From positions 1 through 64,000 of the IMG/VR virus record IMGVR_UViG_3300020183_000042: a DNA stretch of 64,000 nt. One strand, given 5' to 3'. The notes beneath the pieces are model-generated. The model saw only the letters and a program-made list of their open reading frames with translations. It did no database searches and was not told the DNA's origin. Positions 1-64,000 of this stretch are shown piece by piece. Source of the stretch: a virus (taxonomy: Duplodnaviria; Caudoviricetes). The first letter of the stretch is position 1. Every line of letters begins with the position of its first letter. A program made the position numbers and the translations under genes.

Positions 1-279
1 ACCTTCAATGTTTAGATAGTACACTTCTCTAGGGCCTTTTAGGGTTCCTTGATATTGAGATTTTTGAGCAGTAGATGCGAAGTCTAAAGATGTTGTGGTT
101 TTACCGCATTTAGGTTGTCCTGTAAGAACAACGAAACTACCCTCTGGTATTCCTCCATTCAATACAATGTCTAGTGATGGACTTACTGGTATAGTAATGC
201 TCTTTCTGTCTACAACAGCATTTCCATTTAATATGATATTGTCGCCAAAGGTTTTTATTACATCTTCTTTTAGATTCAT
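1..279 (-). CDS. recA: RecA/UvsX-like recombinase, N-terminal part (runs off the window)
   Basis: Manual translation MNLKEDVIKTFGDN...SPSLDIVLNGGIPEGSFVVLTGQPKCGKTTTSLDF...VYYLNIEG shows the RecA-type LD-GG-P-G segment and a Walker A motif. The ATG overlaps the upstream stop (TAATG). Confidence 0.85.
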   Translation of the reverse strand, partial: MNLKEDVIKTFGDNIILNGNAVVDRKSITIPVSPSLDIVLNGGIPEGSFVVLTGQPKCGKTTTSLDFASTAQKSQYQGTLKGPREVYYLNIEG

Positions 280-710
280 TATTCTAGATCCTTAAGTTTG
301 GAAATGATATTCTTTGTTGATTGTGGCTTACTATAATTGATATCTTGTTTTCTTGACAAATCAACAGATAAATTTTGATTTTGTTGACTTAGCTTGATCT
401 GTTCTTGTTCTATGATAGGTACGAGGTGAGGTGCTCGCAGCGAATATATTTTTGTTGCTTTGCTGTTGTTGAGCGCTCTGACTATAGCAATATCGGAATA
501 CTTTTTAAGTAATTTATGAGCTGAAGATATTTGATTTCGATAAAATTTTTCCCATTCTGGAGTAAGCCAAAATCTATAATGTAAATCCTGCTTATTAATA
601 ATAGCCATTTTCTCACAAATCATTTCTGTGATATATTGTGCGGCTGATACTTCTTTACCATTCGAATATTTAGAAGGATATTTTTTCTTCATTATATTGT
701 ATTTTTCCAT
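279..710 (-). CDS. hypothetical phage protein
   Basis: 143-aa ORF coupled to its neighbours. Confidence 0.7.
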   Translation of the reverse strand: MEKYNIMKKKYPSKYSNGKEVSAAQYITEMICEKMAIINKQDLHYRFWLTPEWEKFYRNQISSAHKLLKKYSDIAIVRALNNSKATKIYSLRAPHLVPIIEQEQIKLSQQNQNLSVDLSRKQDINYSKPQSTKNIISKLKDLE

Positions 711-1339
711 ATGTCTTCATAATAACCCCACCCAGGATAATTTTTATAAGCTAGGTTTTGATATGTTTTATAATGGGTAGTAAAATGACGCCCATGATTA
801 ATATGTATACAAGCTTTTGAGGATGTCCATGTTGTTATATTGTCGTCTGGTTCTAGATTGAGCACAACATCTTTGATGGCTGTTTTGATTCTTTGTTCAA
901 AATGATGTACAGCCTCATCAAATATCATTATCATTTGATGTAATGGTTGGTCATTTTGTGCTGACAATTGAAAACCAGTATCACATAAGCCTATATGGTT
1001 AGCGTTGCATAAACATCCAGTATCAAATTCAGGAAATAAAAAATATTCTTCTGGATATATTACATCATGTTCCAAAAAACAAACATACTTATATTGGTTT
1101 GGATCCACACTATACAACAGTTGTAGTATTTGAATAATAATATTTAGATGGTTTTTACTATTTGTTAATGCTTTTTTACTATCAAAAGGATTATTATTAA
1201 TTTTGAACCAAGAGCATGTTTTTATATCTACTAGATGCTTGTTTAAAGAAATATCACGCAAACTATTTAGTGTATATTCTATAATTTTTGGAATAGAATT
1301 ATCAGTGTAATATACTCCTAATTTATTAGTTGTAGACAT
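692..1339 (-). CDS. putative GT-A fold glycosyltransferase
   Basis: YVCFLEHDVIY (DxD-like) motif. Confidence 0.5.
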   Translation of the reverse strand: MSTTNKLGVYYTDNSIPKIIEYTLNSLRDISLNKHLVDIKTCSWFKINNNPFDSKKALTNSKNHLNIIIQILQLLYSVDPNQYKYVCFLEHDVIYPEEYFLFPEFDTGCLCNANHIGLCDTGFQLSAQNDQPLHQMIMIFDEAVHHFEQRIKTAIKDVVLNLEPDDNITTWTSSKACIHINHGRHFTTHYKTYQNLAYKNYPGWGYYEDIWKNTI

Positions 1340-1371
1340 TTTTATTTACAAACCAGCTATCAAAATTAATT

Positions 1372-1674
1372 TTAGCTATTTTTAGGTCTATGTATACAAT
1401 CTTGTGTTCTATTGGTGGTATTCATATTTTTTATCAGTTCATCGTTTTGCATAGATGCTGCTTGTGTCATAATGCTAACATTTTTGCTTTTTTTAGCACT
1501 AGTTTCATTGATCATTAGGTTTTTAGTGGATGATTGTTTGTTTGTGGGATTTTTATCCAAAATTTTAGACACATCAGATTCTTTGAGCTTTAGTTCTTTC
1601 GCTATGGTAGCATTATCCATTTTCATGGTGTCGTGTAAATATTTAACGGCGTATTCTTGGATTTTTGTGCTCAT
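1372..1674 (-). CDS. hypothetical protein with possible N-terminal HTH
   Basis: NATIAKELKLKESDVSKIL resembles an HTH. Confidence 0.55.
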   Translation of the reverse strand: MSTKIQEYAVKYLHDTMKMDNATIAKELKLKESDVSKILDKNPTNKQSSTKNLMINETSAKKSKNVSIMTQAASMQNDELIKNMNTTNRTQDCIHRPKNS

Positions 1675-2078
1675 CAGGACATCTCTCTTTCTGCATTATT
1701 TATCCATGCTATGTTTTTTGTGGTAAGAAAATTAGAATATAGATCGAAGATTTGTTGATTTACCTCTTTGAATTCCCATTCTTTTCTACCAATTTTACTC
1801 ATGAATTTATTGTTATTGCCCTCGCTATATAGCCCTATTGGATTATACAGTTTACCGTGTGCTCCAACTTTCACAAAATATCTTTTAGGATTAGTTCCAT
1901 ACTGGGAGGATTTTGCTACCACTAATTCATTCTCTTTGTTTGCTCTTGGTTTTTTATTTTCGTCTATAAAGTCGTGATCACCTAATATGGTATAAAAACA
2001 CTCTATACGATTAGTGTCCGTAGATGTTGTATTTTGACGATAGATAAATTGATCGGTATCTGTTGTTAATTTGGCCAT
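1674..2078 (-). CDS. hypothetical phage protein
   Basis: 134-aa ORF with overlapping start/stop. Confidence 0.65.
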   Translation of the reverse strand: MAKLTTDTDQFIYRQNTTSTDTNRIECFYTILGDHDFIDENKKPRANKENELVVAKSSQYGTNPKRYFVKVGAHGKLYNPIGLYSEGNNNKFMSKIGRKEWEFKEVNQQIFDLYSNFLTTKNIAWINNAEREMS

Positions 2079-2413
2079 ATGGTTTTTGGTCCTTTCTTTA
2101 TTCTTGACATTCCTTTTGGTAGGGGTTTTTCCGACTGTTTTTCTTTGTAATCATTATGTTTGGAGTATAATGATGTTTTTTGATCATCGCTCATTCTGTC
2201 TCTATTTCTATTAGCTAAATCTCCTATGGTTTTTAATTCACTGTCTGATTTTCTTACCGATGCGGATTGTGTGGCTAAATCAAGCATATAATCTCTGTGT
2301 GTATCCGTATTTTTACAGAATGTGCATTTAGGAGATTGCTCATAGTCTTTGATATAAAAGAATAACTCAAATTGTTTCTGGCAGTGATTACAATGATATG
2401 AATAGGTTGGCAT
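2066..2413 (-). CDS. FmdB-family zinc-ribbon protein
   Basis: MPTYSYHCNHC...CTFC matches the MPxYxYxCxxC...CxxC pattern; start trimmed to MPTY. Confidence 0.75.
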   Translation of the reverse strand: MPTYSYHCNHCQKQFELFFYIKDYEQSPKCTFCKNTDTHRDYMLDLATQSASVRKSDSELKTIGDLANRNRDRMSDDQKTSLYSKHNDYKEKQSEKPLPKGMSRIKKGPKTIWPN

Positions 2414-2415
2414 AT

Positions 2416-3000
2416 CTACACAATATAAGAATCTGGTAAATAGATAGACCATTCTGGTGGTAGGTCTGTTTTTATTTTAGATAGGTGATACGAGATTGGC
2501 AAGTATTTGGGACTCTTATTCGGCTTGAATGGTAGCCCTAATAAGGACATATGCGCCTTTTTAGGGGTTCGGTTTCCCTTTTTACGATTACATGATATGC
2601 AAGATGTTACAATATTGGTCCAACAAGTCGGAGAACCATTATCGTTATTCCATATAGATTTCGGAATCACATGATCATAAGTTAATTCATTATATGTAAA
2701 AACACTAGAACAATATTGACAAGTAAAATTATCTCGTATAAAAATGTTCTTACGAGAGAATGTAACATTTTGTTTGTCTATTTTAAAGTATCGTTTGGTC
2801 CTAGCAACTGCTGGTACCGGATATTTTCTGTTGTTTGTTCCATTTATATGATCATCTTTATAGAAATCAATCACATCAATACCATACCTTGGATTGTGTT
2901 CATATTTCATATACCAAACTATAGCTTTTTGCCAACCAATAATTGATAATGGGCTATAATCAGCATTGAGCAGTAGGCATTTACTGTTTTTTAGTCTCAT
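2416..3000 (-). CDS. HNH endonuclease (McrA-like)
   Basis: LLLNADYSPL, RDNFTCQYC, TYDHVIP, CISCNRKKG. Confidence 0.85.
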   Translation of the reverse strand: MRLKNSKCLLLNADYSPLSIIGWQKAIVWYMKYEHNPRYGIDVIDFYKDDHINGTNNRKYPVPAVARTKRYFKIDKQNVTFSRKNIFIRDNFTCQYCSSVFTYNELTYDHVIPKSIWNNDNGSPTCWTNIVTSCISCNRKKGNRTPKKAHMSLLGLPFKPNKSPKYLPISYHLSKIKTDLPPEWSIYLPDSYIV

Positions 3001-3712
3001 CTTCTAAAAACTCTAATCTTAGTAGAATCTTAGCAATAATTGGATTTCTAACAATATCCCCATATTCTAGTCTGGAAAGTCCTACGCTGTCCACACCATC
3101 GAGGGCTTTAATTAAATCCAAAAATCCGCCACGGAAATTCCTTGGCAAATCAGACTGACTAATATCTCCTGTTAATACCATTTTACTATTGTTTCCTATG
3201 CGTGTCAACAACATTTTTAATTGATCATATGAAGCATTCTGGCACTCATCTGCTACTATAAAGCTATTGTGAAAGTTTCGTCCTCTCATTAATCCCAGGG
3301 GGACTATCTCAATTTTATTATTTAATTTTAATGCTGTATAGTGACTGATAGGAATAAAATGTAATATTTCGTCTAAGATTGGTAATAAGTATGGATGTAA
3401 CTTTTCCTCTGCTGTGCCGGGAAGGTATCCTATCTTCTCTCCGCTTTCTACTACTGGTCTTGTTATAATTATCTTTTTTACTTTGTCGTCTAGTAAATAT
3501 TCCAAAGCCATACCAATAGCAATGTGTGTTTTGCCGCTACCAGCCACACCTTGACAAAATGTAATAGTATTTTCTGCTACTGTTCTTATATAGTCTTTTT
3601 GGTTCTCTGATCGTGGTTTTAATCTATTTCGATATAGTGGACCAATTGATTCTATATCGTTGGTAGCATCTATAACTTTAGATTTTCTCTTATCTTTACT
3701 ATTCTTTCTCAA
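2981..3712 (-). CDS. phoH: PhoH-family ATPase
   Basis: GVAGSGKT, ITRPVVE, GYLPG, MRGR, DECQN, GDISQSD, IVRN. Confidence 0.95.
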   Translation of the reverse strand: MRKNSKDKRKSKVIDATNDIESIGPLYRNRLKPRSENQKDYIRTVAENTITFCQGVAGSGKTHIAIGMALEYLLDDKVKKIIITRPVVESGEKIGYLPGTAEEKLHPYLLPILDEILHFIPISHYTALKLNNKIEIVPLGLMRGRNFHNSFIVADECQNASYDQLKMLLTRIGNNSKMVLTGDISQSDLPRNFRGGFLDLIKALDGVDSVGLSRLEYGDIVRNPIIAKILLRLEFLEDETKKQ

Positions 3713-3736
3713 TGGGATACCTCGCTGAGAGTAGGA

Positions 3737-5929
3737 TTAAATTAAGCAAGCGCCGCCGGCACAACTAATCTCTTCTATTCCAGCAGTATTATCCTCTGTT
3801 TCTAATAGTTGTGTATAATCGACTTTTTTATAACTATCATACAAATCGCAGTAGATTTTCCAGTTATAAACATCTTTCATACAATAGGTTAATCTTCTTA
3901 CATCTCCATCGAAATATTTACCAGCAAAATTCTTCATCTTTGTGGTGAATAATAGCTTTTCCTTAGTGTCGTTTTCTTTAGCTTGATTCATATTCACATA
4001 ATCACAAGCGGCCCACAAATTATTATCAAAAGCATTAAGTCCAAGTTCTATTAATCCAGAGCACCACAACGCAGCATCCCCGTATTCTTTTACTATTTCT
4101 CTGCTTGTGTAAACAGTGGTAAATGGTGCTTGGGGATAATCTTTGTCTCCGCTCTGTGGAATTAAACTAATACCAGCAAAGTATTTACGATTATCATAAA
4201 TGTATTTTATTACTTTTTCCCACTCATCTGGTTTGACTGTGACAGTATTACTAACATTATGACTAAGATAATCTTGAGTACATAATGATTTATTCTTACC
4301 AGAGTGTACCCAATTCTTTTGAGTATCCTTTACGATAGACAGCATATCCACAGCGGGAAGTTGATTCTTGGTTTTGGCTCCGTCGGGAACCTCAATTGGA
4401 AATTTAACTACCTCATCAGTATTATTTGCTGACCAGCGAGATTTTTCACACGCTTGTGGGTTATAATTCTTAAAGTGCTGGTATGGTGCTTCTAAAACAT
4501 TAGCCTGCACATGGCGTATATAGCGTTTAGCGTGATGAGGATGGATGCCAGAACTAGTCCCGAGCATACTGCTGCTTGTGCCCTCTGGTTTTAAACACGT
4601 TACTCTAGCGGCTTGATTAATACCGAGTTTTTTAGCAAATTCTTTATTGGTTTCTATGGTCATTTTAGCACCAGCCTTTAGAACCTTTTCTGATAAAACT
4701 AGATCATATTTTTCCATAGTACCAGTTAACGAAACACCCAATAAAGATTCTCTTTCAAAGATGCGGCAACTAATATCTCCTAGATAATCTAACTTTGTAA
4801 AGCCTGCTTGTAGTGTTCCTATAATCGCAGCAGCTTTACATCTTTCATAAAAATCAGATTCATCCTCTATAGATGAACAATTAATAGTAGATAGATTACA
4901 CCCTTGCCATCCACTCTTACCGCTCTCCTCATCAACAGGCCACATACCCACTTCCACACACGGATTAAAGGTCATCTCTGTAGAATCACTCCAAATAAAT
5001 CCAGGTTCACCAAATTCTTTAACACTTTCCATTAAGGTTTGAAATTCTTCGTATGTGGTAGAATCTTTTAATAAAAGAGCAGAGTTGTTGCTTCGTGCTC
5101 TTTGGGGATTTTCAAGATACCAGTTTCCAGTTTTAGCTTTGGCCATTTCTTCATCATCATGACTAAACAATGCTAAACTAGCGGATCGTCTAACACCACC
5201 ACTTAATACAGCATCACTACTGTGCATCACTATATCATAAGCATCAATTGGTCGTAGTTTCTTTTGACCATTGGATACACAACGATCTAACAATACTCGT
5301 ATTTTTTCTAATCCTTTAGCAAGAGGTTCGAATCCTGGGGCTTTTCCAACACCAGAACTAAGATTTGATCCTTGTGGACGAATATTGTTATAATCAAATA
5401 GTATATGACAATTCTTATATTGTTTAAATTCTTCTACTGGTTTACTAAAATAACTACTTAATAATACTCCTAGAGCATCTGCCCATCCTTCTATGCTATC
5501 TTCTATAACATAAACAGTGCCTTTGTCCTCTGGAGGATTGTGTTCCAGAGTTGGTAATTTGGAAACGTGGTGTTTTTGCACACTAAATCCTGTGCCGCTA
5601 CCACATAATAATAACCAAAAGCATTCTTGAAAAAATCGTAATCTATCACAATAGGAACTTGTGCAATTGTAGATTTTGGCGTGACGTTTTAGAATTGGTT
5701 CGCCACCAAATTGCAATCCTCTTTGTGAGCCAAGAACTTTTTTCTTATACATCATATCATATGCCCAATCAATATCTGTTGATATTCCTTTGTCAGCATA
5801 CATAGCGAGCATCATATTTCGCATACGATCCACAGCTTCTTTCCAGGTTTCTCTGCGATTTTTATCTTCTAACCAACGAGCATATTTACTAACGAATGTA
5901 TAATTTTGAAGTTCTTGAAGTGCTGACAT
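3737..5929 (-). CDS. nrdJ: class II (adenosylcobalamin-dependent) ribonucleoside-triphosphate reductase
   Basis: YNC, GGVRRSA, NPCVE (thiyl Cys), KPEGTSS and the C-terminal redox pair CAGGAC; no beta-subunit gene nearby. Confidence 0.88.
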   Translation of the reverse strand: MSALQELQNYTFVSKYARWLEDKNRRETWKEAVDRMRNMMLAMYADKGISTDIDWAYDMMYKKKVLGSQRGLQFGGEPILKRHAKIYNCTSSYCDRLRFFQECFWLLLCGSGTGFSVQKHHVSKLPTLEHNPPEDKGTVYVIEDSIEGWADALGVLLSSYFSKPVEEFKQYKNCHILFDYNNIRPQGSNLSSGVGKAPGFEPLAKGLEKIRVLLDRCVSNGQKKLRPIDAYDIVMHSSDAVLSGGVRRSASLALFSHDDEEMAKAKTGNWYLENPQRARSNNSALLLKDSTTYEEFQTLMESVKEFGEPGFIWSDSTEMTFNPCVEVGMWPVDEESGKSGWQGCNLSTINCSSIEDESDFYERCKAAAIIGTLQAGFTKLDYLGDISCRIFERESLLGVSLTGTMEKYDLVLSEKVLKAGAKMTIETNKEFAKKLGINQAARVTCLKPEGTSSSMLGTSSGIHPHHAKRYIRHVQANVLEAPYQHFKNYNPQACEKSRWSANNTDEVVKFPIEVPDGAKTKNQLPAVDMLSIVKDTQKNWVHSGKNKSLCTQDYLSHNVSNTVTVKPDEWEKVIKYIYDNRKYFAGISLIPQSGDKDYPQAPFTTVYTSREIVKEYGDAALWCSGLIELGLNAFDNNLWAACDYVNMNQAKENDTKEKLLFTTKMKNFAGKYFDGDVRRLTYCMKDVYNWKIYCDLYDSYKKVDYTQLLETEDNTAGIEEISCAGGACLI

Positions 5930-5930
5930 C

Positions 5931-6071
5931 TTATCTCCTATTGAGCATTATTAACGAAAATACCCCTAACACTACAACACTTTCAAATGATTGTTGTTGC
6001 ATATGGGGATTCTGAGTTATAAGACTATAAACATAAATACCTAATGAAATATAAAACGATATTAATATCAT
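5931..6071 (-). CDS. small membrane protein (46 aa, not in ORF track)
   Basis: MILISFYISLGIYVYSLITQ...VVVLGVFSLIMLNRR; ATGA overlap with the upstream stop; fills the gap exactly. Confidence 0.55.
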   Translation of the reverse strand: MILISFYISLGIYVYSLITQNPHMQQQSFESVVVLGVFSLIMLNRR

Positions 6072-6538
6072 AATACACCGCACAGTTGTTTCAGCCACGA
6101 AAGATTTGGTTCAACATATTCTATTTCTATACCACTCATACTAACAAAAGTATCAAATATTTTTTGAGCTTTTTCATCAAAAAGGTGTGTACCGTGATTG
6201 TTTGTCATAACTACTTTTCTAACTCCTTCTTGCCATAGAGCCATAATGCAATCGTTACACGATTGACCAGTAACATATGCTATTCCATTTTCTGGTCGTA
6301 TAGTACAATTAGATAGAGCATTACGTTCAGCGTGAATCATCCACGGATATTTGTCTGGTCTACTGTTTGGTAATAGAGTATCATCCAGGCCGCGAGGAAA
6401 TCCGTTGTATCCTAGTCCTAAAATCCTATTGTTAGAATCTGTTATTACACAACCATGTTGTGTTTGAACATCATGACTACGTTGAGAAATAACTTTAGCC
6501 AATCCTAAAAAATAATCTGTCCAGATGGGTCTGCTCAT
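6068..6538 (-). CDS. dCMP deaminase
   Basis: GYNGFPRG, IHAERNA, SCNDC zinc motifs. Confidence 0.9.
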   Translation of the reverse strand: MSRPIWTDYFLGLAKVISQRSHDVQTQHGCVITDSNNRILGLGYNGFPRGLDDTLLPNSRPDKYPWMIHAERNALSNCTIRPENGIAYVTGQSCNDCIMALWQEGVRKVVMTNNHGTHLFDEKAQKIFDTFVSMSGIEIEYVEPNLSWLKQLCGVL

Positions 6539-6544
6539 AGGAGT

Positions 6545-6572
6545 ATTATATCAGACCGTCCGTGTATGTCAA
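6545..6572 (-). promoter_or_regulatory. sigma70-type promoter TTGACA-N16-TATAAT, probably leaderless
   Basis: Perfect hexamers; the ATG follows 6 nt after the -10 box. Confidence 0.8.
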
Positions 6573-6573
6573 C

Positions 6574-6822
6574 TCACTTTGTTGTAAGTTTATTATATAG
6601 CACAAGACTTATAACGCCACCAGCAACGCCCATGATTAGTCCTGCTGGACTCAAACTGTTGTATTGGCCCAGCACATACAATATGGCGCCACCCATATAA
6701 GATCCTGCCACTCCTAATGCTACTGTTTTAACAAAACCAAAATTCTCTTCGCCAGGAACCAGAGTTTTGGCCACGCTACCAACGAATAAACCATAAACAC
6801 ACCAGACTAGTAAATTAAACAT
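6574..6822 (-). CDS. GlsB/YeaQ/YmgE (transglycosylase-associated) membrane protein
   Basis: GLFVGSVAKTLVPG...LGVAGSYMGG...GVAGG; three TM segments. Confidence 0.8.
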   Translation of the reverse strand: MFNLLVWCVYGLFVGSVAKTLVPGEENFGFVKTVALGVAGSYMGGAILYVLGQYNSLSPAGLIMGVAGGVISLVLYNKLTTK

Positions 6823-7204
6823 TTGATGTCTCCACTAAGGCTACTATTTCATCATCCTTGAGGTTTTCTCCATTATCGAACAATGCGCTCATTAATCTCG
6901 TACTATATTTATAATATTGTTCTTTTGACATATTTTCTCTTAGTATTCTTTTGATTCTTAATTTTGTAAACCAGCCCTTTCTAATAGAGTAGTTTTTGAT
7001 TTCTTTTCCGTACAAAGAATATTTGTCTTGTACTGTGCAATCTGACGATAGTTTATTTTTGTTGCATTCTTGTAATACTCTAATAAGGGTCAGTATAATA
7101 CTAATAACCATAAGAATAGCGATTACGCTTCCAAATCGTTCTTCTTCTGGAATATTAGCCTGTTTCATTACTCTTTCACCGATAATTTTTACTTTAGGAT
7201 TCAT
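6815..7204 (-). CDS. hypothetical membrane protein
   Basis: Single hydrophobic segment VIAILMVISIILTLI. Confidence 0.65.
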   Translation of the reverse strand: MNPKVKIIGERVMKQANIPEEERFGSVIAILMVISIILTLIRVLQECNKNKLSSDCTVQDKYSLYGKEIKNYSIRKGWFTKLRIKRILRENMSKEQYYKYSTRLMSALFDNGENLKDDEIVALVETSNV

Positions 7205-7512
7205 TTTTTTATTACCCTTGTTTTACAGTCTGGTTTGATAATTACTGGGGGGTGTGTGATTTCAGACGGAGCGTCACCGCTTTCTGGTTCACAATAACCA
7301 CACTCTACCCTTTTTATACCATCGCCACTAATATACCAACCCTTACCCTTACAAACAGGACATTCTTTTCTTTTATATTTCTTTACGTTTTCTGTTTGAT
7401 GAGACTTGATAATGCTGCCGACTACTGTAACAACACCTGTGGACGATCCGTTGTATCCATAGGCTCCGAATATGATGGATGTTAGCAGAAAGAAGGCGAC
7501 AACCTTATTCAT
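7201..7512 (-). CDS. exported protein with DnaJ-like zinc finger
   Basis: Signal-peptide-like MNKVVAFFLL; CPVCKGKG...CGYC. Confidence 0.6.
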   Translation of the reverse strand: MNKVVAFFLLTSIIFGAYGYNGSSTGVVTVVGSIIKSHQTENVKKYKRKECPVCKGKGWYISGDGIKRVECGYCEPESGDAPSEITHPPVIIKPDCKTRVIKK

Positions 7513-7651
7513 TTCTCTTTCTCCATCGTGGTCTTGGTTTGGGAGTATTATCACCCTTTGGACTTGGACTCCACAATTTAATAATCTTGTATAGAAAACC
7601 CAAGAACATTTGAATAGCGCGACCTAATGATATTCTATCAATGAGTTTCAT
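7505..7651 (-). CDS. small amphipathic/basic protein (48 aa, not in ORF track)
   Basis: MKLIDRISLGRAIQMFLGFLYKIIKLW...PRPRWRKRNE; ATGA overlap with the protease stop. Confidence 0.55.
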   Translation of the reverse strand: MKLIDRISLGRAIQMFLGFLYKIIKLWSPSPKGDNTPKPRPRWRKRNE

Positions 7652-9696
7652 AAGTATTTCTCGAAATCATAGGATGGAAGTTTTTGAACAGGAAAACCAT
7701 CAAAATTACTAAAAGCATAACTACCATTTTGAGCCAACATTTGACCAGCAACATCGGATCGAATTAAAAATGAGCCGTCTGGAATTGGACCCCATTCTGG
7801 ATGACCACCATCATTCCATTTACCCCAACTATTTTGCACAAGGAAAAGAGGCTCGTTTCCAGTATCATCACACGCTATCCAAGCCATACAATGAGCCCAA
7901 CTACCACTAACATTAGTTACACCGTTCTTATCTCGTTTATTACTAAAGCCAAAACTAGAGCATACGGATAGTCCATAACCATTAGCAAGAGCATCTCGCG
8001 CTTCTTCTACTGTGCGTACCAAACTTACTGTTTTTATTTGATGATCATTAGCCAGGTCTATTACTTTGTCTGGTAATCCTCGACCACCCCAGTTTGTGCC
8101 AATAGTGCTATTATATTTGGTAAAGTCTGCTATTCCCTTGTAGTCTTTACGAACCAGAATACCACCGTTTTTGCTCACAAATTCAGCCGCTCTGGCACAA
8201 CTCATTCCCTGACCACTATGACCTCTAGCACCATAAATAGCTTCTGTGGCACCGCGAGCTATCCAACCCTCTTTTTGTTTATGAATATCAATCTCTACTG
8301 ATCGACTAACATCACACGCATTTCGTGTTCCGTGTGAAACACAATTATGTGAAATTAATCCATTAGCTATAAAAGAATGGTCATGTTCTACATTAATACA
8401 ATAAACATTATCGGTATAGACTTCATTTGTAATTGTGGTAATTGGTGCTAGAAGTCCAAGGCTACAGGTTAACTTATTTTGTTTTACGTGTACTTTGGTC
8501 ATCACAGACAATTCTGGATATATTTTATATACTTGATCACCATATAAATCTATTTGATAAGCCTCTTTACTTCTGTTTCTTGGTTTTCTTTTGCTAATTG
8601 TGTGTTGAATTTGTAAAGAAATTAATATATCAGACATATCTTTTATTAAGACTTTAGAGACTGATACTCCGACAAGTTTGCGTCTTTTGTGGGTTGTAAC
8701 GCTGCCATCACCATCAGACCATCCTCTGAGGAAAGCTATTCTGTGATATCTAGAAGAATTTATTATTTCTCTATTTAAACCTTTTGACCATTGATTACCA
8801 TTTACAAAATAAGAAAATAATCTAGAAACAATAATATTTGAACATCTTACACAACATACATTTTTATCCACTCGATTCATTACCGTGCATTTTGCACCAA
8901 AAATATTGTTTAATAAATATACAATACGATCTCTGAGTTGTGTCTCTTTTATATGTAGATTAAATGTGATTCTTTCTTTATTATTGCCATCTATACCACC
9001 TTCAGCAGCATATAAACCTAAGAGCCACATTAAATCTGTAGATAGTCTAATAAATCTTGGTAAAGTATTTTTGCTACCTTTTATTCTGATATTTGTATCT
9101 GTTGTGTCGTGTTGTAAATTTGAAACATAAGTTAATAAATCTAAAATACGATCATCACTATTTAATGTTTCTTTTTTGGGTAAAACTAACAAATCTCCTT
9201 CTTTAAGATTTTTAGCTTCTATCCATTCATAACCACTATCATTAAAAACCAACATTTTGTGGTCATTAGTTATAGACAAGTTTTTGTCATATTTTTTAAT
9301 ATAGATATGATTGATTTGTCCCTCTGATGGTTTTTTGTTGATCAATTCATAAACCCTTTTAGATTTATTAGTATGGGTTATTACACTATCTCCAATTTTT
9401 ATATCTTCAATATTTTTGATTGAACCATCAGACATTAAGATTGTTGTGCCTTTAACTAAGCAATCTCCTGTTGTTTGTCTTTCGTTATAGGGACTCTTAT
9501 CAAACTTTAACACACTTTTGTATGGAGTACTTAGTTTGCCCTTACCACTATTCTTAATGTTTCTTGCTCCATCAGAGAAATAACTATATTTGGATTCTTC
9601 CATTAGATGATCAAATACATGCTGTTCCCAAAGACATCCACTAAAACCCTTCCTATAGTTGTTATATAAATCTGCTGAACTAAATCGTGGCATCAT
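7648..9696 (-). CDS. papain-like (C1) cysteine peptidase containing an intein
   Basis: After splicing: QTTGD|CVSH (oxyanion Gln and catalytic Cys), WAHCM (His), VQNSWG (Asn); about 309 aa. Confidence 0.85.
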   Translation of the reverse strand: MMPRFSSADLYNNYRKGFSGCLWEQHVFDHLMEESKYSYFSDGARNIKNSGKGKLSTPYKSVLKFDKSPYNERQTTGDCLVKGTTILMSDGSIKNIEDIKIGDSVITHTNKSKRVYELINKKPSEGQINHIYIKKYDKNLSITNDHKMLVFNDSGYEWIEAKNLKEGDLLVLPKKETLNSDDRILDLLTYVSNLQHDTTDTNIRIKGSKNTLPRFIRLSTDLMWLLGLYAAEGGIDGNNKERITFNLHIKETQLRDRIVYLLNNIFGAKCTVMNRVDKNVCCVRCSNIIVSRLFSYFVNGNQWSKGLNREIINSSRYHRIAFLRGWSDGDGSVTTHKRRKLVGVSVSKVLIKDMSDILISLQIQHTISKRKPRNRSKEAYQIDLYGDQVYKIYPELSVMTKVHVKQNKLTCSLGLLAPITTITNEVYTDNVYCINVEHDHSFIANGLISHNCVSHGTRNACDVSRSVEIDIHKQKEGWIARGATEAIYGARGHSGQGMSCARAAEFVSKNGGILVRKDYKGIADFTKYNSTIGTNWGGRGLPDKVIDLANDHQIKTVSLVRTVEEARDALANGYGLSVCSSFGFSNKRDKNGVTNVSGSWAHCMAWIACDDTGNEPLFLVQNSWGKWNDGGHPEWGPIPDGSFLIRSDVAGQMLAQNGSYAFSNFDGFPVQKLPSYDFEKYL
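8344..9462 (-). mobile_element. intein with LAGLIDADG homing endonuclease (373 aa)
   Basis: Starts CLVKGTTILMSDG; block B ITNDHK; LLGLYAAEG and FLRGWSDGDG motifs; ends HSFIANGLISHN followed by C+1. Confidence 0.93.
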
Positions 9697-10199
9697 TTGC
9701 TCCCTTCGTTACAAGCCCAAGCAAGAGCCTTAAAACTCTCCACAATTTTTGCTCTTAGATCCTTATCTAGAGGCACATTATCATCTCCAACACCAGCCAC
9801 AATAACAGCTTGTGCCGACTTTGCTAAGTCTGGATATTTACCTTTGATGTCCATTCGCAACATTGGACCAGCAAGACCGTTAGCATATCTAACCTCATCC
9901 GTATTCTTGATGACCATATCTTCACCATCTAATTCTATTAATCTAGCAATATCCATATATAGATTAGCTAATCTTTTACCATCTTGAGATCGTGATGATG
10001 GTCCGCTTTTTAAGGAATCTATTACCGGATCACATGCTTCTCGTAATTTGCTATCTGATGGTGGAGTTACCACAACTATTTCATCCACATTAATTCTACC
10101 ACCACTACCAATATTGCTAAAGTCTGGTTTAACCAGACCCACAAGAATTAAAACTGCTGCTAATACTAATAGTAAAACTTTATTATTCATTATTCTCAC
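9693..10199 (-). CDS. membrane-anchored/exported hypothetical protein
   Basis: N-terminal KVLLLVLAAVLILVGLV. Confidence 0.65.
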   Translation of the reverse strand: MRIMNNKVLLLVLAAVLILVGLVKPDFSNIGSGGRINVDEIVVVTPPSDSKLREACDPVIDSLKSGPSSRSQDGKRLANLYMDIARLIELDGEDMVIKNTDEVRYANGLAGPMLRMDIKGKYPDLAKSAQAVIVAGVGDDNVPLDKDLRAKIVESFKALAWACNEGSK

Positions 10200-10584
10200 C
10201 CTTACAAACTGTTGGACTTAGATATGGAAACATTTGATCGGCCACCTTTACTGCCTCAACGCAACAGCTTTTCACGGCCAGATCGCGCGTTTGCTTCCAA
10301 GATGCTACCAACTGGAAAAACACATCTTCGTTTGTTCTACTATTAGTGGTTACAACTGGAACAACATTAAACGTAGAAGAAGTACCAGATGGAGCAGAAT
10401 TTTTTCTAACACCACTCACTAAACCCTTAGCCTTGTCCACTAATGATAATACTAAATTTTGAACCGGACTTAATTTGTCCTTAAATAGAACCCAAAGGAC
10501 CAAACCCACACCAGCATATAAAGCCAGATCAATTGGCTTGACCGATCTTGAAAATTCTTCGAAACTTTGAGCATAATCTAACAT
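10183..10584 (-). CDS. hypothetical membrane protein
   Basis: TM segment LALYAGVGLVLWVLF. Confidence 0.65.
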   Translation of the reverse strand: MLDYAQSFEEFSRSVKPIDLALYAGVGLVLWVLFKDKLSPVQNLVLSLVDKAKGLVSGVRKNSAPSGTSSTFNVVPVVTTNSRTNEDVFFQLVASWKQTRDLAVKSCCVEAVKVADQMFPYLSPTVCKGENNE

Positions 10585-10967
10585 TATACGTTTCCTTTCT
10601 TTAAGAAAACACCAGTTTGTCTAAAAATTGTTACCATAGCATCTATTGAGGATGATACCATAATCATCAGAATAGATTTGATATACCTATGTATAATAGG
10701 TTCTATGAGATTTGGAACAAGAGGGATATCCACGATTAAAAAAACTTTATCGTAGAAACCGTTAATATATTCTATTGCTAGTTGTTTTTTCTCTGATCCA
10801 CTAAGATTATCCGCAACAGTCTCTATAATCTGAACCGTGCTAGCGGTTACTAATTGTAGAGCTTTCCACGCTTCACTTAGCGCTACGCTTTTTAGGTTGG
10901 TTAACGACTTTTTTAGTTCTTGGTGAAGTTTTTCGGCTTGTTCTAGAACTAGTTCTCGTGGATTCAT
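10584..10967 (-). CDS. hypothetical protein, possibly holin-like
   Basis: LSGSEKKQLA motif is reminiscent of small phage holin-like proteins; overlaps the upstream gene by 95 nt. Confidence 0.5.
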   Translation of the reverse strand: MNPRELVLEQAEKLHQELKKSLTNLKSVALSEAWKALQLVTASTVQIIETVADNLSGSEKKQLAIEYINGFYDKVFLIVDIPLVPNLIEPIIHRYIKSILMIMVSSSIDAMVTIFRQTGVFLKKGNV

Positions 10968-11205
10968 TTTTTTTCTTCTCCTCTTGTGCTATTTTTTTAA
11001 CTTCGTTTCTGCCTCTTATATATCTAGCCAATATCCAAACCTGACCACCAATTAGTATTACACTTTCCACAGCATGAGATACTACTGTGATTAATTCTTC
11101 TTTTTGTTCATTCTCTGTTAAAATACCAGTTAAATATAGTCCGCTAAATATGAAGCTTACTAGCGTAAACCAAAATTCACTTGTTTTATAGCCTGATTTG
11201 ATCAT
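10873..11205 (-). CDS. putative holin-like membrane protein
   Basis: KSGYKTSEFW N-terminus, two TM segments and a highly basic C-terminal tail. Confidence 0.5.
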   Translation of the reverse strand: MIKSGYKTSEFWFTLVSFIFSGLYLTGILTENEQKEELITVVSHAVESVILIGGQVWILARYIRGRNEVKKIAQEEKKKNESTRTSSRTSRKTSPRTKKVVNQPKKRSAK

Positions 11206-11211
11206 AATAAA

Positions 11212-12858
11212 TTAATTTGGCCAAAGAGAATTAAGATCATAACTTGCACTATCAGCAGTACCACCATCATTACTCAACGGACCCATATAATACACATTAG
11301 TTGCGCTACCACCAGTACTATGTTTAGAAAATCCATTAAATATAGCATCACCAGTAATATCTCCGGTATTAATACTCCAATCATCAAAATTAGCACTTCC
11401 ACCTATATTAGAGCTATTTACAGAGCTATCACTAAAAGACGCATCGTTATTAATAGTACCCCCGTTAGCACTCTGACCTTTAAAGAAAGCAAAATCTGAA
11501 CCTATAGTTCCAATATTGATTGCATAATCAGTCATAACCACATAACTACCATTGCTTATACTACAACCAGTGAGGATAAAGCTTCTATGGTGGAATATGG
11601 CTACTGATGAATAGCTTCCAAGAGTTAATGTTGAGTTATTAGCAATGTTTGAATCATCATAGAATTCTACAACACAACCATCAGGAACAGTTAAATTTGC
11701 ATGTAGTTTGGAACTATTAAAGAATTGAATCTTTTTCATAATGCTACTACTAAGAGTTGGCATACTATTAGCTCCAAAACTAACATCATTAAATACTTTA
11801 AGGGTTCCACAATAAATATTACCACTAAAACCATTACCAGTATTTGTACGAAATTCCACGGTAGTATATACATCTCCATTAATTGTGACACTACTGCCAT
11901 TACTTATATCACCATCAGTATTCATTATTAGTGTGCCGCCATACATATTAATATAAGAATTACTAGCAAAATAACTATCAGTATTGAGAGTTAATTTACT
12001 ATTTGGATAATCAGCCTCACTTGCTGAACTATATGAATAAAAGTAATTACTGCTACTACCTTCTATAATGCTGCCCTCATTAAGAGTAACATCATTATAA
12101 AAGTATACATTATCATCAATAATACAGCTATCGGTTAGGGTTACAGGTCCATAAAAGCCATATGGACTTCCAGGGCAATCCATGATTTTTACATTTTCAA
12201 ACAATTCTGTTTTTCCTAAAACCTTTACATATCGTATGGTTGTGGTGCTACTGCTGTTGCCCACAACTCTTAAGTCTCCTAATATTGTTACTGAGTATGA
12301 GCCATTACCATAAATAGGCTGATAATTACTATTTCCACCACTAGAAGTAACAACAACATTTCCTTCTATAGTTACAGATTGACTATTATTATCAATATAA
12401 CTAGTTTCGTGAAAATTCACATCACCATAAATGGTTGTGCTGCTACTAAAATATAGTTTACAATTATCATATAGATCTATTTGTACTCTGGTTCCAGTAC
12501 TACCAATAGTTCCATAACCCGCAAGTTGCCGACCATTTATAAGTATAATATGGCGTACTTCACTAATAGTATAGCCATTAAAACTATTGTTTAGGTCACC
12601 GTTATCAAAAATTATAGTATCAGCAATGAAACTACCACTATTACTACTAATATCACTTAAAATTACAGCAGTATCTTCATCAGTAGGTAAACTATCTGAT
12701 GATAGTGTATGATCTCTATCAACAAACCAATTACCCAAAGTGTTCCAGTCGTTATTAACAGCACTATAAAAATATAGAGTGCGGCCAACGCTCTGACCAT
12801 CACCACCAATGATCCTACCAGATGATTTTACTTCATTCGACCCATAATTAATTGCCAT
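11212..12858 (-). CDS. beta-helix repeat protein, probable tail fibre/spike
   Basis: S/G/N-rich; WNTLGNW motif; repeated G-I-GxAxFxDxSxN units. Confidence 0.6.
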   Translation of the reverse strand: MAINYGSNEVKSSGRIIGGDGQSVGRTLYFYSAVNNDWNTLGNWFVDRDHTLSSDSLPTDEDTAVILSDISSNSGSFIADTIIFDNGDLNNSFNGYTISEVRHIILINGRQLAGYGTIGSTGTRVQIDLYDNCKLYFSSSTTIYGDVNFHETSYIDNNSQSVTIEGNVVVTSSGGNSNYQPIYGNGSYSVTILGDLRVVGNSSSTTTIRYVKVLGKTELFENVKIMDCPGSPYGFYGPVTLTDSCIIDDNVYFYNDVTLNEGSIIEGSSSNYFYSYSSASEADYPNSKLTLNTDSYFASNSYINMYGGTLIMNTDGDISNGSSVTINGDVYTTVEFRTNTGNGFSGNIYCGTLKVFNDVSFGANSMPTLSSSIMKKIQFFNSSKLHANLTVPDGCVVEFYDDSNIANNSTLTLGSYSSVAIFHHRSFILTGCSISNGSYVVMTDYAINIGTIGSDFAFFKGQSANGGTINNDASFSDSSVNSSNIGGSANFDDWSINTGDITGDAIFNGFSKHSTGGSATNVYYMGPLSNDGGTADSASYDLNSLWPN

Positions 12859-12862
12859 ATTT

Positions 12863-13213
12863 TCAGCCCTCTGGAGTTGGTTCTGGAACGATTATGCTTA
12901 CGGTTCCATCATCATTCATTGTGAAATTTCCCACAACGCTAGATCCGATAGCTATACTTTGTGGTTTAACACTAGCTAATAATGCGCCCAATTTAGCATG
13001 AAGTTCAAAAACTTCTTTAGCATCACTTCCTAGTGCTTCGGCTATTTCGCTAGGTGATGCGGCGCCGTTTTGCCAAAAGGTTTTGGCCCCATCATTAAAA
13101 GCCTTAACCATATTTTGAAATGTAACCCTGGTTTGTCGTTTGATTCTCTCAGCAACTATATTTGCTGGTGGAACAGGATTGGGAACATTGTTGTTGTCTA
13201 GAACGCTCATCAT
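12863..13213 (-). CDS. hypothetical protein (fibre-associated)
   Basis: 116-aa ORF with GGAG RBS, between two fibre-like genes. Confidence 0.6.
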   Translation of the reverse strand: MMSVLDNNNVPNPVPPANIVAERIKRQTRVTFQNMVKAFNDGAKTFWQNGAASPSEIAEALGSDAKEVFELHAKLGALLASVKPQSIAIGSSVVGNFTMNDDGTVSIIVPEPTPEG

Positions 13214-13252
13214 ATCTCCTTTATTATTTAATACTTAATTAATTTGTTTCAA

Positions 13253-14980
13253 TTATGTAAAAGATAAAGACTGGACTCTTGAAATTTGTACGCTTGCTAC
13301 CCAGTATACAGTGCCACTAACACCACTAGAACCTTGATTAATCTGAATAACTAAACCACTACTACTAGTACTAATTTGAGCATCTGCTGTTGCAAAATTA
13401 CTATCTAAAAATGATTCTATAACTGGACTACCAACTAATGATACTATGCTGGAATATTTTTTTACACATCCACGAATAACGAATCCGGCACTATCACCAC
13501 TGTCAGGTTCTCGTCCGCTAATATGAATAGAAAATGTTGCTGTTGTATCGTCTATTGTTATAGTATCATCACTATTAGTAGGATAATTTAAATATAAACT
13601 ATTCGATCCATTACTACTAGTAGTACCCATTAGAACATATGATGAAAATCTAGCATCTCCATTAAGACTAAATTTACCATTAGCAAAACTCAATTCTTGA
13701 GGATCGCTAGCACTATTTTGTTTTCCTAAAATTATTTGACCGGTTCCATTTGGAGAGATAGTAATATCATTATTAGCACCATCCTCAATTGTTATACTTC
13801 CACTATTCGTTCCACTATTAGTATTAAGTATAAGATCTCCAGTTCCGTTTGTTGTGATAGTAGTGTTACTATTACTATCACCAACTCTTAAAGTATCCGC
13901 ATCAACTTGCACATCGCCAGTACCATTTGGGGCTAATATTAGATTACCATTGACGTTGGTGCTACTAATAGTATTATCATCAAGTTTAAGATTATCGATA
14001 GTAATAATTCCACTAACAGCCAGAGTCGTACCGTCAAATGTTGCGTTGCTTTCAGCATTTATGCCGCTACCGGTACCAGTTAATATTCTATTATCAGCAT
14101 TATTACTTATATCTAATCCAGATGGTGAGGCTATGTTAACATTATTAATGTATAGTTTACCATCATGAGTAAATCTAAATGAATTATCATATATTGCTGG
14201 TCCACCAGTAGATGTATTAACAATAAAATCTGATCCTAGATAATGCGTACCACTAACAGATGCTTGGCCTAAAATCCTTATCGTTCTATTATCCAATAGT
14301 CCACTAGGAGTTAATGTTCCATGAGGATTATAAGCATCTCCTCTAATATTAAATATTGTATCACCAACTTGAGATCCAGAAGGTGACGCTTGAGTTCCTC
14401 TAGCATTAAACATTATAATTCTGCTAGTGTGACGAAGTATTTGATCGCCTTGTTCTTCAAGAGTAAAGTCTTCACTATATGAATTTACACGCAACATTGG
14501 GCTGGTCTGATCGCCAACAAGAATTAATCCAGCGTTTCCAACTGGACAATCACAATCTATAACTAATCTATTAGGAGTATCATTATATGTTAAGCCATTA
14601 GATGGCTCTAGTTTACCAGTGCCACTATTATATACTAAAAATTCATCATTGCCTAAACCACTAATATCTATATCAGATATTGATGATAGTGGTATTCCAG
14701 TAGTACTAATTGTTAGAGTATCAGCATCATCATTGTAATATATATTTATACCAGTTCCAGCAACCATAAATCCCGACTCACCTATTAAGTCCTCAATTTC
14801 TTCTGGATCAATTGATACTCCATCATTAAAATAAGGTAAACTATTCCATGGAGTTGTACCATCACCTAATTTAAGTTTATTGGTATCAGTCTCAAATCCC
14901 GGCTCACCTAAAAATAATACTGGATTTCTTGTCGACCAATTAGAGGAGGTATCTCTGCGAAGTTGAATTTTTACTGGCAT
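13253..14980 (-). CDS. tail fibre-like protein with Mtd/hyaluronidase-type N-terminal domain
   Basis: IQLRRDTSSNW...GEPGFETDTNKLKLGDG; internal LxPNGTG repeats. Confidence 0.75.
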   Translation of the reverse strand: MPVKIQLRRDTSSNWSTRNPVLFLGEPGFETDTNKLKLGDGTTPWNSLPYFNDGVSIDPEEIEDLIGESGFMVAGTGINIYYNDDADTLTISTTGIPLSSISDIDISGLGNDEFLVYNSGTGKLEPSNGLTYNDTPNRLVIDCDCPVGNAGLILVGDQTSPMLRVNSYSEDFTLEEQGDQILRHTSRIIMFNARGTQASPSGSQVGDTIFNIRGDAYNPHGTLTPSGLLDNRTIRILGQASVSGTHYLGSDFIVNTSTGGPAIYDNSFRFTHDGKLYINNVNIASPSGLDISNNADNRILTGTGSGINAESNATFDGTTLAVSGIITIDNLKLDDNTISSTNVNGNLILAPNGTGDVQVDADTLRVGDSNSNTTITTNGTGDLILNTNSGTNSGSITIEDGANNDITISPNGTGQIILGKQNSASDPQELSFANGKFSLNGDARFSSYVLMGTTSSNGSNSLYLNYPTNSDDTITIDDTTATFSIHISGREPDSGDSAGFVIRGCVKKYSSIVSLVGSPVIESFLDSNFATADAQISTSSSGLVIQINQGSSGVSGTVYWVASVQISRVQSLSFT

Positions 14981-14997
14981 ATTAGTGTTTCCTTTAA

Positions 14998-15225
14998 TTA
15001 AGCATTACCGCCATTTACACTATTAATAAAGATACCATTATAAAAACGGTATCCATACTTATCATCAATATCAGATAATATAGGAGTATTTAGCACATAA
15101 CGATCATAAACAATGGTGCCAGCATCCGGAAAACCGGTTCTAGCACAAGTTACAACCATTGTACCGTTTTTAATATTGTTAGCCGAAATTGCTTTGGTAA
15201 TATCTGTAAATGGTCTAGTAGCCAT
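14998..15225 (-). CDS. hypothetical protein
   Basis: GGAG RBS; 75 aa. Confidence 0.6.
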   Translation of the reverse strand: MATRPFTDITKAISANNIKNGTMVVTCARTGFPDAGTIVYDRYVLNTPILSDIDDKYGYRFYNGIFINSVNGGNA

Positions 15226-15278
15226 AAATGTCTCCGGTATAAGAATGTGTTAATATTTAATTTGATACACCACTATTA

Positions 15279-15596
15279 TTACTTATCTATACGTTCCTCA
15301 AGAGCTTCCAGGGTTTTACCCAGTGTGGCTATTTGAATTTTTAATTCTGTCATTACTTCTGTGTTTCGTTGCAAAGCACTAGCAAATGCCGCTTGAGTTT
15401 CTTTATTAGTAGCTAATCTTTCCATAATAAATTGACGATCTTGATTATATGGACTCTGTGTTTCTATCATATGAGCAACTTCCGTTTTAGTTGCCATATT
15501 GCGACCTATTGTTACCCAAAAACCAATCATTGTTACAATGATACCAATACTGGTTGTGGCAATATTTTCCCAAAAATGAATTATGGTTTCGCTCAT
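15279..15596 (-). CDS. membrane protein with coiled-coil tail
   Basis: Start trimmed to MSET (GGGAG RBS); one TM segment, then a heptad-like C-terminus. Confidence 0.65.
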   Translation of the reverse strand: MSETIIHFWENIATTSIGIIVTMIGFWVTIGRNMATKTEVAHMIETQSPYNQDRQFIMERLATNKETQAAFASALQRNTEVMTELKIQIATLGKTLEALEERIDK

Positions 15597-15609
15597 AGTT
15601 ATCTCCCAT

Positions 15610-15642
15610 AAAAAAAACCACCGCACCTTGCGGCACGATGGC
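15610..15642 (-). terminator. rho-independent terminator
   Basis: GCCATCGTGCC-GCAA-GGTGCGGTGGT stem with GNRA loop, followed by a U-tract. Confidence 0.8.
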
Positions 15643-15670
15643 TTATTGGTAATCGAAAACCTTTCAGATA

Positions 15671-16276
15671 TCAATAATTGGTTTTGGCTTTGTAGTTATC
15701 ATTATAAGGAACTGTTGATCCTCTCATATATGTTAGTTCGCCAGGAACAGTTTGACTAGGATTAGCAGCATCATCACTAGTACCATCCGCAGGCGGGCCG
15801 GTGCGGCTGAGGGCCCAAGGAATTATAGTTTGAGAAGCAGGGTATCCTGCGTCAAATTTTCCGGTATAACGATTGTATTTGTTTTCTCTTATTGCTTTGG
15901 TAAATAATACAGATTTTTGATTTTCTGCTCTATTGATACTACGAATAACATCCTTGTCATTACCCGGAGTTTTAATAGCATTATCTGAAACACCGGCTAA
16001 TACATCTGTAATTAAACTACTAATCGGTTTTACATTGTTGTAAGCAAATGTGCCAGCAGAAACAGCTTTACCAGCATAATCTTTTTGTGTAACACTATCT
16101 TCGACAACCTTGGAACCAAAAGCGTCAACAGTAGGTACAACTGTTTTTACACTCTCCATTTTATTGGATGTGATCGTACCGTTGGCTTTCATTGTACCAT
16201 CATTATTGTCTGCTTCAACAATATAACCATAGGGAGAAACCGTTGTTGCACTACCATTAATTTGAGCTGTGGCCAT
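15671..16276 (-). CDS. probable abundant virion protein
   Basis: A/T/S/G-rich; has its own RBS, an upstream GGTGTAT motif and a downstream terminator. Confidence 0.55.
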   Translation of the reverse strand: MATAQINGSATTVSPYGYIVEADNNDGTMKANGTITSNKMESVKTVVPTVDAFGSKVVEDSVTQKDYAGKAVSAGTFAYNNVKPISSLITDVLAGVSDNAIKTPGNDKDVIRSINRAENQKSVLFTKAIRENKYNRYTGKFDAGYPASQTIIPWALSRTGPPADGTSDDAANPSQTVPGELTYMRGSTVPYNDNYKAKTNY

Positions 16277-16329
16277 ATTTAACTCCATATATATTGGATA
16301 GATGTCTTATAAGACAAATACACCATATT

Positions 16330-16989
16330 TTATTTATGGGTCAGATTAAATTTTATGAAATTCTTTAGACTATTTAGTGAGTTGGTTCTAAAGCCAGATA
16401 GGCCAGATTTAGATAGTGTTGCAAAATGCTTCTCTAACCACATATTACCAGTACATAATATTTGAAGATTCTTCGAATTTTCATGCAAAAAGATAGATGC
16501 TAAGATATTATCGGCTAAATTATCTATAAAATATCCAGTAGATGGAAAAACCTGAATAACATTATTACTTTCTAATATTTCGCAAATTTTTTTTAAACAA
16601 TGGTGGTCGAACATGCGATATTCCAAAACATATCTAGCTTTGATACCCAAAGAACCACACAGCTCCGTACAACTTTTAACATCATCACGAATTTTATCAT
16701 ATTTTCGATTGGAAGCTAAATTTTGAGGCATAGAGATATCAACAATATTGGCTCCTGCTTTGTGAGATTGTTGTATAGCACATAAACGGGTTTTTAAATC
16801 AGAAATTCCCAGGGGATAATCTATTGAACAAGACAATTCTATATTTTCTGATAGACTAGCTTTAGTTGTTTTCACCAGATAATAGGGAACTGTTATGCTA
16901 TGAATATTGTATACACATAGTTCTTTAACCATATCTCTGGCTAAAGCGTCACTGGTTTCAGTATCTGTGATTGCAAAATCTATAAACAT
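16330..16989 (-). CDS. DeoC (deoxyribose-phosphate aldolase)-like protein, catalytically degenerate
   Basis: IDYPLG, GANIVD and PSTG (normally KTSTG). Confidence 0.7.
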   Translation of the reverse strand: MFIDFAITDTETSDALARDMVKELCVYNIHSITVPYYLVKTTKASLSENIELSCSIDYPLGISDLKTRLCAIQQSHKAGANIVDISMPQNLASNRKYDKIRDDVKSCTELCGSLGIKARYVLEYRMFDHHCLKKICEILESNNVIQVFPSTGYFIDNLADNILASIFLHENSKNLQILCTGNMWLEKHFATLSKSGLSGFRTNSLNSLKNFIKFNLTHK

Positions 16990-16990
16990 T

Positions 16991-17674
16991 TTATTTTTTC
17001 ATCAAGTTTTTGATATAGTCTATGTTTGGATATTTTTTACTACCTAAAATACCATCTGCAAAACCATAATCAACAGCTTCTTCTGCTGTAAGAATCCAAT
17101 CTCGTTTTGTCCCCAATTGAGTAACAATGTGTTTTCTAACCATTAATCTTTTCCAATTTTTTTCTTTACAAATCTTACTATTCATACACTTTTCTGTGAA
17201 TATATCAATCATCTTCTCGCTTTCTTTTTCGCTCCATTGAACCATGCTCAAGGCCGCTTTGTGTTCATTATCCACACTAATAGAACCATAATGAATAAGA
17301 AAATTAGTATTAGGAGTAAGTATCCTAAGATGGGCAGCCTGTAGTAATACGGTGCTACTAGATTCTACTTTAGCATTAGCAACAATTATAATTTTGCTTT
17401 TACTACTTTTGATAGTATCATATATACCTAAACAATCTTGCCAATCACCTCCCGGCATATGCATGTGAACTAATATTGGTTCTAAAGAAAGTAGATTCAG
17501 ATATCTTATATTTTTTTGAAATACTATTGCTGATCTATAATCCACACCAGATTCATTATCATCAGAAAAATAAGAATGTAAATATATTTCTCTATTTTCT
17601 ATATCAATATTATATGAATGTATATCGTTAAGCGAATTATTATTAGTATCTATTTTAGATTTATGACTCGTCAT
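16991..17674 (-). CDS. clpP: ClpP-family protease
   Basis: MPGG, VESSST (Ser), FLIHYG (His), RDWILTAEEAVDYGFADGI (Asp). Confidence 0.8.
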   Translation of the reverse strand: MTSHKSKIDTNNNSLNDIHSYNIDIENREIYLHSYFSDDNESGVDYRSAIVFQKNIRYLNLLSLEPILVHMHMPGGDWQDCLGIYDTIKSSKSKIIIVANAKVESSSTVLLQAAHLRILTPNTNFLIHYGSISVDNEHKAALSMVQWSEKESEKMIDIFTEKCMNSKICKEKNWKRLMVRKHIVTQLGTKRDWILTAEEAVDYGFADGILGSKKYPNIDYIKNLMKK

Positions 17675-18092
17675 ATATTGACTTTATCTGTTCGTAAACT
17701 ATATCGTTAATATTTTTCATCACTTCAGAATCATTAAAGCATTTTCCTATAGCTATTCTAAAACGATATCTCGTGAAAATGTCTAGTATCTCGATTCCTT
17801 CTATGTTCTCTAGTATGTTCTTGATTTTTTTTGATATGTTGAAATTACTGTGCCCTAACCAGAAATTAAAAATTTTACTCGATGCGGTATACTCATTATA
17901 GGGAATTAAACCCATAGGAGAAGCGATAACTCTAATAGGAGACGATGTTTTAATTTTAGGTTGATCATCATCTTCTTCAACTTCTGTTTCTCCTATACTA
18001 TTGTTATAGTCAGTCCATTTAGCTTCATCAGTGTCTCCACCAAACGGATCATTCCATTTTTCCCATATAATTAATGGCTTAATATTAATCAT
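17661..18092 (-). CDS. hypothetical phage protein
   Basis: 143 aa, coupled ORF. Confidence 0.65.
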   Translation of the reverse strand: MINIKPLIIWEKWNDPFGGDTDEAKWTDYNNSIGETEVEEDDDQPKIKTSSPIRVIASPMGLIPYNEYTASSKIFNFWLGHSNFNISKKIKNILENIEGIEILDIFTRYRFRIAIGKCFNDSEVMKNINDIVYEQIKSIYDES

Positions 18093-18463
18093 TATTTACC
18101 AGAAAAACTACTAGGTTTAATAAGAGGGGGATTCGTTGATTGCTTTTCTTCTTTAAGTTGTTCTATAGCTTTGATATTGTTAGATAAATGTAATGAGAGA
18201 CTGATACAGAACTTTCTGTAGTTTTCTCCTCTTTGAGATAATTCATAAATAAGATCCATTATATCAGTATAATATATGCCACAATTTAAACATACCATAG
18301 CTTTAGCAAATCGCTCCGCTGCTTCATCTGAGGTATCGTTAATATCTATACGAACTTTGGGTGTGTCACATTCTTTTTCTAAGATCAGATCAAACGAATT
18401 GTTGCTATTGGTCTGATTTGATGGTGGCTGTGTTTCAAATATTTTTTTAAAGAGATTTTTCAT
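18092..18463 (-). CDS. hypothetical protein
   Basis: 123 aa, coupled ORF. Confidence 0.6.
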   Translation of the reverse strand: MKNLFKKIFETQPPSNQTNSNNSFDLILEKECDTPKVRIDINDTSDEAAERFAKAMVCLNCGIYYTDIMDLIYELSQRGENYRKFCISLSLHLSNNIKAIEQLKEEKQSTNPPLIKPSSFSGK

Positions 18464-18837
18464 TGTAGTTTTTGTATAGTCTCATATATCGTTGTATAAT
18501 AATCTGAATCTCCTATAGAGTCTATAGAAATCCAATAAGAATTGTTGATGTTATTAGTATATTCTACAAAAAACCCGTATATTAAATCCACAGTATCTCG
18601 TTTGTTAGTAATTTGTTTAAAGTCTAATAATTGGGGAATGAGATATATAGGATTAAGTACTATAAAATTCTTTAAAAAGGACACTATATATTCTGGAGTA
18701 TCAAAATAATCTTGTGTTAGAATAAATTTTGGAAACACTATTTGATTTTTATCTAATGATAATATGTGCGATTGACCACTTTGATTTTTATCAAAAGATA
18801 TAATTATACAGTTAATGTGGATAAGAAAATTACTCAT
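18460..18837 (-). CDS. hypothetical protein (possible degenerate Nudix fold)
   Basis: 125 aa, coupled ORF. Confidence 0.55.
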   Translation of the reverse strand: MSNFLIHINCIIISFDKNQSGQSHILSLDKNQIVFPKFILTQDYFDTPEYIVSFLKNFIVLNPIYLIPQLLDFKQITNKRDTVDLIYGFFVEYTNNINNSYWISIDSIGDSDYYTTIYETIQKLQ

Positions 18838-19489
18838 TATTGATTGTACTCTTGATTATTTCTATGGCTTTATTTAAGCCTTGTCTAACAGCTTCTCTAG
18901 TTATACCATATTTTTTCCCTATCTTTTCAAAAGTATATGATTCAAAGTAGTATAGTCTGATATAGTCTTTTTGTCTATCTGTCAGATAGTCTGTTGATAA
19001 TAATTTATTTATTAGGTTTTTAAGATCTTCCGAATTTTCGTTCTTTATTGTTTCTTGCTCTGGATCCATACCTCTATAGTCTTGTACCAAATCATATACA
19101 GATAAACCATCATGATCGTCTGACACAAAATCTAGAGAATAGGTTTTAAGTTTTTTCTTATTGAGCTGTTTATTTTTTGTTACCAAGGTTTGAATAGCCC
19201 ACAAAGCGCACTGATTGCGATACGAATATTTGGTTTTTTTTGTTCCTTTCTCGTTTTGATAATTATCATCCCAGCGCCAGTCTGCCATCATAATAGCGTT
19301 GGCTACACAAGCAGTAGCGTCCTCATCTTTAAGCATTTTTGTTGCTAGACCATTATAAAATTGATTAGCAAATTTTGAAATAGCTTTTTTTGCTAGTAGT
19401 AAATAGGTTTCTAGACTATCAAACTCAATCGAATTATGATCCTTGTAGGCAATCTTATGATTACCTACTCCATGTATTTGTAATACCAT
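18830..19489 (-). CDS. phage sigma-70-family RNA polymerase sigma factor
   Basis: Region-4 HTH LTDRQKDYIRLYY...TFEKIGKKYGITREAVRQ; region-2-like ADWRWD...TKYSY...WAI; YSLD. Confidence 0.8.
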   Translation of the reverse strand: MVLQIHGVGNHKIAYKDHNSIEFDSLETYLLLAKKAISKFANQFYNGLATKMLKDEDATACVANAIMMADWRWDDNYQNEKGTKKTKYSYRNQCALWAIQTLVTKNKQLNKKKLKTYSLDFVSDDHDGLSVYDLVQDYRGMDPEQETIKNENSEDLKNLINKLLSTDYLTDRQKDYIRLYYFESYTFEKIGKKYGITREAVRQGLNKAIEIIKSTINNE

Positions 19490-19518
19490 ATGTCCTCTAT
19501 AATAGGTCCTAAAAATAA

Positions 19519-20010
19519 TTAGTTAGTTAAGTTTTTCCACTGTTCTGGATCAGGTCTATCTTTATCTCCTGGTTTGGCTGGTTTATATTTTTTACCCATT
19601 TTTTCTTTTTTCTTGCGGATATTTTCCCACAAGCCTGGAAGGTTTTTTCCTGCTTCTGCTCCTTCTGTATCGGTTTCGCTTTCACTGAACATGAGAAAAT
19701 TGTGAATGGTCAGCATGTAATCTTCTGTTACTGCGATTTTACCTTGTAACCAACTTTCTGTCAAGCCTTCTTTTACGGATGGATTGTCTATAGCATCCAC
19801 TATTGCTTGAGCGTGCATCGCTATAGATTTGATAGATCCTAGACTCATTTCATAAAAATCATACTTGTACTCCATCAATTCCATCTCTGGATTTTCTTCT
19901 TCCATATCCTCAACCTCTGTAAAATCGCCATCTTCCGCTTTAGATTTAGTACCAAACTTATCCGTCAACTCTTCATTGATAGCATTTAAGATGTCATTAA
20001 TACGATCCAT
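19519..20010 (-). CDS. hypothetical protein (acidic N-terminus, basic C-terminus)
   Basis: ESWLQGKI and GLWENIRKKKE motifs typical of large-phage proteins. Confidence 0.65.
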   Translation of the reverse strand: MDRINDILNAINEELTDKFGTKSKAEDGDFTEVEDMEEENPEMELMEYKYDFYEMSLGSIKSIAMHAQAIVDAIDNPSVKEGLTESWLQGKIAVTEDYMLTIHNFLMFSESETDTEGAEAGKNLPGLWENIRKKKEKMGKKYKPAKPGDKDRPDPEQWKNLTN

Positions 20011-20689
20011 TGTATTGCCTCTTTAGTCTGGGGTGTAAAATCTTAAAAAGATGATCACTTAAAAGTATACCAGCATCACAATCCGATTGATAGTGAACCC
20101 CTTGCATAATTCTTGATTTGGTTGTTTCTCCCACTATTTGTGATAATAAGTATTTATGTTGTGGATATATATCGGCTAAAATACTAGCTCCAAGATTAGT
20201 ATACACCACATGACCAGAAGGATATGATGGAGTATGATGAGTTTTTGTTTGTATAACATCAATATCCAAATTATAAATTTGAGCCAAATTATATGGTCTA
20301 ATTCTATTAAAGTAGAATTTAGTGTTAAAAATAAAGGGCTTTACAATATTGTAAAATTCTTTGAAATAATTGAATGGAAACTGTATCCCAAGTTTATCTA
20401 CTAAATTATATATAAGATAATTAGGACTATCATCTATATCATAGATAAGTTTAATATCGTCTGTGGAACGAGTATGTGTCTGCTTAACAACATAATTAAG
20501 TTCTCTAAATGTGGACGAACTAGAGTTCAATAAAGGAGGATTTAATATGTTCTTCCATTCGATATCTTTGGCAATATCGGGAATTGTATATTCTATATTG
20601 TAGTCAGCATAAACTAAACTATTAATATCTTTAGAAATATATATTTGATTAATTTCTGATAATATTTTATAGTGGCGATTCATTACCAT
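19997..20689 (-). CDS. PAP2-superfamily phosphatase/haloperoxidase-like protein
   Basis: KFYFNRIRP, PSYPSGH, SRIMQGVHYQSD. Confidence 0.85.
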   Translation of the reverse strand: MVMNRHYKILSEINQIYISKDINSLVYADYNIEYTIPDIAKDIEWKNILNPPLLNSSSSTFRELNYVVKQTHTRSTDDIKLIYDIDDSPNYLIYNLVDKLGIQFPFNYFKEFYNIVKPFIFNTKFYFNRIRPYNLAQIYNLDIDVIQTKTHHTPSYPSGHVVYTNLGASILADIYPQHKYLLSQIVGETTKSRIMQGVHYQSDCDAGILLSDHLFKILHPRLKRQYNGSY

Positions 20690-20698
20690 CCCCGTAGT

Positions 20699-21367
20699 TC
20701 ACCATGCTTTACAAGACCAATATCTTGCTTTCCATTTGGGTCCGGGATTATCACAATTATGTCTGGCTCTAAAACTTTTGCGTCTGGATGGTATATTCTT
20801 TTTGATCTTCATATTAGGATCACCAAAATTCACTTTCACAACATTACCTTTTTCATTTTTCACATAAACACTCATTTTTTTAGGACCACCAGGGGTTCTA
20901 AAGGGTTTATTTAAGGTAACTTTTCTACCTTGATATTCTGAAGCCTTACCTTGATAAACTAGGTATCTTTCATCTTTTTTATAGTTGCCCATTCTATCAT
21001 AATAAAATAATTCAAATGTTTTAGGATCCATATACTTATACTTGGCATCGCTGTCTAAATCAGACAGATCTATTATTTCCACTTCTTCTTCCATATCTAT
21101 ATATTCATTGCTTTCTGGAATAATAATATCCGATAAAGCAATTTCTTCTACAAAACCACAATCATCGCAATCGTTATATCCTATAGAAAATCCAAGAATT
21201 TCTAACACATTATTTAATAAGGAATTTTTTGATTTATTAGTTTGTCCTATACATATTGCGGCTCTTTGTTTAGAATCTGGATATTCTTTTTGCATGGTAT
21301 TATTGCCCATACAACGAGATATAAATTTTTGTTTATCTTCATTTTGATTTGGACTAGGAATTGGCAT
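20699..21367 (-). CDS. conserved phage protein
   Basis: MPIPSP...FISRCM...QRAAIC domain fused to an EYQGRKVTLNKPFR...SFRARHNC...ARYWSC domain. Confidence 0.7.
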   Translation of the reverse strand: MPIPSPNQNEDKQKFISRCMGNNTMQKEYPDSKQRAAICIGQTNKSKNSLLNNVLEILGFSIGYNDCDDCGFVEEIALSDIIIPESNEYIDMEEEVEIIDLSDLDSDAKYKYMDPKTFELFYYDRMGNYKKDERYLVYQGKASEYQGRKVTLNKPFRTPGGPKKMSVYVKNEKGNVVKVNFGDPNMKIKKNIPSRRKSFRARHNCDNPGPKWKARYWSCKAW

Positions 21368-22439
21368 GATAACTACCATTCTGTAATAGGGTTTCGTTAA
21401 TAATATTAGCAGTATTAGTCCAGCTATATTTCTGTGCTGTAGCCAATCCTCCTCGATTTGATCTGATGTTATTCTGATACACATATTTCATATAATGCAC
21501 AGTTTGTTCTAGTTGATCGTCTCCCAATTTGGCCCAATTACCTTGACCAAAAAACCATTTTCCATCATTAGCTGGTTCTGTTTCATCAACAGAAATTAAA
21601 AAAGCATTATTATCATTACAATATTCTGTATGAGCAGAATAGAAGGTCGTGATGATTGGTTTATCTAAAGCCATACTTTCCAGAATTTCATTGTTCCAGC
21701 CCTCTGCTCTAGATAGGAAAACACCACAATCGCACCTATATATAAATTCAGCCAAATGATATTGTGTGGGTAGTTTACTATATACTTTAATTTTATCTTT
21801 TAGTTTAGATTGTTCTACCAAATTTAGCCACTGATTAGTTTCTTCATCGTTTAAAAATGGGTTGTGAGGCAATAACCATAATTCTACATCGTCCTGTTCA
21901 TTAAATGATAAATCAAAAGCCTTTATTAGAAGATCGTGACCTTTTCTTAGTTCCCATTTGCCAATATGAAAAAATATATACTTATTATTATTGAATCTAA
22001 TTTTGGGTGGACTATTAAAGATTGTCAAATCAACCGCCAAAGGAGACACATAAATCGGAGTGTTTATACCGTTGTTCTCTAGTATTGTTTTACCCCATGT
22101 CGATGCTGTAAAAATAAAATCAGGATATTTTAAATGATGTTTTTCTCTATCTGTAAAAGTATCTAGTTCAAAAAATGGAAACGCATAATAATGCCCCTTA
22201 CCTATTCTGGAAGCAAGATCATGTTGGTGCCATATTTTTAAACACGGGGCATCATAATCGAATTCGCTACTATTTTTCAGATAATTTTGTACAATAGACT
22301 TATCTGTTTCTGAATTAACTTCGACATTTGTTCCTATAGGGAATAATGCTATATTATTATTGAGATTCTTCATAATGTTTAGTGAAGTAATCCCATACCC
22401 AGTACTATTAATTGTACAATTTAAATTAAGATTTTTCAT
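21354..22439 (-). CDS. GT4-family glycosyltransferase
   Basis: STGYG, GKWELRKG, SRAEGWNNEILESMA (EX7E). Confidence 0.85.
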   Translation of the reverse strand: MKNLNLNCTINSTGYGITSLNIMKNLNNNIALFPIGTNVEVNSETDKSIVQNYLKNSSEFDYDAPCLKIWHQHDLASRIGKGHYYAFPFFELDTFTDREKHHLKYPDFIFTASTWGKTILENNGINTPIYVSPLAVDLTIFNSPPKIRFNNNKYIFFHIGKWELRKGHDLLIKAFDLSFNEQDDVELWLLPHNPFLNDEETNQWLNLVEQSKLKDKIKVYSKLPTQYHLAEFIYRCDCGVFLSRAEGWNNEILESMALDKPIITTFYSAHTEYCNDNNAFLISVDETEPANDGKWFFGQGNWAKLGDDQLEQTVHYMKYVYQNNIRSNRGGLATAQKYSWTNTANIINETLLQNGSYHANS

Positions 22440-23529
22440 ATATTTTATTGTGAGTGTTGTTAACTTGAATGAATGTTGTTTTTTTACCAAAGTCTTTAAT
22501 TTTATTTGCTCCTATATATGTACAAGCACTACGAATGCCACCATAAATATCTTGTATAATTTCTGATACTAATCCTTTGTATGGTACAATAACAGATTTA
22601 CCTTCTGCTGTTCTATAATTTGCAACTCCATCATGGTGTTTATCCATAGCGTCTTTACTACTCATTCCATAGTATTTTAAGGACACTTTTCGCTTTATAT
22701 TATTATCTTGAGGATCTATTGGTTGCCAAGTTCCTAGACTAGCTTTATATTCATAAAACCATTCTCCTTCACATTCGTCGCATCCGGCAAACATACTTCC
22801 TAACATTACAAAATCACTATTCGCCCCAAACGCTTTACAAACATCTCCAACGGTTTTGCATCCTCCATCGCTGCAAATGTGTCCACCAAGACCATGAGCA
22901 GCGTCCGTACATTCCATCACAGCGCTCAGTTGAGGATATCCCACGCCCGTTTTTAAACGAGTGGTGCATACGCTACCTGACCCTATACCAACCTTGACTA
23001 TATCGGCCTTGCCGTGAATAATAAGTTCTTCCACCATTTCAGGCGTTACCACATTTCCTGCCATTATAATAATTTCTGGAAATAGTTTGCGAATATGTGC
23101 GGCTGTTTTCACAAATTGTTCGGTATATCCATTTGCAATATCCAAACACACATTGGGAATATAGCCTCTGCTAAGTTCTACGGTTTTAAAAACACGCTCT
23201 AGTTTTTCTATATCTTTTTTGGATGTGCCTGTTGAATACCAAATATAATCAGTTCGTTTAACAAATAAATTAACTAATACGTCTTCATCATAGTGTTTGT
23301 GTAAGCACGTTATCGCTTTATGAAGCGATAATGATTGCGCCATATTAATGGTTCCAACAGTATCCATGTTGGCCGCAACGATTGGAACACAACTTAGTTC
23401 TCGGGGACTATGAACAAATCTGAATGAACGATGTAGATCGACTTCTGATCGACTCTTTAATACTGAGCGTTTTGGTCGAATCAAAACATCATCGAAATCT
23501 AATTTGATTTCATTAATTATTTTTTGCAT
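22426..23529 (-). CDS. guaC: GMP reductase
   Basis: LDFDDVLIRPKRS, AANMDTVG, DIANGY, KVGIGSGSVCTTR, YYGMSS, RSACTYIGA. Confidence 0.93.
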   Translation of the reverse strand: MQKIINEIKLDFDDVLIRPKRSVLKSRSEVDLHRSFRFVHSPRELSCVPIVAANMDTVGTINMAQSLSLHKAITCLHKHYDEDVLVNLFVKRTDYIWYSTGTSKKDIEKLERVFKTVELSRGYIPNVCLDIANGYTEQFVKTAAHIRKLFPEIIIMAGNVVTPEMVEELIIHGKADIVKVGIGSGSVCTTRLKTGVGYPQLSAVMECTDAAHGLGGHICSDGGCKTVGDVCKAFGANSDFVMLGSMFAGCDECEGEWFYEYKASLGTWQPIDPQDNNIKRKVSLKYYGMSSKDAMDKHHDGVANYRTAEGKSVIVPYKGLVSEIIQDIYGGIRSACTYIGANKIKDFGKKTTFIQVNNTHNKIYEKS

Positions 23530-24052
23530 TGAAGAAATACCATCTATTGTGAGAATTTATTTCTGACCATGAATTAATATGTATTACATACTCTTTGACT
23601 TGATCCCACGAAGAAAATATCATTTCATGAGGAATAGTTCCAAATAGCCAATCTGGGGCGTGTAGCTTACCCTGCACCATATGTATGATAATAGGCTTTT
23701 TCTGTCTGTTGGCCCAAAAAATTTCTTCGTATGTGCCACACGGATGAATATCTAGATCTAAATTAACTATTAAAAAATCACTAATATCTACGAGTCTTAA
23801 GTCTACGGATCGTATAACTTTCATTAACTGGGACAGTTCATCATAGTTTTTTTCTAGTTTGAGTTTGATCTTGTGTTTATGGGTTTGTTCATCTTCTTGA
23901 CCAACAATAGTAGGTTTTTTAATAGGATTGAAAACAATGACTCCTAAATCTTGTAAGAACGGAGTAATATCATCTCTCCATCCACTCCCCCTATCATGAA
24001 CACGATCCATAGCGCCAGCTAAATAGACTCTTTGATTTTTTAAACGATTCAT
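23513..24052 (-). CDS. nucleoside 2-deoxyribosyltransferase-like protein
   Basis: VYLAGAM, WR, FNP, DL...SD, GTYEE. Confidence 0.7.
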   Translation of the reverse strand: MNRLKNQRVYLAGAMDRVHDRGSGWRDDITPFLQDLGVIVFNPIKKPTIVGQEDEQTHKHKIKLKLEKNYDELSQLMKVIRSVDLRLVDISDFLIVNLDLDIHPCGTYEEIFWANRQKKPIIIHMVQGKLHAPDWLFGTIPHEMIFSSWDQVKEYVIHINSWSEINSHNRWYFFNAKNN

Positions 24053-24055
24053 ATT

Positions 24056-24124
24056 TTACTTTTTAATCTGTTCCAAACCATTAAAGATACCAACTATTAT
24101 AGCTAAAGCAACTAGAATTGTCAT
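24056..24124 (-). CDS. possible 22-aa hydrophobic peptide
   Basis: MTILVALAIIVGIFNGLEQIKK; ATGA overlap; fills the gap. Confidence 0.35.
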   Translation of the reverse strand: MTILVALAIIVGIFNGLEQIKK

Positions 24125-24339
24125 GCGACACTCTCTATGTGTTCTGATGAAAGTAACATAGTTTGAGAGGGATTTAGAAAAAGATTAAAATTGTTATCTT
24201 TAGAAAATATATCGTGATGAAACATCACATGCTCACAATCATCTCCACTATAATTACCTATTAAAAAAAAATTAGTTTTATAGATCGCCATGCCTCCAAA
24301 TCCACTATTTATTCTAATCGGATCGGAACCGACCGGCAA
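24121..24339 (-). pseudogene. C-terminal fragment paralogous to the upstream glycosyltransferase
   Basis: NSGFGGMAIYKT...YSGDDCEHVMFH matches NSAFGGMTIYKT...YSGEDCEHVTFH of 24350-25204. Confidence 0.7.
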
Positions 24340-24349
24340 GATATGTGTT

Positions 24350-25204
24350 TCAAACCAACATTGTTTGAGATGGGTTTAAAAATAATTCAAACTCAGGATT
24401 ATTATTGTATATACTATGATGAAATGTAACATGCTCGCAATCTTCGCCACTATAAGTGCCAGATAAATAATACTGAGTCTTATAGATAGTCATACCACCA
24501 AATGCGCTATTTGCTTTTATTATTGGTGATCCTATTGGTAAAATCCAAAAACCAAACCATAACATTTGATTGTATTGATTTAAAGTTGATGGTTGAAATT
24601 CCCAGTCATGCCACCAAGTTCCTCTGTAAGCCCAACTATCATAATTCCAAATCATAAGTTGATCTTCTTCTGGTGTTAAATATTTTAGCTCAAAACTATT
24701 ACCAGCCATAGCACCTATATGTTGATTATCATTAAACCACCCAAAAGAATTATATATACCATTAATTTCTATTTGTTTAAAATCTGTATCAAAAACAATT
24801 ATAAAATCATAATCATTAAAATAGTTTGCTATATAGTTTTTTAATATATTTCTATATTCAGCTAGTGCTATTGTTCTGTTTTTATCTTTTACAGTTCCAA
24901 ACTGTGGTCTATTGTATGTGTGCGATATGATCTCAATATTAGAGTATTGATTTTTTAAATTTTCTAATTTTAATTTAGTATTATCTTCAGAATCATTTTC
25001 AAATAATATTATATTAAATCGACGACATTTATTATTAAATATTTCTTGTATAGTATTTATATTATTTTCTATGATATTTTCCACAGATCTACAAAGACCA
25101 ACTAAAGCAATCTTTTTATCTTTTAAAAAATTTAATCCACTATTTATTTTTTTTAGATAATCTTCTTTGTAAGAATCATGCAAAATAAGATTACGTGTGT
25201 TCAT
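24350..25204 (-). CDS. glycosyltransferase (CAP59/GT69-like GT-A)
   Basis: ENDSEDNT, LAEYRN, FDTD, YDSWA, SAFGG, CEHV. Confidence 0.75.
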   Translation of the reverse strand: MNTRNLILHDSYKEDYLKKINSGLNFLKDKKIALVGLCRSVENIIENNINTIQEIFNNKCRRFNIILFENDSEDNTKLKLENLKNQYSNIEIISHTYNRPQFGTVKDKNRTIALAEYRNILKNYIANYFNDYDFIIVFDTDFKQIEINGIYNSFGWFNDNQHIGAMAGNSFELKYLTPEEDQLMIWNYDSWAYRGTWWHDWEFQPSTLNQYNQMLWFGFWILPIGSPIIKANSAFGGMTIYKTQYYLSGTYSGEDCEHVTFHHSIYNNNPEFELFLNPSQTMLV

Positions 25205-25833
25205 TATTTAATAACCTTGTTTAAAGTATTTTGAATATTTACTAATCTTTCGGTATCATATGGAAATACTCCACAAGGATGATAAACAAAATCGCCTTCT
25301 TGCCAGTGTGATCCTGGATCTCCAGGCCCATTTCCTGGTTTATTCCAAACGCAAGAGTTAAAAGATCTTAGAGGAGCTACTGTCATAATATCACCAAGAT
25401 TATTTTTATTTGCCGCTAACCAAGTTTGCCACCCACAAACCAATGGTTCCCAAGATGCTTTGTTTTGAGTAATAGCTGTTAAAATAGCTTTGCTTTCATT
25501 AGTATTTTTCCAAACTATAGATCCACAATTAATCAAATTCCATGGTACTATGCCTTCTTCACAAACAGTCATATGCGGACCCAAGCATTCTAATTCCTCA
25601 ATTTTTATATTCATATTAGTAATTAATGTATCAGCATCCATAGTCCATAATACATCATACATATTTAATAAATTTATTAACGATGCCATACCAGCAACTA
25701 TACTTTTATATGGTTGATTATTGACTATTAAAGAATAATTATGCTTAGTACAATATTCTAGTTTATTAGGATTTGTTAATCTAGCCATAGGCTCTATTTC
25801 TTTAGACACATTAGTAAAAATCGCAACTCTCAT
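25204..25833 (-). CDS. GT34/Mnn10-like nucleotide-diphospho-sugar transferase
   Basis: KLEYCTKHNY, WTMDAD, INCG, WQEGDFVYH. Confidence 0.7.
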   Translation of the reverse strand: MRVAIFTNVSKEIEPMARLTNPNKLEYCTKHNYSLIVNNQPYKSIVAGMASLINLLNMYDVLWTMDADTLITNMNIKIEELECLGPHMTVCEEGIVPWNLINCGSIVWKNTNESKAILTAITQNKASWEPLVCGWQTWLAANKNNLGDIMTVAPLRSFNSCVWNKPGNGPGDPGSHWQEGDFVYHPCGVFPYDTERLVNIQNTLNKVIK

Positions 25834-25886
25834 TATAATTCTTTTATATATGGGCCTGACAGTTAAATTGTAGTATCTGTAGAAGT

Positions 25887-26996
25887 TTAAACATTATATA
25901 TATTTTTTACAGTATTATTAGGCAGTAAGTCTTGGTTTATTAGGTTGTTTATATCCAATAAAAAACTATACAATGTTTTTTTATGTTCTTCTACTAAATT
26001 ATTAAAATTTTCTTTAGCATTTTTAATCGTATCTCTGGCATGTTCTATTTCTTGTTTATCATTTCCATATGCAATACCACTATCAAATTCAACATTATTA
26101 TATTTTAATATTCTCGATGATAAGAATTGTTTTTTATCTATACCATCCACAGGATGTAACACTGTTATACATCCACAAAGCGGAGCCATAACTGAGTAAA
26201 ATGTATTAGGATCATAGCAATAAAACTTATCACAATTGTTAAATATTCCAATGATTGGTATTGATTTTTTTTTATTATAATGCGTATCTAAACATATGTC
26301 TTTTCGACTATGATAAGTCTGGATTTTTTTATGAAAAACACCAGGAGCGCAGTGATTAATTTTTTTATAAGCATAACAATTACGGTGTCTGTCACTAGTA
26401 TTATAATTCTTAATATAAGGATCAATCCATAAATTGATCAATTGTTTTGAGTTAATATTTTTGTTTGGCTCCCAGTGATAAACCAAATCGTTTTTGTTCC
26501 ATGTAAAAATTTGTTCTTTTCTAGTATCTATTCCTAACTCTAATAAAATCCATCTAATACAATATCTAGAATTAAGTGGATTACCACCCATAACTTCAGG
26601 ATATATAACTATAGTTTTATCATCTATTAAATTTGGATTAAAAAACTTGTCACAAAATATATTATCATATTTTTTATAGTTATAGCTATACAAAAGAATT
26701 TCAAAATTATCTGGGGCTATTTTTTTAAGTGTTTGTGCTAAATAATGTAATACTATTACTCCGCCACAGGATATATCTAATTCTGGAGTATAAATAACTA
26801 TCTTAATTTTTTCTTTATATGAACTATCTATACTATTAGTGACTTTATCATCAGGATTCATGTTATTATGATTATAAATTAATTGGTCATAATATTGATT
26901 TCTTAAAAAATACACATCTTCGATATGATTAAAAACAGGCGGTGGTTTTTGGAATTTAAGAGTCAAAATTTCTGGATTATAGTAAATTCTAGACAT
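25887..26996 (-). CDS. WavQ-like putative glycosyltransferase
   Basis: GGVIVLHYL, IVIYPE...GNPL...RWIL, YD...APLCGC. Confidence 0.55.
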   Translation of the reverse strand: MSRIYYNPEILTLKFQKPPPVFNHIEDVYFLRNQYYDQLIYNHNNMNPDDKVTNSIDSSYKEKIKIVIYTPELDISCGGVIVLHYLAQTLKKIAPDNFEILLYSYNYKKYDNIFCDKFFNPNLIDDKTIVIYPEVMGGNPLNSRYCIRWILLELGIDTRKEQIFTWNKNDLVYHWEPNKNINSKQLINLWIDPYIKNYNTSDRHRNCYAYKKINHCAPGVFHKKIQTYHSRKDICLDTHYNKKKSIPIIGIFNNCDKFYCYDPNTFYSVMAPLCGCITVLHPVDGIDKKQFLSSRILKYNNVEFDSGIAYGNDKQEIEHARDTIKNAKENFNNLVEEHKKTLYSFLLDINNLINQDLLPNNTVKNIYNV

Positions 26997-28134
26997 GGTA
27001 TATAAAGTTTTTTATTTGATCACATACATAATCTACGTCTGCAATTGACATTCCATGATGAGCGCCGAGTAAAAATCCATTCCTCATTATAGTATCAGCA
27101 TTATCAAAAGGCTGTAAATAATTTCTATATACAGGATGTCTTGTAACATTACCAGCAAAAGTAACTCGTGTTTGAATATTTTTATTTTCTAAATAATGAA
27201 GTAATGTATATCGATTTTTATATTGCAAAGGTATGGCTAACCAATTCGGCTTAATTGAATCATCTGGTAATAAAATTTCTGGTATATCTTTTAAATTAGC
27301 AAGATATTTTTCAAAAATTTCTCTGCGATGTTTTTCAAACTGGTCAAATCTTTTCAGTTGAACTAATCCAAAAGCTGCATTAATTTCACTACTTTTAAAA
27401 TTATATCCTAAAACTCCATATAGGAATTTATAGTCATAACGAATACCATCTATATCATGATTAAATCTATCGTCCATATTTTCGGAGTTATCGCCTATTC
27501 TTCCCCAGTCCCTAAATTGCAAAGCTTTTTGTTTTAATTTTATATCATTATACATTACCATTCCACCAGCACCACAAGCGGTTATTACATGACTAGCATA
27601 AAAACTGGTTGTGCTAATGTCGCTGTCTGGAGTATTTGTCATTGTGTCCGCAGAATCCTCGATTAAAACAATATCATCTCGATCAATTACAGTAAGTTCT
27701 GCTTTAAGATTTTTCCAGTCTGGTTTGTTTCCAATAAGATTTGGTAACATTATTACTTTTGTATCATCTGATACCAAAGATAATATATCTTCTATACGAG
27801 CAACATAAGAATTTAATCCCACATCGCAAAACACAGGTTCTAGTCCTAGTTGTATTATCGGAGCAAGTGTTGTAGAGAATGTGCAGGCTGGTGTTATTAC
27901 TTTTGACTCTTTTGGTAATTCTAATGATGCTAATGCAAGCAAACAAGCAGAAGATCCAGAGTTAACAAATACGCCATATTTCTTGCCAAAGAAGCTGGAA
28001 ATTTTTTCTTCAAATTCTATAGATTTTGGTCCAAAACCTGCTAATATTCCATCCCTCAAGCATTCTGTAACAGCGTTTATTTCTTCTTCTCCATAAGATT
28101 CAAATTTATTTGGAGCATACCATATCTTTTTCAT
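26989..28134 (-). CDS. DegT/DnrJ-fold NDP-4-keto-6-deoxyhexose 3-dehydratase (RfbH/ColD-like)
   Basis: VNSGSSA, IEDSAD, SFYASHVIT (His at the PLP-lysine position), GYNFK. Confidence 0.8.
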   Translation of the reverse strand: MKKIWYAPNKFESYGEEEINAVTECLRDGILAGFGPKSIEFEEKISSFFGKKYGVFVNSGSSACLLALASLELPKESKVITPACTFSTTLAPIIQLGLEPVFCDVGLNSYVARIEDILSLVSDDTKVIMLPNLIGNKPDWKNLKAELTVIDRDDIVLIEDSADTMTNTPDSDISTTSFYASHVITACGAGGMVMYNDIKLKQKALQFRDWGRIGDNSENMDDRFNHDIDGIRYDYKFLYGVLGYNFKSSEINAAFGLVQLKRFDQFEKHRREIFEKYLANLKDIPEILLPDDSIKPNWLAIPLQYKNRYTLLHYLENKNIQTRVTFAGNVTRHPVYRNYLQPFDNADTIMRNGFLLGAHHGMSIADVDYVCDQIKNFIYHV

Positions 28135-28136
28135 AT

Positions 28137-28919
28137 TTATAAATCCATTAATATACGATAAGTCTGAAAAATTCTATTCTCTAATGTATCTAATTGTAGG
28201 CCCAGATCGGTGTGTTGACCAGTGTAATTATTGTCCAAACCATCATCACTTGTTTGAATATTGACTTTATTAGACGATAATGTATTAATAATTTTCCCAA
28301 TATCATTTAGGCTATATTTAGTATTATAAACACAATTAATATGTTTTGGTAAGTTATTTGTGCTCAATAAATAATGCTCTAAAATTTTAATAAAATCTTT
28401 CATATGAATAAAATCCATAAATTTATTTTTATGGATAATAATATTTTCTAATTTTTTATATCTTAAAATATTAGATTTTATAAATCTAGTATCTAATTCA
28501 TTATGGTCAAATATACCAAAAATTCTTAAGTTATAAAAATTATCATGACAATCTATTGATCTAGCTATGATTTTTTTGCTTAAACTATATGGTGTTTCGT
28601 GAGAGTAAAATTCTGCACCAGAACCTATATTAATTAATTTATTAAAATATTTTTTATGATCTAATAAATTATAATACATTTTTAAATTTTTTTCGATCTG
28701 ACTATTATTTTCTAGGTTTAGTCTACTGCCACCTTGAATAGCTGTATGTATTACAATATCAAAGTATTGATTTTTAAAAAAATTATGAACATCTAAGAAA
28801 TTTTCTAGATTAAAGTTTTTTCTACTAATTTGAAAAATTTCAAAATCAAATTGTAGACTTTCATATATTGATTTTGCTATATATCCATTACTGCCGGTAA
28901 GTAAAATTTTCTTTTTCAT
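28137..28919 (-). CDS. NAD-dependent epimerase/dehydratase
   Basis: TGSNGYIA, GSGAE, YSLSK. Confidence 0.85.
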   Translation of the reverse strand: MKKKILLTGSNGYIAKSIYESLQFDFEIFQISRKNFNLENFLDVHNFFKNQYFDIVIHTAIQGGSRLNLENNSQIEKNLKMYYNLLDHKKYFNKLINIGSGAEFYSHETPYSLSKKIIARSIDCHDNFYNLRIFGIFDHNELDTRFIKSNILRYKKLENIIIHKNKFMDFIHMKDFIKILEHYLLSTNNLPKHINCVYNTKYSLNDIGKIINTLSSNKVNIQTSDDGLDNNYTGQHTDLGLQLDTLENRIFQTYRILMDL

Positions 28920-29836
28920 ATTTTTAAGATAAACTTAGTTAAACCAGTGAGTGTTTCAAAATTTGTTTTATGTAAAACTATCGGATTAGTATAATAATAT
29001 TCAAATATATCTTTAATAAATGGCAATTTTTGAGGTATACCACCACTAAGTATAATAGTATAATGATCAAATAGAATATATTCCTTATATTGAATAACTA
29101 GAGTTTTTAATATAGAACTCAATAAATTATTTAATGTAAAACTATTTTCATTAATATTAAAAATACCACCACCACCAGAATACTTATGTGATTGTTCGAA
29201 AACATTTAAATCTATATTAAGTGAAGATTTAACTATATCTTCAATTTTAATTGATTTCATTAAATCAAATATATCTATATTTATTTCATTAAAAAATTTT
29301 GCAAATACTAGTAGTGCTCTACCAGCTGGAATATATTTATTTATTGTATTTTTTGTAATAACTTGTGATCCAGTTCCTATATTGATAACATATTCTTGAT
29401 CTTGAATATTCATACATTCTATTACACAATTAGTATCGCCCAGAGAGCTATAAAATATATGATCATTTAAACATCCCAAAGGAATAATATTATTGATATC
29501 ACCACCATGATGTTGATGAATATGATATGTTTTTTGGTCTATAAAAAGCTGGCTAATTAAACAATCTGGTTTTGATTGTTTTTTTAAAACTTTCCATGAA
29601 TAATATATATCATTAATCCATTCGCCCCCAAGAATACTACAGGATATAATATATTTACACTCCGGATAAATGTTTAGAATATTTAAAATTATATCTAATA
29701 ACTCTTGTTTAGATATAGTTTCAGATTTAGTAAAAGGAGAAGTTATACTTATCGTGGAGCTAATTTGATTAGTATTTTTATCAAATTTACAACACTTTAT
29801 AAAACTTGCACCAAAATCAATTAGTAAGTATTGCAT
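28916..29836 (-). CDS. FGGY/ASKHA-type sugar kinase-like protein
   Basis: LLIDFGASFIK, GDTNC, INIGTGSQV, LSGG. Confidence 0.65.
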   Translation of the reverse strand: MQYLLIDFGASFIKCCKFDKNTNQISSTISITSPFTKSETISKQELLDIILNILNIYPECKYIISCSILGGEWINDIYYSWKVLKKQSKPDCLISQLFIDQKTYHIHQHHGGDINNIIPLGCLNDHIFYSSLGDTNCVIECMNIQDQEYVINIGTGSQVITKNTINKYIPAGRALLVFAKFFNEINIDIFDLMKSIKIEDIVKSSLNIDLNVFEQSHKYSGGGGIFNINENSFTLNNLLSSILKTLVIQYKEYILFDHYTIILSGGIPQKLPFIKDIFEYYYTNPIVLHKTNFETLTGLTKFILKI

Positions 29837-30836
29837 CGAGTTTATTTATTAATGTATCATTAATTTCTGTTGGTACAAATCTAGTAACGCCGGGTTCATC
29901 AACCACAATTAGTGTAATTTTATCTAGTTGTGATTTTTTATCATGTTTTAATAAATGTATAATTTGTTTACTATCTATATTTTTAATTCTCTGAAGAGCT
30001 GTATACTTATGTACAGTGTCTGTAATTAATTTTGATTTACTAAATAATTGATTTATAATTTCTATACCTAATAACACAGCTTCTCCATGAGGTATTGAAT
30101 AGTTGGATGCTGCTTCAATAGCGTGTCCAAAAGAGTGTCCATAATTCAAGCATTTTCTAATATTTTTTTCAAATTCATCATATTCTACTATGATCTTTTT
30201 AATTGCTAAACCATCACGAATTTGATTCTGTAAAGCAGAGTCTAGCGAATCTAAAAAGTGTTTACCTCCAATAAGAAAAAATTTAACTATTTCTCCCATT
30301 CCACTAAGTATTTCTTGTTTTGGCAAAGATTGAAGAAATTGCGTATCTATAATTACAGATCTTGGTGCAGAAAATAGGGCTAGTTGATTTTTCGTTGATC
30401 CAAAATTAAGGGCGGTTTTACCACCAATACAACTATCACACTGAGATAAAAGTGTAGTTGGAACATATGTCCACTTTATACCTCTTTTATATATACTACC
30501 CACAAAAGCACCTATATCTTGCGTAATACCTCCGCCAATAACATAAAGATGATTGCCCTTATTAAAGTTTTTATCTGCTAACCATCCACAAGCCATTAAT
30601 GCTGTTTCAATAGTTTTATTTTTTTCTGTAGCTTCTATTATCATCATATTTGAGTGTTTGATATCATATAAATCGTATATATTTTGATCTATGATAAGAA
30701 AATCATTAGATGTAAATTCACCACTAAATTTTTCAAAAACCACATGGTAATCATTAGGTATAGATTTGATAATAAAATTATCAGAACTTATATCTTCAAA
30801 CGAGAAATGTATATTATCTACAATAAAATTTTGCAT
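29817..30836 (-). CDS. 3-dehydroquinate synthase / sugar-phosphate cyclase family
   Basis: GGGITQD, PTTLLSQCDSCIGGK, LNYGHSFGHAIE, HGEAV. Confidence 0.85.
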   Translation of the reverse strand: MQNFIVDNIHFSFEDISSDNFIIKSIPNDYHVVFEKFSGEFTSNDFLIIDQNIYDLYDIKHSNMMIIEATEKNKTIETALMACGWLADKNFNKGNHLYVIGGGITQDIGAFVGSIYKRGIKWTYVPTTLLSQCDSCIGGKTALNFGSTKNQLALFSAPRSVIIDTQFLQSLPKQEILSGMGEIVKFFLIGGKHFLDSLDSALQNQIRDGLAIKKIIVEYDEFEKNIRKCLNYGHSFGHAIEAASNYSIPHGEAVLLGIEIINQLFSKSKLITDTVHKYTALQRIKNIDSKQIIHLLKHDKKSQLDKITLIVVDEPGVTRFVPTEINDTLINKLDAILTN

Positions 30837-30837
30837 A

Positions 30838-31464
30838 TTAAATTCCTAGTAAACTATATCCTCCATCAATAATAATATTTTGACCAGTCATATTTCTGTT
30901 ATTAAGTAAAAAAGTACATAAGTCAGCTATGTCTGATGGTTGGGTCATACCTAGTGGTATGTTGTCTTGTAGATATTGTATTCTATCTTTAGAATTATTT
31001 TTTTCTGTTAATGGAGTTAATACAAACCCAGGAGAAATCATATTCACTTTAATATTATCAGAAGCCATCTCTATGGCTAATGTTTTAATCGCACCATACA
31101 TTCCATGTTTTGATACAGTATAGGCCAATCTTCCTGCTCTAGTTTCTGTCGCATACAATGATCCTATCGCTATAATATTAGCTCCATTATTAAATTTGAT
31201 TTGTTTACACAATTCTATAAAAGATAATGTATTAACTTTTATTGTATCAATTAAATTTTGCTTTGTTAATTCTTTATAGCTGCAAGGCTTATTTATTCCA
31301 GCACAATAAATCAGTGCATCAATATTAGAAAATTCTGTAATAAATTCAGTTGATAAATCAAAACTATCACGAGATACACAGAAAATATTATGGTTAGATT
31401 TAGCACAATATTGCTTAATAGTTGAACCAATACCACCTGTTGAACCAGTTAAAATAATATTCAT
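30838..31464 (-). CDS. SDR-family oxidoreductase
   Basis: TGSTGGIG, CAG, YTVSK, NMISPG, TGQNIIIDGG. Confidence 0.9.
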   Translation of the reverse strand: MNIILTGSTGGIGSTIKQYCAKSNHNIFCVSRDSFDLSTEFITEFSNIDALIYCAGINKPCSYKELTKQNLIDTIKVNTLSFIELCKQIKFNNGANIIAIGSLYATETRAGRLAYTVSKHGMYGAIKTLAIEMASDNIKVNMISPGFVLTPLTEKNNSKDRIQYLQDNIPLGMTQPSDIADLCTFLLNNRNMTGQNIIIDGGYSLLGI

Positions 31465-32636
31465 TAAAACGAATCCGATATATACATGTCAGTTAATAAT
31501 CCTGGAATTATTTTGCCACTATTATCAACTCCTTTGTGTGTTACCTTTGGTTCATGTCTTTCTTTGGGGTGTGTGAAAACCTCAACAAAACATGGTTTAT
31601 TATAGTTTTTAGCCTCTTTTAGACAAGTATCAATTTCATAGTTTGATCTAATAGATAAATATTTTATATCAAATGCATTACATACAGATTGAAAATTTGG
31701 TGTTGTTACACCATTTTGTGGCCCACTAGCAAATTCTAAACCTTGAAAGAAAGATTCCTGGCTCAGTTTAATTGATAAATATCCATCGTTATTAACTAAT
31801 AATATTGTAATTGGTAAGTTATAGTGTTTGAGAGTTTGTAATTCTTGTAAATTCATCATTATACTTCCGTCGCCCTCAATACAAATAGTCGGGCTTTTAT
31901 TATTTGCTATACAAGCGCCTATACTAGCAGGCAACCCATAACCCATGCTCGCACAACCTACATTAGTAAAAAGTCTTTGTCCAGAATGGAGTTGGTAGGT
32001 TTGTAGTGTAATGACATGCGCACTACCATTGCTCGTGACTATTGTTTCTTTTTCCCAGATGTTTTTTGCACGATTTATTAGTTCATAAAAACTAGCATAG
32101 CCTTGAATATTTTTATGTTTAGGATAGACATATTGTTGTTTAAATCTAATATTTTTGATATATTCTAACCAATTATTTTTAGTAATTAAGTTGGGATATT
32201 CTTCAATTTCTGTGAAAAAAACGCGAAGATCTGTTATTATTTTGAGATGTATTGGAAATGGATGTTTTGATGCTTCATTATCATCGATATCGATAATTAT
32301 TTTTTTAGAATTTGGAGAAAACTCTTTGGTGTTATAGCCTGTCATTTTAACTGGCAGTCTGGTCCCCAAACAAATTAAAAGATCGGCTTCTTGAACGATC
32401 TGATTAGATGTCAATTGACCTAGGATTCCTATTCTTCCCATGTAATTCATATATGTATTATCAATACAATCTAGCCCAGAATGTGGACCAGTAACAACTG
32501 GTAATTGGTATTTTTGTAAAAAATCTAATAATTTTTTACAAGTATTAGATAGACATATTCCGTTACCAACTATAACCAGTGGTCTTTCAGACTGTTCAAT
32601 CATTTTAAATAGATTATCTAATAGATTTTTCATCAA
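31464..32636 (-). CDS. ThDP-dependent enzyme (acetolactate synthase/YerE-like), central and C-terminal domains
   Basis: RPLVIVGNG, SMGYGLPASIGA, GDGS...NN ThDP motif. Confidence 0.85.
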   Translation of the reverse strand: MMKNLLDNLFKMIEQSERPLVIVGNGICLSNTCKKLLDFLQKYQLPVVTGPHSGLDCIDNTYMNYMGRIGILGQLTSNQIVQEADLLICLGTRLPVKMTGYNTKEFSPNSKKIIIDIDDNEASKHPFPIHLKIITDLRVFFTEIEEYPNLITKNNWLEYIKNIRFKQQYVYPKHKNIQGYASFYELINRAKNIWEKETIVTSNGSAHVITLQTYQLHSGQRLFTNVGCASMGYGLPASIGACIANNKSPTICIEGDGSIMMNLQELQTLKHYNLPITILLVNNDGYLSIKLSQESFFQGLEFASGPQNGVTTPNFQSVCNAFDIKYLSIRSNYEIDTCLKEAKNYNKPCFVEVFTHPKERHEPKVTHKGVDNSGKIIPGLLTDMYISDSF

Positions 32637-33159
32637 CCATAGCTCCTTGAATATCTAATGGAATATCTATCCAAACTGGACCTGGGCGACCACTAAGACA
32701 AATTTCATATGCTTTATTTAGTTCATAAACTATATCTTCAGCATTTTTTATCATTACTGCATATTTAGTAATATTAGAAACTAATTTAACAATATCAAAT
32801 TCTTGATCGCCAATTTGTCTACACCCAGTTCCTTGTGATAATTGTGATCTTGGAACTTGTCCTGATATAAAAAATCCAGGTATACTATCGAGCCACATGC
32901 CAAGTACGCCAGTAATAGTATTTGTGCCGCCTGGACCAGTAGTAACAATATTTCCACACAGTCTATTAGATTGTCTGTAATAACCCTCCGCAGCCATAGC
33001 CAACGCTTGTTCATGATGAAAACAATATGTTGATAGACTATGATCTGCTTTACGCAAACTATCTATTAAATGTATACATCCACCACCCGAGATTGTGAAT
33101 ACATCACATATTTTTTTAGCAATTAAAAAATCAATAACAAGATCAGAAATTTTTTTCAT
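32614..33159 (-). CDS. ThDP-dependent enzyme, N-terminal PYR domain
   Basis: HHEQALAMAAEGY, TTGPGGTN, GRPGPVWIDIPLDIQ. Confidence 0.85.
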   Translation of the reverse strand: MKKISDLVIDFLIAKKICDVFTISGGGCIHLIDSLRKADHSLSTYCFHHEQALAMAAEGYYRQSNRLCGNIVTTGPGGTNTITGVLGMWLDSIPGFFISGQVPRSQLSQGTGCRQIGDQEFDIVKLVSNITKYAVMIKNAEDIVYELNKAYEICLSGRPGPVWIDIPLDIQGAMVDEKSIR

Positions 33160-34223
33160 GTGATATCATTATATGTTAATGGATCATCTTTTTTTAGATT
33201 GTTTTTAGCCACACAATCTTTTTCTATAAAGTTACGAGAAGATAGTTGTCCTATTTCTTTTTGATATGGTATTGCACTATATAAATGATTTATAGTAATT
33301 TTTTCACCCTCCTTGATATTTTTCTTAAGATACAATCCTCTATATAGAGATTCTAAGTATTCTGTTTCTTTTTGATCTATAGTTCTTCTTTCATCATATG
33401 ATGTTCCACACATGGTCTGAGCGGTATGAAATGCCTTAAACCATTCGTCTATTTGATGTGGTAAAGAGCAATAGGATGATACTTCTTTTTGAATATGATT
33501 TTTAGGATATGGTATATCTATATGTCTTTCCCAAGTGCGAGCGCCCTTAGCGTAGGATATTAGCATAGATGAATGCCAATCATGGTATTCGTGTGTTGAC
33601 AACCCAATCGTAATATTTGGGTACCTATTTCTTAGGTAATCTATTTGATCTAATTCAAGCTCATTATCTTCGCTTGGATATTTAGAAACACAATGATTTA
33701 ATGCTAATGATATCTTTCTATTTAAAAAAAACTTAACACTATCATCTATTTGTTTTTCGTTGGCTCCACCAGTTGATAAAATAATTGGTTTTTTTGTATT
33801 AGCTAACTTATTAAGTAAAACCCAATCATTAAGATCCGAACTAGCAACCTTAATAATAGGTATATCAAATTTTACACACAAATCAACTGATGGTTCATCA
33901 AAAGCTGTTGCCATAGGTATACAGCCATTCTCTTTTATATAATTAACTAATTCCTCAAATTCTTCTTTAGATAATTTTGTATAGCTGGTCTTTTCTATAT
34001 ATCTTAGCCTTTTTGGTAAACTATTAAGATCTTTTTCTTGTTTAGCTTTAAAGTCTTTGTGAATAAAACTATCTACATCTCGAAATTGAAGTTTAATTGA
34101 TGCTTTAATATTATTATCTTTAACTACTCTAGAGAATTCTCTAATGATTTTTTTACCTCTAGATACTGAACCCCAGTGGTTATTAGCTAGTTCTAGAACA
34201 AATAGATTATCAAAAATATTCAT
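33156..34223 (-). CDS. NeuB/N-acetylneuraminate synthase-family protein
   Basis: ELANNHWG, KLQ, KVASSD, LSTG, HCVSKYP, GLSTHE, ERH, C-terminal SAF-like domain; start trimmed to MNIFDN. Confidence 0.85.
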   Translation of the reverse strand: MNIFDNLFVLELANNHWGSVSRGKKIIREFSRVVKDNNIKASIKLQFRDVDSFIHKDFKAKQEKDLNSLPKRLRYIEKTSYTKLSKEEFEELVNYIKENGCIPMATAFDEPSVDLCVKFDIPIIKVASSDLNDWVLLNKLANTKKPIILSTGGANEKQIDDSVKFFLNRKISLALNHCVSKYPSEDNELELDQIDYLRNRYPNITIGLSTHEYHDWHSSMLISYAKGARTWERHIDIPYPKNHIQKEVSSYCSLPHQIDEWFKAFHTAQTMCGTSYDERRTIDQKETEYLESLYRGLYLKKNIKEGEKITINHLYSAIPYQKEIGQLSSRNFIEKDCVAKNNLKKDDPLTYNDIT

Positions 34224-34313
34224 ATTATAAAATTTAGTTTCAGAATCATACATTTGACAAAATCTAGAACCTATAAATCCGCTACTTCCGAATACTGAGA
34301 TTTTATTGTTCAT

Positions 34314-34622
34314 TTATAACCAATCCTTAGTATTCATATTTTTATCATCAATAAATAAATCATAATTAGGCTTACCAAACTTTAAACCGTGATATTGAAC
34401 TCCCCATTCTTTGAATTGATTTTTTGTAACTTCTGTCCAATCTAAGCCGGTTGCTGTTCCTCTGGCAGTCCAATAGATTATAGTATGACCATCATCATAT
34501 AATTTATTAGCTTTTATTATATTTTCTATAATAGGAGTACTACTTATATAGTCTGGCTTATTAGGACTATGGCAGATAGTTTCGTCAATATCGATATATA
34601 TGATCATTTTAATTAAATTCAC
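34314..34622 (-). CDS. HAD-superfamily phosphatase (capsule-biosynthesis type)
   Basis: DIDETIC, WTARG, GKP...FIDDK. Confidence 0.85.
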   Translation of the reverse strand: MNLIKMIIYIDIDETICHSPNKPDYISSTPIIENIIKANKLYDDGHTIIYWTARGTATGLDWTEVTKNQFKEWGVQYHGLKFGKPNYDLFIDDKNMNTKDWL

Positions 34623-35358
34623 TAGTTGTATTAGTTATTCTTGGTATATTAAATTGTAGATTTGATTCTGATAAAGGAATATTTTTATCTTTAAAATAAT
34701 TGGCTAATGGTGATTCAAAATCTACATTTATATAATCATGGTCATACCAATAAGATTCTACATGGTCGTAATATTGAGATCTAAGTTCAACATAATCGAT
34801 ATTTCCGTGAAAAAATATGTCTTGTGTAAAATTATCGCTAGAATATTTAGTTTTTGATAATACTAAATTTGGATTTTCAAGTTCTTTAGTATCAAGTTTA
34901 GATAGAAAGTTTATATCTAGTCTGGAACAAAAAAATCTATCATATCTGTCATATTCTTTGGCAACATCAAAAATAGTTTTAAAAGCATATAATATATATT
35001 TTGCTGCAAATCTTGGTGGGGTTTGATGGTGGTTCCATTGAGGATGATTTTCATATTTTGGTACGGCCCATTTATGGGGTATTTCGTCCCAACTTGGGTC
35101 TTTTTCTATTATTATTTTTTTAGGATTGTATGTTGCTTTAATACGATCAAAATCTGGAGTCTTTGATCCTTCGTTTTTTAATGTTTCTGCCATAGGTCTA
35201 TTCCAATCATTCCACCAAGAAGTTGTGCCGGCGTTCACCCTATCCCATGTATGAATAAAAATATCTCCTGGCATAACATTATAAATATTTTGATAAAAAT
35301 TTGCATAACACTTTTTCCACGTTCTACTATGTCCTGAAAAAATATATGCTATTTTCAT
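34609..35358 (-). CDS. putative glycosyltransferase-like protein
   Basis: KIAYIFSGHSR, DIFIHTW, SRLD. Confidence 0.55.
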   Translation of the reverse strand: MKIAYIFSGHSRTWKKCYANFYQNIYNVMPGDIFIHTWDRVNAGTTSWWNDWNRPMAETLKNEGSKTPDFDRIKATYNPKKIIIEKDPSWDEIPHKWAVPKYENHPQWNHHQTPPRFAAKYILYAFKTIFDVAKEYDRYDRFFCSRLDINFLSKLDTKELENPNLVLSKTKYSSDNFTQDIFFHGNIDYVELRSQYYDHVESYWYDHDYINVDFESPLANYFKDKNIPLSESNLQFNIPRITNTTSEFN

Positions 35359-35362
35359 GTAA

Positions 35363-36310
35363 TCACCATATAAACTTATTATTGTAATAAGATATTATAT
35401 CTGATAATTCATCGTCAAAAATCTTAATTGGCTCCCAGCCAAGATTTCTTAATTTAGAATCATCTAAAGCATATCTTACGTCTTGTCCATGTCTATTATA
35501 AGACAAATCTATATAATCTTCTATATCAGAATAACCACTAATGTTTAATATTTTTTTTACTGTTTCTATATTTGATTGCTCAAAACCTCCACATATATTA
35601 TATATTTGGTTTTTTACTCCAGATTGTATCATAGTAATAATTGCTCTAGCAGTATCTTCTGCATGTAACCAATTTCTAATTGGTGTTCCATTATTATGTA
35701 AGGGAATTTTTCGACCAAGTTTAATATATTTACAAGTTTTAGGTATTAATTTTTCTACATATTGACCAATTCCATAATTATTAGTCGGTCTAGCAATAAT
35801 ATACGGGATATTATGAGTTCGGCCCCATGCAAGTATTAACATATCTGCTGCTGCTTTTGTGGCAGCATAAGGATTGGACGGTTTTAAGATGTCGTTCTCT
35901 GTATGATCGCCACTAATAATATCTCCATAAACTTCGTCTGTGCTAATATGTAACAACGTTGGTTTTATAAAATTTTCTTGTCTATAATTTTGTATTAGTT
36001 TTAATAGATTATGAACCCCATCTATATTAGATTTTACAAAATCGTCGCTATTAGCTATTGAATTACCAACATGGGTTTCTGCTGCTGTATTAATTATATA
36101 ATCGCAGTCATATAGAAATTTTAGATCGTTTATATCACACTTAACAAACGAAAAATTTTCAAACGAATTAAACTCTTTTAATAATTCATCATTCGCAGCA
36201 TACGTTATCTTGTCAACTCCTTTTACATACCAGCCTTTATTTAGACATAATCTAGTTATGTGAGAACCTATGAATCCTAAACATCCAGTAATATAAACTA
36301 CTTTTGTCAT
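35363..36310 (-). CDS. rfbB: dTDP-glucose 4,6-dehydratase
   Basis: TGCLGFIGS, DKITYA, AAETHV, ISTDEVYG, YAATK, NNYG...EKLIP. Confidence 0.9.
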   Translation of the reverse strand: MTKVVYITGCLGFIGSHITRLCLNKGWYVKGVDKITYAANDELLKEFNSFENFSFVKCDINDLKFLYDCDYIINTAAETHVGNSIANSDDFVKSNIDGVHNLLKLIQNYRQENFIKPTLLHISTDEVYGDIISGDHTENDILKPSNPYAATKAAADMLILAWGRTHNIPYIIARPTNNYGIGQYVEKLIPKTCKYIKLGRKIPLHNNGTPIRNWLHAEDTARAIITMIQSGVKNQIYNICGGFEQSNIETVKKILNISGYSDIEDYIDLSYNRHGQDVRYALDDSKLRNLGWEPIKIFDDELSDIISYYNNKFIW

Positions 36311-36311
36311 T

Positions 36312-36878
36312 TTATTTTTGATAATGATAAATAAACACGTCTAGATTAGACCAAATATCTTCGATAAGATTTGTAATAAATTTCCAGTCACCACCAGCCA
36401 ATCCACAACCAAATTTTGGAGCATGAATCTGTACTTTATTATCTCTATCAAAATTATTAGCAATAAATTTATTAATACCACTCATACTTTTACATAAAGC
36501 AAAATAGTTTAATGGTCTAGTATTTCTAGTATTAATTACACCATTCTGTGATATCATATTGGCAAAAATTAGTTTATGCCCATAATTTGTATCTTTAGCA
36601 ACTTCAACGAATTGAGTATATCCTAAATTATTGTTTAAAAAATTTTGACCAAGAAGATGATAATTTTCTTTTACCAAAGGATAATGCTTGGAAACAGCAG
36701 CAGCAAATCCAGCCCCAAATAAATCGATATTATTACATACATGAGGAACTATAATGCTACTACCATTATTTCCTTGTCGAATATATGTGTCGACATAATT
36801 AAAAATATCACCATTGATATTAACAATATTTGATTTATTGTATACTACTATAGGAATCATTATTAGATTTCTAACCAT
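36312..36878 (-). CDS. macro-domain (ADP-ribose-processing) protein
   Basis: GDIF, HVCN...FGAGFA, PKFGCGLAGGDW. Confidence 0.8.
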   Translation of the reverse strand: MVRNLIMIPIVVYNKSNIVNINGDIFNYVDTYIRQGNNGSSIIVPHVCNNIDLFGAGFAAAVSKHYPLVKENYHLLGQNFLNNNLGYTQFVEVAKDTNYGHKLIFANMISQNGVINTRNTRPLNYFALCKSMSGINKFIANNFDRDNKVQIHAPKFGCGLAGGDWKFITNLIEDIWSNLDVFIYHYQK

Positions 36879-37108
36879 TTATTAATAGGACATTGTTGAT
36901 CAGACCATGCTAATTTGTTAAGGAATTGTTTTTTATTTGAAATATTACATCCACAAATCCCACACTGACTATTAATTTTATCAAAATCTTCACACGCTAT
37001 ACATATAGCATATCTTTGGTTTATTTGTTCTTGACTACTTTTAGGAAGTCCTCTTTTAATATGCCACAACAAAGATTTAATAAAAGTTTTAAGTTTAAGA
37101 AACCACAT
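36863..37108 (-). CDS. small Cys-rich zinc-binding protein
   Basis: RYAICIAC...CGICGC...CPINKW. Confidence 0.7.
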   Translation of the reverse strand: MWFLKLKTFIKSLLWHIKRGLPKSSQEQINQRYAICIACEDFDKINSQCGICGCNISNKKQFLNKLAWSDQQCPINKWLEI

Positions 37109-37331
37109 TATTTTTTTCTCTTATTTTAATTGGAATAATATTATTATCTTTATCAAGACTGAAGATAGGGTCGGTTTCTATAACAGTTTTAGATTCTAGC
37201 CATTTAGGAGAACCATCATTTAATGAATAACACAGTTTATCTCCGTTGCGTTTAAAATCAATAGTTAAGATATAAAGATTATTTTCATATCTAAAACTAT
37301 CTCCTGGAGATATTTCTTCCAAATATTTCAT
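37095..37331 (-). CDS. hypothetical protein
   Basis: Coupled ORF. Confidence 0.6.
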   Translation of the reverse strand: MKYLEEISPGDSFRYENNLYILTIDFKRNGDKLCYSLNDGSPKWLESKTVIETDPIFSLDKDNNIIPIKIREKNNVVS

Positions 37332-37519
37332 TAGTATTTCCTATAATAATCAATATCATCTAGAATCTCATCCTCGATAATCTCTCTCATTTTATTCTTG
37401 AATGCTTTTTTAGCTTTATTGGCAAACTTTTGATCATCACTTATATGATCTTTATTCTTCTGTTTATTACCAATAGGTTTACGAGATTTTCTTTTATCTC
37501 TATCGAAATCATCGGCCAT
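37331..37519 (-). CDS. hypothetical protein
   Basis: GGAG RBS; coupled ORF. Confidence 0.6.
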   Translation of the reverse strand: MADDFDRDKRKSRKPIGNKQKNKDHISDDQKFANKAKKAFKNKMREIIEDEILDDIDYYRKY

Positions 37520-37575
37520 TTATACCATATCTCCGTTTTCTTTAAAATAGGTGTGAAGACAGTTTCGGTCAAGTT

Positions 37576-38328
37576 TTATCGTTTTTTATTTTTTAGGATC
37601 CAGTCAATAAATCTAGATACTCTAGTATGACCAGACTCATCGCCGTATCCAGAGTTTGTATTTTTATCAGCGGCCATAACACAAGAGTTTATTCCAACTA
37701 ATTCATTATCCCAATACATTGGACCACCGCTATCTCCACTTGCTATGAGAAATTCTAGTTTTGTTCTATTTGGATCATCATTTCTGGAAGGAGAACATAT
37801 TAACATATCCCTAAACACACCATCAACAACATTAGACCCTGCTCTTTTTTTACCATCGCAAGTTCTTTTACTACCAGTAAAAGTTCCAGTAAATCCGTAT
37901 CCCGCTATGGAAACTATTTGACCCACCTCATCATCTCCCTCATAAAGCTTAGGATAAAAATCTAACCCAAATGATTTTTCTGAATAACCTAGCGCTATAT
38001 CCGCTATGCCAAAACTATTTTCACTATAGTTTTCATGAATAATAATTTCTGAAATACAGTATTTTTTACCATTTAATGTGAAGATACAACTACTAGCATT
38101 TGTTGCAACGTGGGCTGCGGTAAGAATGTGATGGTCATCTATAGCAACAGCGGACGCTACAAAAAACTTAGTAATATCATCACCATAATTACCAGATAAC
38201 GCACCAGTGTGAATGAACCGTTTGCCAAATTCTATATATTTTGAATCTGAAACATTAGGATCTATAGTGCCAGCACTTATTTGTGAAACCATTATTAATA
38301 AACAAATCAAAATTATATATCTAAACAT
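37576..38328 (-). CDS. secreted trypsin-like (S1) serine protease
   Basis: Signal peptide; LTAAHV, ADIAL, GDSGGP catalytic triad. Confidence 0.9.
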   Translation of the reverse strand: MFRYIILICLLIMVSQISAGTIDPNVSDSKYIEFGKRFIHTGALSGNYGDDITKFFVASAVAIDDHHILTAAHVATNASSCIFTLNGKKYCISEIIIHENYSENSFGIADIALGYSEKSFGLDFYPKLYEGDDEVGQIVSIAGYGFTGTFTGSKRTCDGKKRAGSNVVDGVFRDMLICSPSRNDDPNRTKLEFLIASGDSGGPMYWDNELVGINSCVMAADKNTNSGYGDESGHTRVSRFIDWILKNKKR

Positions 38329-38346
38329 TTCAACACCTCTTTTTAA

Positions 38347-38658
38347 CTAACGACGAGGTTTATTTTTTACTTTATTTAGGTACACTTTACAGTCACTTAT
38401 TACCTCTTTATTCCAGCTTTTATAGTCCATTAAGTGGCCAAATAAGAAATGACAAGGATCATCACAAAGGGTAATGAGATTGCTAGGGTCTAATTCTCTA
38501 TCTGGATTGCAATGAACCGGCTCTATATGGTGAACCTCTAATTTTTTATTTCTTCCACAAGCCGCACAAACTGGCTGACTACTCAGGTGTTCTTTCCTTA
38601 CGCTGCTCCACTTTGGTGATCTATATGCGTATCTTAAAAATTTTCTAAAATTAAACAT
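38347..38658 (-). CDS. HNH endonuclease
   Basis: CAACG, LEVHHI, NLITLC...CHFLFGH. Confidence 0.85.
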   Translation of the reverse strand: MFNFRKFLRYAYRSPKWSSVRKEHLSSQPVCAACGRNKKLEVHHIEPVHCNPDRELDPSNLITLCDDPCHFLFGHLMDYKSWNKEVISDCKVYLNKVKNKPRR

Positions 38659-38670
38659 TACTTAATACTC

Positions 38671-38898
38671 TCATATTTTTTTTATGTCATCTATAAACTT
38701 CTCCACAGAAATAATGTTCATCCATTCATATCTGTATATTAGAAAATTATGGTAGTTTAATTCAATATCATTGATACGTATTGTTTTTTGAGATCCCTCT
38801 TTGATTATACCACACCCATAATCAGTATCGACAACAAACATAGACAGATCGGTTCTGGTCGATTCATATTCTATAATACTTTCGAGGCTATCAAACAA
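38671..38898 (-). pseudogene. probable C-terminal remnant of a class I SAM methyltransferase-like gene
   Basis: VVDTDYGCGII resembles the C-terminus of phage Methyltransf_24-like proteins; no proper start outside the actin gene. Confidence 0.4.
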
Positions 38899-39872
38899 CC
38901 CTTAGACACCGCATGTAATGGGTCGCTAGCGTGAGCAACCTCTTTAATTGGCAATGGAAAATTGTTTTCTTGTAGTTTTTGACTAAAGATTTCAATATAT
39001 CCTTTTGCTTGAGATGTTCCTCCAGCAACCACAATTTTAAGCGGACTTTTGAATTTGGGCAATGATTTATGATTGGTTAATGCAAAAGCTAGTTGTTTAG
39101 CCGTATAATCTATAAGTCTTTCATAATAAGCAGATACGGCGGATAACACATGATTATCATTGGGTTCACCGATTTTAAAATCGCCCCCCTCCTTCTCTGC
39201 CTGAACAACACTGTCTGGCTCTCCGGTTGCTACGGCGCTCATACGATCAATCCAGTCGCCGCTCTTGGTGGTACTAAAAACCACTGTTGGTTCGCCGTTA
39301 AGCATAACACAAACATTTGTCATACCAGCACCACAACTAATAGCAACCCCGGTATAATCATCACCCTCTAATTCTGCATAACATAATGCTTCTGCCTCAT
39401 TGATTGAGCGAGCATCATAACCACACTCTGCTAATACGGTTTTTACCACATCCTCATGATATCCCACATCAAAATCCTCATCTTCTTGGTCTACTGGTTG
39501 AGCAGGAACGCAGAACACTAACTTTTCTCCCGACTCTGATGCTGTTCCGACTACTTCTTTGAGAATAAAAGCGAGGATACGTTTTGCATCTTTTTCTTTT
39601 GCTGATACAACACCCCTATACATTGGGCGTTTTGCCGCATCGTTTCTTTCGACAGCTTTTTCTATAGCATCTTTACCAAGAATAATAAATGATCCGTCAG
39701 AATCTTTGATAAAAACCTTGCCAGACAAACCTTTCTCGATCATTTTTGTGGCTACTGGTGTGGTTGGTTTGATAATATAAAATGCGTCCCTAAAATCTTT
39801 GTATTGTATATTACCGTTAACTTCTTGTGATAATACAATAAAACTTGTGCCTACATCTAAGCCACGACTCAT
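38871..39872 (-). CDS. actin-fold ATPase (MreB/FtsA/MamK-like)
   Basis: GLDVGTS (phosphate 1), INEAEA (connect 1), GAGMTN (phosphate 2), AGGTS (adenosine), AVSKG. Confidence 0.8.
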   Translation of the reverse strand: MSRGLDVGTSFIVLSQEVNGNIQYKDFRDAFYIIKPTTPVATKMIEKGLSGKVFIKDSDGSFIILGKDAIEKAVERNDAAKRPMYRGVVSAKEKDAKRILAFILKEVVGTASESGEKLVFCVPAQPVDQEDEDFDVGYHEDVVKTVLAECGYDARSINEAEALCYAELEGDDYTGVAISCGAGMTNVCVMLNGEPTVVFSTTKSGDWIDRMSAVATGEPDSVVQAEKEGGDFKIGEPNDNHVLSAVSAYYERLIDYTAKQLAFALTNHKSLPKFKSPLKIVVAGGTSQAKGYIEIFSQKLQENNFPLPIKEVAHASDPLHAVSKGCLIASKVL

Positions 39873-39876
39873 AATA

Positions 39877-40203
39877 TTACCTCTTTAAGTTTTTAAGTTT
39901 ATTTACGGAGTTGGAGATATTCTCTTCTGTTTGTTTTACATCTCCAAGATTATCGTATTTACGCTCCATTCCATCTGTTTTAATATCTACCACAAACCTT
40001 TTGTCATCAATAGATAGGTTGTTAACCACACGTTCTTTTTGGTCTTTTTGTTGTTTGAAAAATGATTGTGGACTATTATATACACCTTTTGAGGTAAAGA
40101 CCCCTATAAAATAGCCAATAAGACCACAAATAAGATTGAGTATTATTAGTATAGAAATTACTATAGCATCATTTGATAGAGACATTGGATAACCATTGTT
40201 CAT
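39877..40203 (-). CDS. membrane-anchored hypothetical protein
   Basis: N-terminal TM segment. Confidence 0.6.
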   Translation of the reverse strand: MNNGYPMSLSNDAIVISILIILNLICGLIGYFIGVFTSKGVYNSPQSFFKQQKDQKERVVNNLSIDDKRFVVDIKTDGMERKYDNLGDVKQTEENISNSVNKLKNLKR

Positions 40204-40567
40204 ATTTTTTTCTTTCGTATCCTATTATAGAGGCTTTCTGTTTACCATCAACAATATATCTTGTATCTGGTAAACTCTTAATTTTATATTTATCTCTTAG
40301 TTCTTTTTCTTTAGTAATATCAATATAACATACAATTTTACTATCTAATAAAGTGAGAAAATATCCATCGTCTATATCCTGTTTTAAGAGTCCACAAGCA
40401 GAACAAGATTTTGCACCAAATATAAGCACTATTGGTTGATCGGTGGATTCTGATAGTGATTCTGCTATGTGTAAATCATTTGCTACTGGAAAATCTGCGA
40501 ATGATATTGGTATGGTAAGAGTTGATATAAAAATCATCATGTATGTAGTAAATAATAACTTTTTCAT
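40169..40567 (-). CDS. exported thioredoxin-like protein
   Basis: Signal peptide; FGAKSCSAC; KSLP. Confidence 0.75.
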   Translation of the reverse strand: MKKLLFTTYMMIFISTLTIPISFADFPVANDLHIAESLSESTDQPIVLIFGAKSCSACGLLKQDIDDGYFLTLLDSKIVCYIDITKEKELRDKYKIKSLPDTRYIVDGKQKASIIGYERKKYEQWLSNVSIK

Positions 40568-40576
40568 AAAATCCCT

Positions 40577-41440
40577 TTAAGTTTGATTAGTTAATATATG
40601 TAATGGTTTATCAAAATAATGAAAATACATAGGATCATATTCTGGATTCCATAGTCCTTCTTTTGATGTGTGTCCCCAAGGATCAAAAAATAACTCATGA
40701 TTATTTACTGAACAACGGTATTCATTCCAATATTTTTTTATCATATATGCTGGTGAAGAATGATACCATGATATAAAACAAGATCTATTAAAATTTGCAC
40801 CAATATAAGCATGATAGCTTTTTCTTGATATTTCGAAGATAAACAATCTATTATTTAGTGGTAAAACAGATTTGTATAATGAACTATCTAGATTTTCATA
40901 AACACCAGTTCCGCCCCCATCGTTTTCAGTAATATTTTCTGGATGATCGAAATAATATAATAGAGCAACACTTCTACATAATTTATTAGTATTTGGTTGT
41001 AGATCCTGACTATCATCTTCGTATACACAATTAGGAGTCGCTATATCTGCATTCGTATTAGCAAATGAACATATTGATAAGTCTCTATGTATAAAACCAC
41101 TTTTGGATGGGGCTTTATGTAAATGTATAGCCGGTGCGATGTATGGTGATGTAATTATATCAAACGTGTTTTCTACAAAACTTTTAAGAGTTTGAGATGC
41201 AAATAAATTAAATCCATTAATACATTCTTGTAATTCTAAACCCTTAATATATGCTTCATAATTACTACTATTTCTAGTTGTTTGATTATATGGTATAGTG
41301 TTTTGTATTAGAAATGAAAAATATGGAATAATCTGATTGTATATATTATTTTTAAGTAGATTATCTATAATAATATGTTTATATGGCTTTGTATAACGCT
41401 TAACGTCCAGATTATCTGATATATGAGGATGATCTAGCAT
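40577..41440 (-). CDS. 2OG-Fe(II) oxygenase
   Basis: HRD...GGGT...NRLFIF...SYH...R. Confidence 0.8.
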   Translation of the reverse strand: MLDHPHISDNLDVKRYTKPYKHIIIDNLLKNNIYNQIIPYFSFLIQNTIPYNQTTRNSSNYEAYIKGLELQECINGFNLFASQTLKSFVENTFDIITSPYIAPAIHLHKAPSKSGFIHRDLSICSFANTNADIATPNCVYEDDSQDLQPNTNKLCRSVALLYYFDHPENITENDGGGTGVYENLDSSLYKSVLPLNNRLFIFEISRKSYHAYIGANFNRSCFISWYHSSPAYMIKKYWNEYRCSVNNHELFFDPWGHTSKEGLWNPEYDPMYFHYFDKPLHILTNQT

Positions 41441-42065
41441 TTTTTACAGTTTCAATGGTATCGTGATAAAATGTTATGCTTCTTATAGAAGTATCAAAAT
41501 TAATATTTTCCAATAGACATTTAGAAAAATTTCTTACATGAGAATGAAAATGGTCGGGATATACTCTCTGATTGTTGTGTTTCCAATATATAATATTGTT
41601 TTCCTCATAAAATCTATTGGTATAGTCATTGCTTCCATATAATACACATGGCCTAAATATAAGTACGTTTTTTATATTTGTAGAGATAATTAAATTTTCG
41701 ATCTCTTTTTTATTTTGACCATATGCCCATAGTGGATCATTAATTTCAAAACCACCAAATACTGCTAAAGTAGAAATAAAAATATATCTATGAAAAGATA
41801 CAGTTTGTATAATGTTTAGGAAATGATTAATATTATAGCAAGAGAAATCTATGATTGTGTCGTAGTGTTTATTTCTTAATAACTGACATTTATTTATATC
41901 TTCTCTATCTAGATTAATCCAATTTAAATAAGGAAATAGATTCTTATTTGTTAAACCCCTATTAGCGAGATCTGGATAAATATTATTCTCAATACATAAT
42001 TCTACAAAATCTCTACCAACCATCTGTGTGCCGCCAAGAACTAGCATATGTTTATCATTTTCCAT
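41412..42065 (-). CDS. NAD(P)-binding atypical SDR (isoflavone reductase-like)
   Basis: LVLGGTQMVG, NRG, YGQNK. Confidence 0.75.
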   Translation of the reverse strand: MENDKHMLVLGGTQMVGRDFVELCIENNIYPDLANRGLTNKNLFPYLNWINLDREDINKCQLLRNKHYDTIIDFSCYNINHFLNIIQTVSFHRYIFISTLAVFGGFEINDPLWAYGQNKKEIENLIISTNIKNVLIFRPCVLYGSNDYTNRFYEENNIIYWKHNNQRVYPDHFHSHVRNFSKCLLENINFDTSIRSITFYHDTIETVKNARSSSYIR

Positions 42066-42966
42066 TAGTGTGTCCTAATACCCTACCTTTCTGAGTTCTT
42101 AATACAAAACCCATACGAATAAGATATGGTTCTATACTATTCTCTATCGTTTCTAGTGCTATTCCAGTTACAGATGATATAGACTTTAATCCGAGTGGAT
42201 TGCCCCTATTCTTCTTTAGTACATCCAAGTATATTCTATCATAGGCATCCAGACCATTTTTATCAATACCTTGAAGATTGAAAATATCGTCTACAGATGA
42301 ATGTTTACCAGTACATGAAATATAGTTCTGATACCATTGTAATCTAGCATTTAAAATACGAGGAGTTCCTTTACTCCTTTGTGCTATTTCTAATAAATCA
42401 GAATCACTTATCATTAGTCCGAGCTTTTGGGCGTTCAATCCTGCTAGTTTGGCTAACTCATCGTAACTATAAAAACTCAAATGTTCCTTGATAGTAAATC
42501 GGTCATAGAATGGTTGACTAAGACTACCACCACTAGTTGTTGCTCCTACTAGAGTAAATGCTGCGACTTCTATTTCCTCTGGTTCTTTGTCCATAACTAT
42601 ACTAAACCTGAAATCCTCCATCACAGGATAGAGAAATTCTTCAACCAGTTTGGGTAGTCTATGGATTTCATCTATAAAAAATACTGATCGTTTGGTCATC
42701 CTAAACATATAGGGCAAAATTGCTTTTACACTTCTAAGATTAGCAGCGTTTGCCGTATACAGATTGACCTCCATTTCGGAGGCTATAGCACCCGCCAGGG
42801 TTGTCTTACCAAGGCCAGGAGGGCCGTCTATTAAAACATGAGGGAGGATGCTGTCGTTTTTTTTACAGCCCGCTGTGCTTATCTTTAACCGGCTAATTAC
42901 ATCGTTCTGACCAATAATTTCATCAAAACAAACTGGACGTTTTACCAATGTCATCGTATTCTCCAA
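42055..42966 (-). CDS. ruvB: Holliday junction branch-migration ATPase
   Basis: GPPGLGKTTLA, FIDEIHRL, LYPVMED, GATT, DRF, GTPR, IEPYL, RTQKGR. Confidence 0.93.
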   Translation of the reverse strand: MENTMTLVKRPVCFDEIIGQNDVISRLKISTAGCKKNDSILPHVLIDGPPGLGKTTLAGAIASEMEVNLYTANAANLRSVKAILPYMFRMTKRSVFFIDEIHRLPKLVEEFLYPVMEDFRFSIVMDKEPEEIEVAAFTLVGATTSGGSLSQPFYDRFTIKEHLSFYSYDELAKLAGLNAQKLGLMISDSDLLEIAQRSKGTPRILNARLQWYQNYISCTGKHSSVDDIFNLQGIDKNGLDAYDRIYLDVLKKNRGNPLGLKSISSVTGIALETIENSIEPYLIRMGFVLRTQKGRVLGHTNGK

Positions 42967-43365
42967 TTAGTCACTTTTATCTTTTACCCAAAACACAAAA
43001 TCATTTGACTTTTCATCATAAGCCATATCAACAAGACCCTTTTTTACTAGGCCGTTAAGAATATTACTAACCATTCGGCTATTTATTTTTTCCAGAACAT
43101 CAGTAAATATTTTCTCGTTTAGAGTGTATCTGATTCGCTTCTTGTTTTTGCTGACCTGTATCTTAACAGACTCTTTCACGATAAGCAAACACTCTTGGTG
43201 AGATATTATCTTATCAAATTCTGCTTGTTCACTTTGCTTAACAGTATCTATAAGAAAATCTAATTCATCTGATTGATCCCTTGCTCCAAAATTATTAAAG
43301 ATTATAGCCCTAACTCTGTCTGTGAATTCACCTATATCGTTAATAATAAACCATTCTTCTTCCAT
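42967..43365 (-). CDS. hypothetical protein, paralog of 56696-57118
   Basis: C-terminal LVKKGLVDMAYDEKSNDFVFW. Confidence 0.65.
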   Translation of the reverse strand: MEEEWFIINDIGEFTDRVRAIIFNNFGARDQSDELDFLIDTVKQSEQAEFDKIISHQECLLIVKESVKIQVSKNKKRIRYTLNEKIFTDVLEKINSRMVSNILNGLVKKGLVDMAYDEKSNDFVFWVKDKSD

Positions 43366-43374
43366 TTTCTACTC

Positions 43375-43752
43375 CTAGTTTAAGATATCAAATAAGCCTT
43401 TGTAATATCTGGGCTGTTGTATAAAATGAGAAGCATTGGCTTGTATGTGTTGTTTATATTCGTTATGGATAGGATCATAAATAAAATACTTACTTTTCCA
43501 TATACCTTCACCATAATAATTGGATCCCAAATACTGGAACTTTTTAGGGTTCGCAGTATTGGGATTCCAACTATTCACAGGAAACTCAACCGACGGAAAA
43601 CTATTGATATTATTTATGATATCCGTCATCCATTCTGAGAACGGAGAATCATGTCCAACATCAAATGTAAAATACCATTTGTACGGATTAACATTATTAT
43701 CATAATCATGATCATCATTGTATCCATCATCTTCATCATCTTCATCGTTCAT
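43375..43752 (-). CDS. hypothetical protein with acidic N-terminus
   Basis: 125-aa ORF. Confidence 0.55.
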   Translation of the reverse strand: MNDEDDEDDGYNDDHDYDNNVNPYKWYFTFDVGHDSPFSEWMTDIINNINSFPSVEFPVNSWNPNTANPKKFQYLGSNYYGEGIWKSKYFIYDPIHNEYKQHIQANASHFIQQPRYYKGLFDILN

Positions 43753-43879
43753 TGTTGTGCTATACGCAAAGTGTTATGTCAGCAATATTTTGTGGATGAA
43801 CATATCCTTCTGTAGTAATAAATACATCAGAATAAATTGATTGTTTCATTATTATTACTCCTAATATAGAAAATAAAAA

Positions 43880-43961
43880 GGGAGTTGGGGGATCGAACCC
43901 CAAGAGATTCTGATGATCTTAATAAGACAATCTTTGAATCTGCTAGTCCCAGACTACTCCA
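43880..43961 (-). ncRNA. tRNA-like structured RNA / degenerate tRNA, possibly doubling as a terminator
   Basis: GGAGT/ACTCC closing stem, AGTC-TGG-GACT hairpin, AGATTC/GAATCT arm, TGGGG-TTCGATC-CCCCA T-arm, followed by TTTTT. Confidence 0.5.
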
Positions 43962-43969
43962 TTAATTAA

Positions 43970-44836
43970 TCAGCCAGGATAAGAGTTGTCGTACTCATCC
44001 TCATCATCTTCATAATCTTCGTCGTCCTCGTCATCAAACTGATCCCAGTAATCATCGCGGATATCATAATCCTCGTCATCATCCTCGTACTCGTCCTCGG
44101 AAAAATTAGCCGAGTAAAGAGGCTTGAGAAGTTCGCCTTGATACTCTCCAACAACTTCGTATTGGCAAGTGCGAAGTTTCTCACAATTACAATCACTAGG
44201 AACACTCACAACATCACGCGGATTAATCTTAACGATCACAATACGATCATGTGCTTCCACAGACCCATAACCAGCAACATAGTTTAATGCTCCAGCATGA
44301 AGTCCATTTGAACAACCGCGACCACGATCATCATCAACCTTGGCTCTTTGCATCTTGCAAATCTTGCCAACACTATTATCAAACGTACCACGATACTTAT
44401 CCATATAATCACTTCTCACAGCCTTGTAGGCAAGGAAATGACCATCCTCAGTAATGGGCAGATGCTCATGCTCAAGGAAATCATAGAGTTCCTTTTGACT
44501 CTGCATACTAGGATTCTCCATAAGATTGTTGAGGAAATTAACAAGAGGCTGGAAAGGCAGACCCTTGCTTATAAACTCAAGAATACGCTTGCTGATGCTG
44601 CCGTGAACTTCCTCACCCTCATACATCACCTTGCCATTCTTAATCTCAACCATACCATCGCTAAAACTGGATACGGCTTTTTCCACATCCACAATATCCA
44701 AGAGTTCATCGGCAGTTGCGGTTGGCAACGCTTCAAGAATCATCTTGTAATTAATATGATCCGGCAAAACCTGATAGGTTCTATTGTTAAGAACCAGAGT
44801 CAAATTACCATCAACCCACATAAACGGAACGCTCAT
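43970..44836 (-). CDS. rIIB-like protein
   Basis: LPITEDGHFLAYKAVRSDY, CSNGLH, VKINPRDVVSVP, RTCQYEV; follows an rIIA-like gene. Confidence 0.8.
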   Translation of the reverse strand: MSVPFMWVDGNLTLVLNNRTYQVLPDHINYKMILEALPTATADELLDIVDVEKAVSSFSDGMVEIKNGKVMYEGEEVHGSISKRILEFISKGLPFQPLVNFLNNLMENPSMQSQKELYDFLEHEHLPITEDGHFLAYKAVRSDYMDKYRGTFDNSVGKICKMQRAKVDDDRGRGCSNGLHAGALNYVAGYGSVEAHDRIVIVKINPRDVVSVPSDCNCEKLRTCQYEVVGEYQGELLKPLYSANFSEDEYEDDDEDYDIRDDYWDQFDDEDDEDYEDDEDEYDNSYPG

Positions 44837-44863
44837 TATTTTTCTCCTTGTTTACCTGTGAAA

Positions 44864-47497
44864 TTAACCAAAAACTTTACTAATTTGATCCCTAAACAAA
44901 TCAACCTTATCTAACGTAACAAACCAACTAGATAATCTTCTCCAACTTTGACGGTTATCAAATTGATTGAGAGGATCAGTATCTCTGAGATTTCTCAAAT
45001 TACCATCAACCATGTTGGCACACATAATATACTTGAGCAGCGGGTTGCTGTCAAGTGTTGTCTTAATTGTTTTTCTTAGATCGCTAATGGGTGATAGAGT
45101 ATGCTTTTTGTCTCTATCATTCTTAGTGGAAATAAGTTTCTTATATGTGTCCGAAGTATTCGGATACCAACTCTCTAAAAGACTCTTCATTGAGTTAAAG
45201 AGTAAGTTAGTATTCTTGATCTTCTTTACATCTAAGCCATTAATACCAATAGCATCAAGCAACTTGGCAATATGAGCATAGTAGTCTGTTTGCTTAAATC
45301 TTTTTAGATCATATCCATTACGATGAATAGTATCGGCAAAAAACTCCATTACAATCAGACTATCAATAGTGTTTACTAGAGTTTTGTCCGAGACATATTC
45401 TTTATAGTCCAGACCGAATATGTTCAGAATATGGTATATAAACTGTCTATCAATATAGCCTTCGTTATAATCATGATTCATCTTGTCATCAGTGTTGTAT
45501 TCTTTCTTACAGAATTCGATCACACTATTAATATCACGCACATCACTAAACTGCGAGGAATCAATAGTCTTGAGTCGATCTTTGAACCAAGAGTTAAAAT
45601 CAATTAGGTTGTACCCGTCCTTAATTAAACGATCCACACTAGACTGTTTGATAGCATAGATATTTTCTCCACCAAACACAGAGTTATCCGTAATAATCTT
45701 ATCCCAACGCTTAATACCTGCTATCTCTGGATAATTTTCAATAGACGCATATCGTAGAATAGGAATATAAACGATAGTATCAGCATCCTCCAAATCATCC
45801 AAACGACTAGCACTAAGACTTCTCATATGAGAAGCATCATTGTAGCCATAATTCAATGTTGTGGTATCTTGTGCATCTCCGTAAACCAGAAAAATATCTT
45901 GGTCACTAACGCTACCCTTGCTACCTTTACTTGCTCTAGTTTTTGGAGTTGACTTAATTAGATCACGATGATCCGAAACATTAAGAATATTAGACTCTCC
46001 AACATCCTTGACTAGTGCTTTAAAACCATTGGTCACATCCTTATGATCTGTGGTATTAACCAACAGATAAGCAAAACAATCATTCTGATTGCAATACTTG
46101 GTAACAATCTTTTTGGCTGTTTCCGCAGCACTCATATCACACCAGAAAAACTTCATTGAATTAATCTTTTTCTGATGATTCCAATAGTATTGACCCTTGC
46201 CGGTTAGAGTTTCGTGATGAATCTTATCTGTAAGATAAATCAGGCGTCGAGAACGATAACCCGCTGTTCTATAATTGAACACATAAAGGTTCTCATCCTT
46301 CTTGAGTTTATATTCCAAATCCTCACCAGAATTAATAGGATGATCTTTACCATCACTATCTTTCCACGATGCTCCAACACCCCATCCACCAGCAAGATCA
46401 TTCATCTGATAATAAGTCTGGATTGCTTCTACCTTGGTTTTGGCAGTAGCAATCTTGTCACTAAAATTCTGCTTCAACTCCACGAAAATATCTTGGGTCT
46501 TTTCACGCAGAGTTTTAACAACAGCCTTGGTATACTGCAAACCTTCACGGCTAACATCCATTTCAAGTTCGCCAATACCAAAATCCAGTTCCAGATAAAG
46601 ACCCTGACCAATAATTTCGCCAACAAAAGTCTTCCAAGATGCAATATCGGCCTTGTTAAAGGCTCTATTCCATTTGGCGATATGGTCTGGAGTCTCAGTC
46701 TTTTCTTCTCCTATAAGGTGAGAAACCTCAACAGGGTAGGCGATATTGCCCATCAAGGCAACAACCCCGCTTTGAATACGATAATCATTATTGGGAAACT
46801 TCATGTGATCATTATTGAGTCGGCAAACTCTCCAGCCTTCTCCATCAATCACCACGTTACGCTGACTATATTCCTTAGTAAAATCCCAATGAACTCCACC
46901 CTCAATAATGGGCTTCATTCTAAAATAATGAAAGACCCTAACAGCCTTCTGACTAAACTCTTGGAAATCATATTGCTTAACAGCAAAACTAATCTCAAGA
47001 CCATTAGGCTCATTAGTTTCTGTGCTATGAATAAGATTCAGAGTAGGAACACCAGCATCATCAATAGCCGCAATATAAGTATATTGAGTACCATTAAAAT
47101 AAGAAGTAGTTGTGAAACTCTTAGTATAAGCAAACGGACTCTTTGAGCCTAGACCAAGACAACCAACAAAATCATTGCTATCATTCTTATTACTAGCACC
47201 ATAGGTGGTGTAAAGATGTTCCATATCTTTTTGACTAAGACCAGTGCCGTAATCTCGCACACTAAAATTAGGATTAGCGGCCGTAGGCAACGTCACCTTA
47301 AAAGGATTCTTATTGCCAGCACTAATATGAGAGTCATAGGCATTGGTCGCAAGTTCACGAATGACTGCCATTACCTTGTCGGAATAAAGAGAGTCCGACA
47401 AGATTTTAAACATTTTGCTCGTTTGAGCAATAGTAAATTGATTAGCACTACTAATACCAGCACTATGAACTTCAACAGTTCGATCCGCAAGTTTCAT
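44864..47497 (-). CDS. rIIA-like protein (GHKL ATPase)
   Basis: FKILSDSLYSDK...IRELATNAYDSH, DYGTG, GLGSKSPFAY, LEMDVSREGL; start at MKLADR with GGAG RBS. Confidence 0.85.
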   Translation of the reverse strand: MKLADRTVEVHSAGISSANQFTIAQTSKMFKILSDSLYSDKVMAVIRELATNAYDSHISAGNKNPFKVTLPTAANPNFSVRDYGTGLSQKDMEHLYTTYGASNKNDSNDFVGCLGLGSKSPFAYTKSFTTTSYFNGTQYTYIAAIDDAGVPTLNLIHSTETNEPNGLEISFAVKQYDFQEFSQKAVRVFHYFRMKPIIEGGVHWDFTKEYSQRNVVIDGEGWRVCRLNNDHMKFPNNDYRIQSGVVALMGNIAYPVEVSHLIGEEKTETPDHIAKWNRAFNKADIASWKTFVGEIIGQGLYLELDFGIGELEMDVSREGLQYTKAVVKTLREKTQDIFVELKQNFSDKIATAKTKVEAIQTYYQMNDLAGGWGVGASWKDSDGKDHPINSGEDLEYKLKKDENLYVFNYRTAGYRSRRLIYLTDKIHHETLTGKGQYYWNHQKKINSMKFFWCDMSAAETAKKIVTKYCNQNDCFAYLLVNTTDHKDVTNGFKALVKDVGESNILNVSDHRDLIKSTPKTRASKGSKGSVSDQDIFLVYGDAQDTTTLNYGYNDASHMRSLSASRLDDLEDADTIVYIPILRYASIENYPEIAGIKRWDKIITDNSVFGGENIYAIKQSSVDRLIKDGYNLIDFNSWFKDRLKTIDSSQFSDVRDINSVIEFCKKEYNTDDKMNHDYNEGYIDRQFIYHILNIFGLDYKEYVSDKTLVNTIDSLIVMEFFADTIHRNGYDLKRFKQTDYYAHIAKLLDAIGINGLDVKKIKNTNLLFNSMKSLLESWYPNTSDTYKKLISTKNDRDKKHTLSPISDLRKTIKTTLDSNPLLKYIMCANMVDGNLRNLRDTDPLNQFDNRQSWRRLSSWFVTLDKVDLFRDQISKVFG

Positions 47498-47529
47498 TTG
47501 TATTCTCCAAGGTTTCCTGTGATGCTCGT

Positions 47530-47557
47530 AGTATACATCGTCATTCCGCGTTGTCAA
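47530..47557 (-). promoter_or_regulatory. promoter TTGACA-N16-TATACT
   Basis: Directly upstream of rIIA. Confidence 0.75.
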
Positions 47558-47799
47558 CCTTGATTTTTCTTTTGATTCACTCGTTGAATACTGATGTAAC
47601 CAAAATAGATTGGTATTAATCCTATATACCATACTGGTAAGGCTAGAGAAGCAAACCAAAGTCCACTAACGATTGATAGTGCTGATAATATATAAACTAT
47701 AAAAGATGGAAAATTTAACCTTGAGGTTAAGTATGCTAGCGGTCCAATCAAAATAGTTACTAAAACTATTAACGATGCTGCTAACGCTAAACTAGCCAT
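47554..47799 (-). CDS. small multi-TM membrane protein
   Basis: Three hydrophobic segments. Confidence 0.65.
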   Translation of the reverse strand: MASLALAASLIVLVTILIGPLAYLTSRLNFPSFIVYILSALSIVSGLWFASLALPVWYIGLIPIYFGYISIQRVNQKKNQG

Positions 47800-48122
47800 T
47801 AGATTTCCTCATCGTCGTCTTGGTCTTTATAATCATCTTTTGGAACCCATGTTTCATCAGTATCATCGATATTATAATTTTCTTCAAAATCTTCATCATC
47901 CTCTGCTAACAGAATAGTAAAATTATTGAGTATTTCTAGCATAACATCAACTTTGTGAGCAATATCTCTAACTTCTCGTTTGATTTCTATTATATCTTTA
48001 ATTAGCTTGTCTTGATTTTTGCTTAGATCATCAACACCCCTAGATAAAGAGTCGTCTTTTTTATATAAGTCCTTATACGATTGCTCAATTTTTTTATAGA
48101 TGTCGTCAATATCTCTAGACAT
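47799..48122 (-). CDS. coiled-coil protein with acidic tail
   Basis: GGAG RBS; heptad pattern. Confidence 0.65.
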   Translation of the reverse strand: MSRDIDDIYKKIEQSYKDLYKKDDSLSRGVDDLSKNQDKLIKDIIEIKREVRDIAHKVDVMLEILNNFTILLAEDDEDFEENYNIDDTDETWVPKDDYKDQDDDEEI

Positions 48123-48131
48123 AACTACTCC

Positions 48132-48431
48132 TTATTTGGGGTTGCGATATTCTCGTAAATCTCCATTTTCATTAATTTTCTGATCTTCATAGGATGATGC
48201 TAGTCGTCGATAGAATTCTTGCTTAATATTCTCTAATACACCAGTTATCATAGCAATCTTCTTATATGAAACAGGTTTAATTAACTGGCCCAATACCCTG
48301 CTAAAACAATAGTTTATTCTACCAAGGTAGATGCTAAGATCGTTTGAGATTCTTTTATTACGAATAGCAATAACCATCACTGATATAGCATCGTCTAATT
48401 CTTTTCTTTCGTCTTCACTAATGTATGGCAT
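48132..48431 (-). CDS. conserved phage hypothetical protein
   Basis: MPYI...GRINY...EFYRR...YED.KI.ENGD. Confidence 0.7.
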   Translation of the reverse strand: MPYISEDERKELDDAISVMVIAIRNKRISNDLSIYLGRINYCFSRVLGQLIKPVSYKKIAMITGVLENIKQEFYRRLASSYEDQKINENGDLREYRNPK

Positions 48432-48962
48432 TTAATCCTCCTCGCATTTACATTCGTATCGTTTACAATAAGAACATTTTGGCCCAGGGTCGGGATTGCC
48501 CCAAGCATTTGATAATCCATCAAAACTTTCTTCACCAGTATCTATACAGACCAATTTTTTGGTGCGTCCTCTTTTTACTAGTCCAACATTGTACCAATGA
48601 CAATCCCAAAATTTCAATCCGGTCTTCTCATTGATATCATTAACGAGTTTTTGTATCTGCTTCATACTAATTTTTGTCGCGGCCCGATCAATGGTTGCTT
48701 TTTCTATAATATATCCCCAATCGCTTGGATCATCAAACACCATATCACCATCATCAGCAAATTTTAATCTACAAACTTTGCTATGAATTTTTGGTGCAAG
48801 ATCGAACTTTTCTAGTTTTTTGTGATATGTATATGACCGCGTAGCTTTCTTCTTATTCCTAAATTCCTTAAAGACTAAGCCACAATAACCAACTATAGGA
48901 TAGACTTGACAATATCCTCCCTCATTACTCCAATCACTATAATCTATTTGATAGTTAAGCAT
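48432..48962 (-). CDS. protein-kinase-like fold protein
   Basis: EGGYCQVY (Gly loop), VFK (Lys), DCHWYN (catalytic loop), IDTG (DFG-like). Confidence 0.6.
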   Translation of the reverse strand: MLNYQIDYSDWSNEGGYCQVYPIVGYCGLVFKEFRNKKKATRSYTYHKKLEKFDLAPKIHSKVCRLKFADDGDMVFDDPSDWGYIIEKATIDRAATKISMKQIQKLVNDINEKTGLKFWDCHWYNVGLVKRGRTKKLVCIDTGEESFDGLSNAWGNPDPGPKCSYCKRYECKCEED

Positions 48963-49284
48963 TAGAGTTATTAATAATTTTGTTAGCCATAATTTCTTGA
49001 GCAATATTAATTGCCTCATTAAGATTTGTAGTTTCACATAGTCTTATCGGCCCCTTTGGAATATCAATCCAGTAAGAACCATATACGCCATAAAAAACAC
49101 CACCAAGAGAGTGGTCGTGCATTAGAAAATCAATTTTGTCGTGAAAAATATCAAAACACCATTCACCACTATCGTCTTGAGTTTCTTTTATTGTATCTAC
49201 AATTAAAAATCTAAAATTAGGATGTTTAAAATCTTCATGACTATGAACTATACCACGATAAAATCTGTTTGGAATAGTAACCAT
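48955..49284 (-). CDS. hypothetical protein
   Basis: Coupled ORF. Confidence 0.6.
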   Translation of the reverse strand: MVTIPNRFYRGIVHSHEDFKHPNFRFLIVDTIKETQDDSGEWCFDIFHDKIDFLMHDHSLGGVFYGVYGSYWIDIPKGPIRLCETTNLNEAINIAQEIMANKIINNSNA

Positions 49285-49285
49285 T

Positions 49286-49606
49286 TTATTTTCTAAATTT
49301 AGCGTAAAAATCCTTAAACTCTATTTTATTAGAATATAATGGAACACAAGTTGTTTCATCAGAGTAGGGATTATCTTGAGTTCGTAGATCATACAAATCT
49401 CCACGATCATTAGTTTTACCCCAAGCAACAGGATTGTCAAATATCTTTTTAAGACTAGATAATTCTTGTTCACAACTTAACCATCGTACATTATCTTCTT
49501 TTAGTTTTTTTAGTTCATCTTTTGCGTTGTTCACAACGAACCGATCAGCACCATTTGCCCAGGCAAATTCGATAAGAAATTCGATAGGATCAGAATGTTG
49601 TTGCAT
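49286..49606 (-). CDS. hypothetical protein
   Basis: Coupled ORF. Confidence 0.6.
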   Translation of the reverse strand: MQQHSDPIEFLIEFAWANGADRFVVNNAKDELKKLKEDNVRWLSCEQELSSLKKIFDNPVAWGKTNDRGDLYDLRTQDNPYSDETTCVPLYSNKIEFKDFYAKFRK

Positions 49607-49607
49607 T

Positions 49608-49829
49608 TTAGATAAATCCTATGCGAGTTTTTTCTGTAGTAACAATGTTCTCTATATCAGTAGAGTTAAAAATTTCCTTGCAATATGATCTTCCATTCCA
49701 CCATCCGCACTCATAAGAGATAGAGTTATTTGAACCAATATTAACACCAATAATAGTTCCATGAACATCATCTGTTAGTTTAACTTTGGTTCCAATATTG
49801 TAAAATTCTAGAATATTATTTTTACTCAT
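49608..49829 (-). CDS. hypothetical protein (SH3-like?)
   Basis: AGGA RBS; 73 aa. Confidence 0.6.
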   Translation of the reverse strand: MSKNNILEFYNIGTKVKLTDDVHGTIIGVNIGSNNSISYECGWWNGRSYCKEIFNSTDIENIVTTEKTRIGFI

Positions 49830-49862
49830 TTGTTTTCCTTTTAGTTAATAATTCCTAATTAA

Positions 49863-49935
49863 TAGGAGTGGTGGGAGTCGAACCCACACTGTACGGATTT
49901 TAAGTCCGTTGTCTCTGCCATTGGACTACACTCCC
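49863..49935 (-). tRNA. tRNA-Leu(UAA) with short variable arm
   Basis: GGGAGTG/CACTCCT-A acceptor, ACGGA-CTTAAAA-TCCGT anticodon arm, GTGGG-TTCGACT-CCCAC T-arm; CCA not encoded. Confidence 0.88.
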
Positions 49936-49939
49936 AAAT

Positions 49940-50019
49940 GATAATCGACTACAACAACTAAAGGTATGAGGTTGATTATTTGTGGGCCTCTCCCGTTTAA
50001 ACTGTTGTAGCCGACTACC
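49940..50019 (-). ncRNA. putative structured RNA: 20-bp stem enclosing 40 nt
   Basis: GGTAGTCGGCTACAACAGTT pairs with AGTTGTTGTAGTCGATTATC; all five non-Watson-Crick pairs are G-U on this strand. Confidence 0.55.
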
Positions 50020-50039
50020 GTTTGATTTTATAAAGAGTC

Positions 50040-50321
50040 TCAGCCGTTGTTGTGAGCCTTTAGACGACGCACAATCTCGGCCATAGCCTCAACATTATCA
50101 ACCGTCTTAGTGGGCTTCGCACGCTCCATAGCGGGAAGATCAATACCCTTCTTAGCCAGAGCGGCCTTAGTACGAGCATAACGAGCCATCGTACTAGCAA
50201 CCTTCTGACCAGTCTTGGTAGCAATCTCAGCATAAGTCTTGGACGAATAAACCGCCTCAAGAAAAGCCTCGTCGCTGCAACGAACACGGGTCTGCTTCTC
50301 AACATTAGTACCTTCAGCCAT
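50040..50321 (-). CDS. small basic, probably DNA-binding protein (HTH-like), likely highly expressed
   Basis: GGAGGT RBS, own promoter, GC-richer codons; TYAEIATKTGQKVASTMARY. Confidence 0.7.
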   Translation of the reverse strand: MAEGTNVEKQTRVRCSDEAFLEAVYSSKTYAEIATKTGQKVASTMARYARTKAALAKKGIDLPAMERAKPTKTVDNVEAMAEIVRRLKAHNNG

Positions 50322-50397
50322 AATAATCAACCTCCAAATTAATCCAACCTTACTTCGCGGTTCAGTCACGCGACCGAATCACCCGCGTTGTATCATC

Positions 50398-50425
50398 ATT
50401 CTATCACGGGTTATCGGCTTGTCAA
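50398..50425 (-). promoter_or_regulatory. promoter TTGACA-AGCCGATAACCCGTGA-TAGAAT
   Basis: Intergenic; member of the repeated promoter family. Confidence 0.8.
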
Positions 50426-50444
50426 CCCCTTCAACTTGAATTTT

Positions 50445-50621
50445 TCAGTCAGCACCAACCAGTTCATTGTCTTTTTTGTCGCTAAAAAACGACAGAGCAT
50501 CTGTTAAAATTTCATTATGAATTTCCAGATTATTAATGATAGCATTGGCTTGTTCTAGTGCTTTGGTTAGATGATAAACTTTATTAGCAAGTTCATCGGC
50601 CACATAGTTTTTCATAATCAT
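50445..50621 (-). CDS. small coiled-coil protein (58 aa, not in ORF track)
   Basis: MIMKNYVADELANKVYHLTKALEQA...; AGGAGG RBS. Confidence 0.6.
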   Translation of the reverse strand: MIMKNYVADELANKVYHLTKALEQANAIINNLEIHNEILTDALSFFSDKKDNELVGAD

Positions 50622-50759
50622 GGTAGCCTCCTTTATTTAGGGACAGTATTAATTACACTTTTTCTTTTTCTTTTTAAATATTCTGTGCCAATTCTTATCC
50701 CATATTTTTTGGTCAATATTGCGTGGTCGTCTTTTACTCCCTTTACTATTCTGGCTGAT

Positions 50760-51476
50760 TTAATCCTCCAGCACAAAACTCCAGTAGCGACTATCGTTCT
50801 TCTTTTGTAGAGCGTCCCAATAAATTGATCGTGCAATATATGATGGTATCTTGTTTTTTCCACAATTAATCATCCAATGACGCTCCATCTTTTTATACGA
50901 GTCCGTACCACTTCTACTCTTATTGTACTTGAGATGTTCCATATCGTAAAGTCGAAGTTGATGAATATCTCCACACAATACTCTTGCCTCATTGGGATGG
51001 ATCATTTCCAAAGCAAAACTAACTTTTGCTAACCCGATCCCATTAATTTTACTAACAATAGTATCACGCTTCTTAACATGACCCTTTTGAGTGGTAAAAT
51101 AAAAATCTTTAGGATTGGCCCAAAACTTTGTGGCAAAATCCCAAATATATTTTGTACGATTGTTATGAAGTCCAACTCCGCTTTTGTGAAGTTTATCTCT
51201 CAAGATATTCTCATCACTAATCCACTCATCAAAGTTCTTGATAGCATTATAGCCAGAGCAATTACCTTTCCAAGTAGTATGAACAGAACAGTAAGCAAAG
51301 AGATAACGCCTAAAAATATCAGAGGTATTCTGTGGGCGTACACTTTCCCAATATTCCTTGTATGCTACAATCTTTTCTCTCTGAAATGTGGCGAAGAAAA
51401 TATCTGCCTTAGTCCTATCAAGAGTAGTATTCTGAACTGGAATTACTGTGTTCTCAACAATCATAGAGTCCTCCAA
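50760..51476 (-). CDS. HhH DNA glycosylase/AP lyase (8-oxoG glycosylase-like)
   Basis: KINGIGLAKVSFAL (HhH) and LCGDIH. Confidence 0.65.
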   Translation of the reverse strand: MEDSMIVENTVIPVQNTTLDRTKADIFFATFQREKIVAYKEYWESVRPQNTSDIFRRYLFAYCSVHTTWKGNCSGYNAIKNFDEWISDENILRDKLHKSGVGLHNNRTKYIWDFATKFWANPKDFYFTTQKGHVKKRDTIVSKINGIGLAKVSFALEMIHPNEARVLCGDIHQLRLYDMEHLKYNKSRSGTDSYKKMERHWMINCGKNKIPSYIARSIYWDALQKKNDSRYWSFVLED

Positions 51477-51489
51477 TGTGTATTCTGCG

Positions 51490-51517
51490 ATTTTACACTA
51501 CGGATCAGCGTTGTCAA
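51490..51517 (-). promoter_or_regulatory. promoter TTGACA-N16-TAAAAT
   Basis: Intergenic; member of the promoter family. Confidence 0.7.
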
Positions 51518-52174
51518 CTATCTACGAAAAAAACCTAAACTTTCCTCTAAGGACCAATCAACATTAGTATCTATAATATGTTTAATATTATCAGGAACAT
51601 AATATGGATATTTATTTTCTAACACTGGTGCATCACCAATATTTTTTAGATGAAATCTGTGCGAGATAATATTAATATAGGAATAATAGTTTTTTATGAG
51701 CATATCATATGAAAATAAGATATAGTTAGAAGCAATAACAGGCATAATCTCATTGAGGTATCTATACTTAGTAGTCCTCATATCGAATATGTTTTTGTAT
51801 CTTTTTTTTGTTATTGGATTTCTATCTGCTGGTATTTCTCTAATTTCGATATCGGTAGAAAACCATTCACTTAATAAGAATGTTTCCCAGTTTACCATTC
51901 TGTGATGATGGATATGATGAGGCATATTAATCATAGCCATGATCCAGTCGTATGGATTTCTAACTATACCTATAAACAGGACATGTTTATCCTTATAAGA
52001 AATTGTTTCTGGTTTTGTCCATCCAAACCAGTGTTTATTACCGTAGAAATGAGTTCTAGTTAATCCAAATTTTTGAGTAAATATTTTCTCTGTGAGATTT
52101 GTTCCAGAGTGTCTTTCTCCATAAATTACAAACTTATCAAGATATGATCTATACTCGGAACATATTTGTAACAT
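51518..52174 (-). CDS. sulfotransferase-like protein
   Basis: GERHSGTN (5'-PSB) and VRNPYDW (3'-PB). Confidence 0.7.
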   Translation of the reverse strand: MLQICSEYRSYLDKFVIYGERHSGTNLTEKIFTQKFGLTRTHFYGNKHWFGWTKPETISYKDKHVLFIGIVRNPYDWIMAMINMPHHIHHHRMVNWETFLLSEWFSTDIEIREIPADRNPITKKRYKNIFDMRTTKYRYLNEIMPVIASNYILFSYDMLIKNYYSYINIISHRFHLKNIGDAPVLENKYPYYVPDNIKHIIDTNVDWSLEESLGFFRR

Positions 52175-52177
52175 TTG

Positions 52178-53497
52178 TCATATTTGTCTATTAGAACCAT
52201 GTAGGATTTTAAATGTAGGAAATCTTAGACTGATACCACCATCTTGGTTTTCTGTTTCTTCAAAATATTGAACAGTAATTGTCTTACCAAGAATATGTTT
52301 CGGGTGCTTGTAAAAGTTTTGACGTTGTTCAATACTAAAGCCACTACCAACACGCACAGTATGTCCCTTATGATTAATAGTTACACAAGAAAGCATGGTT
52401 TCTTCATGTTCTTTACCGTTTAATACATATCGAAATGGTCCCATTTCTGTGTCGATAACTTCGTACTCATCATCAAAAAATTTCTTAACCTTGAGCAAAT
52501 CTTTGCTACGCTTTCCCTTATATGGTTCATCTGCTCGCAACATTACTCCTTCCCATCCTTTATCAGCGGCTTCTTTTACCCACTCTTGGAAATGCTCATC
52601 ATTATGAATCAATTCTTGTTCAAGCACAGTCAGGATTGGATATGACTGGTAATATTGCATAGCACCACAAATATCAGCATATCGAATAGAATAAGGTCTA
52701 TTACTCTTACCCTTCTTACTATAAAACTCATCAGTAGTTATCGCATCAAAAATCTTAAAAGACGGATTAGGAATAGTATGATCCTTCTTACGCAGTTCCT
52801 TCATCACTCCCTGGAAATCCTCATTACCATCTTCATCTACCAGACAAAGTTCGCCGTCCAAAACAATACTATTAAGACCAATAGCCTTAATACCATCTGC
52901 AACTACTTCTAGAGTATCGAATACTTTTCCTGTTCTTGAAAGGAATGTAACTTCTCCAGCCTCATCAACAATAGCGATACATCTGGCCCCATCAATCTTA
53001 CGAGAGACATACCATCCATCATTCCAATCAACAAGTTTAGGCTCATACTTTTCTGCTAGAGCAACACTAAACTCTGGAATCCAATCTGGAATAGCCTTGT
53101 TGATAATTTTATCGCCAGCACGGGTTTTCAAATCTTTATCAATAACACAATGAATAAGTTCCTCATAATCACTGTGATGTTCGATAAAACTATTGACCGC
53201 AGCAATAGCATCGTGACCAGTAATCTTGCGATTCTTTAGATCTTCAAGGAGATCAAAAAAATTATTGTATTCATTTTTACGAGCCACAAGATGACTCTTT
53301 TTCTTTAGATTATCGCTAGTAACATTATATTGCCAAAGAGGATGATAGGTATACAGCAGAATCTTCTTGGCAAAATTTGCAGAAGCATTATTAAAGATAC
53401 CACAGTTTATTTTGATAATATCTTCTTTTTCTTTCGTACTGCTAGTTGCCCTAAGAGCATTAACCATATTCTGAACATAATTAAAATCGTGAGTCAT
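52178..53497 (-). CDS. ATP-dependent DNA ligase
   Basis: KIDGAR, LDGEL, FKIFD, EGVMLR, LLKVK, VGSG, LRFP. Confidence 0.93.
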   Translation of the reverse strand: MTHDFNYVQNMVNALRATSSTKEKEDIIKINCGIFNNASANFAKKILLYTYHPLWQYNVTSDNLKKKSHLVARKNEYNNFFDLLEDLKNRKITGHDAIAAVNSFIEHHSDYEELIHCVIDKDLKTRAGDKIINKAIPDWIPEFSVALAEKYEPKLVDWNDGWYVSRKIDGARCIAIVDEAGEVTFLSRTGKVFDTLEVVADGIKAIGLNSIVLDGELCLVDEDGNEDFQGVMKELRKKDHTIPNPSFKIFDAITTDEFYSKKGKSNRPYSIRYADICGAMQYYQSYPILTVLEQELIHNDEHFQEWVKEAADKGWEGVMLRADEPYKGKRSKDLLKVKKFFDDEYEVIDTEMGPFRYVLNGKEHEETMLSCVTINHKGHTVRVGSGFSIEQRQNFYKHPKHILGKTITVQYFEETENQDGGISLRFPTFKILHGSNRQI

Positions 53498-53523
53498 CCA
53501 AATAGTCTCCTGTGTTGCTACCC

Positions 53524-53552
53524 ATTCTACACTACTGTTATCGGCTTGTCAA
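53524..53552 (-). promoter_or_regulatory. promoter TTGACA-AGCCGATAACAGTAGTG-TAGAAT (17-nt spacer)
   Basis: Shares TTGACAAGCCGATAAC with the promoter at 50398-50425. Confidence 0.8.
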
Positions 53553-53553
53553 G

Positions 53554-53904
53554 TCACCGTTCTTGAATTTTTCTTTTTGAAAGAAGATAATTCATAGCGT
53601 TGGTTATTCCTTCTAAACTATCGTCGAATTTTCCTAATCCCGTGTTGCAGCGGTCACACAACCATCCTCTAAAAGTATCATCACTATGATCGTGATCCAT
53701 TGTCCATTTACGAGGAATCTTTTTGCAACATTCACAAACTTCTGGTTTTGGTGGAGCCTTTTTATGTAGTTTGTTTCTTATCTTGGTTTGCTTTTTAATA
53801 CAACTTCTACATCTACTATCCAGATTATCTTTATGAGAAATATGTTTGGGAAAACTTTTTAAGTTCTTCCTTTTCTTGCAGTAAAGACAAATTTTTCTGG
53901 GCAT
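53554..53904 (-). CDS. endonuclease VII-family nuclease
   Basis: CECC...MDHDH...FRGWLCDRCNTGLG. Confidence 0.85.
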   Translation of the reverse strand: MPRKICLYCKKRKNLKSFPKHISHKDNLDSRCRSCIKKQTKIRNKLHKKAPPKPEVCECCKKIPRKWTMDHDHSDDTFRGWLCDRCNTGLGKFDDSLEGITNAMNYLLSKRKIQER

Positions 53905-53906
53905 AT

Positions 53907-54608
53907 TTAAGTGATAGAATCTTTATCCATCCTATTATAAGCATCTGATCTTTCTTTATTAGATTCTCCAGAGGACAAATCAGTATGATCATAATCCATA
54001 ATATCTGTGTCTGGAGTTACCCATCTCATGTTTCTTTCAGCGGTCCATAGTGTGCTGTTGTATTTGCGATGAATCACAAGGTCTTTTTTAATTGTGAATG
54101 ATGGATCGTGCATAACCAATCTATTGTTTGGTTGAATAGCAAAATTACCATTATCCATCATGATAAAATGACCACACTTATGTTGTGATGGAAATTCGCT
54201 CAGAGTAAAATCTGTATCCCCACTATCAGTAGAACTTGCCCAATCAAGAGTGAACAAATATCGTCCAGTATATTCTACTCGTCGGCGTGAAATAAATTTG
54301 CAAGTATGATTTCGTAGTATAGGATACGAAGTTACCGAAACATGATAACTAAAAGAATCCCACAACACTAACTCATCTAACTCTTGTTGTTCACTATCTT
54401 CTTTCCAACAAAAAGCATGAATGGGCATCCTCCACCACAATCCACCATCCTCCATAATAAAATGGAATAATGGTGCTTGTGCTGGTATAGAAGTCATACC
54501 AAAAATATAACACGGAAACTTTTTGTCAAAAGAATCCTCTTGATTGCGTAGAAAATTTCCACGCACATAACCACTAACAACAGGAATTGGAATGTTTAAG
54601 TATGCCAT
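53907..54608 (-). CDS. conserved phage hypothetical protein
   Basis: RMPIHAF, LWDSF, YLFTLDW, HKC, NGNFAIQPNNR. Confidence 0.7.
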   Translation of the reverse strand: MAYLNIPIPVVSGYVRGNFLRNQEDSFDKKFPCYIFGMTSIPAQAPLFHFIMEDGGLWWRMPIHAFCWKEDSEQQELDELVLWDSFSYHVSVTSYPILRNHTCKFISRRRVEYTGRYLFTLDWASSTDSGDTDFTLSEFPSQHKCGHFIMMDNGNFAIQPNNRLVMHDPSFTIKKDLVIHRKYNSTLWTAERNMRWVTPDTDIMDYDHTDLSSGESNKERSDAYNRMDKDSIT

Positions 54609-54618
54609 ATTATTTTAG

Positions 54619-54972
54619 TGGATGCGGCGGCATCGAAGCCGCGTCCTAGCATAAATCAAATTACATCTTCTACAAGTTTATTTTGTTCATGAGTTAAATA
54701 GGAATACAGAACAAACAAGATTCATCCTATCTTACCAACTGCTCTTAACCTACAACCCGTTGGATATTGTAAGTGCAGAGGGATTTAACATCAGACTTTT
54801 GATCGCTACCCTCATTCGCAACCGCAGTCTGTTACTGCCCTTTTTTGTCAGGCAGCAAGTGCTAACTGATTATTGCCAGTTAAAGCATTTAGTAGACTTT
54901 TATAGTGGCCTGTCTACCAACCACTACTTGCTAACATAACTCTCCGTATGTAGTCGAAACCTTTACGCACCC
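54619..54972 (-). ncRNA. ssrA: tmRNA; tag (A)GNNQLALAA at 54877-54848
   Basis: 5' GGGTGCG-TAAAGGTTTCGAC; 3' GCGGC-TTCGAT-GCCGC-CGCATCC-A with G3-U70; TAACT just before the resume codon; ALAA-stop; 354 nt. Confidence 0.93.
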
Positions 54973-54980
54973 GTATTGTT

Positions 54981-55008
54981 ATTATACACTGTTGGTTTGA
55001 GAAGTCAA
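54981..55008 (-). promoter_or_regulatory. tmRNA promoter TTGACT-N16-TATAAT
   Basis: 8 nt upstream of the tmRNA 5' end. Confidence 0.75.
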
Positions 55009-55084
55009 TAGGCATAGAAAAATTTGCTTTTAGTCGAAAATGGTGTATGATACTTTATCAAGTTACAATGTATTGAGTTCGATT

Positions 55085-55594
55085 ATGAATCATTGTGTCA
55101 ATTGTTCAAAAGAAACAAATAATCCTAAATTTTGTTGTAGATCATGCGGAGTATCGCATAATAATCGACTACAGCCTAAAAGGATGGCTAAAAAAAGATA
55201 TTTCAAATGTTTGTGTTGTAAAAAACAAACCGAGTTTTATACTAATAATCCTAGAAAATATTGTTCAAAAAAATGTCAAATCAAACATAAAAGAGAAAAA
55301 TCAGATAATATTATAGAAAAACAAGGCTTCGGTAATGGTTACTACCACAATGTAAGAATTAGAAAATACTTTATACGCAAGTATGGTAACAATTGTATGA
55401 TCTGTGGGCAGTCTGGAGATAACTGGAATGGAAAACCTATAACTCTTATTGTGGATCACATAGATGGGAAATCTAATAATAATAAATTAGATAACCTGCG
55501 TATTGTTTGTCCTAACTGTGATTGTCAATTACCAACGTACAAAGCCAAAAATAAAGGTAATAGCACCAGACAATATTTTATAGTTCAGAAATAG
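55085..55594 (+). CDS. HNH homing endonuclease with N-terminal zinc fingers
   Basis: CxxC...KFCCRSC, KYCSKKC, LIVDHIDG...NNKLDNLRIVCPNC; the only credible plus-strand gene; longer start at 55040 possible. Confidence 0.85.
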   Translation: MNHCVNCSKETNNPKFCCRSCGVSHNNRLQPKRMAKKRYFKCLCCKKQTEFYTNNPRKYCSKKCQIKHKREKSDNIIEKQGFGNGYYHNVRIRKYFIRKYGNNCMICGQSGDNWNGKPITLIVDHIDGKSNNNKLDNLRIVCPNCDCQLPTYKAKNKGNSTRQYFIVQK

Positions 55595-55664
55595 GGCCGG
55601 GTAGAATCGAACCACCTTGACGAATTTATAAGATTCGCATCTTAGACCATTAGATGACGGCCCC
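55592..55664 (-). tRNA. tRNA-Ile(UAU)
   Basis: GGGGCCG/CGGCCCT-A acceptor, ATCT/AGAT D-stem, CGAAT-CTTATAA-ATTCG anticodon arm, GGTGG-TTCGATT-CTACC T-arm. Confidence 0.85.
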
Positions 55665-55695
55665 ATATTGTAAAAGATCAACCACCGACCAATAC

Positions 55696-55723
55696 ATTAT
55701 ACACTATCGACCACCACTGTCAA
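55696..55723 (-). promoter_or_regulatory. promoter TTGACA-N16-TATAAT for tRNA-Ile
   Basis: Perfect hexamers. Confidence 0.8.
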
Positions 55724-56061
55724 CCCTTGAGTCTAAAATCCCAAATTTTCAAGTTGTATTCTTTGGCTAAATCAAACATCATCTGAGTTCCTTTTCCTCC
55801 AGTGAATAAAACGCAACCATCAGCATATTCTGCCATTTGTTTGTTTCGTAAGTATCCTGCTTTTTTACCATAGGTTTTCCAATCAGCAGGAAAAATTTTA
55901 ATTGGAATATTATTTTTTCTAGCCCATAATTCTCCACAAGAGTCAACCCCTCTTGCTGCTCCACTAACTACTTGAGAAATGTTGCTTGATAGTTCATCTA
56001 ACTTTAGTATATCTTCGTCGTTCAAATAGTAATCTCTCCCTCCAGCAATAATAGTTTTCAT
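55720..56061 (-). CDS. SLOG-superfamily (YspA/DUF2493-like) protein
   Basis: IIAGGRDY, SGAARGVD, AGYLRN, GGKGT. Confidence 0.8.
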   Translation of the reverse strand: MKTIIAGGRDYYLNDEDILKLDELSSNISQVVSGAARGVDSCGELWARKNNIPIKIFPADWKTYGKKAGYLRNKQMAEYADGCVLFTGGKGTQMMFDLAKEYNLKIWDFRLKG

Positions 56062-56600
56062 TTTGTAGACTCCATAAAATTTCTATACATAGCCATAACG
56101 ATTCCACTAGTAGTTCCCACATTTAATGAACGAACACTACCATAATTGGGTATGGTAAGAATAACATTGGCACGATTCAGAATAAGGTTACTCAATCCTT
56201 TGTTTTCCTCTCCAAAAATAAACATTGGTTGACTAATATGGGTATTAGGATTAAATTTATAATCAAAGAGATTAATTGTCTTATCAGCATACTCTGGAAT
56301 ATTGTTCTCTATTGCAATAAGAGTTCGTCCAGAACATTGAAGAAGAAAAAATTCTTCATTCTTATGATGGTAAATAGGAGTATAGTGATGCGTTCCAACA
56401 CTACCCCTTTTATCCCACTTCTTTTTACCAACATAATGAACACTACGAAATCCAAAAAAGTTTGCATTACGAATCATTGTGCTAAGATTAAAGTCTCCGC
56501 CGATATTTACCATAGCAACACTTGCGATAATGCTTTTACTATGACAATAGTTCGCAATATCTGGTACACTCAAATCTTTAAGATTGTCGATTACGTTCAT
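56058..56600 (-). CDS. SpoU/TrmH-family RNA 2'-O-methyltransferase
   Basis: NLSTMIRNA, FGEENKGL, IP...RSLNV. Confidence 0.85.
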   Translation of the reverse strand: MNVIDNLKDLSVPDIANYCHSKSIIASVAMVNIGGDFNLSTMIRNANFFGFRSVHYVGKKKWDKRGSVGTHHYTPIYHHKNEEFFLLQCSGRTLIAIENNIPEYADKTINLFDYKFNPNTHISQPMFIFGEENKGLSNLILNRANVILTIPNYGSVRSLNVGTTSGIVMAMYRNFMESTK

Positions 56601-56760
56601 TTTCCAAATCTCTTAGTTGTTGTTCCAAAGTTTTAAGTTGATTATACAGAGAAACACAGTTGGTACAGAAATCTGAACTAATGTACTCTCTAGTATCAGC
56701 AATCTTGTTCTTTATTGCCCATATCTTTTCGTCTAGACTTAGGTTTGGATCGTTTAGCAT
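56578..56760 (-). CDS. hypothetical protein
   Basis: 60 aa with CxxC; overlaps its neighbours. Confidence 0.5.
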   Translation of the reverse strand: MLNDPNLSLDEKIWAIKNKIADTREYISSDFCTNCVSLYNQLKTLEQQLRDLENERNRQS

Positions 56761-57118
56761 TTGGCTTTTTCTCTTTCTTAGTCTTTTTATCTTTGGCCCA
56801 AAACACCATGTCGTTCAAATCATTATCCCAGGCACATTCAATAAGGTCTTGACCAGCCAATTTTGCTAAACCAACATTATGAATCCAGACAGTAACATCT
56901 TCGTAAATGCTTTCATTAATAGTTTCATCAAGAATTGGTCGATCCATATCATCATATCCAATGCACTTTTGCTTGACCAAATTGATAACTTGACCAACTG
57001 AAACATAATTATCAAGATCATTCGATGGAGCATCAGAGAGAGTTTTTGCTGCTGCATTTATTATTTCTTGAGCATATCCATCCAAATTACTAATCGCATA
57101 AACTTCTGGTTTTGACAT
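56696..57118 (-). CDS. hypothetical protein, paralog of 42967-43365
   Basis: LAGQDLIECAWDNDLNDMVFW; GGAG RBS before MSKP. Confidence 0.65.
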   Translation of the reverse strand: MSKPEVYAISNLDGYAQEIINAAAKTLSDAPSNDLDNYVSVGQVINLVKQKCIGYDDMDRPILDETINESIYEDVTVWIHNVGLAKLAGQDLIECAWDNDLNDMVFWAKDKKTKKEKKPNAKRSKPKSRRKDMGNKEQDC

Positions 57119-57130
57119 TGTATTCTCCAA

Positions 57131-57391
57131 TTATTGAATAAATTTAGATACACCACCGCCACTATGATTCTTGTCTCTAATTCGGTCAATAGTGTTTTGT
57201 AAAGTTAATCGTCCTCTAGGAAGCCACTTGGTATCATTATACAGAGCAGTTACGATCTGAGGAATCCAATGTTGATAAGCATCAGAATATTCTTTGGGAA
57301 AATTCTCTTTCAACAGAGTTTGCATAGCCTGAATATCTTTGCTAATATTCTCTCGTAAATCAAGCAGAATATTAATCTGTTCGGTATTCAT
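57131..57391 (-). CDS. hypothetical protein
   Basis: Coupled ORF. Confidence 0.6.
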   Translation of the reverse strand: MNTEQINILLDLRENISKDIQAMQTLLKENFPKEYSDAYQHWIPQIVTALYNDTKWLPRGRLTLQNTIDRIRDKNHSGGGVSKFIQ

Positions 57392-57813
57392 TATGCAAAT
57401 TCTCGGTTGGACACAACCTCTTTCCTCTTGAGTTTAAGAATTTTGTGCTTAGTTTTATAGATACCAGTATCTTGATTTTGGTAATCTGGCCCCATATAAA
57501 TGTGTGCAAACCCAGCGTTCTTATCAAGACCCCATGCTTGAATACCTTTATCGTCAACTTTCTCAACCACAAACTTTCCTCTGTATCCCATAGGGATTAA
57601 CTCTCCCTCATGAATATAATATGGGCCTCCACCAACCTTAACTTTATCTCCCTTTTGAAGTTGACTCCAATGAAAGTTAGAGTCGGCTTTCATGGTGCGT
57701 TTTTCGGTATTAGTTACCTTGAAAGAAAAGATATGATTACAATTCTTGCAAACATAGGCTCGCGGACCAGTAAGATTTCCGCAATCTGGACAAGTTTTTT
57801 TGCCTTTTGGCAT
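57391..57813 (-). CDS. zinc-ribbon protein
   Basis: KTCPDCG...CKNC; GGAG RBS. Confidence 0.7.
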   Translation of the reverse strand: MPKGKKTCPDCGNLTGPRAYVCKNCNHIFSFKVTNTEKRTMKADSNFHWSQLQKGDKVKVGGGPYYIHEGELIPMGYRGKFVVEKVDDKGIQAWGLDKNAGFAHIYMGPDYQNQDTGIYKTKHKILKLKRKEVVSNREFA

Positions 57814-57842
57814 CGTGTTTCTCCGTTGTTAGTGATAACCCA

Positions 57843-57870
57843 AGTATACCACAGTTATCGGAGTTGTCAA
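57843..57870 (-). promoter_or_regulatory. promoter TTGACA-ACTCCGATAACTGTGG-TATACT
   Basis: Member of the promoter family. Confidence 0.8.
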
Positions 57871-58100
57871 GAAGGATTCTTTAGACCATCTACGATTGTG
57901 AGTTTACCCGGTTCATAGCGAGCAAAATAACTATTATGAATTTTTCGTTTGATTAAATTGTCTTGATAGATTTCAGTATAAACATTAATACGATATCTAT
58001 TATCCCATACATTAATAATCTTGGTCATTAGATGATTCTTAGGTTTTTCAACTTGTTTAAAAAGTAAACTCTCAATTTCAAGATCCATTATTGTCTCCAA
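57867..58100 (-). CDS. hypothetical protein
   Basis: INVWDNRYRINVY. Confidence 0.6.
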   Translation of the reverse strand: METIMDLEIESLLFKQVEKPKNHLMTKIINVWDNRYRINVYTEIYQDNLIKRKIHNSYFARYEPGKLTIVDGLKNPS

Positions 58101-58281
58101 CTAATGTATCAATATCCAAAACGATTCTATTATTATGATGCTCTATCATTAGGTCTGCCACATAATATTGTCCTAAATTTCTATCATATATTGTAACTTC
58201 TTTTTGCCAATTGAAACTACCAAGATTTTTAATATCGTTTGCTCGTTCATTTAGAAATTGAAAAAGATCAATCCATTTCAT
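58078..58281 (-). CDS. hypothetical protein
   Basis: Coupled ORF. Confidence 0.55.
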   Translation of the reverse strand: MKWIDLFQFLNERANDIKNLGSFNWQKEVTIYDRNLGQYYVADLMIEHHNNRIVLDIDTLVGDNNGS

Positions 58282-58496
58282 CTTGCTCTCCTATTTGCTC
58301 GATCAAGTTTGCGAATAGTCTCAGCAGCATTAGCAGGAACCATCACAAGACTAGGGGCAGTTTTGTGTCCCCAATCCATAAAGCCAATCGCTCTAGTTTC
58401 TCTAGAACAAATAATGCAAACCAGGGTTCTCCCCGTGTCATTAAGAAACTCTAATCTCGATTCTGGAATCGCACTATCACAATAAATACAATTCAT
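58278..58496 (-). CDS. TraR/DksA-type C4 zinc-finger protein
   Basis: CIYCDSAIPESRLEFL...CIIC; GGAGG RBS. Confidence 0.7.
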   Translation of the reverse strand: MNCIYCDSAIPESRLEFLNDTGRTLVCIICSRETRAIGFMDWGHKTAPSLVMVPANAAETIRKLDRANRRAR

Positions 58497-58516
58497 AGGT
58501 ATCCTCCGTTGGATGG

Positions 58517-58544
58517 ATTATACCATAGTATCGTCCGTTGTCAA
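58517..58544 (-). promoter_or_regulatory. promoter TTGACA-ACGGACGATACTATGG-TATAAT
   Basis: Member of the promoter family. Confidence 0.8.
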
Positions 58545-58564
58545 GCGAACCTTTAAGGAAAGCA

Positions 58565-59113
58565 TCACTGTAAACTATTATAGACAGATAAAAATTTATC
58601 TATAAATACTGTGTGCATAGATTGTTTATAACACTGTTCAGCAAATATACCATCAGCATATCTTATTGGTAATTTCCATTCCAAATTTTTGCAAATTTCA
58701 TAAGATACTAAAAAATTATGACTATCAATATAATCAAGTTTAATTTGTTTTGATAATAACCTTACAGTACCGTCTTTCCATAATTGTTTAAACCATATGA
58801 AATCATATTTTTCTAAATCATAAATATTTTCCCATAGTTTTGGATGAATAATTGTATCGTCATCATTAAAATAAACGTGTCCATATTCGACTTTTGACAA
58901 TCCATAATTTCTTTGAGCATTACCATAAACACTATTTTTATTTGTTGTGTAAAAAATATCAGTATTTTTTGATATTTTTGATATTTTTGTATGTATCTTA
59001 CTTGTATCTACAATAATAATCCAACGATAGTTCTTGGATGGAATATTAATACTATCAGCAATTTTAGATAGATTATCTGGTCTAGAACAAGGAGTTATGA
59101 TATTAAGAAACAT
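58565..59113 (-). CDS. GT2-family glycosyltransferase
   Basis: IITPCSR, GNAQRN, FNDDD, ADG. Confidence 0.75.
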   Translation of the reverse strand: MFLNIITPCSRPDNLSKIADSINIPSKNYRWIIIVDTSKIHTKISKISKNTDIFYTTNKNSVYGNAQRNYGLSKVEYGHVYFNDDDTIIHPKLWENIYDLEKYDFIWFKQLWKDGTVRLLSKQIKLDYIDSHNFLVSYEICKNLEWKLPIRYADGIFAEQCYKQSMHTVFIDKFLSVYNSLQ

Positions 59114-59115
59114 AA

Positions 59116-59523
59116 TTATAATCTAGTAAAAGAACCATCATCATTACTATGATAACAAGAATTTAAACCAACAGCATTTAATAGTTTATTACAATTTTCG
59201 CACGGTTTACTTCCGAGAATTAATCCTTTCCTGTTGATACGCAGTACCACAATATTCCAATTAGGATCAATGGTATTATAACTATCCAACAGATTACTAA
59301 TAAGATGGCTTTCAGCATGAACAAACGGATACTCAATATACTTAGCCAAATTAAATTGTTCACCAATTCTGTGTGCCTTGGCATTGGTTTTAATTGGGTT
59401 GTTTTGGGTGAAACAAATCATCTTATTGCCATCAAATGCGGCAGCATAATGATAGCATCTAATCAGTTTGCTCGGTTTCCAACTTTTGTATGCTTTGCGA
59501 ATTGTTTTGGTTATTATTTTCAT
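59116..59523 (-). CDS. zinc-dependent deaminase-fold protein
   Basis: VHAE...SKPCENC. Confidence 0.75.
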   Translation of the reverse strand: MKIITKTIRKAYKSWKPSKLIRCYHYAAAFDGNKMICFTQNNPIKTNAKAHRIGEQFNLAKYIEYPFVHAESHLISNLLDSYNTIDPNWNIVVLRINRKGLILGSKPCENCNKLLNAVGLNSCYHSNDDGSFTRL

Positions 59524-59667
59524 TTGATATTTTACTTGCTAGAACAATACCACACCCAGAAGATTCTATTACTTCATAGTCTATTGATTTTAGTGGTATT
59601 TTTATAGGTTCTTTTGATCTTGGATTATCGGTAAGTGGTATTTTAGTTGGCTCAATTATTTTATTCC

Positions 59668-59814
59668 TCATTTATTTGCTAACATATATAATCCCACATT
59701 AGCAAAGGAGTAACCAATATAAGTGATAAGCATACCAGTATTGCCCTTGTAGCCTTGCTCTAAAGCCACATAAAGATAAATTGCTCCAGTAAATGCTATT
59801 AACCAAGCACTCAT
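59668..59814 (-). CDS. small membrane protein (48 aa, not in ORF track)
   Basis: MSAWLIAFTGAIYLYVALEQ...YIGYSFANVGLY. Confidence 0.65.
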   Translation of the reverse strand: MSAWLIAFTGAIYLYVALEQGYKGNTGMLITYIGYSFANVGLYMLANK

Positions 59815-60728
59815 ACAATTACTCCATTACATATTTTAGAGTGGTGTTCTATAGCATAGTCTTTCATTTTGAGTTCCATGTCAATATCAAATTCTAATCC
59901 GTATGTATTAAATGGATTTTCAGCAAAATCAGCATGGGAACGAGGATTATTTCCGGGTTTACTTTCGCTGTAATGAAAAAGCGGTCTATATCCATGCCAT
60001 GTATCATAACACATTCTTAGTGCTGTTTCTTCGTCCAGATTGTCTGGATTACATTTGTGATGAAGATAATCGAAAGTAATTGGTATATTGGTTGCTTTGT
60101 GAAAAATATTAACTAGTTCGTTCACATTCCAGCAGTTAATTTTGTCATCATTTTCAATAACCAGTCTGCTCCTACAATTAGGATCAAGACGATTAAAATT
60201 TTGAATAAAGCGACTAATGATTTCAGAGTGTGTTCCATTTTTGTTGTGAACATGAAGGTTCATTGGGTTGGTATAATTTGCTTCAAGGCCAATTCTGTCG
60301 AAGAAACTGCTGTAGAAATTGAGTTCTGTGATTGTTTTATCCACGGCTTTCTGGTTAGTGGAAGCGAGGACATTAAATTCACTAGGATGAGCAGAAACAC
60401 GAACCCCAGTGCGGGAAATAGTTTGTGCAATATTATCAAACTCATCTTGAATAGCATCATGATTAGGTAAATCTTCTAGGCTAACATTAGCCTCGTCAAA
60501 AGTAATTAGAGGAAAAATATCGCTACTAACTCGGTAAACATAATTATTTTCAGCACAAAATTCAATAGTCTTATCTGTTACCATAAGATTGTTTTGAATT
60601 CTGCTACCAAGAATTTCTAGTGCTTCTTCTCGCGGTAAACTAGAAAAACGCTTATAGGTCATAGTCTGATGACTAAAACCATCCTCTTTAAGTTTGAGAC
60701 TAATACAGCAAAGGCCGAGTCTGTTCAT
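59811..60728 (-). CDS. uvsE: UV damage endonuclease
   Basis: RLGLCCI, YRVSSDIFP, SAHP, NLHV, IENDD, FDYLHH, FHYSE, ELKMKD. Confidence 0.9.
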   Translation of the reverse strand: MNRLGLCCISLKLKEDGFSHQTMTYKRFSSLPREEALEILGSRIQNNLMVTDKTIEFCAENNYVYRVSSDIFPLITFDEANVSLEDLPNHDAIQDEFDNIAQTISRTGVRVSAHPSEFNVLASTNQKAVDKTITELNFYSSFFDRIGLEANYTNPMNLHVHNKNGTHSEIISRFIQNFNRLDPNCRSRLVIENDDKINCWNVNELVNIFHKATNIPITFDYLHHKCNPDNLDEETALRMCYDTWHGYRPLFHYSESKPGNNPRSHADFAENPFNTYGLEFDIDMELKMKDYAIEHHSKICNGVIV

Positions 60729-60735
60729 GGGTGAA

Positions 60736-60763
60736 ATCATACCACAGTATCGGCAAAAGTCAA
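60736..60763 (-). promoter_or_regulatory. promoter TTGACT-TTTGCCGATACTGTGG-TATGAT, probably leaderless
   Basis: The uvsE ATG follows 7 nt after the -10 box with no RBS. Confidence 0.7.
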
Positions 60764-60957
60764 GCAGCGTCTTGAGAAATTTCTTCCGCACTATGAATTT
60801 TTACCACATGAAATTCTATGCTTGGAGAGTATAAGATATTGAATTTTTTAATAGCATCTTCTGATGATTCGGCGTCTAATACCTCATTAACTAACAGATG
60901 TTGTTTGTATGGATCGTATAATCTATATACTTGTGCTGTAATATTAAATTGTTTCAT
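60760..60957 (-). CDS. hypothetical protein
   Basis: Coupled ORF. Confidence 0.55.
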
Positions 60958-61606
60958 TGTGCCACCCTAATGCTTCTCCAATAATAGGAAATTGTTCAGT
61001 AAAAATACGTTTACATTCTTTGGCTATGATTTGATGTTCTTTTTGAGTGCCGTTACTAGAACGCAAATCTATATAATGAATCCATGAGCGAATTGATCCA
61101 CTCATATAAAGTCTAGTGGGAGTTGCTAGTGGTAATATGAATCTGGCACACTCTTTTGCTATTCCATCCTCTATCATTCCATCATACAACGCTTTTGATT
61201 TAGCAAAATGCTCGCGGATTCTAGTATACCATTTTACTTTGGTTTCAACTTGTATATCGTCTATACTGTTTTGTCTATTTTTAGTATCTTGACGACGAAG
61301 TTCAAACAATGGTATTTCTTCTGATAATAATGTTGTATCAGCATATCGCTGAGAAAATTCTTGATAAGTAAAACTTCTGTGTCGTAGAATTTGAGCAGCA
61401 AGTCCTCTTGTGGTATTGATTTCCACAGTCATAAATGCCATCTCAAAAATACTCCAGTGTTGGTGATCTATGCAGTATTTTAACAACTTGGATATATTGT
61501 CATTATTCTGATTGTTAGGATTGCTTACTCTAGCACAGTATGCTATGTGTTTTTCTGCATCTGGAGTAACGCTTACTAGTTTCACATTATCCATAATTAC
61601 TATCAC
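60944..61606 (-). CDS. thyX: flavin-dependent thymidylate synthase
   Basis: [37 protein letters not shown]. Confidence 0.95.
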
Positions 61607-61844
61607 TAATATGAGCGTCTGTTTTTTCTAGGTTGTTTTGATATTCTTTTTGGTATTCAACCCACTTATTATCTGTTATATGATTGAAAATCGCTCTAGC
61701 AAGTTTACTAACACTTGGAGCAACACCGCTAGTATTAGGATCATTAGAATCCAATTTTGCCCAATAATACTGATTATCGTCCTTATCTTTAATAGTCTCA
61801 TAGCCTTTATTCTTTGCCCAACTTTTAGTTTCTTTCCAAAGCAT
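61587..61844 (-). CDS. hypothetical protein
   Basis: Coupled ORF. Confidence 0.6.
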
Positions 61845-61845
61845 A

Positions 61846-62457
61846 TTATGTTCCGTGTTTGTATTTTTGATAGAGAGAGTTTATTTTTCTAAAAACTTCT
61901 GGAGGAGTATTTTCTACAATAAATTTATCTTCATTATCTGTTATGTATGCTTGAAGTTCATCGTTTAATACATCGTTATTATAACCTTTGTCTAAGATAA
62001 ACTGTCTTACCTTTTTCATTTTTTTCTTGTTGTTGTCTAATATAGAGTTAACTGTTCGTGCATATTGATCATTTGCGGAATACAAAGCATGACTTAATTC
62101 GTGTCTTAAAGTTGCTTGATCTTGAGCGCCAATGATATAGAAATTATCGTGTCTGTATCTGAAAAATTCTAGTAGATTGGTTTCGTACTCTGTTAGTGGG
62201 TCAAATAAACCTTTTTTAAATGGGTCTAATACTTTGCTTGGAAAATTAAAACCAATCCAATCTTTGTGATAAGTATCTCCACCATAAGTTAGCGAATACC
62301 ATTCTCGTAATTGTCCAACTGTGAAAATTTTATCTCTAAAATCTGGATTGATACTCTCATAATGCTCTTGAAAACGCATAAAAGATAGAGACAATTCTTG
62401 CTGAGAATCTGCCTTTATCCACACGCTATTATGCGGTTGTTTTTGAATAGTGAGCAT
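61846..62457 (-). CDS. putative zincin-like metallopeptidase
   Basis: HELSH (HExxH) and a downstream DELQAY. Confidence 0.55.
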   Translation of the reverse strand: MLTIQKQPHNSVWIKADSQQELSLSFMRFQEHYESINPDFRDKIFTVGQLREWYSLTYGGDTYHKDWIGFNFPSKVLDPFKKGLFDPLTEYETNLLEFFRYRHDNFYIIGAQDQATLRHELSHALYSANDQYARTVNSILDNNKKKMKKVRQFILDKGYNNDVLNDELQAYITDNEDKFIVENTPPEVFRKINSLYQKYKHGT

Positions 62458-62654
62458 TATTTATTGTCTTTACCAAGCCATTGAGGAAAATTACTAATAT
62501 CTAAAGATCCCAACAAAAGCATAGATGGTTTTTCTGCTAGATTACGAATAGCATAACACTTATTGTGATTAGAATCATAACCACAATCAATAACATCATA
62601 CTCTGTTACACTATGCAACATTTGTATGAGAGTTTCAATATCATTCATAATCAA
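62457..62654 (-). CDS. hypothetical protein
   Basis: Coupled ORF. Confidence 0.5.
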   Translation of the reverse strand: MIMNDIETLIQMLHSVTEYDVIDCGYDSNHNKCYAIRNLAEKPSMLLLGSLDISNFPQWLGKDNK

Positions 62655-62878
62655 GATGGAATTTGTTTATTCTCTGTGTTAGATAGAACATATTTGTTTA
62701 GTGTTGCTAGTTTACTATCGGCACTATCTAACAAATCAACATATTTCTTTAACTCTAACAACAAATCAGAATGTTCACCAATTCCAACGGGTGAATTTAG
62801 GTATACTGATAATGTAGCAACCGCTTCGCTAATTTGAGCATTGTAATGATCCACAAGGGCTTTTGTAAGAGGATTCAT
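62651..62878 (-). CDS. conserved phage hypothetical protein
   Basis: YLNSPVGIGEH motif. Confidence 0.7.
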   Translation of the reverse strand: MNPLTKALVDHYNAQISEAVATLSVYLNSPVGIGEHSDLLLELKKYVDLLDSADSKLATLNKYVLSNTENKQIPS

Positions 62879-62887
62879 ATTTTCTTT

Positions 62888-63112
62888 CTAGGTTTTGGGT
62901 TCGTAATAATTGTTTTTGATTAGTTCCACAACATATCGTGAAGTGTCTGGCACGTTGTTACCACCCATATAATAACTAGCCAGAAAATCGAACAAACGTA
63001 GTAATTTTTGTTTCTCAACATACTCAGCATGATATGATTCGTATTCTAATCCAATATATTCTCCAACACTGTTAGAGAATTTGATGATATTATTGTATAA
63101 TTGTTTGTTCAT
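62888..63112 (-). CDS. hypothetical protein
   Basis: 74-aa ORF. Confidence 0.55.
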   Translation of the reverse strand: MNKQLYNNIIKFSNSVGEYIGLEYESYHAEYVEKQKLLRLFDFLASYYMGGNNVPDTSRYVVELIKNNYYEPKT

Positions 63113-63118
63113 AATAAC

Positions 63119-63427
63119 TCAATGAAGATCAGGGCAAGTGTTGTTGTTTTGTTTTTGTATCATATCCAGAGCATTATGATATCCATCAGCATAAGCGGAT
63201 GTTGTATCTCCTTCGTTAGTTGCATATAAAACAACTGTTTTATCATCTAAATTTACGAATAAATGCTCATTACCAATACCAAACTGTGCTATAGCAGCAT
63301 TGTGTCCTAAAAATCTTTCGTATGTATATACGGATATAATTTCTTTTTCCATAATTATACTATCTGTTTGTTTTGCACAACCACAGATTACTGTTATTAG
63401 CATAATTAGAATCTTATATTTGGTCAT
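63119..63427 (-). CDS. putative lipoprotein
   Basis: MTKYK, hydrophobic core and ICGC lipobox; GGAG RBS. Confidence 0.6.
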   Translation of the reverse strand: MTKYKILIMLITVICGCAKQTDSIIMEKEIISVYTYERFLGHNAAIAQFGIGNEHLFVNLDDKTVVLYATNEGDTTSAYADGYHNALDMIQKQNNNTCPDLH

Positions 63428-63638
63428 AGTTGCTCCAGTTTTTCTCTAGATGCTCCAGCGTTAGTCTAGTTGTACCATCGTCGTAGAAACAGTCAAGGTC
63501 TGTCTGAGTAATTTTTTTATATTCTGTGGGCCAAGTGTGGTACAAAACATTCATAACCGATTGACCGTATCACATATCTTCATGTGAACCATATGTTTCA
63601 TCAACAAGATCTAGGAATATCTGGTTTATCGTAGTCAT
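63414..63638 (-). pseudogene. small phage gene interrupted by an in-frame TGA
   Basis: MTTINQIFLDLVDETYGSHEDM*YGQSVMNVL...TDLDCFYDD...; stop at 63570-63572. Confidence 0.5.
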
Positions 63639-63689
63639 CTTTCCCAACTCTGTGATCTATCGCTCTTGCTAAAATAAGCAAATACCTAT

Positions 63690-63908
63690 TCATAGAACGC
63701 TAACACTTGTTTTTGGTTTCTGATTATTTTTACAATCTGCTAGTTCTCCCTTTAATTTAATAACATATCTCATCCAGGCATCTATTTCTTCTTGCATATT
63801 TAATAATTCGCACTGAACATCCATTAATAATTCTGGTTGAACGGAACCATATTCATTGACCCAACTATCAAATTTCGACCAAATGTTTTGTCGTCTTTGA
63901 TTATCCAT
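63690..63908 (-). CDS. hypothetical protein
   Basis: 72-aa ORF. Confidence 0.55.
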   Translation of the reverse strand: MDNQRRQNIWSKFDSWVNEYGSVQPELLMDVQCELLNMQEEIDAWMRYVIKLKGELADCKNNQKPKTSVSVL

Positions 63909-63912
63909 GAAT

Positions 63913-63999
63913 TTATGTCCATAAGTGATGTCGGATTTTGATCAATTCGATCAACATCTTTGTATCTTCCTCGTCGTATTCTTCTTCTAGTTCATAAAC
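63913..63999 (-). CDS. 3' end of a phage gene (partial)
   Basis: ...EEDTKMLIELIKIRHHLWT*. Confidence 0.55.
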   Translation of the reverse strand, partial: VYELEEEYDEEDTKMLIELIKIRHHLWT

Positions 64000-64000
64000 T

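Follow-up and report, generated by a model that had tools for sequence, protein, structure and literature searches.

Lysis by tailed phages relies on peptidoglycan hydrolases encoded in holin-endolysin(-spanin) cassettes, in which the last part of the late operon encodes small membrane proteins and, next to them, an enzyme without a signal sequence; endolysin families are split into soluble and signal-anchor-release (SAR) forms. Papain-like Cys-His enzymes of clan CA (CHAP, NlpC/P60) are used by phages for cutting peptidoglycan peptides. To our knowledge, C1-family peptidases (MEROPS C1, the papain family) are not known as muralytic enzymes, and among the papers listed for endolysins with Peptidase_C1 none appeared to concern a C1-family endolysin. 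Further comparison systems are the membrane-bound DnaJ-like zinc-finger disulfide isomerases, the extracytoplasmic CPPC thiol-disulfide oxidoreductases and the class 1 LAGLIDADG inteins of phage genes (polymerase, helicase, RNR, terminase).

The window analysed here is a stretch of 64,000 nucleotides from a phage that is large, uncultured and from lake water. Its locus of interest resembles a holin-endolysin cassette in that an enzyme without a signal sequence, here a C1-like peptidase, is found beside small membrane proteins at the end of the late operon, one neighbour being a protein with two transmembrane (TM) segments and a basic tail and another having a weak holin-family match. It differs from holin-endolysin-spanin cassettes in lacking a spanin and a known muralytic family and in containing many more membrane proteins, and from typical endolysins in that the peptidase is far more conserved. 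The nine tightly coupled genes of a preliminary description were all found as ORFs on the minus strand, with neighbours abutting or overlapping (g8 and g9 by 95 nt); absent from that description was the main feature of the locus, an intein in g5. The features are as follows.

10873..11205, minus strand: g9, 110 aa, holin-like, two TM-like segments, acidic loop, C-terminal tail very basic
10584..10967, minus strand: g8, 127 aa, N-terminal half amphipathic and C-terminal half hydrophobic, weak Holin_LLH-type similarity
10183..10584, minus strand: g7, 133 aa, single TM, charge pattern N-out/C-in, conserved Cys-containing C-terminal domain
9693..10199, minus strand: g6, 168 aa, signal anchor and helical-bundle domain, peptidase partner, in distant relatives fused to the N-terminus of the peptidase
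7648..9696, minus strand: g5, whole ORF, 682 aa, peptidase plus intein, likely start at 9693
9463..9696, minus strand: g5 N-extein, 78 aa, prosegment-like, ending Gln73...Gly-Asp
8344..9462, minus strand: g5 intein, 373 aa (residues 79-451), LAGLIDADG homing endonuclease
7651..8343, minus strand: g5 C-extein, 231 aa, papain-fold catalytic body, its first residue the catalytic Cys
7505..7651, minus strand: g4, 48-aa ORF, probably not a gene
7201..7554, minus strand: g3, membrane-anchored DnaJ-like Zn-ribbon protein, CxxCxGxG...CxxC
6815..7204, minus strand: g2, 129 aa, single TM
6574..6822, minus strand: g1, 82-aa small membrane protein of GlsB/YeaQ/YmgE type
6545..6572, minus strand: sigma-70-type promoter, TTGACA, 16 nt, TG, TATAAT, 12/12 matches
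11212..14980, minus strand: variable tail-fibre island, two fibre-like proteins (548 and 575 aa) and a 116-aa ORF
15282..15596, minus strand: y_15279, about 105 aa, N-terminal TM and C-terminal coiled coil
15671..16288, minus strand: y_15671, 205-aa soluble protein of unknown family

The sequence AAATGATG is common to the g6 stop and the g5 start and is preceded by a GGGAG Shine-Dalgarno-like site; g6 and g5 are translationally coupled. The sigma-70-type promoter drives the next unit (dCMP deaminase, RNR) and bounds the module downstream.

The C1 peptidase named in the preliminary description has the papain fold and the catalytic set, but it is not a plain one, being a 308-aa enzyme split by the 373-aa intein. 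The g5 exteins contain, as C1 requires, the ordered catalytic set Gln-Cys-His-Asn with an Asn-Ser-Trp motif (Asn248-Ser-Trp250), and in an alignment of divergent homologues (A1, n = 50) C78, H228 and W250 were invariant, while Q73 was kept in 49/50 and N248 in 45/50 sequences. An AF2 model of the peptidase (pLDDT 93) gave 249 Foldseek matches in the PDB at E ≤ 0.001; the top ones were xylellain (3ois, E 3e-9), procathepsins B, K and L, and papain, with TM-scores of only 0.45-0.62. Alignments to the zymogens extend over the g5 N-extein, so that the prosegments of the papain family align with the N-terminal segment of the phage peptidase. C1-like domains also turned up among the viral structure neighbours, in entries named 'Peptidoglycan binding-like' and 'N acetylmuramidase (fragment)', which favours a link to lysis. 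The C-extein alone stayed under the gathering threshold of Pfam Peptidase_C1 (PF00112; E 0.014, 15.9 versus 20.7 bits), and the precomputed Pfam assignment was '-' for all 120 peptidase homologues listed. By its sequence, the peptidase is assigned to a divergent, uncurated C1 subfamily, which comprises 1443 representative clusters at 50% identity and is carried by hundreds of viral contigs.

Besides scoring below the Pfam threshold, the phage peptidase differs from the papain family in several respects. It has no signal sequence in this phage, although two family members open with twin-arginine-like signals, and it has no conserved structural disulfides of the kind found in exported papains because Cys78 is the sole conserved cysteine. 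Further differences are its dedicated partners, g6 in the membrane and a Zn-ribbon or thioredoxin protein, and the inteins that interrupt 46 of 150 family representatives. Compared with CHAP and NlpC/P60 endolysin domains, neither of which was detectable in the contig or its relatives, the peptidase matches C1A proteases and has an additional Gln oxyanion residue and the Asn-Ser-Trp motif; it is C1-like and lies outside the known muralytic families.

The intein is inserted between Asp77 and the catalytic Cys78, which is at the same time the intein +1 residue. The insertion point was fixed by intein-free homologues (97% identical), P0001 reading ...QTTGDCVSHG... uninterrupted. The insert starts with CLVKG, has a TxxH-like block B (TNDH), ends with SHN followed by C, matches the intein profiles PF14890 (7.8e-16), PF14528 (7e-13) and PF05203 (3e-9), and contains two LAGLIDADG_3 stretches and two dodecapeptide motifs; its motifs look intact. 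On these motifs it is a class 1 intein with a LAGLIDADG endonuclease, for which splicing and homing are predicted. The unspliced precursor has no contiguous active site, and only protein splicing unites Gln73...Asp77 with Cys78. The element was absent from P0001 and from 80/80 related loci, the same allele was present in about 22 clusters, and contigs from other lake-water runs bridge both intein junctions. Three intein sites, next to Cys78, His228 and Asn248, were found among the 150 family representatives. The insert shares with the class 1 inteins of other phage genes the Cys1, the TxxH-like block, the HN followed by Cys+1 and the two dodecapeptide motifs; like them it interrupts a strongly conserved protein at a catalytic residue and is absent from close alleles; it differs from them in that the host protein is a C1-type peptidase with three insertion sites in the family. 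No published description of an intein in a C1-type peptidase was found. Whatever the peptidase does, it is a new intein host protein with insertions at the catalytic Cys, His and Asn, and it offers a clean example of an enzyme whose active-site nucleophile doubles as the intein +1 residue.

The gene upstream of g5, g6, is tied to the peptidase by both neighbourhood and fusion. Its AF2 model (pLDDT 84) comprises a TM helix (residues 6-23) and a helical domain (residues 50-167) that matched no PDB fold at E < 1. A g6 homologue adjoins the peptidase in 18/25 MAG loci, and fused relatives combine a TM anchor, the g6 domain, the peptidase and a Zn-ribbon or thioredoxin on one polypeptide. An N-terminal TM with an extension of about 200 aa was present in at least 14 of the 150 family representatives, seven of which were matched by the g6 HMM; a peptidase placed behind an N-terminal membrane anchor parallels the SAR endolysins. 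In g6 and the fused forms alike, the anchor is followed by an acidic Gly/Pro-rich linker, and the charge bias favours an N-in/C-out orientation. In other relatives the peptidase has a C-terminal Zn-ribbon or a CPPC thioredoxin-like domain (phrog_22 at 1.8e-4), or such a domain is encoded by a neighbouring gene. In the phage itself the corresponding protein is g3, for which the earlier reading as an exported Zn-finger protein agrees with a conserved CPVCKGKGW...CGYCE Zn-ribbon after an N-terminal hydrophobic segment; its conserved start (MNK) lies at about 7512. The combination of membrane anchor and CxxCxGxG Zn-ribbon in g3 is that of the membrane-bound DnaJ-like disulfide isomerases, and the CPPC domain that substitutes or extends the g3-type ribbon in relatives is that of the extracytoplasmic oxidoreductases; compared with these systems, g3 and its relatives give sub-threshold family matches only, and a redox role is putative.

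The remaining proteins of the module are small and membrane-associated, largely as first described. The protein g9 has two hydrophobic segments and a tail with a net charge of +12; across relatives its core is conserved and its tail variable, and the family search gave no match besides a weak one to Saf_2TM (E 0.0012). The second holin-like ORF, g8, does overlap g9, and its similarity to holins is weak and sub-threshold (phrog_6918 'holin', E 3e-4; PF09682, Holin_LLH, E 0.02, 15.7 versus 24.9 bits); in a 110-protein set with 22 g8 homologues, 13 members of the set matched phrog_6918 (best 1.1e-6) and six PF09682 (best 2.2e-4). The GlsB/YeaQ protein g1 matches PF04226 (Transgly_assoc, E 1.5e-5) by a small margin (25.5 bits versus a cut-off of 25.3), and g6, g7 and g2 have one TM-like segment each. 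Judged by a crude charge count, on which all TM topologies given here rest, the C-terminal domains of g7, g2 and y_15279 are placed in the cytoplasm, g7 having more K/R on its C-flank than on its N-flank in 53/55 sequences. The ORF g4 had a tblastn match in only 11/80 related loci (median 43% identity) and is doubtful as a gene; relatives have 0.1-2.5 kb inserted here, between g5 and g3, and the g4 spot is a variable insertion point.

Synteny was kept across relatives: the block g9-g8-g7-g6-g5-g3-g2-g1 was found again in 72-80 of 80 related IMG/VR loci (g6 in 80, g7 in 78, g9 and g8 in 76 each, g3 in 74, g2 and g1 in 72 each), counts that are lower bounds because many loci end at contig ends. 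The order of g1-g3 and g6-g9 was the same in 16/16 loci inspected for order, and the conservation of the block is far above chance expectation. Median identity among the 80 loci was 81% for the peptidase versus 53-56% for its neighbours; that of g1 was 77% (72/80 loci). Two genes beyond the nine also recur. One, y_15279, was found in 44/80 loci (median identity 79%), directly before g9 in relatives, and is probably a member of the module; the other, y_15671, which has no Pfam or PHROG match, accompanies the peptidase in 43/80 close and 64/80 distant loci. In a distant clade (43-50% peptidase identity, 80 loci), g6 was present in 62 loci, g2 in 45 and g7 in 20 (by HMM), with another gene order, and g9, g8, g1 and g3 were detected in only 4/80 peptidase-bearing loci, a scarcity that may mean either that these small membrane proteins have diverged or that they are truly missing.

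The tail-fibre genes do precede the module in this phage, g9 starting 7 nt past the fibre stop, but they form a variable island (11212..14980, between y_15279 and g9) that lies outside the conserved module. The fibre-like proteins show N-terminal Mtd_N and tail-fibre PHROG matches; the island genes were detected in only 5-21 of the 80 related loci (12-21 for the fibre genes), and in several relatives (e.g. L009, L017, L019) y_15279 is directly followed by g9 without the island.

In agreement with the preliminary description, no muramidase or amidase was recognisable: a search for 16 Pfam families of peptidoglycan hydrolases or binding proteins gave no match in the 84.7-kb contig or in complete close relatives (two for PF00959; four each for PF01510, PF13539, PF00182, PF01551, PF00877, PF05257 and PF01183; nine for the other eight). 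Two complete distant-clade genomes likewise gave no match to PF00959, PF01510 or PF01464. As positive controls, ClpP was found in 5/5 records and the peptidase itself in 14/14; the controls for PF00182, PF05838 and PF11860 matched nowhere, and the missing endolysin families are an argument from silence. Neither a canonical cassette elsewhere nor a loss of synteny was observed in these searches, an outcome in favour of the preliminary proposal. Across 6400-11300 and 15200-16400, no ORF had a lipobox after a signal, and no spanin was recognised; y_15279 combines a TM with a coiled coil, but its charge pattern places the coil in the cytoplasm.

We tentatively read the locus, with a probability of roughly 45%, as a conserved late-transcribed envelope module whose most likely role is host lysis, with the C1-like peptidase replacing a peptidoglycan hydrolase. 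In such a scheme, g9 (two TM, basic tail) and g8 (Holin_LLH-like) would permeabilise the inner membrane late in infection, and the spliced peptidase would next enter the periplasm and work with g6 as its dock or adaptor. The g3 Zn-ribbon protein would be a redox partner keeping the single essential thiol reduced, the peptidase would cut peptide bonds in the wall or in wall-anchoring envelope proteins, and g7, g2, g1 and y_15279 would have accessory roles in the membrane, perhaps in timing or in steps at the outer membrane. The original proposal of a lysis cassette with a protease in place of the endolysin is partly supported, by the synteny, the missing hydrolase families and the weak holin match of g8, and the module is co-oriented with the late tail-fibre genes and abuts them; less favourable are the missing spanin and the varied contexts of the peptidase. 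Eight or nine membrane proteins exceed the needs of a lysis cassette, and the high peptidase conservation together with inteins at three catalytic positions is unusual for endolysins; the lack of conserved disulfide cysteines also speaks against the lysis reading. A lysis role is also weakened by the occurrence of the peptidase/g6 pair in other contexts, namely beside an S8 subtilase in other contigs and, in a Thermoguttaceae-MAG prophage (L099), as a g6-like/peptidase pair between a capsid (PF25209, 1e-45) and a cement-protein gene (PF09956, 1.5e-21), and by the distant clade, which keeps the peptidase, g6, g2 and g7 and in which g9 and g8 are mostly undetected. The L099 region adjoins an IS66 transposase and may have been rearranged.

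These last points would fit a non-lytic envelope protease complex, in which the tethered peptidase, g6, g2, g7 and a redox partner would process or destroy host periplasmic, membrane or surface proteins, whether to remove receptors or exclude superinfecting phages, to remodel the envelope or to mature membrane proteins of the phage; lysis would be left to an unrecognised factor. The most widely kept core (peptidase, g6, g2, g7 and y_15671, with no detectable holin-like genes in the distant clade) and the varied genomic contexts would suit such a complex; the signal anchors of the fused forms and the two twin-arginine-like signals point outside the cytoplasm, and the conservation and the inteins at catalytic residues fit a precise protein substrate. 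However, the peptidase of this phage has no export signal and therefore needs membrane holes to reach the presumed side of g6, its gene adjoins holin-like genes where a late operon ends, and no other lysis enzyme was found in up to nine complete close relatives; we regard a non-lytic complex as less likely than a lysis role.

A role in morphogenesis or in the virion, with the protease processing capsid or other particle proteins and the membrane proteins being unrelated neighbours or assembly factors, is improbable. A ClpP-like 'head maturation protease' match lies upstream in the same conserved block (phrog_94 1e-21, PF00574 8e-16), the L099 pair is set between capsid and cement genes, and strong conservation is typical of core genes; yet acidic Gly/Pro-rich linkers follow the N-terminal membrane anchors of g6 and the fused forms, virion proteases do not typically have Zn-ribbon or thioredoxin partners, the L099 arrangement may be secondary given the adjacent IS66 transposase, and no capsid, portal or terminase gene is present near the module within the window. 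Equally improbable is a protease that works on the cytoplasmic face in host takeover or the recycling of amino acids, and that g6 would tether to the inner membrane within a metabolic module with ClpP and nucleotide-metabolism genes. In its favour, ClpP, dCMP deaminase and RNR flank the module in this phage and in the distant clade, the peptidase has neither a signal peptide nor conserved disulfide cysteines, and the charge patterns of g7, g2 and y_15279 direct their C-terminal domains inwards. Against it, g6 and the fused forms have a charge bias towards the opposite orientation, twin-arginine-like signals occur in two family members, the CPPC thioredoxin-like partners resemble extracytoplasmic reductases, and the nucleotide genes have a sigma-70 promoter of their own.

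Beyond the lysis role proposed for this phage, it is conceivable, if speculative, that a papain-fold protease with a g6 adaptor and a thiol-protecting partner constitutes a widespread, undescribed system of lysis or envelope attack that wholly replaces peptidoglycan hydrolases in several lineages of large aquatic phages, some of them seemingly tied to hosts of Planctomycetota type, and whose activity in the present phage would depend on splicing. Within such a system, the settling of inteins at all three catalytic positions would reflect how essential and conserved the peptidase is. Should the protease prove to be the lytic enzyme, it would be a broad exception to the lysis of tailed phages by peptidoglycan hydrolases and a new enzyme class for envelope degradation, and it would explain the failure to annotate an endolysin in these abundant lake phages. 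The pattern of fusions and gene neighbours also provides a ready hypothesis for g6, g3 and g2/g7, proteins of unknown function.

The phage, with a GC content of 35% and without a DUF1559 gene, gives no support to the Planctomycetota host suggested in the preliminary description, which finds an echo in distant relatives only: 10 of the 25 MAG loci have a Planctomycetota label, and DUF1559 genes were present in two related phage records.

The nine minus-strand ORFs (g1–g9, 6574–11205) that the preliminary description had grouped into one operon are present, with neighbours overlapping or abutting, and the module itself is genuine and extends beyond them. Window proteins were compared by tblastn with 80 IMG/VR loci retrieved with P0001, an intein-free homologue of the g5 peptidase. 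Genes g5 and g6 (the latter coding for a signal-anchor protein) were found in 80 of the 80 loci each, g7 in 78, the holin-like g8 and g9 in 76 each, g3 (a Zn-ribbon protein) in 74, g1 and g2 in 72 each, g4 in 11 and the tail-fibre island genes in 5–21, all of which are lower bounds because contig ends cut many loci. Synteny among relatives, which had been proposed as a check, is thus conserved (g1–g3 and g6–g9 in 72–80 of 80 loci), and the order g9-g8-g7-g6-g5-g3-g2-g1 was kept in 16 of the 16 loci printed. Median identity over the 80 loci was 81% for the peptidase and 53–56% for g2, g3, g6, g7, g8 and g9. The following features border or extend the nine ORFs:

6572–6545, minus strand: perfect extended sigma-70-type promoter (TTGACA, 16 nt, TG, TATAAT), between g1 and the dCMP deaminase/RNR genes
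11212–14980, minus strand: tail-fibre island between the ORF y_15279 and g9; relatives have other genes there or none
15671–16288, minus strand: y_15671, family unassigned, syntenic with the module
16330–16989, minus strand: y_16330, family unassigned, syntenic with the module
16991–17674, minus strand: ClpP-like protease, syntenic with the module

The promoter lies ahead of the gene that follows g1 and therefore marks the downstream border, while at the upstream border g9 starts 7 nt beyond the stop of a tail-fibre-like gene. The position after tail-fibre genes holds here but not in several relatives: since g9 directly follows y_15279 (a protein of about 105 aa that combines a TM segment with a coiled coil) in several of the 16 loci printed, the fibre genes represent a variable island inside the block. 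The 575-aa fibre of this island has an N-terminal Mtd_N domain (PF18454 at 4.6e-16).

The assignment of g5 as a plain C1 peptidase had to be revised, as the gene codes for a papain-type enzyme interrupted by an intein. Strong Pfam matches of the 682-aa product of 7648–9696 were solely to intein and homing-endonuclease families (Intein_splicing 7.8e-16, LAGLIDADG_3 7e-13, Hom_end_hint 3e-9), and the intein comprises residues 79–451, starting with CLVKG and ending with SHN, followed by Cys. A search with the C-extein matched 1158 proteins, and nearly all of the best 120 were 305–309 aa long and 81–97% identical. As P0001 runs across the junction uninterrupted (...NERQTTGDCVSHGTRNA...), the insertion is exact, and the +1 Cys of the intein corresponds to Cys78 once the enzyme is mature. 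In an alignment of intein-free homologues, down to 30% identity, C78, H228 and W250 were invariant, and Q73 and N248 were present in 49 and 45 of 50 sequences, respectively. The AlphaFold2 model of P0001 (pLDDT 93, pTM 0.92) matched the structures of xylellain (E 3e-9), procathepsins and papain, and the Pfam Peptidase_C1 score of the g5 C-extein fell below threshold. Given the exact insertion, the conserved catalytic residues, the fold match and the sub-threshold Pfam score, the g5 protein belongs to the papain family, as a divergent and uncurated branch whose active site is intact; in this phage, judging from the gene sequence, that site would form solely after protein splicing. Contigs of other lake-water runs bridged both intein-extein junctions, which excludes an assembly artefact; no contig skipping the intein was found in four lake-water runs, where an intein-free allele may still occur since contigs lose rare variants. 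The same intein allele was present in about 22 protein clusters and in none of the 80 related viral loci. The titles and abstract openings returned by a full-text literature search described no intein in a phage cysteine peptidase.

Among the best 150 of 1443 representative clusters of the peptidase family, 46 were interrupted by insertions of 100 aa or more. Thirty-seven insertions were at the Cys78 site and 16 near other catalytic residues: by the junctions printed, 11 of the latter read H|C...HN|C, directly after His228, one lay two residues further on, and four followed Asn248-Ser-Trp-Gly. All three catalytic positions are therefore intein sites, and eight family members carried two inteins. 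Two complete 200-kb relatives have a second, divergent peptidase copy, separated from the main one by about 5 kb (G008:C1:156245-157495 and G009:C1:183082-184224); its match falls in two pieces inside a 531-aa open frame, so this copy may be interrupted too.

A further scan, in which more divergent members of the family served as queries, yielded 361 viral stretches, of which 80 loci were kept for profile searches. In this distant clade y_15671 was found in 64 of 80 loci, g6 in 62, g2 in 45, g7 in 20 and g9, g8, g3 and g1 in four each. The gene order differs (peptidase, Zn-ribbon or thioredoxin protein, g2, g7, g6), and the block likewise adjoins sigma-factor, RNR and dCMP-deaminase genes. A g6 homologue was also located beside the peptidase in 18 of 25 loci from prokaryote MAGs. 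Two loci are set out here:

L099, 2749–8598: g6-like/peptidase pair between capsid and cement-protein genes of a prophage on a 922-kb Thermoguttaceae-MAG contig; an IS66 transposase adjoins the region
L108 (48.5-kb viral contig), 6992–9733: 913-aa fusion protein, comprising a TM anchor, g6 domain, peptidase with Cys-site intein and Zn-ribbon
L108, 9746–10732: lipoprotein with a lipobox (FVGC)
L108, 11272–13953: AAA ATPase, seemingly interrupted by an intein

In at least 14 of the 150 representatives, a hydrophobic anchor at the N-terminus is followed by about 200 extra residues; the g6 profile matched seven of these proteins, and the ends resemble the C-terminus of g6 in reading ...AWA..E... 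A C-terminal CxxC...C Zn-ribbon resembling g3 is present in P0152, P0160 and the 913-aa protein, and a C-terminal CPPC thioredoxin-like domain in P0170, P0199, P0202 and P0232; in another locus (L132) the gene after the peptidase codes for a Zn-ribbon plus a thioredoxin domain (phrog_22 at 1.8e-4). Through such fusions, g6, the peptidase and a redox-type domain are linked to one another. No family reached E≤0.001 when 10 fused members were scanned with Pfam. In a crude analysis of flanking charges, which is not a topology prediction, the g6 family and the fused forms leaned towards N-in/C-out and g7 and y_15279 were clearly opposite; twin-arginine-like signals are present at the start of two peptidase family members. 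Modelling (pLDDT 84) gave g6 a TM helix followed by a helical bundle, and the model had no PDB match at E<1 (Foldseek); a protein atlas search with g6 gave no usable match, and the predicted complex of the peptidase with the g6 soluble domain (residues 40–168) scored 0.00, which is uninformative either way.

The preliminary description had proposed the module as a candidate lysis cassette in which a protease replaces the endolysin, a reading that we hold tentatively, at a probability of about 0.45. In its favour are the class II holin architecture of g9, the weak but repeated matches of g8 and its homologues to a holin family, and a peptidase without signal peptide that is co-oriented with the late genes. 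The reported absence of a recognisable muramidase or amidase was confirmed, as the contig contained no match to any of 16 Pfam families that comprise peptidoglycan hydrolases or binding domains; none was found in complete close relatives either (PF00959 sought in two, seven families in four and the other eight in nine), and three of the 16 were also absent from two complete distant-clade genomes. Positive controls detected ClpP in 5 of 5 records and the peptidase in 14 of 14, although controls for three of the 16 families gave no signal anywhere, which counts against lysis. Also in favour, the viral structure neighbours of the model include C1-like domains of proteins whose names refer to peptidoglycan binding or muramidase. 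Against lysis, no ORF with a lipobox or spanin features was found in 6400–11300 or 15200–16400, g9 and g8 were undetectable in most of the distant clade, the L099 pair is flanked by capsid and cement genes and other g6/peptidase pairs lie beside an S8 subtilase, and the peptidase is unusually conserved. A 141-aa protein of another relative (L112) was rejected as a spanin, its 'Rz-like spanin' match being too weak (E 0.007). We know of no C1 peptidase that cuts peptidoglycan, and no C1-family endolysin was described in the titles and abstract openings found by full-text literature search. A non-lytic envelope protease complex ranks second and is rather unlikely. A role of the peptidase in morphogenesis or in cytoplasmic proteolysis is, in either case, improbable.

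The suggested Planctomycetota host was unsupported for this phage and found an echo only among distant relatives. Ten of the 25 MAG loci carried a Planctomycetota label, among them two whose contigs measure 0.9 and 5.5 Mb; the closest MAG-binned contigs were labelled 'bacterium', Flavobacteriales and Alphaproteobacteria, binning of phage contigs being unreliable. The DUF1559 family (PF07596) is characteristic of Planctomycetota and allied groups. Proteins of this family with prepilin-type N-termini are encoded in two low-GC (34–36%) distant-clade phage records (E 2e-51 and 3e-44) and in none of the related genomes G000–G009:

L189, G013:C1:142742-143566: DUF1559 gene
L190, G010:C1:75412-76365: DUF1559 gene

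These genes hint at hosts in Planctomycetota or allies for the two distant phages. For the phage studied here, the tmRNA tag GNNQLALAA resembles Bacteroidota-type tags and is a possible host lead.

The window takes up the first 64 kb of a viral contig of 84,735 bp (35% GC, 61% complete according to CheckV), and the sequence occurs in lake-water metagenome runs, with no RNA run among those listed. All long ORFs of the window are on the minus strand, and its genes include RNR, dCMP deaminase and a sigma-70 region-4 protein. No match to the C-extein of g5 (tblastn) or to region 6000–13000 (megablast) was found among 50,697 phage records, a set from which near-identical entries may have been left out. 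The label T4-like was withheld in spite of rIIA/rIIB and clamp-loader genes, because the T4-type Gp23 capsid family had no match in 10 related records in a search whose positive control was equally silent; the T4 late-promoter motif TATAAATA showed no enrichment (8 observed vs 18.5 expected). An identity as a pelagimyophage was dropped; the pelagimyophage paper PMC7029224 lacks the words lysis, endolysin, holin, peptidase and cysteine. Further features of the window are:

43970–47659, 42055–42966 and 52178–53497, minus strand: rIIA, rIIB, clamp loader and ATP-dependent ligase
54616–54972, minus strand: tmRNA (Rfam RF00023, 103 bits)
49862–49936 and 55591–55665: tRNA-Leu(TAA) and tRNA-Ile(TAT)
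about 20699–28134, minus strand: sugar-modification gene cluster, with a glycosyltransferase (phrog_2170 at 2e-22), a dehydrogenase (phrog_9582 at 1e-105) and an aminotransferase (phrog_3139 at 6e-48)

The remainder of the contig carries six further tRNAs (L081 10852–16409).
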